Shown: in pieces, positions 1 through 64,000 of the stretch
How positions within the stretch are numbered: the stretch's first letter is position 1
Layout: each line of letters begins with the position of its first letter
Source: Ascidiella aspersa
Lineage: Eukaryota
NCBI GenBank assembly: GCA_963924565.1
Contig: OZ004612.1
Location: 9,114,001 to 9,178,000, forward strand
Direction: 5' to 3'
Length of the DNA: 64,000 nt
The notes under the pieces: generated by a model
The model's database searches: none
What the model was told of the DNA's origin: nothing
What the model saw: the letters and a program-made list of their open reading frames with translations, nothing else
Made by a program: the position numbers and the translations under genes

Positions 1-695
1 TTGATTTTACTGCGTATTGGGCTTTACTCAGTTGTTGGTTTTAATATTATGGTATTACAATTCCGTCTTAGACACGGTTGCTTTGTAGGCCTAGTTTTGG
101 CTAAACGCAGGCTCACGCTAATGTTGTTTGTTATAACAACCATCTTGAAAAGCTTACGACAACGGTCTTCGAGTAACATAAGTGTTTTGCTCTTTTATTA
201 ACTTAACACTCTTGATTGAATAACACAACATATAGCTGCTTTCAGAATAAAGACTTTTATAATTTACTAAAATGTTCACGATTGGGCGCTCAACGATCTT
301 AAGAATTTTCACAGATTTTTGAACGCTCCTGCCAAAGTCCAATTCCTGTCGGATTTATCGTATTAGCTCTGACGCCCATCTAGTGTTTAATACAAAATCA
401 ATATAACTCCACAAGGTGTAACAACGGTAAGGGTACATGAGCGCTCGCGTTTGGCTTGATTGTAATTGTTGACCTATCGAGAATTCAGGTCGGTTATCAA
501 AAAAGCAAAGTTCAGATATTGAATTATAGCTTAACAAAGCTGGCGAGTTGAATTTAAAGATGTGACGGGGGTAAACCTGGCTTGTCTTGTTTATATTTAT
601 TGAATTATGATTTGAAACCTGGTCGTTTTGTTCTGACTGTAACCAGCTGGGTCCTGCTTTTCTTTGTATAATCTCCACTTTAAATCACAGAACAT

Positions 696-1049
696 CAGGT
701 CTGCGAAGTCGGTTAAAAATGATCCTGAGTCTCGACTTAGATTCCGACTCTATACAGTTGATATTTCACCGATTTGCAAAGATAGGGTGAATCTACAGCA
801 ATCCATTTATAAGGTGTCATTTTATTATTCCACCCACAACTTAATGGAAAAATATTCCACCATATGCTATTCCACCTGACAATTTACAATTTACAGTTTG
901 TGGCCTTTCGGTACGGCGCATGCGCATGTTGAACTCGGGTCTCGGACATTCTTTTGCAGTCTTACTCGAGTCTCGAGTGCAACTTCAGTAAAATTAACCG
1001 ACTCCGCCAAGTCCCGAATCCCGAGTCCAACTCCTACTCCGCAAATCTG
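696..1049. mobile_element. Old MITE with CGACTC/GAGTC subterminal repeats
   Basis: Imperfect TIRs CAGGTCTGCGAAGTCGG / CCTACTCCGCAAATCTG (13/17), repeated gactcc/gagtc words; TSD not preserved. Confidence 0.6.
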
Positions 1050-2691
1050 CAACGAAAATATTAATCAAAAAGTCACCTGTTGTTTACAAATATTTTCCCA
1101 CTGTAGACCCCTCACAAAACTTAAAATTGCTTTAAAATATCTTGCGTTGCTGTGCATTTTGTTGTTTTTGCACAGGTTCGTTCATCATAAAACAGCAAAC
1201 GAACACTATTCGACTACAAAATTATGTAAAACAGGCGTATTTATAAACGAAGGCATGTTGTTGGTACATATGCTAATAACTCTTAGCATATTGTGTTTCT
1301 AGCTTCTGATTTCCAAGCGATAAAGCAACTTGAATTTGATGAATTAAAATTAAAATAACATATTTTGAGGTTAAGTTTAAACGTATATATAGTCAAATAC
1401 TTGTAGGGTACCACGCTCTCAGAAAATACAGGGTAAGACGCTCTCTCTTTGCGGGCTACGTCTCTCGTTGAAAATACGGTTTAGTTATGTTTATCTAATT
1501 TGGGGAAAAAACACTATAATTTAAATTCTAGGCTCATTTCAACAAACTCAAAATACCTATTTGCCAATGTCTGCATTTATCATTACTTTACTTAACAAAT
1601 TTACATTTTGTGGAAAAAACGTCTAGGACGTAATGTCGTTGTGACGTCGCAGAAGAAACCGGTTCGTGTTTACAGCGGAAGTTTTTTGCGCCTCGCTGCT
1701 CAGGAATAGATCTATGGTCGGGAAATCATCAAGACATTTTACAAGGTGAATTCATTTTTAAGAGAAGGGCAACTAAAAACAAATTGGAGTCGCAACATGC
1801 TGACAGCGTTTGCAGTGCGACCATCGAAAAAGATTGTTATCTGTCGTTTGCATGTTTGGAATATGAATAAGGCATAAGAACCCGAAACCAGTGCGACATT
1901 GTGGGTCGTGGCACGCGTGCGCTTTCAGCCAAGGAACACGGCTGTTGGATGTCGAAGTGCTTGACTGACAAAGTGTTACAACTGTTTATTGGTTGCTTAT
2001 CCTGTGATTGGAGGCACATTTAACGACCGACGGTGTCTGCTACGTACAACTCCCGGTACCAGACCAGAAAAAACGCGGCGTATGAGGTATTTAGATGGGG
2101 TTTCTGGGGGGTTTGGAGGTCGCGATGTCATGAAATACCAATAAACCTTTTCTTAGAAAGGGTTATCGTAATAAAAATACAGCTACTTTTCGCAATAGAT
2201 GCAAATGTTTCTTTGGAAAGTTCATGTTGCATCAATATTAATCGTTTGTGTGTGCGTTATTGTTTCTATATTTTATCGTTTGCACGTCGTCGTCCGTTTG
2301 TTTTTTTCACCTCATCTTTCTCACTCACGTAATATATGGTTTTTCCACTTCTGGACCACGTCTTTCACGTTTTATTTGTTATCTTGTCGGCTGTTCAATA
2401 ATTAGTTACAGTTGGCCCTTACACTAAGTTTTCCTTCGTTGTGGTGGTTCGAGAAACTGAAAGCAAGTTGAGGGCAGTCGGGTTTATGGAAGGATAGAGA
2501 AACATTTCGACACTATTGCAATTTACGTTTCTGCCCTTTTCAGACGTGGCCTGTTTATATTGTTTTGATTGCTGTTTCCTATATTAATAAAGCTTTGTAT
2601 ATCCGACAGGCCGTTAAGTAGGGTTACTATATTTTTGGCGCAACAATTATGCCGCTAAATATGGACAGATTGAAACTCTAAATCTCTAAAC

Positions 2692-3208
2692 CAGCGATTC
2701 TTCAACTTTTAATTCTCATTACAAATAAGATAAAAGTGCAACCTCCCCCACAAATCAAAAAAAGGTATGATCGCCTATGAATTACTTGATAAACATACTT
2801 TAACAAACGAGCAATTCACATTGAACTGAACAATAAAAAATGTCAACAATTTGAATGCTGGATACTATACTTTTTGCTTTAGCGGTAGCATCTCGTATCA
2901 TTATCAATATTACTTTTGAATGTAGTCGTATTGCCCTTTCTGTGGATAATTTCACTCAGGTTAACCAGAGCGAGAAAAAAGTAATCTCATATGTAAGCGA
3001 AGTTCCACTTTCACAAATTAAAAGGAAATAATCGCTAACCCTGTACGTTTTTGTTTAAAGCGGTGACATTAAAACTTGAATCAATTTGAAACGTCAGATT
3101 TTTTCCGTTCACCGTCTAACGATAAATCTTATCTCGTTTTCAAAATTAACCCTAAAAGTTGCCAAATCCCTTATTGGGGTGTAGTTTTCCACAGGTAAAG
3201 AACCACTG
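2692..3208. mobile_element. Decayed Charlie-type MITE
   Basis: CAGCGATTCTTCAAC...GGTAAAGAACCACTG termini; TSD CTCTAAAC/CGTGAAAC (5/8). Confidence 0.55.
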
Positions 3209-3941
3209 CGTGAAACAAAGCGGCGGAAATATAAAGAGATACATTTCGACATTTCGATTGCTCTCTAATAAGGGCCCGCCCTGTCAGCAGCAGCGGGCAG
3301 CAGCAAAAGAGGCAAGGTGTACAGCTTTAGCGCGAAGGGCGAAGCCTCCAGCCCGGCGCATTGTGCGACTGCTCGGCGCAATAATAATAATCAGTTCCTT
3401 GTCCGCCATCACGACATCAATATTTATGATTTGAGGAAATGCGACGAAAACATCTGCTTAATATAAACGCGCGCGTTCGAATTTCGTGTCGCGCGATCCG
3501 GTTACGATTTCGGCCCGATTGGCCTCGCGACCTGCGCAATGTTCCCGATGTGCCCGGCCCCCCGTTTTTCCGCCGGCGAACCGCTACAGCACACCCGAGC
3601 ATGACTAACTTGGATTTTTGTTTTGGAGCCGAAAAGCGGTGCTGCTGATCAGCGTATTTTAGCGTTAATTCTCGGTTAAATTTGATTGCCAGACGAGAGT
3701 TGCTATAGGGTAATTTGATCTTGTCGGCCTGTCTGCCGTATTCGCGCCAAAGTAATCTAGCAATGAGGCAGCAGTTTCATGTCCAGTTTTGAGCGCGCCG
3801 TATGTTGTAAAAATATCGCGATTTACAGTACATGTTGGCTGCAGTTCTTCATCGCAAAAATTGCTTTTATCTTACAGTAAATGTGTACAGTTGTTTCTGC
3901 TTTCATTAACTATATGAGTATGCGGATGCGGACAAATACTA

Positions 3942-5492
3942 TAGGGCTGAAATGCGATACCTTTTGATTGTCGAATATAGATACCTTTAGTATCAGATTA
4001 TTATCCATATTTTCACATTTATGTAAGGTGGAAATTAATGCAGATATAAGACAGCGTGGTCATACCCAAACAAAAACGAGTTTTTGTCCGCACCCGTTTT
4101 AACTTCGTACATTAATGCGAACACCTCATTTAAGTTATTTCTGTCTTTCTACCACAAGTTTTAACTAAACAGACGATCGTTTAAACTTTGTGAAAAAGAT
4201 TTGGAGGCAATGCAGTTGTCAAAAGTTGCGATTGATACTATATACAAAAACAGTTAATTTTGTCGGATTTAATAAGAACACGGACATGCGTTACAGCCAC
4301 CTTGAGACATACGTCGTTTACGCAGAGAGGATTATTAAGTGTACGGGTGCGATTGGCAAGTTTCATAATAAGATATTGGCTTCGCAACATTGGTATAGAA
4401 CGCTTTCTGTTAAAAAAGTGAAGTAACGCTTTACAATAGCATTGCAATAAATATATTCTAAACTTACATGCTGCAAGTATAAAACGTGGTCAGCCACATT
4501 AGTACAGGTTGTTTTGTTTGCCAGTGTAGCCCACTATAACAACAAAGCTACCAAACCGCCGATGCGGCATTGGCTCTCGTCACTGACTGCAGAACTTCGT
4601 TAAGGACGCAGAATCATTTCATGATTTACAAAGAGAGTTTACGTGAGTTAAACTTTGCAAACGCCTTTCTTCGCATTGCTGTAAATTGTTTCCAAATCGA
4701 GATATTGAATTCTACAAATTTTCTGAAAAACTGTATAAATGGTCGCGGATTGGTACTTTAAAGAATCTCAAGTCAAGGTTTAGACAGTTTAGCAAATAAG
4801 CATAAATGTGACAAACTGTGACAGTTGCAACTAATTCCAACTGTTTGAAAAACATTTTTTAACTATCCAAACTTTGTCGTAGGGTGGTGACAGAGAGTAA
4901 AACAGTAAACCATGATAATTTAGTTATTCAATCCAAAAAATGTAACAAAACTTGTCAATAAGATTTGATTCTGATTCGAGCCGAAACAACCTCACAACGA
5001 GTAGTAATCAAAATACATTTAATAACTTGTACATAATTGCTCAAAGCGCAATAAAGAACCCTACGTCACGGCGCTGACTGTTTGCTTAGTTTACTGCAAT
5101 AAGACAAACATTCGCAAAACATACAATTGAGAATGTCCGTTGTGTGACATTTTGTCTCGATACCCATATCCGAAATGTTAGCGTGAAAGTATGGCGATCT
5201 GATCCAGAAGCGAATTACGTCATAACAATATGCTCAAACAATCAAAATAGATAAAATCGGAACGTTAAAAAGTATGTTTAGGTTATAAAGTCAAAATTTG
5301 CTTTAACGTAAAAACGTTTGGTTACCTCCAGTCGTTAATCTACTACTTTTTTAATCGCTAATCATGGTTGAAACCGCTATATCAAATAGGTATCGGATCG
5401 CCACCGATACTATCATAGTATCGGGTGAATACCGATACTATACTACTTGACATTGGTTATTGGCTCCAATCCGTTATTATCGAACAGCCCTC
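3942..5492 (-). mobile_element. Probable old non-autonomous hAT element with CGATAC/GTATCG subterminal repeats
   Basis: TAGGGCTG...CAGCCCT termini with gatac/gtatc repeats at both ends; frameshifted BED-finger-like remnant (SIWKQFT...KGVCKV) on the - strand at about 4645-4700; no clear TSD. Confidence 0.55.
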
Positions 5493-5634
5493 TTCATACA
5501 ATCATAAAACGCGAGTCCCTAACTCAGCAAACCAAAGAGACATGCATCGACTTATGCACCTTCATTATAACCTATAAATGTTCGATAAAATCGGATAGCA
5601 ACCGACACCCGTCGTCAAGCAATATACGCTAAGG

Positions 5635-6393
5635 CAGTGGTCTCCAACCTGTGGGTCGCGACCCCAAGTGGGGTCGCCTAAATTTTTTCTGGGGTAGTCA
5701 TAACTCATCACATTTTTTACTGTTTTAGTACGATTTATGTATTTTGTTTTCTTTGCAATTACGTCACGCCAATAAATGTGACTGAGTACATAGAAAAGAT
5801 AAGGTTTTGTTTCTTTAACATTAAATAGGTCTTTTTAGCTCTTAAGAGCTGCTAGGTTACAGAGATTTCAGCAAATAAATATTTACTTTTGGACTTTTAT
5901 GCAACAAATTTACCAGTCTCTGTCCATTTTTGTGCGTTAATTACTCTTTCCATTTTCAACCACACGGCTTGGTTAAACAAAATTTAGCGCACTGGTCATA
6001 TTAAAAGCGAAACATCGTGCATCGCTTGGAAGTAGAGCATGGCCGTCATGCTTATGCAAAGTGATCGGCGTTTTCAAAAACTGGTGGACATTAAGCAGGC
6101 GCAAGCATCGCACTTAGTGTTGAAAGAAATTTATTTTTTGGCATAATGCTCGTGTGCTAAATATAAATTTATTGTTTAAATCAAACTACCCAAAAGAAAT
6201 CATTTTGGTGCACATAGATAGCCACATTTCTCTGAAAATGTGTATAATTTACACATATTTGCTCGTGTTACTTAGTTCCAGCATTATTATATATATAATT
6301 TAGTCCTATCTGAAAAAAATGGGGTCGCAATGTAAATTCTGATTTTATTCTATTTAAACTGGGGTCGCTTATTAAAAAGGTTGGCGACCACTG
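5635..6393 (+). mobile_element. Internally deleted hAT (Charlie/Buster-type) DNA transposon with a transposase C-terminal remnant
   Basis: 16-bp TIRs CAGTGGTC(T/G)CCAACCT (15/16), perfect 8-bp TSD CGCTAAGG (5627-5634 and 6394-6401). Degenerate coding remnant at about 5950-6115 reads PFSTT...FSALVILKAKHR...LEVEH...FQKLVDIKQAQASH, matching the Charlie-type transposase C-terminus. Confidence 0.93.
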
Positions 6394-9300
6394 CGCTAAG
6401 GTATTCTTAGGTATTTCAAAACTCCAAATGTACAAACAACTCGCCTAATTGTATATGTATTTAATTTTTCCTGCAGAGGGTCCCTTTTAGTAGCCTACAA
6501 AGTGGCATACAATTATATCCAAAGGAAAGTTGGCTGGAGATTTATAAAATATTTTTTTCTTAACAGTCAGAAGTAACTTAGATTTTACACCAGAAGCAAT
6601 TTGGGCTTAGGTCCTAAAAATGATACATTTGCACTCTTGATTTAACTATACTTTAGTTAGACTTAATAAGATTATCAAATCCCATACAAAAGTAGGTATC
6701 ATTTTAAACGCTTTGAAGAACTCCTTATTCATTTTCACAATCAGACTTTAGTTATTTTGCTGCATGAATGACGTCATTTGGTTGTGGAACGCACCGCCGT
6801 TGTTCACGCCCAAAACATCGGGTACCAGTTTTACAATAAGTACAAAGCATTGGACCACCCCTAACTCATATACATACAACAATAGTATGCATTCTTCACT
6901 TGGTTGGTGGTGTTGTACTTTTCAAGAATCCAAAGTACTTTCAAGAATCCAAGTTTCGCGATAAAACAACTCTACGTTTTGCAATTTGGCCATAGGCGAA
7001 AACATCCAATCTTTAGGACTGATTTAGAAACGCATTTCAGTCAAAGCGTTGTCACCGCGGCCCTATTTCGATGTTCCGCTCTTGTCTTCCGCGTCCATTT
7101 CGATTTTTGAGCGATTTTCCGTCGCCGTCTTTTTGTTAGCCGGGGGTCGCGCTTTCATGCGACAGAGCTAGGGCGCGCGATCTATAAAAAATCGATAGAG
7201 CAAATTCAATTATCGATAAACACGATTATCAAGCAAAAATCGATCGCATCATTTCATGAGTTTAACCCAACCGTCGGATTATATCGCGCTTTTAGGCTTA
7301 CGACACGACGCCTAAAGGAATAGAGACAGGCAATCGCAATATTTGGATAACGGTTTGTCCAAGCAGCGGACCGATTTTGGTGCTTATCGTTTCGCTATTT
7401 CACTGGTCGAGAACCAATCAGCTTGAATAGCATTTTAGATAGGAATTTCCTTCAGGCAGTTACACGAGGTCAGGTTTATGTCGTAGTTAGTGTCGAAATA
7501 TTTTTTTCATTTTGTTAAATGTAGGTAAATTGTTCCGACAATCAGGTATAGGTCGCTATTTATAGGTTTATGTCGAGACCGTTTATTTTTGTATTATTTA
7601 CAGTTTTATCCATAAATTATATTAAGGGTAACCTGATTTTTCAGCACTTGATTGACAAAACAGTTATTTCCTAATCGTACACTGTGTTGTTCTTTCTTAT
7701 TCAAAGAGTGTAATCTGCCGAGGCTATATGTGCGCAATATTACTTCAAGGATTGGTTTGGCCAAAAACTCGCGTCATGGCTTAGACAAACTTTAGAGTTA
7801 ACAAATATACTGCATTCAAGCGAAATTTACAAAGTGTATGTTGTTTCATTTATATAAAAGGCCATACCTCTATGAAATCCAAAACCATTGGCAGTAGGTT
7901 CTTGCTTGTCGATCACTGTTCCGCTGACGCGTATCATAACAATTCAGTTACCCAGGTTTTTAAACTTTGAATTCTATTGCTGTTTTTTTAAGAATGTTAA
8001 TGTGAGCTTATGTCGTTGTATCTGCGGTGATACAACTGAATTATTGTTGTAAAAGCTTAGCGTTTTTTGCAGCCTTTAGCGCTACATATACTTGTGGTTT
8101 CTAACCGTTTTTAGTTTACGGCATCCTTCATCAAATATGAACCACAGAAAACAAATGTTCGCAATTTAGGAAAATGTTCGCAATTTAGGAAAGCATTCTT
8201 GATTTGTACAAAAAACAGACTCCAAATAATTTTGAAGTATATATGGCTAACCTTTAGCGTTATAGAAACGGCACCCCGGTAAGGCAACAAGGCTATAAAA
8301 GATAAATTTATACAGGAAAGCAACGCGAGACCGTGCTCCACATGCAACTCTTACCCACCCGGGCCACTTGTCGCGTTCTATAGTGGTGGAAATAGAGTTT
8401 GGGCAAAGTCGCGCCATCGATTTATTTCGAGGGCCCGGGGTCTAAGTAAACATGACGAGCATGCCACATCGAAACACAAGTATGTGTCATCCGGCACTCC
8501 GTGTCACCGATTCAACGTCCGTAGTTGCTTTGTTGTATGTGGAATTATGTAGTGCTGTTACATCTGGACGTTTATAGACACATATAGAAGAATTATAATT
8601 TTTTAGGCAGAAAGGCTATCTGTTGCCAGTGTGCTATACGTTTTGTAATTTAAAGAAATGCCTGGGTTTGAAAAGCGTTTTAGTTTCGTGTTTAGGGTTT
8701 ATTCGACACACCATTATTTATTGATATTTTTGGTAATAAGATTTAAGTAAAAATGGAAAGCGGCATAACAGGTTCGCGTGAATTTTTCGTACGTATTTTT
8801 TTACAGTCGCTTTTGCTTCAAAGAAATGTGTTGCGAATAATGAAATTAACATTTTCAGCTAATCAAATAAATAAATTATTTTCAGGCCAAGTATTCACGT
8901 TTGTCGCAAATTACGATCAGCACTTATTCTAGGTTATGTGTTTGTCAGATATATTAGCCCACATATACCTTAAAAATAAATTTCGGACCTTCAAACAAAC
9001 AAAAGCAAAGCAATTTTTTTATCGCTGTAAAGGCTGAAAGATTTACGCCGTAAAAACAAGTACAACATTTCTGGTTCTCTCATTTAAAAAACTGTCCGCT
9101 AGACGTCGCTCACATACAACATTGGAAAAATAAGTCCGCTCTGTAAATTAACTCAAAAGCCCTGGAGAACATTCCACAAATTGCTGAAAAACATCTTTTC
9201 TAACCGTGCGTTATATTTAACGAAATATATGTCATAAAAACGCAACAACATATTTTATTATAGAGATTATAAACTAGTATGTTTATAGTTACTATTATAA

Positions 9301-12300
9301 AGCCCTTGTATAATTTGTTTATTAGAAAGGTGTGTTTTATTACAATTGTAGTTAAAGGGACACATATAGAGGCTTAAAACCCATCTGTCTACAAGAGATG
9401 CTTCAGATCGTAAGCCACTTGATTTAGGGTTTTTTAATTTCAAATATAACATAAATAAGCTGCCTATTCTTTTTCCGTGTCCAGGAAATAGCTATGGGCC
9501 TACAATAAATAGGGTTGCATTTTCCATAAGGCAAAGTGTGTCCCTGAAAACTGCATATAGATATCTGAAGATTCGGGCCTACTGAAACACCGTATATTAT
9601 TGGCATTAAATCACTCGGTTTTTATTTTGCTAACCAGTAACAAGATTAGGTGACTGTGGCACAAAGCCTACATCATTTGCAAAATATCGAATAATAATTT
9701 ATCTACTTAAAATGTTTGTTTATTTTTCTGTTTTATTATCCCTGTTGCATTGGTTTCTGTTTTATTATTCCTGGTGCTTTAGGTTGTAACTCAAAACGGT
9801 AGAAGAGTCGTATGTATACATTGCAATATATACAAGTATTTATACATTGCAATATATACAAGCAAGATATTAATACTGTTGTGCGAAAGCATACCAATTC
9901 CAGCTTGTTATATAAACATAGGCAGTCAATATACATTATTGCATGAGTCAAAATTTTGCCATCCGTAAAATATTTCATGTTGTATCGCGTTCGAGACTTT
10001 GAGTTTGAGTGGCCGTCCTGTAGGAAACACATGCCAGAAACAAACAGCAGAGCTTGCAATGTGGGGACACACATTAAAGTTACACTGGGTTACCGGCATT
10101 TGCAAGGACTCTTGTAACTGCAGTGCTGGGGTGTTACATGTATACCCCAGCTTGAGAAAATAAAATAAAAAATCGCGACGCGCAATTACGGCGACGTGTA
10201 ATGTAGATATCAGCGGCGCGCTCAAATTGCACGGCCGGGCCAGTGATAATCCGGCTTTATCCGTCGCGCTGCCAATACACAAGCGAGATCAGAGCGACGC
10301 TGCGACGTGGAATCGCGCTATTTACAGCATCTTTACACGTCGACGAATGTATTTATTGCGCGCGTGGTTAATAAGCGTATTTGCCACCCTCCCCCATTTT
10401 TCCAGTACCCCCTGCCCGCCCTACAAGGGCAACGACAGCTTTACGGTCTCCGGCCTTTGTCTGTCGGTGGCAATTAAACGATGGGGCGTTGACCGCCATT
10501 CGCCCCCCCCCCCTCCCCACGCCCGCCGCCGCTGCTGTATGTTACGTCACAATGTGACATCTCTGTGAGAATTCGTCATCGACTTTGGCGCCCCAAGGCC
10601 GGTCACTCATGTCTAAATTTCCGATTCGCTGCCGTTTTAACTGCGTTGGCAATAAAACGTATTTCTTATAAGGCGCTTCACAATTTGTTATGAAAAAGGC
10701 CCTTACATTTTAGATTGCACCTATAGTTTGCAGTTACTTCTTTCGCGCATTATGCATTTTTCGCCCACCTACTTTTAAGGTTTAAGTGTGAAGGTTAAAT
10801 ATTCTTTCAAATCCCGTATTTTTATATTAATCATTACATAATCTGACTAACAAAATTTGTTAGTTTTGCAGATAAATGTGACTGTTGTATATTAACAACA
10901 CCATTCGCATTATTTTAAATTCTGTCTTAAAATTTGTGCTCAGTTTTGTCATATAAAAATCAAAAAAGTTAAATCAACTTTAATTTCGTTAGAAACGGAA
11001 AAGCAAACGCATTAAGTTCGCGTAAAAACCTTCTCCCAGTTTCCTGCGAAGCGGTACTTTTGCTTGTCGGCCAACACAAGCACAGGATCAAATTTCCATT
11101 AGTCTCTTCGTGCTTTCTATGTTTTGATTGAGAGAAGGTTGTCCGACGTACGCCCCCCACCCCTCCCTCTCAAGCACACACATATATTGGCTTCCCAATC
11201 GCTCCATTATTTATGATCTTTCAATGTTTTATGATCGGCAACAATTGCCGTGATTGTCATGACTTTCGGCCGCCGGCTGTACCAACACACGCAAACACAC
11301 TGGGTATTTCAGATGTTGGGCATCAAACTGAAGATTCGAAACATCGTTTAGCTTCGTGCACCGGTATTCTTATGAACCCATTGGTTGTTTGACAGCCGTA
11401 ACTATCTCAAGACACATTTTTGTTTTGCTGCATGTCGCTTAGTTTAAATCAGTGGAAATTTCCAGCTCTGAATCGTCTTTTTTATATACTTCTTATTCGA
11501 AATAATTTCAGCAATTAATTTTAAAATAAAATTGAATTAAAATAATCTATTTGAATATACAAAATTGGCGCTTTTGAATATACTAAATTAATTATTCGAA
11601 TCATAAACGCATAAAATGTTTGTCTAAAATTCAAAAATTATGTTCTTCATTAGACGAATCACTAAATGATAAATCAGCGAAAAGTCATGAAAATTAAAAA
11701 AAAATATAATGAAATCAAAAAAATCGTGCAAACATTAAACAAACAATATATTTACTCTTATCGTCTTATATCGTTTTAAGGAGTTAAGCCTAAGTGTCTT
11801 ATATCGTTTTTTAAGATTTATCTCGAAACATTCACACGCGTTCGATGAAAACAAAAGCATCGCAATCTAACTCGTAAAACAGGGGTAGAGGGGCCGATTG
11901 GCGCACCGGCGATTCGCCATCAATATTTAATCCAAACAAATCAGCGCGCGAAAAGTACAATAAACTCATTACCTTTAAGCGAATCGCCTGGCAAATCGTA
12001 TATGCGTCGTGCGAACCGAAATCGGCTTTAATTATTTATGGCCGAAAACAGTAAATAAGCGATATATCGCGGAACAGCACTTGTTGAGTGTTATCGCCCG
12101 CCGCGACAGCTAGTTTGCGATAGGGCCAGATGTAAATAAAATTCTTTTTTGTGGGTGAGGGGGACTGGGGGTGCTTTCTTGTCTTCTTTGAAACTTTGCA
12201 GCTGTTTTTGGCGGTGGCGCTTCATTGCTGAGTCCTAGGGCAAAAATTTAATCTATCAAAGTATTAGTTGTACGATTGATTGTAAATATAAATCATCATA

Positions 12301-12819
12301 TATTACACCTGCATATATTTAAAAAATATTTTACAAACAGCAATCTCAAATTTTGTCTATTTGTTTTTTTACCATGTTCTAGAAAATCGCATGTAACACG
12401 ATTTGATATGCAGACCTTGATTTGTATATTTATTAGGGCAGTTTTACTTTTCTCATACATCGGTATCGAATCTCAATTTGCAGTTTAGATACTGTTTGCA
12501 ATACAGCATTGATTCTGGCGCAAGCCATCTGTTTTCCCGGCGTCATTTCCCTTAATAAAAAAAACATGTTCGGTCGCACTGCAATAAAATTGTGACATCA
12601 TTTATAAATAGTTTCCCACAAACCAAAGTCGATTGTCGTCGTTTAATCAACCGGCCCAGAGGGACTATTTCAATGCTCTCTTTTGGGAAGGAAGCGGCTT
12701 CACAATCAGACCGCTGCTTGTGTTAGCTTAACTGATCTCTAGCGGCGATTCCTAATTCTTAAATATCATTGCAGTTAAGTAAAATCTTAACGAGACGCGG
12801 TTAATGAGATCATTTTGAT

Positions 12820-13250
12820 CAGTGTTGTAATGACTTGACTTAAGTGCACGTAAGTCACTGTTTTCAAATGACTTGACTTGATTTAAGTCTTTTGGACTTT
12901 TGGTTGAAATAATATGTTGTCATTAAGCATTTTGTTTTGTAAAATTGGATTGTTTATTCTTATTCTTGCACATAAAACAATTTTCTTGCCATATGATGCT
13001 TTTATTTCATTTTTCACTTGAGTGCTCATGACCTAACGAGTTCATCAGTTATAATAGTTCAACATTTGTTTTTTACTGAGGACATGAAGTTGACTTCCCC
13101 TAATTATAACTTAAATGGGACTTGACTTGGCTGGCATTGGCTGGGGCTTGGCTTGTTATTTCTTCAAAAAAATTGACTTGGATTTAATTTATTTTAGGAA
13201 TGAATTGACTTAGACTTAAGTCATTTCAAACTGGCTTGTTTACAGCGCTG
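12820..13250 (+). mobile_element. hAT-like MITE, 'GACTT-repeat' family, copy 1
   Basis: TIRs CAGTGTTGTAA / TTACAGCGCTG, perfect 8-bp TSD ATTTTGAT, subterminal TGACT(T) arrays and GACTTAAGTC palindromes. Confidence 0.9.
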
Positions 13251-16200
13251 ATTTTGATCCAATCAATTGAGTAGGGTCGCAGCGGTGAAACGTCGATAGG
13301 GATCGCCTCGATATTGCGATAATATCCCGACGAATGGCCGCTCTTCCTGCCGGCTTTGGCGTCTTATTTCCCCGGGGTCTTGTTTCTCTGGCCCGATCCG
13401 CCTGCCGACACGTTTCCTATCTCTGTTTAATTGGCATTATTAGGTCTCTGGCGCGCAAATCGACCGGGCGCGCCCGATAATAATAATGCGACGGCGTTAT
13501 GAACCCGCAAGACTCGTTTTTTTTTTGCTTGGCGATGCGTTTTGCGTATTGCGGCGAATACGCGACGCCGCTACGCCGGGGTAATAAACGAGCGCTTTAT
13601 TGTCGCGGGCCACTTCTGAAGAATATTAGCTGGTATTTTATTGCGCGGTTTGCCCGTCTAATTGCGATGGCAAGTTCATGGAGCATTGCTTGTGTGGAAG
13701 AGAGCGTCTCGACGTCCCTTTGCGCGAAATTAAAACGCGGTCGTTTGCCGGAGGGTTGGCGGGGTCAAAAGTTTTGGCCGGGGACATTCGCCGCATTCGG
13801 AATCGGAATAAGTTTAGTGCCCTGGCCCTGTTCGCATACCTGATCACTTTGTCTGGTCGAAAAAAACTTTTCTGTTGTCTAGTTACACTCGTTTTGAATT
13901 TAAGGGCCACAAACACATTTTTTGGAAAGAATTGATCTTAGAAATAAACCAGTATATCGTTTTATAACTTTGAATTATCATACAAGTTATATTTTGTTTT
14001 TATGTGATAAAAAATTGGATAAAATATTACATTATTAAAAATATAAATGCATACTATGTGATTTATAATATAGGCTGATTTTCGCATACCGATTGGCGTG
14101 TTTTGCTCCAGACATTCATTTGGTGTGTGATTCACTTTTCATCTGATATTCAATTTATAGTGTTAAGATTTGCAAACAGAAGTTTAAATACAAATAAAAC
14201 ACAATATATATATGCGAAGTACATTTAAACACGTTGGTGGTTACCTTGTGTCGTGAACGCTCAAAAAGGTACAAAAGTTATATTGATAAATTAATTATTT
14301 ATTCAAGAAAAAGCAACAATAGCTCGTTTTCTGTGGTTGTGTAAAGTGCCCTGATAACATCCACATCTTTTCAGAACACGAAAAATAATAATTCAGGTCT
14401 CATTGCAATCGGCATTATTTCGGTAAGAGTTTTTCGTGCAGGTTTCAAAAAGCAAAAAGGCAATATATAAACCGCGTACCACGGACGGTCACACCCATCA
14501 AGCGAAATTGTGTCAATTTCGCGAATCCGTTTACAAGGGCAGATAACGCGGCAGGAGTCATCGAGGGCCGCCGCTGGCACAAATATATATATATACTTAA
14601 ACGCTCCCGGCCAATCTCTCTAAGTCGAATGCAAAGCGCCCGCGAAAGCCGCGCAATCAATAATTAATCGGAGAAACTTCTGAATTTAAATAGCCGCCCA
14701 AGAGAGTGGGCAGATTCGATTGGAGATACGCGCTCAGGTGGCCCCTGCGTCGTATTCTGTTTCCCATTCCGGCGCGGCTAATTAAATGGAAATATTCCTC
14801 TATCAATTATAAATGGCTCGTCTTTATTAAAATACGTTTTTCACTGTTTTTTTTTTGTTTGTTTGTTTTTTTGCCCGATATGTTACGGAGTAAATGCATC
14901 TCAGTGGCCAGCCAGTAAGATCGTTTTTATTGTTGTTTGTATTTTTTTGTGTGTGTGTTTTTAAGCTATACAGCTGAGTTCAATGTTGAGCAATGGACAA
15001 GCAATGTTTGTTTAAAAGAATGATTATAAATAACAAACATCACTGAGCCGTCCCAATGTTGAAACCATCGTACACTCATAATTAAAAAAGTGAACAAAAA
15101 ATAAAAATTAAAACAAACGATTAAAAAAAACGACCAATGATTGATTTGGATAGAAAAACTTGGCTTTTGAATGCCGCCCAAATATAAATAATCTTATGTA
15201 CGAAATATTGCCCATCTAACTGGAAAGACACATACGATACCGTTTTCATATTCTTTAAATTGGACTCCCAGGCTATTATCAACCCCCATCTACGTGACAG
15301 ATTTTGCGGCAAATATAATTGCTGCGAGTTTTTGAAATTTATATCGATAATAATTAATTACAAGGTATCGGCATTTGTAACAAAAGTAAATTTGTTAAAT
15401 TATGCCAAGGGTTGTATAGACACTGTAGTAACAAAACACATGTGTCAAATAACAAAAATGCGCTTATATATTATAGGCGCTTGTTATGACGGTTTAAAAT
15501 GTCATGAAAAATGGGGTGTTTTGTTAACTGATTCCATTTTACAATATAGCGTTAAAAGATGCTGAAAAATATCCTACATATATATAGATACCCTAATTCC
15601 ACTGGTACTTACATAATCTATTAGCCAAGAGTATAGCCGCTCTATGCGACTTTGTATCAGGTTCCGTTTCGTGACAACAATATCGGACCTCGAAAGCATA
15701 TATCGCGTTCAGCAGGCACTGTTTGCATTGAAGCGCTAATGCGCGATGCCGCGGAGCCGAAGCACTTGACAGTGCAACTATAGCCCTCTCTCGGCTCGCT
15801 ATACTTAACACCACGGCATCGTGCCTTTCGTCGCAACGCGCTGCCTTTTAAAGTCGCCCTGCCAAAGCAAACAAGCGAACAGCTAAACGCCTTGTCCCGT
15901 CGTTTGTCGACAGAGCTCTAAACGAGGCCCGATTGCGCGCATTTGCTGGTTCGACTGCCCCCCCCCCCCCCCCCTCACATACACACACACCAAATACCCC
16001 TCTTTGCCTATCGCACTCTTCTTGGATTAAGGCGCCTTGTATAGCTGCTATGACTGGACTTGACAAAAATATCTGTTTATTGATAAGTTTAATAAACGAT
16101 AGGAAAATAATTGTAAAATAGATTGCTTAAACTTGTAACAGTCATTATCATTTTTTATAGCGTATAGAGTAACTGTAAAAATTACTAAGAGTAAACAATT

Positions 16201-17791
16201 TTTTTTAAGACTTTTAAAGATGGTTAAACCCAACGCGATCATTCTAGTTTTTTTATTTTTCCGCCAGGGTTGATTAACTGTCTAAAATTCTCTCTATAAA
16301 TTAATCATTTGGAATTAAAACATTTAAAGTTAGCTGTTAACTTCTAAAGAACCGCAATTTTCGTCTATCTCGCCAATAGAAAACCTACGTCACAACCCTC
16401 AAATATGACGTCATAAAGTTAAACGGGTATCCAGCGAGTAGAGCCCACACTCGTAATTCGTTTGGTCGGCCTTCAAAAAATCGTAGAAAAATCAAAAAAA
16501 ATCTTGCGCGTGCGAAAGTTGTGGTCGCGTGCTGCGCTGTTACGTCACGCGGCGCGACCGAGTACATTGTTTCGTCACAGGGGCCATTACGACGTGGTAA
16601 ACAATGGAGACGTCCAGCGCCGCGACGCAGCCCGACTCGCAGCGACCCACATTCAAGCTTAAATGCCTCGTTATGGAGATATTGATTTGCGCAAGCTTGT
16701 CAGTAGTCTAGTTGTGTGTGTTTTACTTCTTCCTTTGTCTTGTCCGTCTTTTCTTGTTTTCTATTTCCCCGGCGAGGCAGTAAATTAAGGCGATTTCGGG
16801 TGCGGGCCTTTGCTGCATCTTTGGCCATGCTGGTTTACGTTTCAGGGTATTTTTTTATGGTGTCGTTTCCCTATTTATTTCCCGTTTAAGTAAGTCCTTA
16901 TAAAGTTTGTAGGAAACTTAGATTAGGGCTTTGTACATAAAGTTTCGATTTATGTAATACTCGCCCTTTAACGCACATGCAAAGTTTCATATTGCTGAAA
17001 CTCCGTCTTGGAAAATGTCCTGGAAAAAGATTGCGGAGTCGTTAATTTCAGTGCTTTTATTTAATGCTAAATTGTGCCCATTAAGTTTTTGACAGTTTGT
17101 TTTCAAACCTTCCATCAAAGTTAACTCTATGGCTTTTACCTTACCGCCAAAATTAGATAATTGTTTTAGTTTGTAATTCCTACAACTATCCCTTTATCGA
17201 GCGTTGTTTATTCACGGTATGCAAACCTATAGCTAAGTCTAAGACATCTTTCCAGCGAGCAAAAGGTTACTGATTGACAGGTTGTCAATGACGTGCGTCG
17301 TTATGATAAATCCTGGCTAAAAAGAATCTTACCCAGCCCAGAAAAGCTCTCTGAGTTACGCCGCGTGGATTCGCAAAACGGCAACAAATTTCGTCAGCTG
17401 CCCGCCAAAGCGAAACGTTTTTTTGGCGTATTGCAATCGCTATACAACTGAATCGCATAGACTTCGAAAAAATGCTGAACAAAATTATTGTTTTTGGCCC
17501 TTAAATGCATCGGACCTGACAAGCAGTCAGCTTCGAACCCGCCGCTGCATAAATCCGCTGCGTTCGCATCGTAATTCGAAACCGGCGCGATACAGATTAA
17601 TGGCGGGTGAAGGGTTTATGCAAACAACTGTACAGCCGTAGTGGGTCGTTTATCTGCGTTACTACTGTCACCTTTGTATGCGTGCATAAGCCCGGACGGA
17701 GTAACATGTTTGTTAAAGCCCCGTGCAATAGTAATTTGCTTCCTTTGCTGTGATTAACCGCATTTTGTTTATTTTAATTCGAACTTATTTG

Positions 17792-18248
17792 CGGTGCCGT
17801 ACACGTTTTAAAATGACTTGAGTCACAGACAATCATTTGTAAAACAACTCAAGTTCCAGTCAAGTCTTTTTGAATAAACAACAAATGAAGTAAAACAAAG
17901 TCATCAGTTGCCCAAGTCAATTCATTATAATTATAGCAGGTCGATTTCAAGTTACGTCCTTGTCATAAAAGTATAACTTTAAACTATTATAATTGCTAAA
18001 CTCGTCTGTTTATGAGAAATAACTCAACGAAAGAAAAACTCAGCACATAGCAGGCAAATTATTTTATGTGCAAAAATTAAGATAAATAACCATTTTTACA
18101 ATAACCCATTTTTACGAAAAAACTAATCAAAACAGGCGAAATCATTTATCCAAAAGACTTAAGTCAAGTCAAGTTATTTGTCCAAAAAACTTGAGTAAAG
18201 TCAAGGCATTTGTAAACAGTGACTTAAGTCCAGGTGGCTATAACACTG
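17792..18248 (-). mobile_element. hAT-like MITE, 'GACTT-repeat' family, copy 2 (inverted)
   Basis: Perfect 8-bp TSD CTTATTTG; AAGTC arrays; internal similarity to the reverse complement of 12820-13250. Confidence 0.88.
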
Positions 18249-21200
18249 CTTATTTGTCGAATATATAATATTGTACAAACTTATAATAAACAAACGGTTA
18301 GGTTTTGGAACCAACCATCATCAGTATGTGACATTTTATGCCCCATACTGCGCTGCCAGTTAAAACCATTTTGTTTTACGCGCTGCACATTCATGTGGAT
18401 TTATTTCGCTTACCCCGTGACGCCTTTCGATCGGCATTGTGACGTCACAAATAGCAGGGTTTTTGAACGAGGCTTTATTTGAACAAGGGCAACAGTGTTT
18501 CCTTTGTTGCCGGGCAGCCTGAGAAAGTACGACGGCCTGTATCGATTTACCCGTTAAAACGCGTAAATACATATTGATGTGTCATAAAAGGCTCAGTCGA
18601 CCCGCGGCCTATTTAAACCGACAAACCACTTAGCCTATTCTGACTGTTTAAAAGCGCTATTGTTGATTAGTAAAAAGCGTAACTTGTAAACTTTTTTTCC
18701 GACGAAGTGTGCGACTTTCCTGGTATGGATGATAATTTTCAACCGGAATTCATTATGTAATAGCCGAGGATAACTATTTTAAACAGTAGCAAATAAACAA
18801 AGATACCAGTCGCATTTGGTGCCGTATTTTCACAGCAGAACCCATTAAACACAGGCTATTTGTAGCGGCAGGCAAGACCCCTTAAAATCTCAGACACGCT
18901 ATGGTGGTTTTGTGTGTTTAACGAAAAAAAGTGTGTTTGTGGGTTCAACGAAACATTAAGCGAAACCTTTTCTGGAGTTATATCGACGGTCAATTGTGGC
19001 ATATGACGAAATAATGCGATACACTGTTGCCTTTATAAGGCGACCATGCGATATGGCGAGACGAGCCAGAAAGGGCATTGTGACGCAATTAAGGTTCGCG
19101 CGCGCGCCCATGCGGAAATTGTCGTAATGCACTCTTCAATCCGTACATTTCCGAAGCCTTCGCGTATAGCGCGTAATGGAAGGTAGGCGCGTATAGCGCG
19201 TAATGGAAAATACGCCAACACTTGCGTTGCCTTGTTTCGTTTATGGAGAAAAAAGAGAAAAGGGAGCTTGAATTTGAAATTCACGCTTGTCCCTTTTTTT
19301 GTGGGTTGGAAAATTTTGCGCTGAGGTTTGGGCTGTAAACTTGGTCGGGTTTTAGAGAAGGGCAAATGTCTGATTACAATCTCTTTCGCTTCCAAAACAT
19401 TGCGGACTAAAAGCAAACGGATTTTTAGGTTGTTTTGAATAATTTAAATTAAAACGAAAAATATTTATCGAGTCAAACGTTTATTGCATCAATATTTACA
19501 ACTCATGTGCAAAATGTAGCATTGAGCAATACACGCCTACAAAACAAACACCATTAGAAATGCAGTCTTTTTCAATTAAGTGTCATATTACTGTAATTAA
19601 TCTTGTTATGATATAAGTGAATTTATTTACTTTTTTTAGTCATAGGGTTAAAAAAAACATTATAGATTTGAAAATACATTCTGTTTAATCAAGTTACATT
19701 TGGTTTTATTGTGAGTAATCATTTAGTATGGTGCTGCGATTGTATAGAATTTACTATGCTTTTACAGTTACATATGCCTAAAATATTTTTTACCCACTAT
19801 ATCTAAATGTTTGTTTTTCTAACTGTAATCATGTGTAACCGACAAGATAATATGTGTGGATACGTGTTTGGACCAACGAAAGTAACCCCGGTAAAATTGT
19901 ATTAGATATGCGGGCATAAATGCCAACCTTTAAAAATTTTTAACGAGCATCAGAAACCGAAATAGAAACCACGCCGCTCCCGAAAATTGGAACGAAAAAA
20001 TCGCAAATCTTTTATTCTCTCTTTCTCCTCAAAAACACAAAAAAAAGAGAAAAAGGCACGCGAGAGAGGCAGAGTGGGGCCAGCCGCTTGGACGAAGCCC
20101 CGAGACTACATTGGGCTCGCATTAATTGAGTCGTCATATCGAAATGAAAAAAAGGGGGAAAACGCGGTGCGTGTGAATAGGCAAAGAAGGGCGCGTGCGT
20201 TCGCGTGTGTGTGCGACGGGGCGTGCGCGCGTGTCAGGCCGGGAGTCCCATCGTCGGAATTTCGCCACGAATGCCACAATCGCTTCTGGCCAGCGGCCGA
20301 GCGGGGTACGATTCGAATGCGATCGCGCTTTCGTAATGTCTTGATAACTTTATAGGCGTCGAGAGTCTTTATATGCCAGTCAAAACGGCAGCGTGTTGAC
20401 TGTATAGGTAAGTATGTGCATTTGTTCGCAGCAAAGTGAATTAATAGAAGCCAAAATCAGAAATGGCAAAAATCAGGCAGGAAAAGGTATACATGCAATC
20501 ATGCAATATATACGATTTTTATGTTGTTTTTATTTAATCGAATTTCCCGCAGGACATTAAAATCGCAATTCGAATATCCAACAATTAGTTTTTAGGTCTG
20601 TTTTCAGATGAGAGTCAAAGCATATTGATAAAGTAGCAATAACTGCGAGTTTTGTTTAAAAGTCAGCATTCTCAGCTCTTTAGGCGATTAAATTCCAAAA
20701 CACCCGAACGTTTAATTTAATTTCGACGCATACGGCCAAGCGACCGCAAAGACGTGTTTGTATCGTTTAGTTAACGCGATAACACGATCGCGATACTCAA
20801 ACGACGGCGCTCCTATATAGTTGTTCGAGAAAAGGTATTTGGCGCAGGGGCCAAAGGGTTCTTGTTTTGCCATAAGAGATAAAGGCCGCGGTACACATTT
20901 TTGCCATCATCAGGTTCGAAGTGATCGCCGCGTGAGCTAACAATCAAGATTCCCGATCGCGATCTACTTATTGACCTTATTTGCATCGCGAACTTAATCA
21001 AACGGACAAGCAGTCGCCTAATTTAGCAGCAACGAGTGTTATCATTGAAGCATTTTCTCTCGCAGGGCATCGAAATACTTTGAAGCCGCAATCTGTTCCT
21101 AAACTTGGTTTCAAGTATTTGTCGAAACTACGTTGTTGGTGTTTTGTGAGTTCGGTAACTTTCGCTTCCGTATTGTGTTTATGTATAACGCGCGTCTACA

Positions 21201-23721
21201 ATTGCCAAATTGGGTATCGAAGGCACTTACTTTATGAAGACAACGCTTAGCTTTCCAATAATAGTATTGTTAAGACGCGGGGCTCAACAATAATAATAAT
21301 TCTAACCAAATAAGCAATGATACCACTGATTATGCGGTTTTCTTGTTTCTGTGATTTAATGCAAGCGGCTTTTTCGTTGTATAAGTTTCCTCCCCTAGGA
21401 TTTCCCTTGACCTCTATTAACAAATACAAAAGCGCCGGGTTTAAGTCAATCATAAGAATATAATTTATTAAAATTAATTCGGCCTCCTCTGTAAAATTAG
21501 TTGTGAAGAGTATGGCACAGCCGCGAGCCCTCGCATATTTCCTTTTGCGTTATGGGAACAGCTGAAAAGCGTTTGCCTTTACAAATTTAAACCAGCGGGT
21601 AGAAGGACGTCGGCAAAACACCGAAATCAGGAAATTAACAGTTGTCACTCGGCTATGGGAATTGAAGCGCGCTTGTGTATCTGCTTGGGACTGTGTCGAA
21701 AGAGCAGCGACGCAAGACCCCGAAATGTAACCGCCCCTTCACAGCCGCCAATGTAGGGGCACTTGACACCCCACTCGTCCAATTTGATCTCGACTTGAGT
21801 ATCTTCTACGGTGGCCCATGGCTAAGAAGCAAACTTCTTTAGCGCGAGTTTAGCGTCAGAAACCAGGATTTCGCATAACAACCTATAAACCAGAAAAAAG
21901 GTGTTTCTGCGACTTTCAGAGCGTACCAGGGCATTCTGTTTCTTTTGCAAGTGTTTTTTCTTTCGAATTTGGAGAAAAAGGCGGTAGGGTATGGTTCTAT
22001 GGGAAGAGCCCGGCAATATACCTTTGCGGCCAAATTGCGATTTCGCGGCGGTCGTCGGTGCAGAATGCAATCTGCCGCGGCGCGCCGATGGCTATCGAAG
22101 TCGGACGGCTGAGAAAAAGCCGTTTCTCATCTCCGCGTCTTAATCTCGCCTGTTTAGACTGGCGTCGGGCCGAAACGGCCAGAGATCGAGCTGGCGATAA
22201 AATTTTGATATCCGAACATTGATTAAGGCTGCTGTGAAGCGGCGAGCAGTTATGCGCTTCGAATAATGAGAACACGCTCGTGTACTAGCCAGCCATTAAG
22301 GCGTATTCGCCAAGGGCCATACTGCCAGTTGTGCAAAGCCGTAACATATAGAGGCGGCGCGATTTAATGTAGATTTACCCGATTAAGAGCGTATACGGGC
22401 GCAACAGTTCTTTATCGCTATGCGCTTGGCGACTTTTAATGCGCGCCCGTTGCGGCGTTCTTGTATGCTGCTGACCAACAACGCAGGCGAGGGCAAAACA
22501 AAATGGCTCGCTTTCACTCTCTTCGCTTTGATTGTCTCGTAGACGCAGTGGGACGCGTTGAGTCGGTTTATTTGTTATTTAAGATTAAATTAAGGCATGT
22601 TTGTCCGTGTTATCTAATGATAGATTACAAAATGGCGCATATACACAGTATTTTTTAAGACAGTTTCGTTTAGATGTGATACTTTCTACTGCGAAAGGGT
22701 CATTTATCTGGATTTGCAAAGCAGTAGATTTAAAACAGTATAGCTAATAAACATAAAGATATATAGCAGTATGTTTCGCTTCTCAAAAAAACATTACATT
22801 GAATTTACGCCCTCTTTTGCAGTTATTTCAGTGACGTAGCCTGTTTTTCCTTGAATTTTCTCACTGTTATGAGACACTGACCCGGTCGTGCTTTAGCGAA
22901 GAAAAACAGCATCTGTTTGTGACGTCACAACCGACCTTTTGTTTTCTGAAGTTTTGAACCAAACGGAACAGGAAAGATGATGGTCGGAAACTTAACACAG
23001 GTAAAACATTTTACTAAATGCCCTCCATATGCTTACACACCCATGTTCTAAGAGTGAATTTAATTCAACTAATTATCATTTCTTGACTTTTATTTTTTTT
23101 AATCTAAATTGAAATTTATATAGAAACAATGGTTTTCAAATATGGTATGGAAAATTGCAATTTAGGAAATTCAGGAAAAACACAAAAAAAAATTAAGGAC
23201 ACAAATAGTATTATTTTGTTGTTACACCTGTTTATAACGTGGTTGCAATACGAATATAATTATCAAGGCTTTAGAAAATCGACATTTTTGTGTTTAATGT
23301 GAACAAATGAGAAAATCTTAATGAAAAAATAATATTTATTCTCGGATTAGAGTTTGGTTTATTGATTTAAGCTAAATCACGAACGCTACATAAATAGCAA
23401 CTGAAAATAGGGTTAAAGTGTGTTTCTCTTAAACCGAGCGAGCTTATCCTTCACACATCTTCTTAAAACATGATGAACGATGAATAAATGAGTGGAGACT
23501 ACACTGTTGAATTTTTAAACAACAAATGAATAAAATAGTAGCATCACTTTTCTTGGGTAATTATGTGGCATACATACAACATGTGATTAATATGTACTGG
23601 ACCTTGGTATTGCAAATGGTGGACGAAAAGCGTTTTTTTGTTATTTTACAAATGTAGAAAAAAGTTAATACCATACATTGCCATTCTTCCACTTTTAGTC
23701 TAATTTGGAAGCAATCATCTA

Positions 23722-24061
23722 CACACGGTATTTGGGGATAAATGCTGGAAGCTAATTGCGCCCTAAATTAACTGCTTAAAATGTGCCAGGCATATGTTAT
23801 ATCGCCTAGAAAACAGATTATTTTGGGGACCGCGCAAATCTGTTCGGTAACTGTTGTAGAAAATATATACACGTTATTTGGGGATAAATGATGGAAGCTA
23901 ATTGCGCCCTAAATTAACTGCTTAAAATGTGCCAGGCATATGTTATATCGCCTAGAAAACAGATTATTTGGGGGACCGCGCAAATCAGTTCGGTAACTGT
24001 TGTAGAAAATATATATACGTTGTTTGGGGATAAATGATGGACGCGAATTGCGCCCTAAATT
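23722..24061. repeat. 146-bp tandem duplication, about 2.3 copies
   Basis: TTTGGGGATAAATG recurs at 23731, 23877 and 24023; the first two units are nearly identical. Confidence 0.95.
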
Positions 24062-27000
24062 AGCGTACGATGCAGGTAAAATTACAAATCTGGCACGGTC
24101 GACACGTGGTCGCCTAGAATTAATCGCGATTCCGCGTCACAATGGGAGCGCGGTCGGCGAACAATGGCATCTCGAATGTCGGGCGCGGGCAGATGTCCCG
24201 CGAATCACAGGTGACGGAATAATCGCGACGCGAAAACAATAATAATAATAATTCGGGGGGACGGGGTCGCTGCTGGCTTGTGTATTTGATTGGCGCGATT
24301 AGATGTGTTATTCCAGCGGATTTGTTTAAATTTTCGCGCGGCGCCGTCGGATTTACGCGATTAGCGCGCCGCCCGGATTATTTATTCTTTCTTTTTCGTG
24401 TTGTTTTGCGCGCGCGTAATTCGCGAATTAGAGAAACCGGGCCGTTTAGAACTCGATTTAATTCCCCCTCTAAAACTGGGGATTTAATCGGGCCGCCCTG
24501 TGGTTTTAACGTGCCCGACCGCTCGGGATTAATCGAAAGTTCTTTGTCGGTGGCACTTTGGTTAATTGAAGGTGGCTGAATCGATTGCAAGTTGTGTTTG
24601 AGACCAGATGGCTGAAAATGCGGTAAAGTATAAATGCCTAAAGCTGGGTGAATTTTTGGGGCGATTCAGTATTTAAGAGCATACATCCATTCCCGTTATC
24701 GGCCGTGTAACTGGCATATTTACTTAACCCACTGGTACCACAGCGAAGTGCCACTACAAACAGACCTTGGGGTACGCAATGTCTTTTTTATGATAAGTTC
24801 TTTGTTTTTAAATTGAAACCAAAATAAATAGCTTATTCAATTGAAACAAATGCACTAATCTTAATATACTTTACCAGGGTTTTTTTTAGGGGCACTTTTA
24901 CTTTTTATATTACATTTTCAACATGAAACCGTGGTTGACCAAACATGGAATTCAGCTATACAAAATTAAAAAGTTTGGAAACCACCTGATTAGCCCACCA
25001 TTGCTAAAATAAGGAACGCATTGTGTTTTAATTCTACGATACATAGCAAATAGTGTTAAATTTGAAATCCTCCCCCAATGCACTAAAACAGCAGCCTTTA
25101 TCGTCGCCCATATTTCATGTAGTGGCCTTATCGGGCCACGGGAAACCCGAGCTTACAGTTTCAAGAAGCTTTGAGCTTGTTGCATGATGACGCTAATTGT
25201 CGCCGCGCGTCGAACAATCGCCATTGTGACGTGTGACAAGCGCGCATCGCGTCGCATCAGAACGAAGTCGGCCGGCTAGTTAATGGAAGCGATTATCACC
25301 GCAATGAGAAGTGGTGCATAAATCGAGCGTGATGTCAATTGGCGAATGCATCCAAGTGCGTGTGTGTGTGTTAGCGTTTGTGTGTGTGCATGTGTACACC
25401 GACAATAGCAAGAGTTCTAGGCTTGACGTCACTAGACTCTTGCAACCGTCTGGACTCGGTCAAGATAATCGAATTTAGAATGGCCGCATATCGCAGCGAC
25501 ATTAAGGGCTCGATATTAAGTAGAGTGTGATGGCTGTTGCATACGGCCCTGCTTTGGCGAGATTGCGGAAGGCCTGATATATATTAGCGCTCTACTACTG
25601 ATTATGTCACAGTGACGTAACAAAGCAGTCGCGATAATGGGGATTTCACTTGTCAGTTGTCTATTGGTTGATGTTAACTGAAAACTTGAAAACACCGATC
25701 AACGATAACCCTAGCGGGAAACACACAAAGTGGTGGTTAAGAACCCAACTGCTAAGACTGCTCTTATAACTCTTGTGTACCTCAGCGATCTTTATTCAAC
25801 TTTTCAATACAAAATGAAATCTATCGTTGACGATGCGTTTACTGCATGGCTTTTATAACCTAATTTGCATTCAGCATACGAAATATTACATAAGGTTACC
25901 GACTAAGATTAATAACCAAAATAAGTGGCCATCGAGCGGTTGTTTGACCAACTTGAACCTTGTGTTGTTTAAGCCGGCACAAAAGCTTTCAGCCAAGTTT
26001 TCAAACCCTCATCGCTAAATAGCGTGTTTCAAGCCATGCATGTATTCACTGCTGTACAGCAGTCCGTCGAAAGGTTTGGGTTAGAGTGGGTTATTCGATA
26101 TCGGGGCCACACAGCACGACGCCATTTTCCATAATGGGGCAAAGAGAAAGTGGGGCCAGCTCTCTCACCCAGGCCACAGCCCCAACAGTGGGGCCCTTTG
26201 CCCCAGCACAGAAACGACTGTGAAAATGGCTGCTGTTGTTCGCGAAATTGATTCGAAACGCAAATGTCAAGTTTCATTTTTCATTTGACTTTAGATTGCC
26301 AAAACAAATGGAGGTTTCGAATTCGCGATCAACCCTTCTTTTATTTCGCTGGGCTCGCGAAATGGGTGAAATAATTCGCTGATTTTAGAGATTTGGTTAC
26401 TCAAAATACCACTGGTTACTCGAAATAGCAAATATATTGCCAAAATATAAAACTGCGATGCCTTGTTTTATTAAAAAAATATTCTTTGCAGTATACAAAT
26501 TAGGGTGTGGGGATAGCTGCGTAAAAAATTGTTTGCAATGTGCGCCAGTTTTGCAAGCTAGGACGCTAAGGATTTAGAAGTTTGTTTTGGAAAAATCTAA
26601 TTTCATTATATTGAAGAAACAGGTTTGACCTTTTAATACACAGTTTTAATCGCGCAGTGTACGGCAATCAAATCAGGAAATAAAAAGAAAAACACTCAAA
26701 CTAACGTAAACATTCAAATCCCGTCCGATACCCGCCCCGCGCGATTTCCTCTGGCGAAATCACGTCACTATCGTCCTGTAAGGTCACAATTAATTAACGC
26801 GCGATCATATCGGCGACGTGTATTCGTCGAGATGCGCCTTCTAACGTTCTCCAGTCGATTCGCCACCCAATTCCACGTCACTGCGATTTTATTGCTGCAG
26901 ACAATTTCGACGCCCCGGCCGTTTATGGACATGTTTATTGCCGACCGACTTCCACACCTTTCCTATGCGAGAATTTGGACGATTCGATTTAAGTACAAAT

Positions 27001-28166
27001 CTGACCATGTAAGCTTCGGCGAACCGTGGATGAACATTTCTTTGGCGTTTGTTCAATTCGGGTGTACTTTATTTTTGATTTGCTGCCACACCAAGCGTCA
27101 TGTTACTTAAGTTTTACCCGGGGTGTTTGTTTCGGTATATAACATATCTAAATATTCCTCAACACAAGTTTGAAACTTAAAATCATAGCCAGTTCGAATA
27201 CACAGGTTTAAAAATATAATTCATAATTTCCATTGGGTTTATTGTCTTCATTTATTTTAAAAAGGCATGGTGAAACACTTAAAGAATATTAAGTTTGCTC
27301 CGTACCTTTCTTTGTATTATATTGCATTATATTCGTGCTGGGCCAATGTGAAAAAGACACACAAATAAGGCAATACGTTTACATAACATATTTAATTACC
27401 AAGGTGTTTAGACTATGCTTCTGCAATAATATGCCTTGGCGTAATTCATATTCAAACACATTAAGCTGCCTTTCAGTGATCAAGTTAACCTTAACGTTGT
27501 GGTAAACTTCCTAATTACAGCAACACATATATATGCTCATTTGCATGACTTTACTTTTTTAACAGTTGCAAATTTGCCTGGCCACTATACGGCAGGTTGC
27601 ATTCCGCCAAGACGCCCCTTTATGCGTTTTTAGTGCGTTTAAATGACCAAATTCGATTACAGAAGTCTCCTGTGTCCACCCATGTTTTACTTCAAGTAGA
27701 AACAAAACGCGGAGTCCTTATCCGAAAGCCTTATTACGCGAATTAGTTTCTCGCATCGAGGGAGATCTTCCACCGCGATACGAATTTGATGTCGCGCCGC
27801 TCAATAAACTTGCTCGTTCTCTTAACCCGAAAACTGCCGCCTATACTTGCCGTCGTTCCAGGAAGCCGAGACCGCATTTAATAAACAGTTTTGATATCTC
27901 GATCTGGGCGCTGCACGCGAACAAGATTTTGTAAAGGTCGCTCAGGCCAGCTTCCGATTAAGGCTTCGGCGGCAAGCGGTCATCTTAATTCCCGCGGCTT
28001 GCGGCCCGCGGCGTACCACTAGAATGTTATATGCTGCCGGCTTGTAGCCGAATTTTTGCTGGATGCTTTTCGACTGTCTGTGCAAAGATTAACTGCTTAG
28101 AATAAATGGAGTGAAAGCGATACATGGCATCTGGGTATTCTTACCTTGTCTTGGATCAGTTTAAGC

Positions 28167-28398
28167 CAGTGATTTGCAATATTTTATGGCTTGCGGCACC
28201 CCTTTAAAAATAATAAATAGATTGCGGAACCTCGGTTCAATTTTTGTAAAGTTTCAACTGAATACCCGTACCTGAACAATATTTTCTATCCATTTAATTC
28301 GGCTAGCAGGGAAATGACCAATAACTTGAAATCGCATAAATTGAGTAGACAAGTGGTGTGAACACCTCAGAACACTACGCCAAATTCTCAGAACCGCC
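28167..28398 (+). mobile_element. Degenerate copy of the 'GCGGCACCC' Charlie-type MITE
   Basis: CAGTGATTTGCAA..TTTATGGCTTGCGGCACCCCT..AAAAATAATA is shared with 30476-30530; the 3' end is decayed and approximate. Confidence 0.7.
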
Positions 28399-28470
28399 GT
28401 TGGCTTCTTTCCACATTCGCAATACTTCGAACAACTTACCAAGACCTCAACCTCACTATTTCTTTTCCAG

Positions 28471-29031
28471 GCCAAGTCGGACATCGGAATGGGAGGCAGC
28501 CTTGGTGCTCCCGGTGCCGTCGGCGCGGCTAACATGAAACTCGAGGCAGTGATGGAAAACCTGCAGCGGCAGCACCAGCAGCGCCTTCTCGAGCACCAAC
28601 GCAAGTCGTCGCCCGATGACGTCATCATGGGCGTCGGCGGCGTGGGCAGTGACGTCAGATGCACCCAGGACGACTTCAGCGACGGCTCAGAGCGTCGCCG
28701 CTCCTACTCGGAGTCGCCCAAGGGTGCCATGGCCGACGACTCGGGCGATGATGAGCGACATGACGACAGCGTGACGTCACCGATGGGCATGCTCAAAGAG
28801 GACGATGACGTAAGCTCGGGGGGAAACGAACACCCCCATCACCACATGGGCGAGCGACCCTCGGCGCTTATGGTTCAACAAGTGGCGTTTGCCGCCGCTC
28901 TGGCGCAGAGGTCGTCGCCGGAGGGCGCTGGAGTGCACGGGTCACTGAGCTCTTTGGTGCCGCAAGCGATGCTTCAGTACGGACAGTTCCAAAACAGCAT
29001 CCAGAACATGGACCCCTCACAATTGCCCCAG
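28471..29031 (+). CDS. ARID3: ARID3 exon: N-terminal MKLEAVME motif and acidic low-complexity region
   Basis: Acceptor tttcttttccag ends at 28470; open frame AKSDIG-M(28489)...M(28534)KLEAVMENLQRQ; donor CAG|gtagtt, phase 0. Confidence 0.9.
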
Positions 29032-32000
29032 GTAGTTATACTCCACACTAACTAGATTTTACTTTTAAAATAAACCTTAAAAAACGTATTTTCTTGATAG
29101 GGATGGTCATTAGCTCGTTTTTCAGGTGTTAATCGGAAAATATTTTCTTATCACACTATACTTGACCTTTACAGAACAATTTATCAATTTGCTAGCATAA
29201 TGTGTTTTCAAACATTTCAGCTCATGTGCTTCATGTATACCGTATAGCCGAAAGTTTTAACACATATCTTAACACATCGGCGATTTCCCAAATCCTATTA
29301 AACCGTATTTCAAGGTAAATTAACCTAATGTAAATCTGCCAACTTGCGCGATCGATATTACTACCTATTCCTGGTTATTTCCTGCAGGGCTTTCGCGAGC
29401 TAGCCCTTTTCCAGCAGCAGCAAATGGCACAACGAATGGCAGCCGAAGCTCACAAGAGGATTCAGGAGCAGCAGCAACAACAGCACCAGCAGAATCACCA
29501 ACAGCAAGCGGTGCGGTTTCACCCGTTGTTTTAATTAAAACTATTTGCACTACAGTAATTTTATGACACATTAAACTTGCGTAACAACTGTAATGTTTTG
29601 GATAAAATAATAAGTGACAACTATAGTAGAAGTATGCATAGAGGATTTTTGTCTGTGGTTTTGTTCTTTGTTTGAAAAACAAAAATACATTTTAATTATT
29701 CCAGCTTTGACAATTTAAGACTATAGGTTGCTTATTCCAATCGCTTAATAAACGTTGCAGATGTCATCGCCATAAAACGATTAAAAATAGACTGTTGGAA
29801 AAACATATTATTCAACTGTGTGTTTTAAACTACTTAGCTTTAACTGCAATTAAAATTTCGGTGTTATTTAAAAAAAAATAAGAAAAAAAAAATAAGACTA
29901 ATTCAAACTATGTTCGATTATGGGTAAAATGCATATATTTATGTTTTTGTAGTATTTAATTCGGCTTAAACTGAATATATGTAAAAAGGCTGGTTAAAAT
30001 AGTTTTATTTTAATTCAATTGAGTAAATCTTATAATCCAACCAACAAAATGACTGGCTGCTTTTCATTGTTTATCCAACTCATGCGGCAATCTGGCAAAT
30101 TCATCGGCGTATTAATTTCTCACAACTAAATTTGACACTCGACACACACGAATTTGCCAAATAGAAATCGGCAGATACGATCTCGGCGCGGCGGGATAAT
30201 CTTCAAAAGCAGTTATTGGCAAATAAAACGCCAGATGTTATCAGCCACTAGGAAGTATATGGTCGCTCAGCAAAGCGCGGGTTGCGTTTTAATTTCGCGA
30301 GTGAAGCCTGATAAAATATTAACGGCGCTGTAATTATAATTTGTGAAAGTGTTAAATCAATTTATCTGTGCGGGTGCAAGTAAAATACTTAACATTCGCT
30401 TGGCATCGGTTACTTTGATATTACAGTTCCACCATTTTTCGCGAACTTTCGATGACATTAAACTTCGCCCTAAACCAGTGATTCTTGAACTTTATGGCTT
30501 GCGGCACCCCTCAAAAATAATAGTTAGCTTTCCGGCACTCCGACTGGAATTTCGTTGGTTGGGTGTTTTAATGATATGTCACTGTAAATAGAATTAAACA
30601 ACACAATCAACTTAAAAATGTAGGCAAATATCATTTAATATATTCGTATTTAATAAATATATAGTTAAACAAATAGTTGTATCACGATGCTTACCAATTG
30701 AGCAAAAATCAGATTCTTAAAAATTATCAAATACCTATGGACTCCCTTGAGGCATTAAAAATGGCACACCAGGGCGCCGCGGCACCCCGGTTGAGAACCA
30801 CTGTTCTAAACATATATGTTTTTGTTACGTCAACAATTTTTTAACCTCACAGCAGACCCACCAGGCCCCAGCGTTGCACAACCCTGCGCCCGGCCCCCAC
30901 CACCCTCAGTCCGAGCACTCGTCGGCCAATTCGTCGATGACGTCAAGCGTGACGTCACAGCCCAAGGGGGGCAGCAACGGCGGATCGAGCGCTGGCTCCA
31001 ACCAGCAGGAGTGGACTTACGAAGAGCAGTTTAAACAGGTTTGTGAATTATTTTAACATGTAAATGTGGTTCTTGAATAAAAAGTGTTACGTTTAAAGAA
31101 CTATTATGGGTCATCTAGGCCGCTGGAACTGTTGAAAGACACTTGGGGTTAAAATAGTTATACACAAAATTGTCATTCTTAGCTATTATACTGCTTGGAA
31201 TCAATTAAGATGCCTGTAATTTGCTAATAGGGAACTACAAAAGAATAAGAGAAAACACAGTCATACAACGATCGAAACAATGTTATGCTACAATCGAAAC
31301 ATTCCATTGATCACATTAGGCAAAAATCGTATATTGTATATTTAACACTAAATGAAAACCATGTATGTTCCTGAAATTCAAAAATAGGAGACACTTAAAA
31401 TTAAGAACCCCAGCAATGCCTTTGTTTATGTCACAAGCCAAACGATATGCAGCGTTCACGACTTTCTCCCGTCGCTATCGCTAGCAACCAGCAACAAGCC
31501 GCATCCTCGGCTGTAGAGGACTTGTAAAAATAGCCTTCCTACAAGCGTCGTGCCGATAAGGACAAGCAGACACTATCTGGACGCAAAGCAGGCAAGCGCG
31601 ATTGCAATACATATCGAGCAATCGTATTCGATTTGACACGCGCCATTTCCACTTAAACAGCGGCCTGTCCAAAATGTGGCCTGTCACGTAAAGTTGCTGT
31701 TTAACGAGTGGAATTAAAACACAGCAATTGCAATTAGGTGCTGAGGCATGAAAATTTGGTTGCGCATGCCGCGACAAGTCTCGCGACCGCGAAGTGAGTT
31801 TTAAAAATCAGGTTTAACAACTGCGTGTGGCTTTCTATTTGACTCAGGATAACCACCAAGATAACAAAGAAGCTAAAATAATCCCTGTTTGACAGAAGTG
31901 ATATTTAGCAGTAGAGTTTGTGTTTTTCAAAAACTTATTCTTTTTTTTCTTAACAGTTTATGTTTTAAAATTTTAAAGTTTTTGGTTAACAAATACTGGC

Positions 32001-35000
32001 CAGTAATTTACATTTTTACTCTTCATAGTTGAATCTAATCATATGTTTTACTGTTTCGCTCGGCCTGGCAAGTCGTATTTAAAAACAACTTTTGGGGTCC
32101 ATTTGTTGTTACGCTAAAAGGGGTTTCGATCACTTGCGATTGCTGATTGAAGCGCCCCCAAATCGCCCCCACCCCCACCTTCTAACCTCAAAAGAGAATC
32201 TGACTTAAATTAATTGCCCGGCTGCGAAATTATTCGGCGAATGTCTGCCCCAGGGGGGTGGGGGTGGTTCGACCTCGATTTGGAGCCACTTCAGACGCGG
32301 CGCCGGGGGTACCTTGGGTTGTTCTATGGGGACACAGACACCCTTTTCACCCCCATCCAAGGGGGGGGGGTGTTTCTTCATCCATCGAGAGTTGCAATGA
32401 GGCGTTACGAATAGATAAGAACCTCGCAGGGGATTAGTCCGCTGTGCCCATTGTTTTATCCCTGCTCGTCGTTTGGGAGATGAAAGCTCCTGATATCAAG
32501 CCCAGATTAAATTAGGCGCTCGCTTAAATCAACTCTCGACTGTGTTTTTTGGCCGCAATCCGCATTTTATTTTGACTCCTGTGAAGTGGCCGCTTCTTCG
32601 CATTGCTCGGGTGATTAATCACCGATTTTTTCGTGTGCATTCTGTGGATTATAAGCTGCATTTGAAACTTGCATGACCTACACGTAACTCTATACGCAAT
32701 AAACCACACCTTAATTCCCATTAAATCAACCACGAAAACAAGCTATTGCATTAGCAGCCCTACATTTTTTATAATCGATTTTTTAGCGGCCTGTATTATT
32801 TTGCGCACTCTGTCACTTCGCAATGGGCTTTCTATTTGCGACCTTGTTGCGGTTTAAACGAGCTTCGGTCAAACTGCGGCGGCGAAATCGTTTGAAATCA
32901 GCCGTGGAGCATCGAAATGCGATTTGCCGGCCGGCAAGCGTGCTTTAATTGTTGCGCATTGGCTTATAATTGCGAGGGTCCCGTTGGGACCGAATTGCCG
33001 ATATTGTTTTTATTTGCTGTTTCGCCTCCGAAACACGCGCTTTCGTCCTCGGCGCATATCAAGCTGTCCTTTATCGCGAATGCACAATCAAATCTCGTCA
33101 AATCTAAACGACAGGGCAATAACCCGGACGGAGCCACTAGAATCTGGCGGATTCCGCTCGAATGTGAACAGCAATCGATTTCGACTATTTTTTTGCTCCA
33201 TTTTGTCTTTTTACGCTCTGCTACAGACGCGAATGTTGCATTTGTGTTGAAATTCTTTTTCTTTTGAGTTGTTATGATCTACCGATTCTATTCGTTACAT
33301 CAGACATTTGCTGACCAAAAAAATTAAATTGACTTAAAAAACATTATGAAACATTATGAAAACGAGTTAATAGTCGGAATGTGTAAGTTGTTTCACCCAA
33401 TTAGTTTGCAGAATCGAAGATTCAACCAAACGATTCATCCAAGATTTAACCACTTATGTTATGCGAGTATAAGTAAAACTGGGCACCCAATTCTTGGTAG
33501 TATAAATCTATTCGATAAAACGCGAGAGATGTGCAATTTTCAAACACATGACTCGTCAGAAGAACTCCAAACGATCTTCTTTTTTCCCTGTGTGCAAGTG
33601 CATATGGTTTCAACAAAACCGACGTGAATACGGCGAGAGTTGCAACTTAAAAAATGGAGACGCCTGTCGGAGTTATGCAGTTAGGTGCGGGCACGGACAA
33701 CCGCCGACTCGAAACCATAGCTCACTTCTAACCGGAGTCCATTACTGCCTCGCCAAGCAGGGCACGTGCGACGTGGGGGGGGCATCGTACCCTCGAGTTG
33801 CGCAATTCTTGATTTTCAGCGCAACCCCGCGTAAACATTACGTCACCCCCCCGTTATAGTTACACGTTCTCGAATTTGCGGCGTCCGAAAAGCGGATTAA
33901 ACCTATAGGGAGAGTGTCAGCATGGCCCCCCTCCGGTAAAATACCAACGACGGTCCCTGGACCCTCCGTTCAACTTCCTCTCGATCCAGTGTACATAAAC
34001 TATACGCGGCGAGATAAGGGATCGACTCTATAGCGAGGAGTCCCCCCCACCCCCTTTGCTAAACCCCAAGCCCCCCTAAGGTTCTCCATAAACAAGAAAG
34101 CAGGATTAGCAAAACACGGCGGCCACGGTTCGCCGCTCGAGGGGTCAAGTTCCAGCGCTACCCAGCATCCCGGGGGTTGCGCGACTCCCACAGATCGAGT
34201 TACTCTGATGCCTTCGTCGGACACTTTCGGCCGCTCTCTCTTTCATTTAGCTCCCTTCGAGCAGATCTTACCCCAAGGGGGAGGGGGGTGGGTGGATGCT
34301 GTTGAAAGGGTTAAAAATGAACATACGCTCGACACAGGCGTAGCGTAGGGCGCGTATATGCTATTCGAGAGCGCATCCCGGCCGTTTAGTCATGGGAGAC
34401 TGGCGCAGGAAATGTTTGTTTTACGAAGTTGCGCGCCACTTTAAAAAGACGAACCGGGCTATATGAAGGGTACCCGGCCTTTACGGGATGCCGTCGTTGT
34501 TCTCGTCTATTTTTCAGCAAAATGCAACACCCGCATATTTGCACTTCCACTTGTTTGTTCCCGTGTATAGCTTTCGCCGACGGTCGCTCACCAGTCCGGC
34601 CCTTTTTTGTCTTTTGATTTATTTTAGTTTATGCGCCAGAAACTCGAGCTCAAACATCCTTCAAATATTTCGTCAGGTTTTAGTCCATTTCGCAGTGTTT
34701 CCGATAAACATATGTGCTTAGCGTTGAGCTCATACTGTTTTTTGTTAGGAAAAGGCTCGTTAAAACTTAAAAGTATATACAAACCAATATCACAAATTCT
34801 TGCAATGCTCCAAAAGATTGCGTTAACTATTAAAGTTTGTTTGATAAAGTTGTGGTTCGTTTAATTCAACAAAACTACATGTCAACGAGTTAATATATAC
34901 TGTAATCCTCGTAAAGATGCTGTATAACACCAACGTCAACAACTCACGAAATAGCACCTTATCGACATTACACCCCACGTTCTCCCAAATGTAAGCGCGC

Positions 35001-38000
35001 TGTCTGTCGGATTCGGTCAGTCTTACGTTTGGTTTCCTATCTCCCTGCCAAAAAGAAAATTAATTTTCGGTGTCTTATCATCGACCCTCACCCCTCACCC
35101 TTCAACCCCCGGTTCATTTGCTTTAAACCGCCCCAGATCCCGGATTCGCGTTCGTTTAAAGTCCTCAAGTCGGCATTCCTTGTTATAAGGCGGCATTAAG
35201 TTCAATCTGTCTTCGCTACCCCTTACCCCCGCACCCCTCAAAAAACGAGCGAGAATTAATCTTTACCCACTGCCCCCTACCGTTGGCTCCACGCCAAGCG
35301 CCCCTTGTCGTCCCGGCTACGGGTCACTTGCCAAATGGACATCTTATTTACCCAATATCACACGCCCGAATCGTAACGCAAAGCCCCCCTTGTACTGTTC
35401 GCGTTGCCCGCTTTGGTACACTGCTTTTTTCGTGTTGGCTAATTTGTGCCGCTTTTTGAAAAGCTGCCGAACACAAAACTTATATTTGCTTGCCTGGAAC
35501 TTTTTGCTTGCGCCCAATATGTCATCAGTTCGCTTGATCTCTTGGTTTTTACGTCACACGCGTCTATTTAAAGACATGTTGAGGCGTTTCTTATCTTGTT
35601 GCCGTATTTGTTTTTCCTTGGTAAATAACTTTTCGATTCAAAAAATTCAATCAAACGAGAGCAAATAATATGAAAACGGATAAATTTATTTTAAAGTATT
35701 TAACAAGTCGCACAGTAAAAGTACGCACTACGCACGTATGATATTTGATTCACTTTTATGAGAATCATTTCAAATCGGCTTTTAATTATTACATATCGAC
35801 GTGGCTTTTGGTTTAAACGGCAGCAACAACTACAAATGTTGTGGTTGGTTTGCTGCCCGTCCAGATTTTCTGGGGATAAATTTAAAAATATTGTAGTATT
35901 GTTCGTGTCGGTCTTTTTAGAACAACCTTTGTTTCTGGCGTTTTCTTGATTTCTCCACCTGCCATAAGACCCATTTAATTTGCAGCTGCGTTGTGTATTT
36001 GGGTGAAAGGTAAAGCTTCAATAAATCGATAGACTATCTACAATAGGTGAGGGTTCAACCTATTAAAATCGCAGTTGGATTATCTTATTTAAATGTCGAC
36101 GCAGCTGCTAACAAATAGAAATCATCTTTCACATATTCACTACATCAGATTGTACTAATCTTACAGAGCGTTGCATTGATTGAAGCAGGTGTAACCCCTG
36201 CGGACGTGTGCTTTTAGTTGTATGTGCGCTGGAAAAATCGATATTTTATTATAAAAGATTTCTCAGGTCACCAAAACAAGACCACCTATGCGTGGGGTTA
36301 ATTTAGACATAATTTAGACGGAAGTAGCAATTAGGCGCCTTTCGACTTTTCGACTTTCTCCACATGCATTAATATAATTCCGTCATTTGCTCAGCAGAAT
36401 CAAAACCTTTTCGGGGTATTTTTGTAAACCTTTAAAAACAACGATTTTTTAACTGTTCATTTTCTCATTGAGCGCTAAGGAGTTTTGTTTTATTAAGCGA
36501 AACATCCCGCAATAGCAAACACCCAAAATACATCGTTTCCAAAACTCCAAAAAAAATTTAGCGAAAAAAGTAAAAAGAAATCGCGCGTACGGTGCAGCTG
36601 GCAGGAGGTTGCGTGCTTCCCAGGGCGTCTCGAGTGACCTTGGAGGTCAAATGACCAGATCACCTGTTGACCTTATGTCCTGAAAACAGTGGACAGACGC
36701 CGACTGACCGGATATTAAAACTTTTGCCAGCACGCCAGCTTTAATTGGGGGTCAAAGGTGTCAGGGGGTGCACTGACCAGCCGACAGTGCCTGGGTGCTT
36801 TGTAACCCGACCCCACATAACAAGACGAACCCCTGGGTCAATAAAACCAGACCCCGAATGGAGTCTAGTAGGGGACGTGTGCGCCCAAAACTGGACACGG
36901 AGTTTACCAAAGATGGCTTGGAAATAGTCGCTGGGTGATAATTTTTGTGAAGGGTGGTTTGGTTTGAATGTAATTAAAAATTGACCAGCGAACTTTTATA
37001 TAAAATTCAAACTGTCTCAAAAGTTTGCTACGCTTGAATAATGAGTAGTGTTTTCATTAAGCCGCCCCCTTAAACTATTTTATTGCTCGCTGTAAAATGT
37101 GCCACAACAAAATCCATGCCTTCATCAGTCGCACGAATTTGTTGACTTATTTTTTATAGTTATGTAAAATAAAACGCTATCTATACGCAAATCTCATTTG
37201 CTGTATATGCACATCAAATATCAAAACTTCGAAGCTTAAATTAAAACTATATCTACTCTTCGCAACGTAAAATTGCAGGGCTGCTTTTAAAAGCTATTTG
37301 CGGGGTTTATAAATGTCGTAAATCACTTAAAATGCGTTTCTACTAGTGGGACGCGTTGTGCAACGATATTGCACAGCGAGATTTTCTCGTAAATTGCTCG
37401 TAAAGACCCGACATGAGTTCCAACGCTGCATTGCCGTTTGTTCCGCCAATCAGCGGGCGCGCCGTAAAATGGCCATTGTGACGCTTGAACGGGCACTGTG
37501 ACGATGACCGACCGGGGCAGCTGGCGCGAAATCGACCCACTGCACTGGACACAGAAATGCAGCAAAACGCGCAAATTATTGCGCAATAAGCGATTCGGTC
37601 GCCGCAGGGGGGCGCTGTGGTCGATTGGCTTTGATGCGGCCAAAACGCCCCAATCGCTTTACCAGGGGGGTGGGGGAATTAAAAATTCATAAGCGGCCGA
37701 CAGGGATGGGGCGCGAAATCAGATTCGCGATTTGTAAGCGAATTGGCTACATAATAGAGAGCGCGCGCGCTTGTGTTTATGTTCGTTTTTTGTCTGTACC
37801 ACCTGCATTTTGTCGCGCCATCACTTATTCATGGCGCGATTGGCGAAAAATCGACCGGCCGGTGATCGCGCATCAATAATGCACGCGCGTACACAGGCCG
37901 CATTCGAATGCGACACTTCAATACATCGGCGCCACAAATTTACCGCCGCGGGGTTTGGGCCTCCCTTTTCCAGCAAAACCGCGCGCAGAGCACCGGGCCT

Positions 38001-41000
38001 TAATTGCGTCGGCGCGCGCGAAACGCCATCACTTATTTATGTTTCAATTTCGCTGAAATAAGCGCCGATCGCGCCCCCGCTTAAAGACCCCCTATAACCC
38101 GCGAAAGCTGCCCGCCGCGCCGTATAAACTCAATTATTAATGGGCGGCGTCTGATTGCCCGAAATTCGCGCGCGCCCGCTTTGTTTTTTCGCGTTGGCGT
38201 CGCAAATGGCCGCATCCGGCAAGCGTTAGTGGAAGCCCGCTTGGCAGCAGCGTTCAAAGAAAAGCAGGTAAACTGTGACGCATCTGCTGATTTGCGGTCG
38301 GCGAAATTGGATTGGCCGCCGTGCGCGAAAATCGGGCGCTATCGTGGTCGCGGACTGAAGCCTGTACACTCTCTTGGGGAGATTGGCGGAAATTTTTTTT
38401 TCGGAAACGCTATTGCGAAGAGCGCAGCGAAGAGCGCAGCGAATGACCTGTATCGTGAGAAATTTCGCGCACATTTGAAAAAAAAGCGGCTAAATATATG
38501 TGAACGGGGCTTCGCTGCGTTGATATCTAAGTGGCCCCGAAGAAATGGGTCTAATGGCCTGGGGCATACGCGGCCGACCGGGCGTGGCCCCTCCAACTTG
38601 TGTCGCCGATGTGTCTGTAAGCTTTACGCGAATTTCGTTATTTACGTTCGCCGGTCTTGAGCGAGACGAACGAGAAAGCTTTTCGGCTCGAACGACATTA
38701 TTTTTAATCGTGACAATGTCGCCGTTTGATCGCCGAAAGCGAATGTTGACGTTTTTCGCGGCTTCCATTCAAGCGGCTGCGGTGTTTAACCTTTGAGGCA
38801 AGCACAGGTGTTGCGCGTGTATTCCAGCGGCTGTAAAAAGTAAACAAAAAACGCCATCAGAGGCGGCAAGCGGCGCTTTACTCACACCCCTAAAAATGTC
38901 AACAGGAAAGCGAAAACCGAGGGGATTTCACACGTTTTAGCGTCTCCCTTTATTTCGACTATTTTAAGATAGCGCGTCGCACTTGTCGAATCACACTTTA
39001 TTCTATATGGCGCGTTGTACAGATAACTTAATTTCGAAGAGCAAAGTAAATTGGAGGGGGCAGAGAGAACATTTTATGGGGCAACTCAAATATATTGGTG
39101 TAACTAAAAGATGATGACCAAATCACTGCACAGGTTGCCAAACAAAAACGAACAAAAAAACGCTGGTCGAAATTTATTTTAAGCTAACGTAATTAGGTAC
39201 ATCATAGTCAGTTGGAAAATATACTATAGGGCAGGATTTTGCAATCTTTTTTCGCTAGCGGCACCCATACAGAAGTGATTAACTGCAACGTTACAATAAA
39301 CGATATTGAAACAGCACATTAACTGTGCAACAACGTTGAAAAACCCTTAATTTTTTGCACTTTTGTCGTACAAAAAAAATTGTATATAGTAGCTTACCAA
39401 TAGAGCAAAAATTGGATTCCTAAAGAATTTGAAATATCTCTCGGAAGCCTTGAGCGTTAAAAATGATACCCGAGAATGCCGCTGCACACCGGGGGGGGGG
39501 GGGGAACCACTAAACTAGGAGTACCTTATTTTTCTTGAAAACTCACAAAGCAGGAAGGAGCATTGCGCAATTGTACAAGATGGTCGCCTCGCAATTCATT
39601 CCAACGCAGTCGGGTAGTTATGGGGGGGGGGGGGGTATATAAGGGAGGCCCGCCTCGATACAGGAGGCTCTTATGTCGCGCGATTCGTCGTTTCGAGAGA
39701 CATCACAAAGCACTCGAGCCCACAGATGTTCAGCCTCGTATGCGTGCGTGTGTATGTGTGCGTGTGCTCCTAAGGGGTTTAAATAAGGGGGTAGGGGGGC
39801 CTTATAACTTTTATCATCAAGTTGGGCCGCGCCCCGGATCGATAAGTTGCCATTGTGTGGCGAACGGCCGACGGTCACTCTCGCCGATTCGAGTGGCGAT
39901 TTCGACGGGACTCGACGTTCTTTCTGCCTCCTCCTCGATCGCTCAACACTTTCGCCTCGGATATTGATCGAAATTAAGTGTCCGACTCTAAACTTTAGCG
40001 CTGCGCTGCGGCGCAAAACAATTAATGCTCTGGCTGCCTATACAAGTATTCAGTTATCCCTCCCCCTATAGCTCTTACAAGTGCGCGCGCGTGTGTGTTT
40101 TATTTAGCCCTCCTTTGTCCGACCGGGAGACTAAATTTAATTGAAACACTGAGGGTGCTGGGCGCGCAGGCGGCCCACGCTGTTTTTTGCTGTTTTGTGG
40201 TTAGTAAAATTTTGTATATATATAGTTAGAATTCCTCTTTTGCCAGAAAAAAAAGCGCCAGAAAACAACTGTTTTCATAAAAGTAAAACATCTTGTAGTA
40301 TGTTGAAAAGCAAAAACTTAAGAACAATACCTATCACATTCTAATACATTAACTACTCTTCGTCTAATAAGCTTATACTTACCTGCGGTTTTTATCTAAT
40401 TTAATTACACGAGTGCACAAGCCTTGCCATTAACGCGAAATCTCTAATGCATTCGTTCATTAGAAGCGAATCCCGATAGTTTGATTTGGACCTATCGTGG
40501 CAAACTAATGAATTAATTGCGGCCAATGCAATCACGACGTTGGAATTAGGCCGTGTGCATCACGTGTACCACTGTCAATCTTTACCAGCAATGCGCATCT
40601 TATTATCCATTGGACAGTTTATAATTAGTTAACACTAACAATTAAATATAATTGTAATACATTGAAAATGTTTTAAATCACACACAATCGTCTAAATCGC
40701 ATTTTTAACAAAACTTACAAATAAGAAATTTCCTTGGTCAACTGAATTGGTTACTAAACGGTTAAAAATGTATAAAAGTTTCAGTTGTCAATTTTAAAGA
40801 TTTTCAATAGTAATTGTTCTCCGTGTCAAATTAGTGATTTGTGCAGCATCATATATGGTTGAAAGAAAACGTAAACTTAAAGGGCGAAACAGGCCTCTGT
40901 GTAAGCGACCTTTTAAGTTTTCGGCCAGATGTAATTAATCTCGTTGAGAAGGCCTCGAAAACACTTTTTCCCGCTTTTTTCTTCGTTTTTTTCTTATTGC

Positions 41001-44000
41001 GGAAGAAACGTGGGCTATTTGCGGCCGCGGCAAACGGGCCACTTAGGGCTCTTCCTAATCGACGACAGCGATTGTCGACGCAACAAAGAGCGACAATCGA
41101 CTGACAAGGAATGCCCGCGACATTGTGACGTCACAACCCGAGCGGCACTCGATGATTTAATTAAGTTCGCGGCAGCGATGCCTTCGTAATTTTAAGGGGA
41201 GTAGCAAATAACACGAGTAGCAAATAACGCGTCAAGCGTTGAGCGCGTGGGCAGCTTTTTAATCTGTATAGTATGGTTCGTTGGGTTGCTATTTTTCTTC
41301 CATTTTTGCACGGGTAAAATGCTTAAACGTTAAAGCATACCCAGGCAAATAAAGATGATTAATAGACCGAGTGTTTGTTTCAAAAATAATTATACTGTTA
41401 CTCACCAAAAAAAAGCAAAAACAACAACAGACGGCTCTTTTCTTAATGTCCACAATCAGACCCATTTATCAATAACCCTTTTCAATCTCAGTTCTTCAAC
41501 ATAACTTACCGTCAATAAATGTAGAAATAAAAGCAATTGTACATAAAACAGCAAACAACTTATTTAAATTGCCATGTCGGCCGAAAGAACAATTAATTAA
41601 TGTATTATCTTTAAGGGTTATACATTTTTTATCCTTGATTTGAAACCCCTTCTCAAATGCAAAATAAGGAGAAAAGAATGATGGCTCATAAGCGTTCAGT
41701 TGTAAGTGAACAGCTTAAAACTTAAGAATACATTCTAAATATTGTTCAACCATTATGACGTGATAATGCATGTTGTTCATTGGAACGTTGGAACAATAAT
41801 AAGTCCTCCCTTTGTATTGCAGTTGTATGAGATCGACGCCGACTTCGGACGCAAGGAATTCTTGGACGAGCTCTTCAGCTTCATGCAGAAGCGAGGTAAG
41901 AAATCTCTTGTGTTGCATTTTAAAGTCAGCCCACCAAGCGTTTGACGCAATAATTTGCGATAATTTTGGGGCTGAAAAAGGGTACGTACGCTATGGGCTT
42001 AACGTACGCTAAGTTACAAGTTTTATCAATTCACTTTGCTTGCCGTTTAAAACCACTGTCATTGCTTCATATCTGCATTATTAGCTTTAAATATATAACT
42101 AAAGCACATCTTAAAATTCGGGGCAAGTCAATAAAAAATGACTTTAATAGTGTGTTGTAAAATTTATTCACTTAAGGATACGTGGTCTTGTGACTTTACA
42201 AACTTTAAACACACAATTGGTCGAGATCATGCTAGACATCAGTAAACAAGTCGAAAAACCGGCACAAAACAAAATATTGTGTTGAAGACCCATGGCCTGA
42301 CATAATATGACGTCACAAACGGGCCAGAGCTTGCCGAAAATAAACCCATTTATAGCAAAGCCGAATCTGGCTGTCACGGATAAAGTCATTCGCCTTACGC
42401 GTGTACCCATGTGCGGAAAAGCCGCCCAGAAATTACATCGCAACAATTTCGGCCCCAGAGATTTGATCGCTGCGATTTTTTCCGCCCCAACGATCACCCT
42501 CGGGTCCCGGATTAGAGTCGAATTTCGAGGGGGCAGATCGGATAAAAATCTAACCCCGTCGCCGATGTTCGACGACATGTGGAAGATTAATCTTCGAGCC
42601 CGCGCCAAGTCAAGTAAAAACATAAAAAATTCAAGCCTTTGGGCCTCTAAAAGGTTTCCTCTGGATTTCGCATGGCTGCTTCCACGCGGCTCAGCAATCT
42701 AACCTTGGACCGCACCGGCAGCCTGTATTTGTTCAGGGGCTGCGAAATGTGTGTTAACAGTTTTTTTTCGTCTATTTTCTTGCCTCGCCGCGGCGCATAA
42801 TTGCCCGTGATCGCTCCACGCTTATATGCTCGCCCGTGTTTTTACCACGCGTTCCAAACCGAACGCCGGGCATTGCACAATAGGACTACCCAATAAAAAA
42901 ATCTTTTTCACAACTCTAAATTAAAATGGCGCAAAATTCACACCAAGAAACTAAAAAACTATTTAAAAATTTTTCTCTGAAAATTTTGATAAAAAGTAAA
43001 TTTACATTTTTATTCTTCGCCTTGTAAAAAGCCACCTTCTTTGACGAATCCCTGTGGAGGCCTAAAACTTGACAGTTTTTAAATTGCCACACTTTCAACC
43101 GTCCACAGTGCTTTAAAAGGTCTCGCCACTTATACTTGGCCGGGGATGGCGTCGGGGTGAAAATATAACTCGAGACGAAAGTCGTTTGAAGAGCCCACGA
43201 CTGTATGAACTAACGACATCGAATATTTCCCGCTCTCTTCTTTTCGTTTCGCATTTACCTTTATGCGGCCGTATTACGTCAGAGCGGCGAAATTTTCGAG
43301 CTTCTGCGGCGTCTTCTCGTCACGCGAAATGGGTTTCCGCTTTTCAGCAGGGGGGAGGGGTAGGGGGTAAGTTATGGCGAAAAACACGATGAAAGTGTGT
43401 GTTTTTGCGCTGAAGCGAGTAAGCCTGCTGCTGGCCCGGGCGTATTGCATAATGTGTCTTTTAATAGGAATTTATCTAACAAACATAATTTTGACGGCTT
43501 AATTTGTGATTTTTGAAAACGTTTAACTTCTGAGGTAAATATTGCAGAATGTTTTTTTAAAATAGCCACTTATGAAAAAAGCATTAATAAATTTGGCGAA
43601 TTTAATTGTGATTTTCAGAAAGTATTATTTTGAACTACGGGGTGGAAAAAAATAATAAAAAGTGGTTAACCGCCGTTAAACCCCCCTTTATTTCTAAATG
43701 TAGAATTTACACCAAGACTTACCCTTGTTACGTAAATGTTAAAAACCGATAAACTTTAGCTAAACGCGTCGCGAAAGTCACCGGTTAGTTTTGTGGTCTA
43801 CCGCACCACTTTGTAACACGGGCCGCCACACCAATGTAAACAGAAGGTGTGACGTCACAGGAAAATCGCAAACAGACAGGGGACTCCCCCCTGGGTTGTG
43901 TGGGAATTCTCGCACAAGTCTCTTTGTTTGCATTAGCGCCATCAATATTGCAGCACCTTGTTTGGACAGTCGGAAGCAACAGTTTGCCGACAAGACCTCT

Positions 44001-47000
44001 ATCTGGACAGTGGGGCCATTTCGCGCCATGCATTATTAACGCCCGGGGAACGTCCAAGGACGAATCTCCGCGTGTGTGCGTGCGCCTGGAAACAAAACGC
44101 AATCAATTAGCGATGACGTCACTCCTGAAAAACGGGGACGGCGACTCGTCGAAAAGGTTGCCGCAATTTTAATCAGCTCGGCGCTCAGCGGTGCGCGAAG
44201 CGGCCTGTTGTGCCCCGATACATGATCGCAGCGCGCTATCAAAACACGCGATTTATCGAGTTGCAGCCCGCCGGCGCCGCCGGGTCTGTCCGCCCCTTCA
44301 CCCCCCATCACCCCCGCGTATGAAACCCGGCCCCCACGGCAAGAGTGGGCCTGGCGGGGCCAGAAGCACTCCTCAATGCAATTAAGAAGGCCGCTTCACT
44401 GTTTTATGCATTGTTTTTCAAGCTAACGCCGCAAAAGCTATTAAACACGGCTGCTTTCTATCTCGTCTACTATACTTATTTCAGTCAGTCCCCAAGTTTT
44501 TGAGTGTTAGCAAAATGACAGCACAGACTAATTAAACGTTTTACCAGCTACTGAGGTATACAATTGACACAGCACGTAATGGACAGCATATTTATGCCTA
44601 TTGTTTTACCCTTACGCAATTCGCAACTATATCCTTGAAATGCACGGGTGCCAAATTTGTTCGAAACCTCTGTATTTGGAATAGCACCAATAAGCAAATT
44701 AAACGATTGTTTTTGTTTGAATTTAAAACCGGAATAGTCTAGTGTTACGTCATAGTCGCCCATTGGCTTTTCGAAACGGCCGAACAAGAACCTGGGGCCA
44801 CCGTCGGAACGCGACACCGCCGCGGGTCGCTTTCGTTGCTCGCCGAAAGACAATGCCTGTTTACGTCGACAATGGCGCGCCGCGATGTTTTGCCTGCACA
44901 CTTGGAAAACACACACACACATACTCGGCGACGGTGTACATGACGCGGCCGTAATTAAATTTGGGCTCGAAGACGAATTTCTCGACCTCTGCTTGTGTGT
45001 GCGTGCACGCGTGCGCGTTTTGTTTGTGCGCAGTTAATGGCGTCGCGCTGGTGATTGAGCGGCTGTTAGAATGCAGCGACGGGCCAGCAAAGGCAGCGTT
45101 GGCGCCGCGACCAAACGAAAAGGTTAAATCAACCGTCTTGTGCGCAACCCAGCCCGCTCTCGAAAGTGCCATAACTCATTCGCGAAAGGCACTTAGGTGC
45201 CCGGCCGAGCGTACCCCCTACAGGCCCCCGATCGGCACCCATACGCGGCGCCGGGGTCTTAATTCGTCCGACATTAATTCGCGCGGGCACAGGCGGGCGT
45301 CGCGGTTCAGTGCGCGCGCCGCCCGGCCGTGAAATCCCGCTCAATTAGATCGGGTTTCTGGCAATTTGTCGAAAGAAAGACAATCCCGATTCGGACAGCA
45401 CTCGTTATTTGCCCGGTTGTGTGTCTCACCCTTACCCATGTCCCTCATCCCCAACCCCAACTCCCAGCCCACCATTCATGGCGACCCCCCGATTAAAGGC
45501 GTTTCGCCCCTGAAATTTTTCCACGGTTTACAACGAGGTGAGCCCCTTTTTACGCTCTTTGCCGCTTGCGTAACAAAACAAACAGGCTAGAAAGGTGGTC
45601 TGTGCTTTAATGCTGCCGCTTGCGCATAATCACTTCGCCTGTTTAGGGGCGAATCGACTCTATGTGAGCTGTTTTATGAAATTCCACCGCATTAAGGAAT
45701 GCCGGCCGACCTTTTTAGAGCGCCGCCCACGAAATATAAACTAAACACATCAGGGGTGGGGGCGCGATCGAAATGGGGGTTTTGAAGAGCGCTATAGGGG
45801 GTTTGGGGGGCGGAGGGGGGCTTAGTAGAACCCCGGAGCCGGGTTTGATTGGGTTGGATTCGGCTGACTGGGCGAGTCAAGTTGGGCGCTCCAGAAATAC
45901 CGCCGCCGCTACTTTGTAGAAAGGCCGGGTTAAGTTTGATATTGACGTAACAATCAAACCGCGGCGCCGCCCGGGGTGGCCGCGTCGCGCCTAATCGCGT
46001 TCTGTTCCTTATGTTAGGGCGCGCGCTTACGCGGATTATCAATTAGAGCGCGCACTTTCTGTTTTTTTTTCTGAATTGGAATCGCGTTCTGTTAATTTGC
46101 GGCATTGCTTGTAGTTTTTGATGCCGGCTGACAAGCGTAAATGGATTAACGTGGGCATATTGGAATCGATTGTTTCTGGTCTCACCACTTCAGATAAACT
46201 GTGCAAGCTCTGGTCTCAATTCATAACGTGTAAATCTTTCGTCTTTTATTAAAAAAAAAAATCTGGGTGAAAAGGAGTACATCTGGGTGAATAAGAGTAA
46301 ATATAAGTGAATAAGAACCGTTCTAAACTGAATATCAAATCAGATAATATATATTATAGCGCAAAAATGCAAAGAAAAAGTCATTTCGGTAACACGCGTA
46401 AAATTGCATTCACAATGATAATCGGGTTAATCTCAAAAGTGGTTCTCAATCCATTTCTTTTTAAAGGTTACCAATAAAATTCTCAAAACAGCCCAACTAA
46501 CTTTTATGTATTTTAAATGTAATAAAACTTTTTACAACCATCGATATCATTTTATAGGTAAAATTACCGTGAGCATTAAATCAATAGAAAGCGCAACATG
46601 TTTTTAATCGGGTTGTAAAATTGTGCCCATCCCAAAAGTAAGCAGGCTCCAAGGTTCCGCATTCCCCTTAAGCGTCTGATCGTGGTCGACTTTGAGCCAA
46701 AAAATGAAACAAAATGGCGCGTTTCGTCTAAAACTGCTTTCAATCGAAGAAAAAGCGAATTTCGTCTGGTTTCTCTTATCGACGGATTAAGCAATCGCCG
46801 GTTCGCGATTGTTTTTCGCTCCGACTTGTGCGGCGCCTGACTCATTAGCCCGCCCCCTGTGAAGGGGTCAGCGACGGCGCCGTGACCCCCCTGCCACGGA
46901 ACCCTAAATATTCTCCCGTTTTTATTCGACGAATTCAAACAAGGGGATTCGATTTCTGACCTAAGCGCTCGACGAAGCGCGACCGACGCGATTTGTCTTA

Positions 47001-50000
47001 TCTTGCGATCCTGGCGATAATGCGTCGATACCCGGCTATCGGGGATTAGGGGTCTGAACCCCCACTGGGGCGACCCTTGTCGGGGTTCGTTTGGATCAAG
47101 CCGCTATACTGTCGACAAAAAAGTTGTTTTGCCCGGTTTCGTGTGATACGCTTGGGTGGCGTTAGTGAATGTTTTATTTTTTTTATCATTTAGTATTATT
47201 TATTGTGATTGACTGTTTTATATCTTCTGGACTTTTTTTCTGGATAAGTAAAGTTAAACGCGTTACCGTATCTTTTAGCATTTAAAAAAATTTAGATTCT
47301 ATTTTTGGCAACAAACCTGCATTTTTACTTTCGGTTTCCCTAAACAAATAATTTTTATGAGTTTTAGATATAAAGATGGAAATAAGTTTTACCAAATAAA
47401 TTATTTTGTGATGTTATAGTTTTTACGTTTGATTGTCATCAGGGATTCGTTATTTGGTAATTCCTAAAAAGTGCACCAGATAAGAGCTATAGGGAAAATA
47501 ATGCTTAAATTTCTTGCAACAAAATTAGCCTGTACAAACGGAAACCATGTAAAAAGCCTCAATTCCAACAAGAGTGTCATCACGTTTCCCATTGTCTTCC
47601 AACCAAGCCTTCGTTTCCTACGACTAAAAATAGCGATTAAGTTAACACTCGTTACAAGAGACAAACACCCAAGGAGCTGGCAAGATAAAAGGCAAGCTTT
47701 TGGTGGTCTTATCGACGAACTGTGTCGGCCCTCCTTTGCAATGCAAGGGTATCGCTAACCGATGGCTGGGTCCTAGCAGCATCGTGTTGTCTAGTTGTGT
47801 GTTGCATGATTTAGAACGCACACCTCATCTCGGGTTTCCGATGCTCAATAAATGCGGATTAACCCGATCTAGCACTCGCGCGGAATTTCTCTAAACCGTG
47901 GGAGGCCGAACGAGGAGGGTTTGTTTTCCGGGCGAATTATGCGGCTCGGATTTTTGTGGCAACATTTTTCACGCACCGCCGGTGTCCTTCGTTTTTGTTG
48001 CAGCCTATAGTTTTGCGATTGTGCAACTTTCAAGCAGAGCTGAAATTAGGTGTTATCGGCTTTCAGCGTTGTACTTTTCTTTCTCGTGCTATCATATGGT
48101 GAAGTTTTAAAACGCGAAAAAACAAATAAAATAGGATTGAACAGATTTTGTTTACTCGAGGTTTTACGGTGAGAATATATCACATTTGTTTTTTTTTCAA
48201 ATCCCCAGACAAATATAAATATTCTACACAGTTCAGGGTCTATTTATGTATAACAATTTGTATAAACATAATAATAACACCAAACCAGTTGCATACTTTT
48301 TTTTCCTTATTTTATGTTTGTATCAAAACCAATCAAAGCTAAAGAAATATCTAATCAGTTAAAATAAGTTTCCAAGGTACAAAAACTTGAAGTAAGTAAA
48401 CCCCGCTTTTTTCACCAGGAACTCCCGTTAACCGCATCCCGATCATGGCCAAGCAAGTCCTGGATCTTTACCAGCTCTACAAGCTCGTGGTGGAGAAGGG
48501 AGGACTGGTGGAGGTCATCAACAAGAAGATCTGGAGGGAGATTACCAAGGGACTCAATCTTCCATCCTCGATCACCAGCGCTGCTTTCACCCTGCGGACC
48601 CAGTAAGTACAACCTACAGGATCGGTACAGATCTCCCGCCTTTAAATCTTTTTTTTTATTTTGTTTTTGCAAACAAAAGTTGACGCACGGTGGGATGCAA
48701 GCTAAGGGCAATGTATTTTTGTCAGCAGCTTGCGAAAACAGCACATAGAACAAAATGCCTTTTTTGGTCTGGATTAAAACTGTAATAATAGTGGGGAAAA
48801 TGTGATATGAATGAATTGGTTTTTGCCCGGTTACATTAAGTAGAATGATGGATAGAGTTAAAATTGTAAGATCTGCTTTTTCGGTGATAAAGTTAGGCAA
48901 ATAAATTAGCGTGACTACATATCAAGATCAATGGGCTTCGCTTGCTCTGTTAATTGTTTTCTCATAACAACCAACTCAAAAAGCAACGGCTTATAGATTT
49001 GCCCTCGCATGCCTCTGTGCTTGGTTTCAAAGCTTTATTTTCCTGAACGAAAGTATGTTCGAGCTATACAATCCTATATACAGTGTAAGCTGATTAGGGA
49101 AGGTATTGGTTGAATAACTGCCGATTTGTTACTGGCAACTAGAAAGAAGGCGAACCAGTTAATGTAGTTGAGTTGAATTATATCCAAGAGGAAATCCCGC
49201 ATTAGGCGTTTTCAAGCTTAAAATGGCCTTTTATATACCAGCATTTTACTGAAGGCTAAAAGCAAAACAGACTTTTAGCTATGAGTTTTCGTGTCAAGAT
49301 AAGCAAATAGCAAATAAATGTTGATAAATTGCCTGTCAGCCCACTCAATTACATCCCATGACGGCAACGATCAAGTTTCGGCGAACTTTAATCCTGAGCA
49401 GTAGAGGCAACCGCCGTATCGCCAAACCTTTCCAAATTAACAAGTCGGCCTTCAGCAAACCTTTAGTAGCGTGATACCGTTTTCGCGGTGCTGTTTAATT
49501 AAGTTAAACCGCCTTCGGAATGCGGCGGTTTTCGAATGCATTTCTATATTTAGCCTATTGCTGCCTATTGCCACTTAAGCAGAATTGAGCCGAAAAGCAA
49601 ACAGCATGCACAGCGCCGCTCGAGTGAAAGCTTTGACGTAAATTAAAATGGCGGAACCCCGAATAACGCAGCGAATACCTGCGGTGACTGCGAGTAAGGT
49701 TGCATGAGCTTTCGTGCATTCAATACCTTGCCAAGGCATCAGTGACTGAACAGCTTAAACGAGAGCATTAACCGACATTATGCTTGAAAAGATTGGTTGT
49801 ATGCGGGGAACACACAAGGCTTTTGTATAGATTTTTACACCCTGCATATCATTAAAAACAGTAGAAATATGATACTTGATTTAGGTTGAATTACTTCTAT
49901 GCCATTGGTATTTATATTTTTAAGCACACTGAAAAGCGCATAATTATTCTTTGTCTTATGTACTGTATCTGCTATAATCGTGTATATTAAAAACGATTTT

Positions 50001-53000
50001 ACAGTTGGTTGCTTTTGGCACCGACTTGCAATCCGAACATAGCTTGTCCATGCGAATTAACAACACATGACACTCTGTGTTTCAGGTACATGAAATACCT
50101 TTACCCGTTCGAATGCGAGAGGGAGAAGCTGTCATGTCCATCGGAGTTGCAAGCAGCCATCGAGGGAAATCGAAGAGAGGGCAGACGGCCAAGTTACAGG
50201 TACCCAACATTTACTGTTGAAACTTATTGGGATAACTTTTGCAAAGCCTTAACGCAGGTTTTGTTCAATTGTGATTAACCAGAAACTCTGTTTTGTTCAA
50301 CACGGCTTTTCATTCTATGCCTGTAGGTCAATGTTGATCGACATAAAGATAGAAATGTGCTACAACTTATTTCTTCCGTTTTGGCATTTTTAATTTCAAT
50401 ACTAAGTGACTATAAAAAAGTGAATCAAAGGACAACCTTCATGATCTATTTTAAGTAATCTTGTTTGTATTTCAGTGGATTTCTTTAAAACAATAAAATA
50501 TAATTAATCAATGTTGTTCTAAATAAAATAAGAATGTCCTGATTGGAATTTCAGCTCGCATATGTTTTCCTACCCGCCAAGTTCGAACGGCGCCGCAATG
50601 CTGACCCCCCAGAAGTTCGCTTTTCCCCCACACAACGGTCTCGGACAATTGACATCGATCGCGGCAAAATACGGTGAGAGGGAACTTTTAGGCCTTTTAT
50701 TTTTGTAACGCCAAAGCGAAAACTCAGCCAGCGTCAAGATCTGAGACAAGATAAACTCATTTACTTTCCGCGAATAAGATCGACATTTGTTAAGCAAACA
50801 ACGCTTTGAGAATCCGCAAAATAAACAGTGATCTGCATAAAAACGTTTAGTGTTATGAAATAATTAGTCAATCTGATCCACCATATTCAATATAAACAAT
50901 ACATTGCAAATTATAATCAGTAGTGCACCACCATTATATATTTTACTATTACTCTATTGGACTACTGTACTGACTAATAGACTGTGTTTTTCAATGTTAT
51001 ATTAACAGAGACATTACTACATTTTGGCTGCTGTTTGTTTTTTAAAACGAGACAAGTAAAAAAAATAACGCATCATAAATTAGGTGAAGGCACGCCGTAT
51101 GTACACTTTTTGAGCATTTTTTTCTGCAAATGACTGGACAATACCTAAATAGGCCATATCAACTTATAGGTAATCTTTAAATTTAAACCATAACAACTCG
51201 ATTGTTTCGTCACACAGGCCAAGCCGACGACCGGCTGCTGCCTAACTCGCCAACCCAGCAGCTGATCGCCCAGCAACAGCAGCTTTTGCAATCCGCAAAT
51301 GCACAGCATGTTGCTGCCATGGCTGCGCTTGAAAGCATTCAGAATCAGGCAAAAGTAAGGGTAAGTGTCCCCATGTTGTGATTCTGTATATATTAATTTA
51401 TAATCAAAGAGTGTTTTGTACAGGTAGCTAAAAAAATATTATAACTTTTTTAGAATGTGTGCGCATTTAAACGACGGCCTTGTCAAATCTTTGGCATTTA
51501 TGATTTAAATTGCTTTAGTTTGTTGTCGCATGAGCTTGGTTGCACTATTCATAATTCGCTTATAGATAAAACGCATATAAAGGGTTTTACACTCTACCAA
51601 GAGTTTAAAGATGTTTTTATATTAAAGATGCGCAGTCAACTTGATGTCTTTAGTACTAACTTGTTTTAAAGACAAATGCGATGTCATTGTTTGTATATCT
51701 TTATATTTGATCTAATATTTAATTGGTTTGTAGTTTGTACTACACAAAGTGCTACATTCGTTTGTTTTCCACAAATTATTTAAACGTCATTGTTACGTCA
51801 CAGGCGGCGCACGCGGCACACCAGGCAGCGCAGCACGCGGCCCAGCAAGCGGCCCAACACCAGATGTCGCTAAAGAAGGAAGTCGATTCGGATTACTCAG
51901 AAGGGGAACTCCCCCCGGAGAAGAAGATCTGCTACGAGGACGAGCAGGCGGCAAGGTGGGCGACGAGTTGAAAAATGCACTTTCAGTTACAAAACAGCTA
52001 GAGAGCTGAGTCTGTGAAATCGAAATAAGTTATTATATTAGGATTAATCCAGTTGGGCGTATAATGAAGAACTATGCATTTTTGTGGGTCTAAAAAAAGA
52101 CTGAATCGACTGTATTTGATAAACCTATTCTAAACTGAAAGCACATAAGATTCTAACGTGTGCGCTTTTAATTATGCGTTTTTAACGAATTCGCTTAGAT
52201 GTCTCTATATCTGTTCGACTCTTTATCGATTTGTCACTTTGTCGAAAAACAACTCAGCTGAAATTGGTTGCCGGTTTTTGACGAACCTTAAAAAATCTCA
52301 CTCGGGCAAAAAACACGTGAAACTGATTTCTTCCCTTTTTGCAGCCGTCGTTTTAGTCCCGAGGTGCAAAGAAGATCTTCCTCTTCATCCAGATCTTCAC
52401 TCAAGATGTCCATGTCCGACCGAGGTGAGTTGATGTTTAAAAATATAACCTCGATTTAAAGCAGAGAAATTATTCTTCGTGATGACGCACAAAAAATTCG
52501 ATTGAGTTCGAACCTCTGAATCAAAAGCAACCTGTCTACTCAGTACAAGTTTTTGTCCTGTTTCTGTCACTCATTTTAAATTTGCAAATTGTTATGTTGA
52601 GTACTTTGTACGATTGATTTAATCATTGTCGAGAATTAAAAACATTCAAAATATATTGCTTTACTAGCCTTTTCATGTCGGAAAATATTCATCACCTATA
52701 GTTTGTAAAAAATACCATGGCGGTTGGCAATAACTACTCAATTATTTGATTGTCCTAAATTTTATGATTCGTTCACGTCATAATCCTAACCAATTGTTTC
52801 GTCACAGGCAAGCAAGGCGACATGAATGACGTGTCATCGGCCGATTCGATCGATATGTCGGTGGAAGTCAACGGGATAACCTACCAGGTAATTCGAGTTA
52901 CTTTAATCGTATTACAGTAAAAAACTAACATATACAAAAAAATATTCCTATATAGCCTTTTTTGGTATTTAATGACAAACAAAAATAATACTGTTTAAAG

Positions 53001-53557
53001 GTCCCACATATTGAATACAATTGCCGGTAGAGACCCATTCGGGTTACGGCAGTGTTGTTTACAAGTCATTTGAAATACCTTAAGTCCCAGTCAAGTAATT
53101 CGTAAAATAACTTAAGTTCAAGTCAAGTCTTTTCGAATTAATAACAAGCCAATTCTAAGTCCAATCTTTGTCATAAAAATAATTTATTATAAATTAGTAA
53201 AACTGGTAAACTCGTCCGATTATGAGCAATAATTCAAGTAAAAAAACATAAGCGCAACATAGCAAGCAAATTGTTTGTGTAAAAAATACCCAAACCAATT
53301 TTATAAAAAGGGATAAATAAAAAGATCTAATTTTAACCCCGTCATTTGTCCGAAAGAAAACAGTGACGTAGTGCAGTCAAGTACTTGACTTAAGTCATTG
53401 CAACATTGGGTCACGGTGTGAAATTTTACCAAGGTGTGATGTTTTAAATGTAATGCTTTATTTACAGGGAGTACTTTTCGCCCAATACCCCAACAACTCA
53501 CCCCTCAAGCAATCCAGTCCACCCCTGCAACAGCCCCAGCAACACAACTCTACGTGA
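28489..53557 (+). CDS. ARID3: AT-rich interactive domain protein 3 (dead ringer/Bright/ARID3A-like transcription factor), 12 coding exons, about 628 aa
   Basis: Exons joined by hand: 28489-29031, 29388-29510, 30853-31038, 41823-41895, 48419-48602, 50086-50199, 50555-50673, 51218-51360 (or 51354), 51804-51955, 52345-52424, 52808-52887, 53468-53557. Total 1887 nt, all introns GT-AG, phases consistent. Contains the ARID3 N-terminal motif MKLEAVMENLQRQ, the extended ARID domain WTYEEQFKQLYEID...RKEFLDELFSFMQKRGTPVNRIPIMAKQVLDLYQLYKLVVEKGGLVEVINKKIWREITKGLNLPSSITSAAFTLRTQYMKYLYPFECE...ELQAAIEGNRREGRRPSY, and the REKLES region (PPEKK; SIDMSVEVNGITYQGVLFAQ). The true start may lie in an upstream exon. 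Confidence 0.96.
29388..29510 (+). CDS. ARID3: ARID3 exon, Gln-rich
   Basis: tttcctgcag|GGC...GCG|gtgcgg, 123 nt, phase 0/0; encodes GFRELALFQQQQMAQRMAAEAHKRIQEQQQQQHQQNHQQQA. Missed by the ORF track. Confidence 0.85.
30476..30803 (+). mobile_element. Charlie-type hAT MITE ('GCGGCACCC' family)
   Basis: CAGTGATTCTTGAAC...GTTGAGAACCACTG termini; TSD CCCTAAAC/TTCTAAAC (6/8); subterminal GCGGCACCC at both ends. Confidence 0.85.
30853..31038 (+). CDS. ARID3: ARID3 exon ending in WTYEEQFKQ (start of extended ARID)
   Basis: cacag|CAG acceptor (NAGNAG), CAG|gtttgt donor, conserved WTYEEQFKQ. Confidence 0.95.
36635..36840. promoter_or_regulatory. Cluster of nuclear-receptor RGGTCA-type half-sites (candidate intronic enhancer)
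   Basis: TGACCT 36635, AGGTCA 36644, TGACCA 36652, TGACCT 36668, GGGTCA 36749, TGACCA 36774, GGGTCA 36835. Confidence 0.5.
37340..38900. promoter_or_regulatory. Largest CpG-rich non-coding module in ARID3 intron 3 (candidate cis-regulatory island)
   Basis: Dense CGCG/GCGC with embedded TAAT/ATTA and GATA words; no credible protein in any frame; sharp borders with AT-rich flanks. Confidence 0.5.
39232..39511 (+). mobile_element. Degenerate copy of the 'GCGGCACCC' Charlie-type MITE
   Basis: GCGGCACCC near the 5' end; 39392-39482 aligns by eye with 30689-30780; ends in GAACCACT after a G-tract. Confidence 0.72.
41823..41895 (+). CDS. ARID3: ARID3 exon, ARID domain (LYEIDADFGRKEFLDELFSFMQKR)
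   Basis: ttgcag|TTG...CGAG|gtaag, 73 nt, phase 0/1. Confidence 0.96.
48419..48602 (+). CDS. ARID3: ARID3 exon, ARID core
   Basis: caccag|GA...CA|gtaagt, 184 nt; GTPVNRIPIMAKQVLDL...AAFTLRTQ. Confidence 0.98.
50086..50199 (+). CDS. ARID3: ARID3 exon, C-terminal end of extended ARID
   Basis: tttcag|G...AG|gtaccc; YMKYLYPFECEREKLSCPSELQAAIEGNRREGRRPSY. Confidence 0.96.
50555..50673 (+). CDS. ARID3: ARID3 exon, linker
   Basis: tttcag|C...G|gtgaga, phase 2/1, open frame SHMFSYPPSSNGAAMLTPQKFAFPPHNGLGQLTSIAAKY. Confidence 0.85.
51218..51360 (+). CDS. ARID3: ARID3 exon leading into REKLES-alpha (AAMAALE)
   Basis: cacacag|GC acceptor; two in-frame donors, gtaagg at 51355 and gtaagt at 51361. Confidence 0.88.
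51804..51955 (+). CDS. ARID3: ARID3 exon with Ala/His/Gln repeat, LKKE and PPEKK
   Basis: acgtcacag|GCG...AG|gtgggc, phase 0/2. Confidence 0.9.
52345..52424 (+). CDS. ARID3: ARID3 exon, Ser/Arg-rich
   Basis: ccctttttgcag|C...G|gtgagt, phase 2/1; RRFSPEVQRRSSSSSRSSLKMSMSDR. Confidence 0.85.
52808..52887 (+). CDS. ARID3: ARID3 exon, REKLES-beta (SIDMSVEVNGITYQ)
   Basis: cgtcacag|GC...CAG|gtaatt, phase 1/0. Confidence 0.93.
53050..53408 (-). mobile_element. hAT-like MITE, 'GACTT-repeat' family, copy 3, in the last ARID3 intron
   Basis: CAGTGTTG...CAACATTG termini; TSD GGTTACGG/GGTCACGG (7/8); AAGTC arrays. Confidence 0.88.
53468..53557 (+). CDS. ARID3: ARID3 last coding exon (GVLFAQ...stop)
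   Basis: tttacag|GGA GTA CTT TTC GCC CAA...ACG TGA. Confidence 0.93.
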   Translation, partial: GVLFAQYPNNSPLKQSSPPLQQPQQHNST

Positions 53558-54155
53558 TCTGCCTGGCGCCACCTACCGCTCGCTAACCACCTCGGCGTCG
53601 ATCCGCTAAAGGGCGCTACCGAGCTGCAGCGCTCCGAGTTGGAGCTCTGCCGCCGCGCGCCTTATCGCCACCGTGTGGGCACTTTTGACTTTTTCGCGCG
53701 TGAACCAGTGTACACATATCTATTGTTCTCGTTGTTATTATTTTACCCCACTTTCTCGAGCGTTTGCCGTGTTTGATTTCTATTTTCGGTGCTTTTAATG
53801 TCTCGTTTATGTCGTTTTTTTTTTTTGGACGACGACAGCGTTGACAACGCGAGTGACGTCAAGTTTGCGTTCTCGAATGTTACGTAACGACCTATCAGTG
53901 TTGGTGCACGGGTGTTTTAAAACATCATGTGCGCGATGCTTAGTCTTTAACTGCAGCGATTTACCAATAAACTACTTTAAATAAAACACCTTACGAAAAA
54001 TAGCACATTTTAACTGGTTAGTTTTGTTTTTTAGGCATTTGTAGCTAAATTAGTCTTACTAAATACAACACCTGCCGAATAATTGCCACTATTATTATTC
54101 GGTGACGTCATGATGATGCGTATGACGTCATCGGCCGTTTTCCCACGGCACGGAA

Positions 54156-54162
54156 CTACCTC
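54156..54162 (+). promoter_or_regulatory. let-7 seed match (7mer-m8, CTACCTC) in the presumed ARID3 3'UTR
   Basis: ACTACCTC is complementary to let-7 nt 2-9 and lies about 600 nt after the stop; the extent of the UTR is inferred. Confidence 0.45.
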
Positions 54163-55126
54163 TGAGGCGCACAGAGCCGGTCCCGAATTCTGTCGCGCGC
54201 CAGTCTCAGTGTTTTCACACCGTCTGAAACAGCGACGCGTGCACTGCCAGCGAACAAGCGCACCGCCAGGTGTGAGGATACCGGTCGCGCCCTAAAGGTG
54301 TTTTTTTCTTCTTTTTTTGCTCACCTTTTCACCGTTTCCACATTTGTTTCAGTTTATGTTTGCGACTGTTTAGTCCCGAATTTATTTGACGTTCGCGCAG
54401 AGCCTATTATACGTGTTCGTTTTCAACATAAATCGTTTTAACCGTTTGTGAAATTGACCAAATGTTTGCGCTCAACTCGGTTCGGCGACCGTCGACCGGT
54501 GTATAGCGCATTGATAATTTACTCTGTTGCATTTTTTTACTTTTGTGTTTTTTTTTTCTTCTTGGGCCAGCGCCTCACAAACCTGCCAACCATAACTGGG
54601 CGTCTCCTCGTCGTGTGCATTGCCATCTCTTGTACAAATCATTATTTTACCGAGTTTTATCACTTTACTGCGTCGCGATTAAAAATGACTGCCTCATGCA
54701 ATGTTTGCTTGTTTTCATTTTACTTCAATAGGAACAACTTACGCAGCTAAGCGCATGTTGTTAATTGGCGAAGATTGCGATGAAGTATCAAAGTTGTTTC
54801 GTTTGAGGTGAGGTTTAGTAGCATAAAATATTTTTGGAAATTAAAAAGTCAGAAAATTATTACAAGCAAGTACAATTCTACAAATGACTCGTACAAATCC
54901 AAAAAGCGTCCAGTAATTAGCGCATTACAAAATGTTAAAAGATAAAAACTTAAGATAAATAAGAATAAGACAAAAGCAAATTAAGCAAAAAATAAATTAA
55001 AATTTGTAAACAGATATAGAAGCTCAAAATGCGAAACATACTACTAGAAAAATGTCAAGCAAAATCTAAACACCATTTACACAAGGTTAAAGTATACCTT
55101 TATGGTAACATGACAGAGTCGTGACT

Positions 55127-55230
55127 GGGGGGTGTTCGATAATATCGGATCGGAGCCGATGCCCGATGTCAAGTGGTAGCATATCTATACCCTTCCGATA
55201 CTCCGTTTATATCGATGCCTGTCCGGTACA
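55127..55230 (+). mobile_element. Terminal fragment of the same CGATAC-repeat family
   Basis: TGTTCGATAATATCGGATCGGAGCCGATGCCCGATGTCAAGTGGT is a close reverse complement of 5442-5487. Confidence 0.72.
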
Positions 55231-55592
55231 AAAATATTATTGGAATTTCAGCGATGATTTGGGATCCAACGCTGCGGATTTTACTTAGAAAGCTAAATTA
55301 ATTAAAAAAAGTGCACAACTGGGTATAATTAACCTTATTTACGCTAAGGCAATTTTAGCGCTTAACCTCCTTATTACTTATATATGTTTTATATAAAATT
55401 ACAAGTTAAGATAATGAAAGACTATCTGCTTTCTAAACGCGATGTAACGCGCCACCCAGCGGTAACGTCGCTTTACTGTTATCGTGAATTTATAAGGTCG
55501 GTATTGAAAAAATAAGCTTAATGGTGTTTAAAAGCAGATTTGTGCTGCATTCCAACAGTAGTTTCACGCTGCGCAAACTTTTGCATTTAGGT

Positions 55593-55798
55593 TTAAAAAT
55601 TGGTGGACTGGGTTCTGCTGTTGTATTTGATCGCCGGAATCGAAGGTTTTGGGCGATTTCTGGCTGGAGGCAAAACTAGCTTTCTCCGTATGGTGGCGTT
55701 CTGGAAGCAGTAGAAGAAGAACACGGCCACGCCCTGCAGCCCGTTGACTGACGTGTGGACGTACGTCAGAACCTCTGACGTCATCTCGTCGCCGAGAC
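55593..55798 (-). CDS. Adhesion GPCR last exon: TM7 and short C-tail
   Basis: acgtcacag|GT CTC acceptor; NGLQGVAVFFFYCFQN; TAA stop. Confidence 0.92.
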
Positions 55799-58700
55799 CT
55801 GTGACGTATAACGGAAGCAAGGTCGACGTAACAGAAGAAGTACCAATAGGATTTCGTTTATGCCTAATGGGTGTTGTTGGTTTTTCGATTAAATGTAATG
55901 TAGCTTTATTCAGAAGAACGCGAACGACATTGGTGTGTCCGTAAATTTTATATAAAAAATAGTCAGACAGATGTTCTGACATTAAACCGTTTGCGGTAAT
56001 TTCTATTTTCGAAAAATAATGTCAACTTTGGTATTAATTGACAGTGCATTAAAATGAGCCTGATGTAGGTGTAGCCTATATATGCGTTTATAATTACGAT
56101 CAGTAACATCGCACTTCTCTAGCCAACGACAACTGCTTTTCATCAGTAGAACACCGTATATCAGTGTTGAAATGACTCAAGTCGATGAATTGACGTAAGT
56201 GCACTTAAGTCACTGCTTTTAAATGATTTGACTTGAAATGTTTTCCATAAGCATTTTTTTATAAAATAGAGCTATTTATCCTAACTTTCGCACTTAATAG
56301 AATTTGTTTGCCATACGTTGCGTTTTTCTGTTTTTTGGTTCAGTTATTGCTCCTAATTGTACGAGTTTAACATTTCCAATGTTTTAATGTTTCATTGTTT
56401 ATGTCAAGGACGTTACTTGAAGTTGACTTCAAATTATACCTTGACTAGGACATGACTTATTATTTTTAAAAAGACTAGACTTTGACTTGTTAACTTAGAA
56501 ATAACTTAACATGAATTTAAGTCATTTTAAAATGACTTGTTTTACAGCGCTGTTAGATATAGAGTTCAGTTAAGACCGACCGAACTCAGAGTATCCACAC
56601 GTATTATTTTGAGCAAATATGAACGGTGTTTGACCTGCGAAAAATCCGAGCAGCCAAGTCGTTCCAAGAACTAGCAGCATTGTGAAGAAGCAGCCAGCAA
56701 CTGTTTTCGCGTCTTTCATAACCTCGCCCTTCCCCTGGCGCTGGCCACCGTTCCTGGCCTTAAATGGAATGGCGGCGCGGGCAGTGACCACCGAGGCGGC
56801 CAAGCTGCCCAGCACAACAATCCCAAGCGGTAGGGTAACCGAGAGAAGAGACACGATTGATCCAGGAGCCAGCCAGCAACGGTCGTACTTTCGCAGATCC
56901 AGTTGAAAGCGATTACAGGCACTGTACCCGACGCTTAGCGTCATGTAATCGCCAGTGTGAAGGCCGATGGTCAGCGCCGCTGTGACTATCGGGACTGGGG
57001 CGAGCCAGCCAAACAGCAGAAAGACAGCTAAACGTTTTGCCGGGTCCTGAGCGCGGAACCTGGCCGGCGCCGTGAAGGCCATTATCAGGCGCGCGCCGTC
57101 CATGAGGAACCAGAAACCTAGACATACGAGGTTAAGAGGTGGAACGCCTAAAGACCTGATAAATTTGATTATGGACTGAATGGCCAATTTTGATCATGGA
57201 CGTTAAATTGAATTTCAAGTAAAATGAAACTAATTTAAACCCCAATAGAGCGTCCTAAGGTGGGTCAGCAGGGACGTTTTTGTAACAAAATCTTTTTTAT
57301 AAAATAAACAACGAAAAATTCTGTTTTATTGGTGTCATATTTAATAAGCTTGGAAAGAAGACCAATTCGCTTAGCTGTGTAAGTTAGAAGCCAAAGGCGC
57401 CCGCAAAAAAAAATCCAGGGGGTGCACAATATTAATATTTTCAATTAATTTAACTTCAGTATTTATAATATTAATATGTACATACGATTTTATATCAATA
57501 GAAATTTATATACAAATCAATATTTTTCCATAACCTTCATAAGTAATACATATCAAACTCATAACCCATAAAATAATCGCATTTTAAAATTCCAAAGGGG
57601 GGCAAGTGTCTTTAGAATTTTATATAGAGCATTTTCGTTTTTCCAAATTAGATAAGGATTAGATCCTTTTTGTTTTCTCAAAGTAGATTAGAATAAGAAT
57701 CACCGAATTCTTCCAAACCAAAATTTAAACTAGAATTTCAACTATGAATAACATTCAACTAATCGATTTAATTTTCACACAATGTATTCGTATAGGAATG
57801 TGAATGGTAAATATGTGTGTGCTAATTTTCATATGTTTTAGCATGACCTATGCTGTTCAGCCTGTACGAATCACCTACAGGTCGTTTCGACCAAAGGATA
57901 TTAATTTAAACCGTTGGTGTCTAATGAATGTTAGAATTTACAGTCGGCGTAATTAGCAACCGGTGATAATTTTGTAGTGCTAATTAAGCACGTAACAGTG
58001 TCGAAGAAGCGACTAAAAATGCGCTGGACAAAGTAGCATATTTTTGGTAAAATACGAATTAGATTAAAATTAGAATTACCCGTGTTTTGCTTTAATTCAT
58101 TGAATTAGAAAACTAGAACTATCTCTTCAGTTTATAAAAATAAAATACGCAAGATCTCGTTTATATCAGTGCCATATTTAATAAGCTTGAAATTCAACTG
58201 AATTAGAAGCATAAAATTAGAAAACTAGAACTAGTTGTCCAAGTCTGTTCCCGCTCGCCTTACCGGTGGCCAAGAGAGTGTAGTGTGTGAAGGCCGACAA
58301 AGCGACGCAGACGATGTCGTGGTTCACTGCGGCGTCGTTGAGAAGGTTGGCGATGTGCAGAGCAAGGAGCGAGGAGGCGACGCAAATCTGGATCAGGGTC
58401 CGGTCGCTGTCGATCTCGCGTTTGTTTTGTATGAGGAGGATCAGCGTGAAGACCAGGAAGAGAGAGGACACCGACTCGCAAACGTAGGAGAGCATCTGCG
58501 ATTTGGACGAAAGGAGAAATGTGACAGTGACAAGAGCCGACCAGTTTTTTGTGAAGGCAGTTTATTCTAAGTCAGTTTTTCCACACGATGCGTTAGAAAT
58601 TGGGGCATTTCTAAGCAAAAAAAGTCTACGACAATTAGGGCATCCAAGGGCAGAAAAATCTGACTTTCAGCCCTTATGTCGTGGCAATGCACTAATTGGA

Positions 58701-61700
58701 ACTTCAGGTAAACTTCCGGCGTAGATAATTTGAATATATTCGCTAAAATTTCACAAAAGATATAAAAAAAAATGAGAGATAGAACTAATAACACCTGACC
58801 CACCTGAATCCAAACGCTAACCCGCATCCTAACCCAAATAATGTGCGTTAATTTAATATTATTGGACAGCTGGAAAAAAAAGCCTAAACTCGGGTGGGCA
58901 TAAGATAGTTTCTCGTCCATGGTATATAGAATCGTTACGTCACAAATTGAGGTATTGGGAGTTGGGACCTAAAGCGTTTATGTAATTATTAAATCAATGC
59001 ACATTATTTGGGTTAGGGTACTGGTTAGCGTTTGGGTTGGGGTGGGTCAAGTGTTATTAAACCTAATCCTCTTATGCACATTTGTTAGTCCAATTAGTGC
59101 ATTGTCCAAGTCCTCAAAGTCTAAAAGTTGGACTTTTTGATCCTTTAGATGAACTAATTGCCGTAGACCTGCACTAATTTCTGACGGATCGGGTGTTTTT
59201 TCTCAACCTTCAGCTCGCGACCCGGAATTGAGTTGCAAGAAACACTGTCCAAGTGAAAATTAGGAAATAATGATTTTGTATGTTTAACAAATATAGAATC
59301 TTAAAGAGAGGCATTAATGTTTTCACTTTACCCAAGAGCTAATTGCAGTTTAGGGATGCTCAAGACATTTTGAAGACAATGATAACGTATGTTATAAGTT
59401 TACGCCAGAAAAAAACGACATGTTTTTAGTTGAAAGCAAGTAGAAGAACAGTAGAACTGATCAAAGTCATACACAAGTATATAGCTGTTTCTAAGTGTCA
59501 ATGACTTGCCTTCACCTATAATTCCCTCTCTCCTGGCTGATTTTAGTGGGTGTAAAGTTTTATGACGTTCTACAGAGACGTCGGAGAGGGGGGCGCGGGG
59601 GGCAAGCGCCCCTCCTGCCCTTTGCTAAGGGGGGCAAGGGGGGGAAGTGCCCTTTTCATGGAAAATGTTATATTGCTTTCACAACGTTGAATATTATGAG
59701 ACGGAAATCATAAAGCAGTGTTGTACACGCATTTTTTTTTAAGAAACTTGGCTCAAGCCGAGTACTAAAAGTTTCTTTAAATTTTTTAACTTTTTTGGTT
59801 ACATTTTAAGCCAATCTAGAGTGTGTGGCGCAAAAATTTTTACGGGGGAGTACCCCCGGACTCCCCAATATTTCGGCTTGCTACGCTTGCTTGCGGTCTA
59901 TGTTGCCCTTACCAAAAAAATCGCCCCCCCCTTGCCCTCAAATCGCTCCGGCGTCCCTGACGTTCTATTGATAAAAAGATGTTAACTTTGGCCAGTGTGT
60001 CTTCCAAAGTGGTCAATTGCTATCATAAAACTAAGCATATGCACAAACGTACAGACGTAATATTTAAGTTCATACAGTCTATCAATTTTAACATACCTTA
60101 AGCGCAGGAGTAACGGTGACCATCTGAACAGCTAACAGGACGGAAAAGACGCTATGGTGATCGCATTCGCAGCGGACTCCACGCAGGCCGATCAACCCTG
60201 TGCGACAACCGGCTGCCGAGTAACTGCGCGTCTTCGGGTCAACGAATACACAGGATAGCTCGAGACTCTTCACAGTGGCCTTGGCCGCCAAATCGCTTTG
60301 CTTTTCCTGAGCGAGGCGACAGGCGCGCTCTAGGCTCTCGTGGTCGCTGGAAACGTTCTCGCTCGAAATATAAGCACGTCCGTTGAGTTCGGCTCCTGTC
60401 GTTGAGTCGTATCCAGTTAAACCCACGAAGAGCGTTTCGTTTAGTTCGACGAAGTAAGTCCTGGCTCCGTAGAGAACAGCGGCCGTGTACGCTGCTGAGG
60501 TGCTTGATGTTGCATTGTGGCTGATAGCTACCGCGAAGGAAATCGCAAGCGCGCCGTTCTTTGTGTCAAAGGAGGATTGTACCAGAGTGGTGTCCAAAGC
60601 GATCTCGTCAGTTTCGGCACGGCCGTCGACTGAACGAAGCGGAGTTATTGCGACCTGGACTTGGCCGATCTTGGTACGAAAGCTTGCCGTGTTATTGCCT
60701 TCTGCCGCTTTGCCGAGAACGCTTTCGAGTGAAAGCAAGCTTCCCAAATCGGCGCTTCCCTGGGCTAAACTTGCCCCGACTTCGGAAACGTTCTCCCAAG
60801 CGTTAATTCCGAGTTCTAAAAATACAATATCACGATGAGATTTGTGTAATTTCAAAAACTGTACATTTATTGTTTAAGCGATATATGTCAAACACATTTA
60901 TTTGGCCTAAACGCGATGTCCGTGAAACAAAGCAAGGTAAGTGTAGATTTACAGGTTATAGGAAATATAAGCCTTATTATTCGAACTTGACACAATATAA
61001 GAAAATTCTTAATCCTAAAATGAATAATTTTGATTCTCAAAACTTGTAACTTTTAGAGCAGACCATTATGCTGTGGCGCTAAAAACAATTTTTAAATATT
61101 TACTGTACAAACGGTGCCAAATTGACAAGGGTGTATTAGTAATAAACTAACAACAAAAAATACAAAATGCGCCAAGGCAGTTTAGATATAGGGTGTCGCT
61201 ATAACGTCACTGTTGCGCCATTTCTTATTCACTGCTTTGACGGCCTATCACTGACTGGATGCCGCACTCAAGTTAAAAAATAGTATTTACTATCCAGTAT
61301 GGCCGTGTGGCGCGAACGCCAACACTAAGCGCAAACTGTTGCACAGCGGCTAGCGCATACGCTAGCTCGCTTTCTAAAAAAACGAAAATAGTGCACCACA
61401 CCACGCTCAAAACGGACTACCGGGGTTCTCTGGTTTCAGCCACTGCTGAAACTAAGGATTTGCCCTTTAGCAACAAAACAAAGGCGTAAAACTATTAGTG
61501 GTAATAAGTGAAAAACGCAAAAGTAGAAAGGCAACAAAACAAACCAAATGAGGTGAAGTGAAAAGTTAAATAAAGCGAACGAAAATATATTTGGTATTAC
61601 ATCGCTACTGTAAATTGTTTCAGATAGCGTTTCTACGGCGCAGTATATAGGCGCCAAACTCTCACCTTCAATACTGACGTAGCAAAAGTCAGGCCCACTG

Positions 61701-63962
61701 CTGCCACAATTCGGAATCTCGCCATTACGCCAGCGCAGGTATAACCTCACACAATTGGGATGAGGAATTTCAGATTTGCCGAAGAGAAATTTAAAAGACG
61801 TCTCGTAACCATCTAGCCAGTGCCAACCACTGCCGCTGTACCAGTGTTCAGGGTCGCCTTGGTACGTTAACCCTGAGAATTTTGGCTGTTTTGTATAATA
61901 TGCCTTTTACATGAAGTGTTTAATTGAATGACAGGGAAAAACGTCTTACGATTTAAACGTTATGGTTGGACCTATTATACAATTTAAGAAAATGTCATCA
62001 ACAAGCTGTTATATCTATATATAAAAACACTTTAAATGGTCGAAAAACATGTTAATTTAAGTTTTGATTTTTATAAAAAAAGGTATTTTTGCGGAACAAT
62101 TCGGCAAAGGACAGTCATATAAAGCGTGAATAAGTAAACTGTAACCATTAAGCTATATACATCATACATAGCCCATTTGTGTCGCAAGAATAAAAATGTC
62201 GGATCAAAACAAACTCACCTATCTCAGAAAACCTATCTTGAAGCTGGTGAAGTGAAAAAACCTCTGCGCAGTCTTTCGCTTTGGTTGTGTTCACATCTAA
62301 AAAATTTCACTTAAGTTGCTAATGTTGCTCTTAATTCAACGCCATGTAAATTAGCAAGAACGTCTGCAAGATAACTTTGATTGATCGATAAAAGACGTGC
62401 GCAAAACAATTATTCGGCATCAAAATTACGTTTTAATCCAGGCCCACAGAGAGATAGGTTTTCCAAGCGGACCGATAAATTTAATGAAATTAAAGAAATA
62501 GATTTTTCAAAGCGTTTGTTGCTTGGTTGCAAACACGCGTATATTGTTTTTAGATTGTTATTGTTTTGAAATGCTTATCTTTGGACCCAAGACAGTAATA
62601 CCCAGTAATGTATGACTTAAGTCATTGACTTGACTTAAGCGCACTTAAGTCACTGTTTTCAAATGACTTGACTTGACTTAAGTGCTTTGACCAAAATTGA
62701 TTGGCTTGGCCTTCCAACAAATGACTTTTGGACTGTGAATGACAAGACTTGAAATTACCTTGCTCTTACAATGACTTGGCTAGGACTTGACTTGTTATTT
62801 TTTCAAATGACTTGACTTAGAATGGAGTTATTTTTTACCTGACTTGACTGGAACTTAAGTTATCTCAAAACGTCTAGTTTATAACACTGGTATTACCAGT
62901 AATGACTTAAGTCATTGACTTGACTTAAGTGCACTTAATTCACTGTTTATAAATTACTTGAATTGAATAAGTTCTTTGACCAAATGACTTGACTTGACTT
63001 AAGTCTTTTGGACAAATGCCTTGACTTAGACTTAAGTCATTTTGTCAAACATCTTTTAAATTCAATTAAGTGTTTTTGAATAAAATTTATCTTATGTTTT
63101 ACACATTAAACACTTTTATTGCTGTATATTGGGTTTGTGTTATTTTTTAGTTAAATTGTCGCTTATAATCGGAGATGTTTACCAATTTTAATAGTTTAAC
63201 AGTTTACTTTTATGTCAATGACATAAATTAAAATTGACTTGCTCTTATAACGACCTAACTGGGACTTAACTTGGGCAACCCCTATGACTTGGACTGGGAC
63301 TTGACTTGGTATTTTCCAAATGACTTGACTTGGACTTAAGTCATTTCAAAATGTTGTTTACAGCACTGGATAATACCCTTAGCTCCAAGGATACATGTCA
63401 ATATCGGCGAAAACCTACCGCATGTGCGCAAGGTGCGAAACTCCGATAAAATCGACCGAACTTTCTTTCGCGATTTCACCGGGGTAGTGTCAGTCACGCA
63501 GCTGAAAGTTGTATCGCAGACACTTCCGATGCAAGAGTCTGAGTGAAAGGAATTGCATTGGTATGTTTAAAATAAATTTACACCGCAAATGGTATAAACG
63601 GCGAACTTCTCATATTTTCAATGAGAGGATGAATGTCCTATAGGTTAAAATGTTAAATAATAGGAGCAGTAAGTTAACGCGATTTTATTAAAGCTGAATA
63701 GAAAATGTCTACATTGTAGTCAAGAGTCCATAATTCTGTTTTTTTCCGTTTTCTATATTTTTTTCTAAGAAAAAATTTTGAAATAAGAAACAGTTTTGTT
63801 TTCTTTTATTTAACAACAAACATATTAAAAGTTCTACTGCACACTACGTCATCGTTCAACATCGTAATTACTGTAAGTAAAACCTACTCACATTTTTGAA
63901 AGACGTTTAACACCAATTGCAGTGCACCTTCTATCATATGGCGATTGATGGCTTCTGGTTTC
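55593..63962 (-). CDS. Adhesion G protein-coupled receptor (family B2), 5'-truncated by the window; C-type-lectin-like region, GAIN/GPS and 7TM
   Basis: Minus-strand exons with GT-AG borders and consistent phases: 63962-63892, 63538-63419, 62296-62219, 61872-61666, 60815-60097, 58495-58264, 57117-56635, 55798-55593. GPS CVFVDPKTRSYSAAGC...VRCECDHHSVFSVLL; secretin/adhesion-type 7TM hallmarks HYTLLATGFWFLMDG, FGWLAP, CWL, LLVLGTTWLLG, NGLQG. Extra small exons between 61200 and 61450 are possible. Confidence 0.9.
56162..56552 (+). mobile_element. hAT-like MITE, 'GACTT-repeat' family, copy 4, in a GPCR intron
   Basis: CAGTGTTG...TACAGCGCTG termini and GACTT arrays; TSD degraded. Confidence 0.82.
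56635..57117 (-). CDS. Adhesion GPCR exon: end of TM3 to TM6
   Basis: tctag|GT TTC TGG...GCA G|gtcaaa; GWLAP, CWL and LGTTW motifs. Confidence 0.93.
58264..58495 (-). CDS. Adhesion GPCR exon: TM1 to start of TM3
   Basis: cgcag|ATG...ACC G|gtaag; LSYVCESVSSLFLVFTLILLI...CVALSAFTHYTLLAT. Confidence 0.92.
58582..59195. mobile_element. Foldback / long-inverted-repeat element
   Basis: The arm at 58582-58862 is the imperfect reverse complement of 58982-59195, e.g. CAATGCACTAATTGGA / TCCAATTAGTGCATTG and CCTAACCCAAATAATGTGC / GCACATTATTTGGGTTAGG. Confidence 0.82.
59573..59959. mobile_element. hAT-like MITE with G/C-rich subterminal repeats, in a GPCR intron
   Basis: 14-bp TIRs CAGAGACGTCGGAG / CTCCGGCGTCCCTG (12/14), perfect 8-bp TSD ACGTTCTA. 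Confidence 0.92.
60097..60815 (-). CDS. Adhesion GPCR exon: GAIN domain, GPS motif and Stachel
   Basis: Within ORF 60088-60855; tttag|AA acceptor, AAG|gtatgt donor; four GPS cysteines followed by SVFSVLL. Confidence 0.92.
61666..61872 (-). CDS. Adhesion GPCR exon, C-type-lectin-like domain
   Basis: ctcag|GG...G|gtgag, 207 nt open frame GLTYQG...GWHWLDG...NCVRLYLRWRNGEIPNCGSSGPDFC. Preceded by ...SEIG from exon 62296-62219 (WIGL-like). Confidence 0.7.
62603..63368 (+). mobile_element. Head-to-tail dimer of the 'GACTT-repeat' MITE (62603-62889 and about 62897-63368)
   Basis: Two units, each starting CAGTAATG..ACTTAAGTCATTGACTTGACTTAAG and ending ACACTG/GCACTG; related flank words GTAATACC, GTATTACC and GATAATACC. 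Confidence 0.85.
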
Positions 63963-64000
63963 CTAAATATGCGTGAGTTATAAAATTACTCAACGCTGAA

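Follow-up and report, generated by a model that had tools for sequence, protein, structure and literature searches.

The ARID3 gene and its motif copies

The window, that is the whole 64,000-nucleotide stretch of Ascidiella aspersa DNA analysed here, holds the ascidian dead ringer/ARID3 gene, modelled on the forward strand as 13 exons with a 640-residue open frame, and a neighbouring secretin/adhesion-type GPCR gene. Coding exon 1 (22977–23000, MMVGNLTQ) matches orthologue N-termini, is followed at its 3' end by a GT donor and completes the 640-residue frame; the true start codon is located in this small upstream exon. Exon 2 (28471–29031) has AG/GT ends and an open frame, encodes an acidic and Ser-rich N-terminal region, and matches the dead ringer proteins of Phallusia, Clavelina and Ciona at 49–59%. 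It is followed by a Gln-rich exon 3 (29388–29510) and a His/Ser-rich exon 4 (30853–31038). In RNA run X8, of which about 6% was read, no reads were found over exons 2–4, and no RNA run was listed as covering exon 2. The model of the N-terminal exons is therefore based on splice sites and orthologues.

Five copies of the 8-mer TGACGTCA and one copy of the variant TGACGTAA are found in this N-terminal coding DNA, as the preliminary description of the locus had reported, and the translations given there hold in frame with the 640-residue model. Exon 2 carries four sites, at 28617–28624 (GAT GAC GTC ATC, DDVI), 28650–28657 (AGT GAC GTC AGA, SDVR), 28772–28779 (GTG ACG TCA, VTSP) and, for the variant, 28806–28813 (GAT GAC GTA AGC, DDVS). 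Exon 3 has none, and exon 4 carries two sites 12 nt apart, at 30938–30945 (ATG ACG TCA, MTSS) and 30950–30957 (GTG ACG TCA, VTSQ). Exons 2–4 sum to 870 nt, and the earlier figure of about 850 nt agrees with the 852 nt counted from an ATG at 28489; the span then given, 28617–30957, however includes two introns, and the true ATG is upstream of it.

Further perfect copies are located in the 5' leader or promoter (22920–22927, 57 nt before the ARID3 start codon), in introns (starting at 25424, 41126, 42308, 43850 and 44114, the last ending at 44121), and 3' of the ARID3 stop codon (starting at 53854, 54103 and 54123, the last ending at 54130). The copy previously noted in the GPCR gene was found again on the minus strand at 55776–55783 (ATG ACG TCA, MTSE), just inside the last exon; the exon preceding it gave a 7tm_2 match. 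In total the window holds 18 perfect copies of TGACGTCA, in introns, exons and downstream DNA, where 0.70 were expected and the maximum over 100 shuffles was 4.

No motif is present in the ARID-domain exons (41823–41895, 48419–48602 and 50086–50199), as had been stated. These exons encode no peptide compatible with the motif, so it could not have occurred in them, and the contrast with the N-terminal region is uninformative. The C-terminal exons (50555–53557) encode two compatible sites (LTS and NDVS), with the full motif at neither.

Codon choice and protein sequence

When the codons of ARID3 were shuffled synonymously, the motif, present in the gene at five of eight peptide-compatible sites, reached at most 3 copies in 100,000 shuffles and never 4. 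Shuffling the order of the first 290 codons gave at most 2 copies in 100,000. The signal thus sits in the DNA, and the earlier claim that the force acts on the DNA and not on the peptide is upheld by the synonymous shuffle; the similar counts from codon-shuffled sequence, named there as a possible refutation, were not obtained. The argument first used for it fails, as the word is palindromic and its third reading frame contains a stop (TGA), leaving only two possible frames; both are used in genes.

The N-terminal ARID3 sites are used more often (5/6) than compatible sites elsewhere (13/43; p=0.011), and five copies in 870 nt is, by our own arithmetic, about 14 times the density in other coding DNA outside domains (39–43 per 100 kb). 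Those 13 of 43 sites, outside domains in genes picked by family, compare with 1.04 expected. Inside Pfam domains the motif occupied 8 of 31 compatible sites (0.9 expected), of which 7/20 came from Pfam matches in a random 1.4 Mb sample (0.69 expected) and 1/11 from the family-picked genes (0.21 expected). Because the self-trained coding model mixes in non-coding frames, its raw count of 29 versus 2.9 was set aside in favour of Pfam-confirmed frames. Of the candidate frames, 138 of 143 were scanned, the five excluded being longer than 700 residues. Use of the motif is consequently not limited to low-complexity sequence, and it occurs in housekeeping domains (NSF-like AAA, TH1/NELF and acyltransferase). 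A two-motif TH1 exon at another locus is covered by stranded RNA reads. Transposon-type frames use the motif at one of eight compatible sites. Local clusters comparable to the five in ARID3 were found at a Fox locus, L173 (five), and in one frame of locus L143 (four).

Searches with other peptide patterns yielded little. Ankyrin GADVN used the motif at 2/20 sites versus 0/10, with 17 reversed-control matches against 30 real ones. In the EGF pattern C-x-D-V-N-E-C the motif occurred at 4/30 sites and a non-motif control at 4/31, a hand count among the 100 of 104 matches listed, in which 28 near-identical array copies counted as one and 7 and 5 rows were left out for incompatible residues. An acidic DDV pattern carried the motif in 4/7 cases and SS[MV]TSP in 14/19 after repeats were collapsed; both fit the DNA-level reading but are putative coding sequence and were not counted as proof. 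One acidic-pattern search returned a single match, without the motif.

The peptides themselves are partly in excess. Outside domains, [MV]TS occurred 18 times versus 6.2 expected (2.9-fold, in only 11,129 residues), and the reversed control ST[MV] 10 times versus 5.9. DV before an A-starting codon was found 14 times versus 8.4, and DV before non-A codons was likewise raised (25 versus 15.9). No peptide excess was seen in those segments of the random sample that scored highest (25 versus 26.8), nor in 105 non-ascidian ARID3 N-termini (36 versus 51.5).

The named ascidian orthologues (Phallusia, Clavelina and Ciona) mostly retain the peptides at the ARID3 motif sites. DDV at 28617 is invariant in all seven rows of our alignment (A2), DVR at 28650 is found in Clavelina and both Ciona, and the site at 28772 reads MTSP in both Ciona. 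DDDV at 28806 is followed by T, I, M or P, and the site at 30950 reads MTSQ, VTSQ, VTSQ and ITSQ. The swaps observed, V for M or the reverse before TS and I, M, T, N, S or R after DV, are all compatible with the DNA word, and the residue after DV has an A-starting codon in 17/21 ascidian sites versus 11/35 in other animals. At 30938 Phallusia has MSS and the orthologue L288 has ISS, and the MTSS motif is likely a gain in the Ascidiella aspersa lineage.

L288 is the only orthologue for which DNA was seen, and it keeps none of the six motifs. Four of its six peptides have changed; besides ISS it has TGACATCA (DDII) at 28617, DTR at 28650 and TTTQ at 30950. VTSP at 28772 and DDDV at 28806 are retained with the motif gone (TTACGTCG and TGACGTAG), so that orthologues keeping peptides while losing the word, the other refutation proposed earlier, are seen in part. 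Its frames are intact in the exons seen. No site was found in the 6.5 kb of L288 available (p ~0.03 at the rate of the window), and it appears from these sequences that one or more ascidian lineages lost the motif at ARID3.

The A-starting codon after DV, the excess of [MV]TS and the four peptides changed in L288 make it appear that the motif shapes residues. The earlier proposal that a DNA code shapes unconstrained protein sequence stands to that extent; its restriction to unconstrained sequence does not, given the 7/20 sites in Pfam matches.

Genome-wide abundance and known systems

RTGACGTCAY occurs 32,742 times in the genome versus 1,236 for the reversed control (26-fold). This is about one copy every 9.4 kb, and copies lie in coding exons as well as in introns and repeats. 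The excess was 14.3 and 10.7 relative to dinucleotide models and 7.8 relative to a third-order model, with an observed/expected ratio (O/E) of 10.7 in non-repeat DNA. Flanks are R and Y. The G>T variant was enriched 3.1-fold, the remaining single changes 0.6–2.0-fold, the non-palindromic TTACGTCA 2.3–3.1-fold and TGACTCA 0.9-fold, and TGACGT dropped to 1.14-fold after removal of full sites. This shape, a full site with tolerated TTACGTCA, fits a predicted full-site bZIP reader. The genome encodes 18 PF00170 (bZIP) matches, which on our own reading of their basic regions, with no database assignment, would be Jun-, Fos-, CREB1-, CREB3-, ATF4- and XBP1-like. Pairs less than 50 nt apart are common (15 versus 1.8 expected).

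In CpG-poor tiles the motif density was 2.5 per 100 kb, versus 7–13 elsewhere, and the dinucleotide-corrected O/E was 9–13 in CpG-rich tiles. CpG o/e, a proxy only for methylation, was 1.11 over the 4 kb surrounding the sites and 0.97–1.39 across the window. For coding sites alone the CpG contrast was not significant (0/8 versus 22/70, own count).

Of 185 copies in the sample, 89 are in repeats, which make up 30% of it, and a 312-bp inverted-repeat element that carries the motif twice gave 3,546 first-look candidates genome-wide. The repeat mask, which was built from 1.46 Mb only and misses rarer repeats, covers none of the 18 copies in the window, coding or not. Motif columns in old repeat copies showed 54 differences versus 69–76 expected (ratio 0.71–0.78) and in young copies 9 versus 11.3. 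As 9–20% of background windows were equally conserved, conservation of the motif in repeats is weak. Shielding of the motif CpG from deamination was not seen in repeats, where it decayed in 7/36 cases versus 25/118 for other CpGs.

Preferences of bZIP proteins include purine/pyrimidine flanks and tolerance of TTACGTCA. The word described here is the same 8-mer as the CRE bound by CREB/ATF/Jun dimers, with these same flanks and tolerance; usual CRE copies lie mainly near promoters, whereas the predicted sites here are in introns, repeats and coding exons. PMC1796609 describes Ciona as lacking the vertebrate bias of CREs towards transcription starts. According to PMC11001920, TRTGACGTCA is the one motif enriched among notochord enhancers in Ciona, and a single 1.8-kb region contains 10 copies of it. 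That study also found that one enhancer did not need a CREB-like site and that copies of the motif frequently lay outside minimal enhancers. According to PMC6589888, mutation of CRE sites in two Ciona muscle promoters impaired reporter expression. In PMC3827831 no link between CRE-like words and methylation in Ciona was found.

DNA uptake sequences of Haemophilus and Neisseria, as outlined in PMC2817400, accumulate in coding DNA, roughly double the encoded peptides and favour poorly conserved positions. The short word in coding DNA and the raised [MV]TS resemble this, but here the host is an animal without transformation machinery, and the word is a palindromic transcription-factor site that is rarer in CpG-poor DNA. 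HIP1 of cyanobacteria (GCGATCGC), as described in PMC5861425, is an 8-bp CpG-containing palindrome that is over-represented 15- to 300-fold and occurs both inside genes and between them; whether it reflects selection or biased repair is debated. The present motif is similarly an 8-bp CpG palindrome in 11- to 26-fold excess; it is however another word in another domain of life, and HIP1 is conserved between genomes and periodic, whereas here 0/6 sites are kept in one orthologue. Exonic factor sites (duons) favour loops over helices and strands, as stated in bioRxiv 10.1101/2021.09.06.459186. As in duons, the sites here lie in an exon translated according to model and orthologues, and codon choice goes beyond the protein; in duons many factors and predicted modules share the signal, whereas here one word shows it, with about tenfold synonymous excess, without footprint data. 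Literature searches returned no report of this motif pattern.

Origin and significance of the motif

It is directly established that the motif is in excess, that codon choice favours it, that it has the shape of a full site, that it is sparser in CpG-poor DNA and that the genome carries bZIP genes. From these, TGACGTCA is likely kept as a predicted CREB/ATF-type site, the front end of ARID3 is likely a dense ancestral cluster of putative bZIP sites, and the motif likely steers amino acids at its coding positions. That the underlying force is weak genome-wide selection for such sites, acting on coding and non-coding DNA alike, we consider to have about an even chance of being right. A bZIP dimer would bind the full unmethylated site, and each site would bring a small benefit, most plausibly through open or unmethylated chromatin and not as one gene-specific switch. 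Where the protein permits [MVL]TS or xDV followed by an A-starting codon, synonymous changes would finish the site, in folded domains too; in loosely constrained stretches amino-acid changes would also do so, raising MTS/VTS content and holding peptides in place. If the force lapsed, as perhaps in the lineage of L288, sites would decay and most peptides would drift. The close pairs, the compatible swaps among orthologues, the reduced differences in old repeat copies and the impaired Ciona muscle reporters also favour the selection reading. Counting against it are the loss of all six L288 sites with frames intact in the exons seen and the persistence there of two peptides without the motif. So do the weak conservation in repeats, with motif CpGs decaying like others, the EGF use equal to its control, a DV-frame excess not clearly separated from controls, the Ciona enhancer that did not need its CREB-like site, the frequent position of the motif outside minimal enhancers, and the non-significant CpG contrast among coding sites.

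Factor-bound DNA resists Spo11 cuts in yeast, and for bacterial uptake sequences molecular drive is one of the explanations under discussion. A non-adaptive drive is possible though fairly unlikely. In it, a protein bound to the site would shield it from mutation or meiotic breaks, and the allele with the motif would disappear at a lower rate or replace its partner through gene conversion, while the animal gains nothing. Such a drive agrees with sites occurring wherever sequence permits (housekeeping domains, introns, transposons) and with the intact frames of L288. Shielding from CpG deamination alone is however insufficient, given the O/E in CpG-rich tiles and the ordinary decay of motif CpGs in repeats; the deficit of substitutions in repeats falls far below tenfold, and the strong clusters suggest local value. 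Another explanation, which we regard as unlikely, is a gene-specific exonic enhancer, in which the six sites would be an ancestral cluster of CREs that regulates ARID3 itself, above a genome-wide background. The high density and use of the N-terminal sites, the peptide positions common to Phallusia, Clavelina and Ciona and the extra site upstream of the start codon argue for it, but comparable clusters occur in unrelated genes, L288 has none of the sites, and those in housekeeping domains are left unexplained. A further form of drive, also unlikely, would have a germline-bound bZIP protein bias repair or gene conversion to its own site, with TGACGTCA spreading without benefit through unmethylated DNA and rewriting proteins (MTS, VTS, DDV), until switched off in some ascidian lineages such as that behind L288; this would be an animal counterpart of uptake sequences and HIP1.

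Scattering of the word by motif-bearing mobile elements, with coding copies as remnants, is very unlikely overall. The share of copies in repeats and the inverted-repeat element speak for it, but the window copies are all outside the mask and non-repeat DNA still has an O/E of 10.7; sites in conserved domains and at positions shared by distant ascidians cannot be recent insertions. Such an origin of the coding sites is unlikely. Even less credit is due to selection on the protein, where DDV and TSP/TSQ would be wanted as peptides (e.g. kinase sites) and the DNA word would be a by-product. Peptide conservation among the named ascidians and the survival of VTSP and DDDV in L288 are in line with this; codon choice is not explained by it, the synonymous shuffle refutes it as sole cause, four of six L288 peptides changed, and non-ascidian ARID3 N-termini show no excess. 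Some extra constraint at the TSP and DDDV sites may come from protein-level selection. Hardly credible is a mutational origin, by template switching that perfects palindromes or by local slippage. In its favour are the palindromic form of the word, the frequency of close pairs and a 7.4-fold enrichment of TAGGCCTA. However, ATAT repeats and TAGGCCTA are the only ones among the 256 palindromic 8-mers that approach the enrichment of the motif, the non-palindromic TTACGTCA is enriched too, and flanking sequence differs among copies.

Constraint by transcription-factor sites on animal codons and proteins is hard to demonstrate, as the signal is usually scattered over many factors. Here a single word carries it, in a group that includes model species, is covered by public population data and is easily studied with reporter assays. 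Together with a lineage that appears to have lost the motif at ARID3, this makes selection versus drive directly testable; if the germline-bound drive were true, lineages with the drive off, such as that behind L288, would be a natural experiment. For ascidian biology, motif scans of enhancers would return the CRE as background, and conserved DDV or MTS in disordered regions of ascidian proteins need not be protein motifs.

DNA-level signal in ARID3

The window (C6:9114001–9178000 of the 308.6-Mb A. aspersa genome) contains 18 perfect copies of the CRE-type palindrome TGACGTCA, against 0.70 expected. The six sites of the preliminary description in ARID3 (28617, 28650, 28772 and 28806 in exon 2; 30938 and 30950 in exon 4) and the one in the GPCR gene (55776) were all confirmed. 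The ARID3 model comprises 13 exons and 640 residues, with AG/GT ends and zero internal stops. Exon 2 matches ascidian dead ringer/ARID3 proteins only (five matches among 1,856 candidates), the closest from Phallusia mammillata (59%). Because reads from RNA run X8 (~6% of the run covered) are absent from exons 1–4, the model is supported by splice sites and orthologues.

The protein has eight places able to encode TGACGTCA; five do, and seven have TGACGT. In 100,000 synonymous shuffles the motif count never exceeded three, against five observed, and the thing to explain is therefore a DNA word and not a peptide, as originally proposed. Two supporting arguments are withdrawn. Use of two reading frames is uninformative, since the TGA-starting frame is a stop and leaves just two possible frames, and the absence of the motif from the ARID exons is no contrast, as these contain no compatible peptide (xDV plus an A-starting codon, or [MVL]TS). 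Motif density in ARID3 is ~14 times that of other non-domain coding DNA (39–43 per 100 kb).

Between 31039 and 48418 of the window, ARID3 has two long introns, of 10.8 and 6.5 kb, with CpG o/e ~1.2–1.4 and GC-rich patches; they are likely regulatory DNA. Four splice acceptors in the window, at 51793–51803, 52797–52807, 51206–51217 and ~55800–55810 (minus), end in (A/T)CGTCACAG or CGTCACACAG, so that the right motif half merges with the acceptor. CGTCACAG outside full sites is not enriched in non-repeat sample DNA (0.93). The word ACTTAAGT occurs 18 times in the window (e.g. 12838, 13214, 18157, 53110, 53388, 56203, 62309–63334) and belongs to a GACTTGACTTAAGTCA-rich repeat, clustered near 62.6–63.3 kb.

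Abundance and shape of the word

RTGACGTCAY occurs 32,742 times in the genome and its reversed control 1,236 times; for GTGACGTCAC the counts are 4,981 and 230. Nine large contigs, sampled in 28 blocks of 50 kb, yielded 185 copies of TGACGTCA, giving an O/E of 14.3 under a dinucleotide model and 7.8 under a third-order model. Repeats, identified by self-comparison, contained 89 copies and the remaining DNA 96, with an O/E of 10.7 in the latter. The sites are clustered, 15 of 174 spacings being ≤50 nt (1.8 expected). CpG-poor tiles have 2.5 sites per 100 kb versus 7–13 elsewhere, and O/E is 5.7–13 across all CpG tile classes. A second palindrome, TAGGCCTA (7.4-fold, 56 copies in non-repeat DNA of sampled loci L001–L140), may be a second hyper-abundant word; its non-palindromic variants TAGCCTAC and GTAGGCTA are ~4-fold enriched. 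Block L011–L012 (~C2:3009200–3019200) contains a tandem duplication of ~5.8 kb with about eight TGACGTCA per copy.

The preferred flanks are a purine 5' and a pyrimidine 3'. Among single-change variants the G>T form TTACGTCA is highest (3.1-fold; others 0.6–2.0), and TTACGTAA is 2.7-fold enriched. With full sites left out, the half-site TGACGT falls to 1.14-fold, and TGACTCA, the AP-1 word, shows no enrichment in the 28 blocks. This shape is consistent with a bZIP dimer requiring the full site. The genome has 18 bZIP matches. Two CREB1-like basic-zipper exons ~330 bp apart (L151/L152, C5:15765031–15765489) represent a candidate reader and are possibly alternative DNA-binding exons, as in vertebrate CREM.

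Use in other genes and effect on protein sequence

In the random sample, frames were scored by a self-trained model whose retraining on motif-containing segments may have biased it slightly toward motifs, and 138 of 143 with a compatible peptide were searched against Pfam. Within Pfam-matched stretches of the 24 host-gene frames retained (E ≤0.001, a few below Pfam's own cut-off), the motif was used at 7 of 20 sites (0.69 expected), or 8 of 24 with 15 flanking residues. The motif-using matches are ankyrin, CS, AAA-lid, TH1 (two), TGF-beta propeptide, acyltransferase and DOMON (weak); the TH1 exon is covered by stranded RNA reads. In an independent family-picked set (18 bZIP, 30 forkhead, 30 GPCR and 28 homeodomain loci), with frame ends trimmed by rule and a few sites possibly non-coding, the motif was used at 13 of 43 sites outside domains (1.04 expected) and at 1 of 11 within them (0.21 expected). 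The signal thus extends beyond the unconstrained ARID3 sequence to which it had been assigned, into Pfam domains and other genes. Other dense loci are forkhead L173 (five motifs) and the L143 frame without a Pfam match (four). Pattern searches, counted by hand, showed no separation from controls for EGF (4/30 vs 4/31) or ankyrin (2/20 vs 0/10). Near-identical EGF-containing gene copies form an array of 28, spaced 50–140 kb (G000:C7:2369563–5535588).

The word appears to shape protein sequence in part. Outside domains, [MV]TS (18 vs 6.2 expected) and LTS (11 vs 5.3) are raised, as is the reversed ST[MV] control (10 vs 5.9). In the DV frame the count (14 vs 8.4) does not clearly exceed its control, also high (25 vs 15.9), and top-scoring random-sample segments show no excess of compatible peptides (25 vs 26.8). 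Seven ascidian ARID3 N-termini contain 32 compatible peptides against 6.3 expected, largely at the same homologous sites; 105 others, nearly all vertebrate (eight anchorless ones skipped), show no excess (36 vs 51.5). The residue after DV has an A-starting codon (I, M, T, N, S, R) in 17 of 21 ascidian cases and 11 of 35 elsewhere, and V and M interchange before TS in ascidians. That residues of differing chemistry share the first base of their codons points towards the DNA.

Metagenome loci L288–L290 carry one ascidian-like ARID3 orthologue (56% to window exon 2, 63% to Phallusia), with zero motif-family sites in 6.5 kb. All four exon-2 sites have decayed, to TGACATCA (DDII, a CpG transition product), TGACACGA (DTR), TTACGTCG (VTSP retained) and TGACGTAG (DDDV retained); the exon-4 alignment, made by eye, has ISS in place of MTS and TTTQ in place of VTSQ. 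The result, from this one species, points in both directions: the peptide outlived the motif at two sites and drifted at four, and the gene evidently tolerates motif loss. Third positions agree with those of the window at 7 of 9 former motif-site codons versus 32 of 88 codons elsewhere (p=0.028), as would be expected if the sites were ancestral.

Selection, drive or exonic enhancer

Two short repeats carry the motif. A 312-bp element (L049:7026–7361; L258–L287; 3,546 first-look candidates genome-wide), resembling a hAT-type MITE, contains TGACGTCA twice, 13 nt apart, and has terminal inverted repeats of the CAGGGG type. The other, ~100 bp (window ~5131–5246; L101:838–935; 22 copies in 1.46 Mb), holds one TGACGTCA and several TCGG/ATCG units. 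Motif columns showed 54 differences versus 69–76 expected, seed copies left out, a weak test given that 9–20% of background windows are equally conserved; young copies showed 9 versus 11.3. Shielding from mutation in general would seem insufficient for the excess. Slower decay of motif CpGs than of other CpGs was not seen in repeats, and shielding from deamination is excluded as the cause for this reason. Weak selection together with local clusters accounts best for the data, and we give it about an even chance. A drive through conversion or repair that favours the motif is a distinctly less probable source, and a true exonic enhancer in ARID3, which may coexist with weak selection, is slightly more doubtful still.

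In Ciona, TRTGACGTCA is enriched in notochord enhancers, often beyond minimal elements, and one CREB-like site is dispensable (PMC11001920); start-site bias is absent (PMC1796609). The CRE is present in muscle promoters (PMC6589888), and at one locus CREB sites lie in constitutively open elements (PMC6952182). PMC3827831 and PMC11240583 yielded nothing on this subject. A search of mainly open-access literature found no description of CRE being in genome-wide excess within the coding DNA of ascidians; genome-wide motif counts may exist in supplements to the Ciona chromatin papers.

The A. aspersa motif behaves like HIP1 (PMC5861425) and uptake sequences (PMC2817400), and likewise like duons, or exonic factor sites (bioRxiv 10.1101/2021.09.06.459186), its status as functional CRE or exonic enhancer being putative. 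The DNA-level signal is real, and broader than the preliminary description held.
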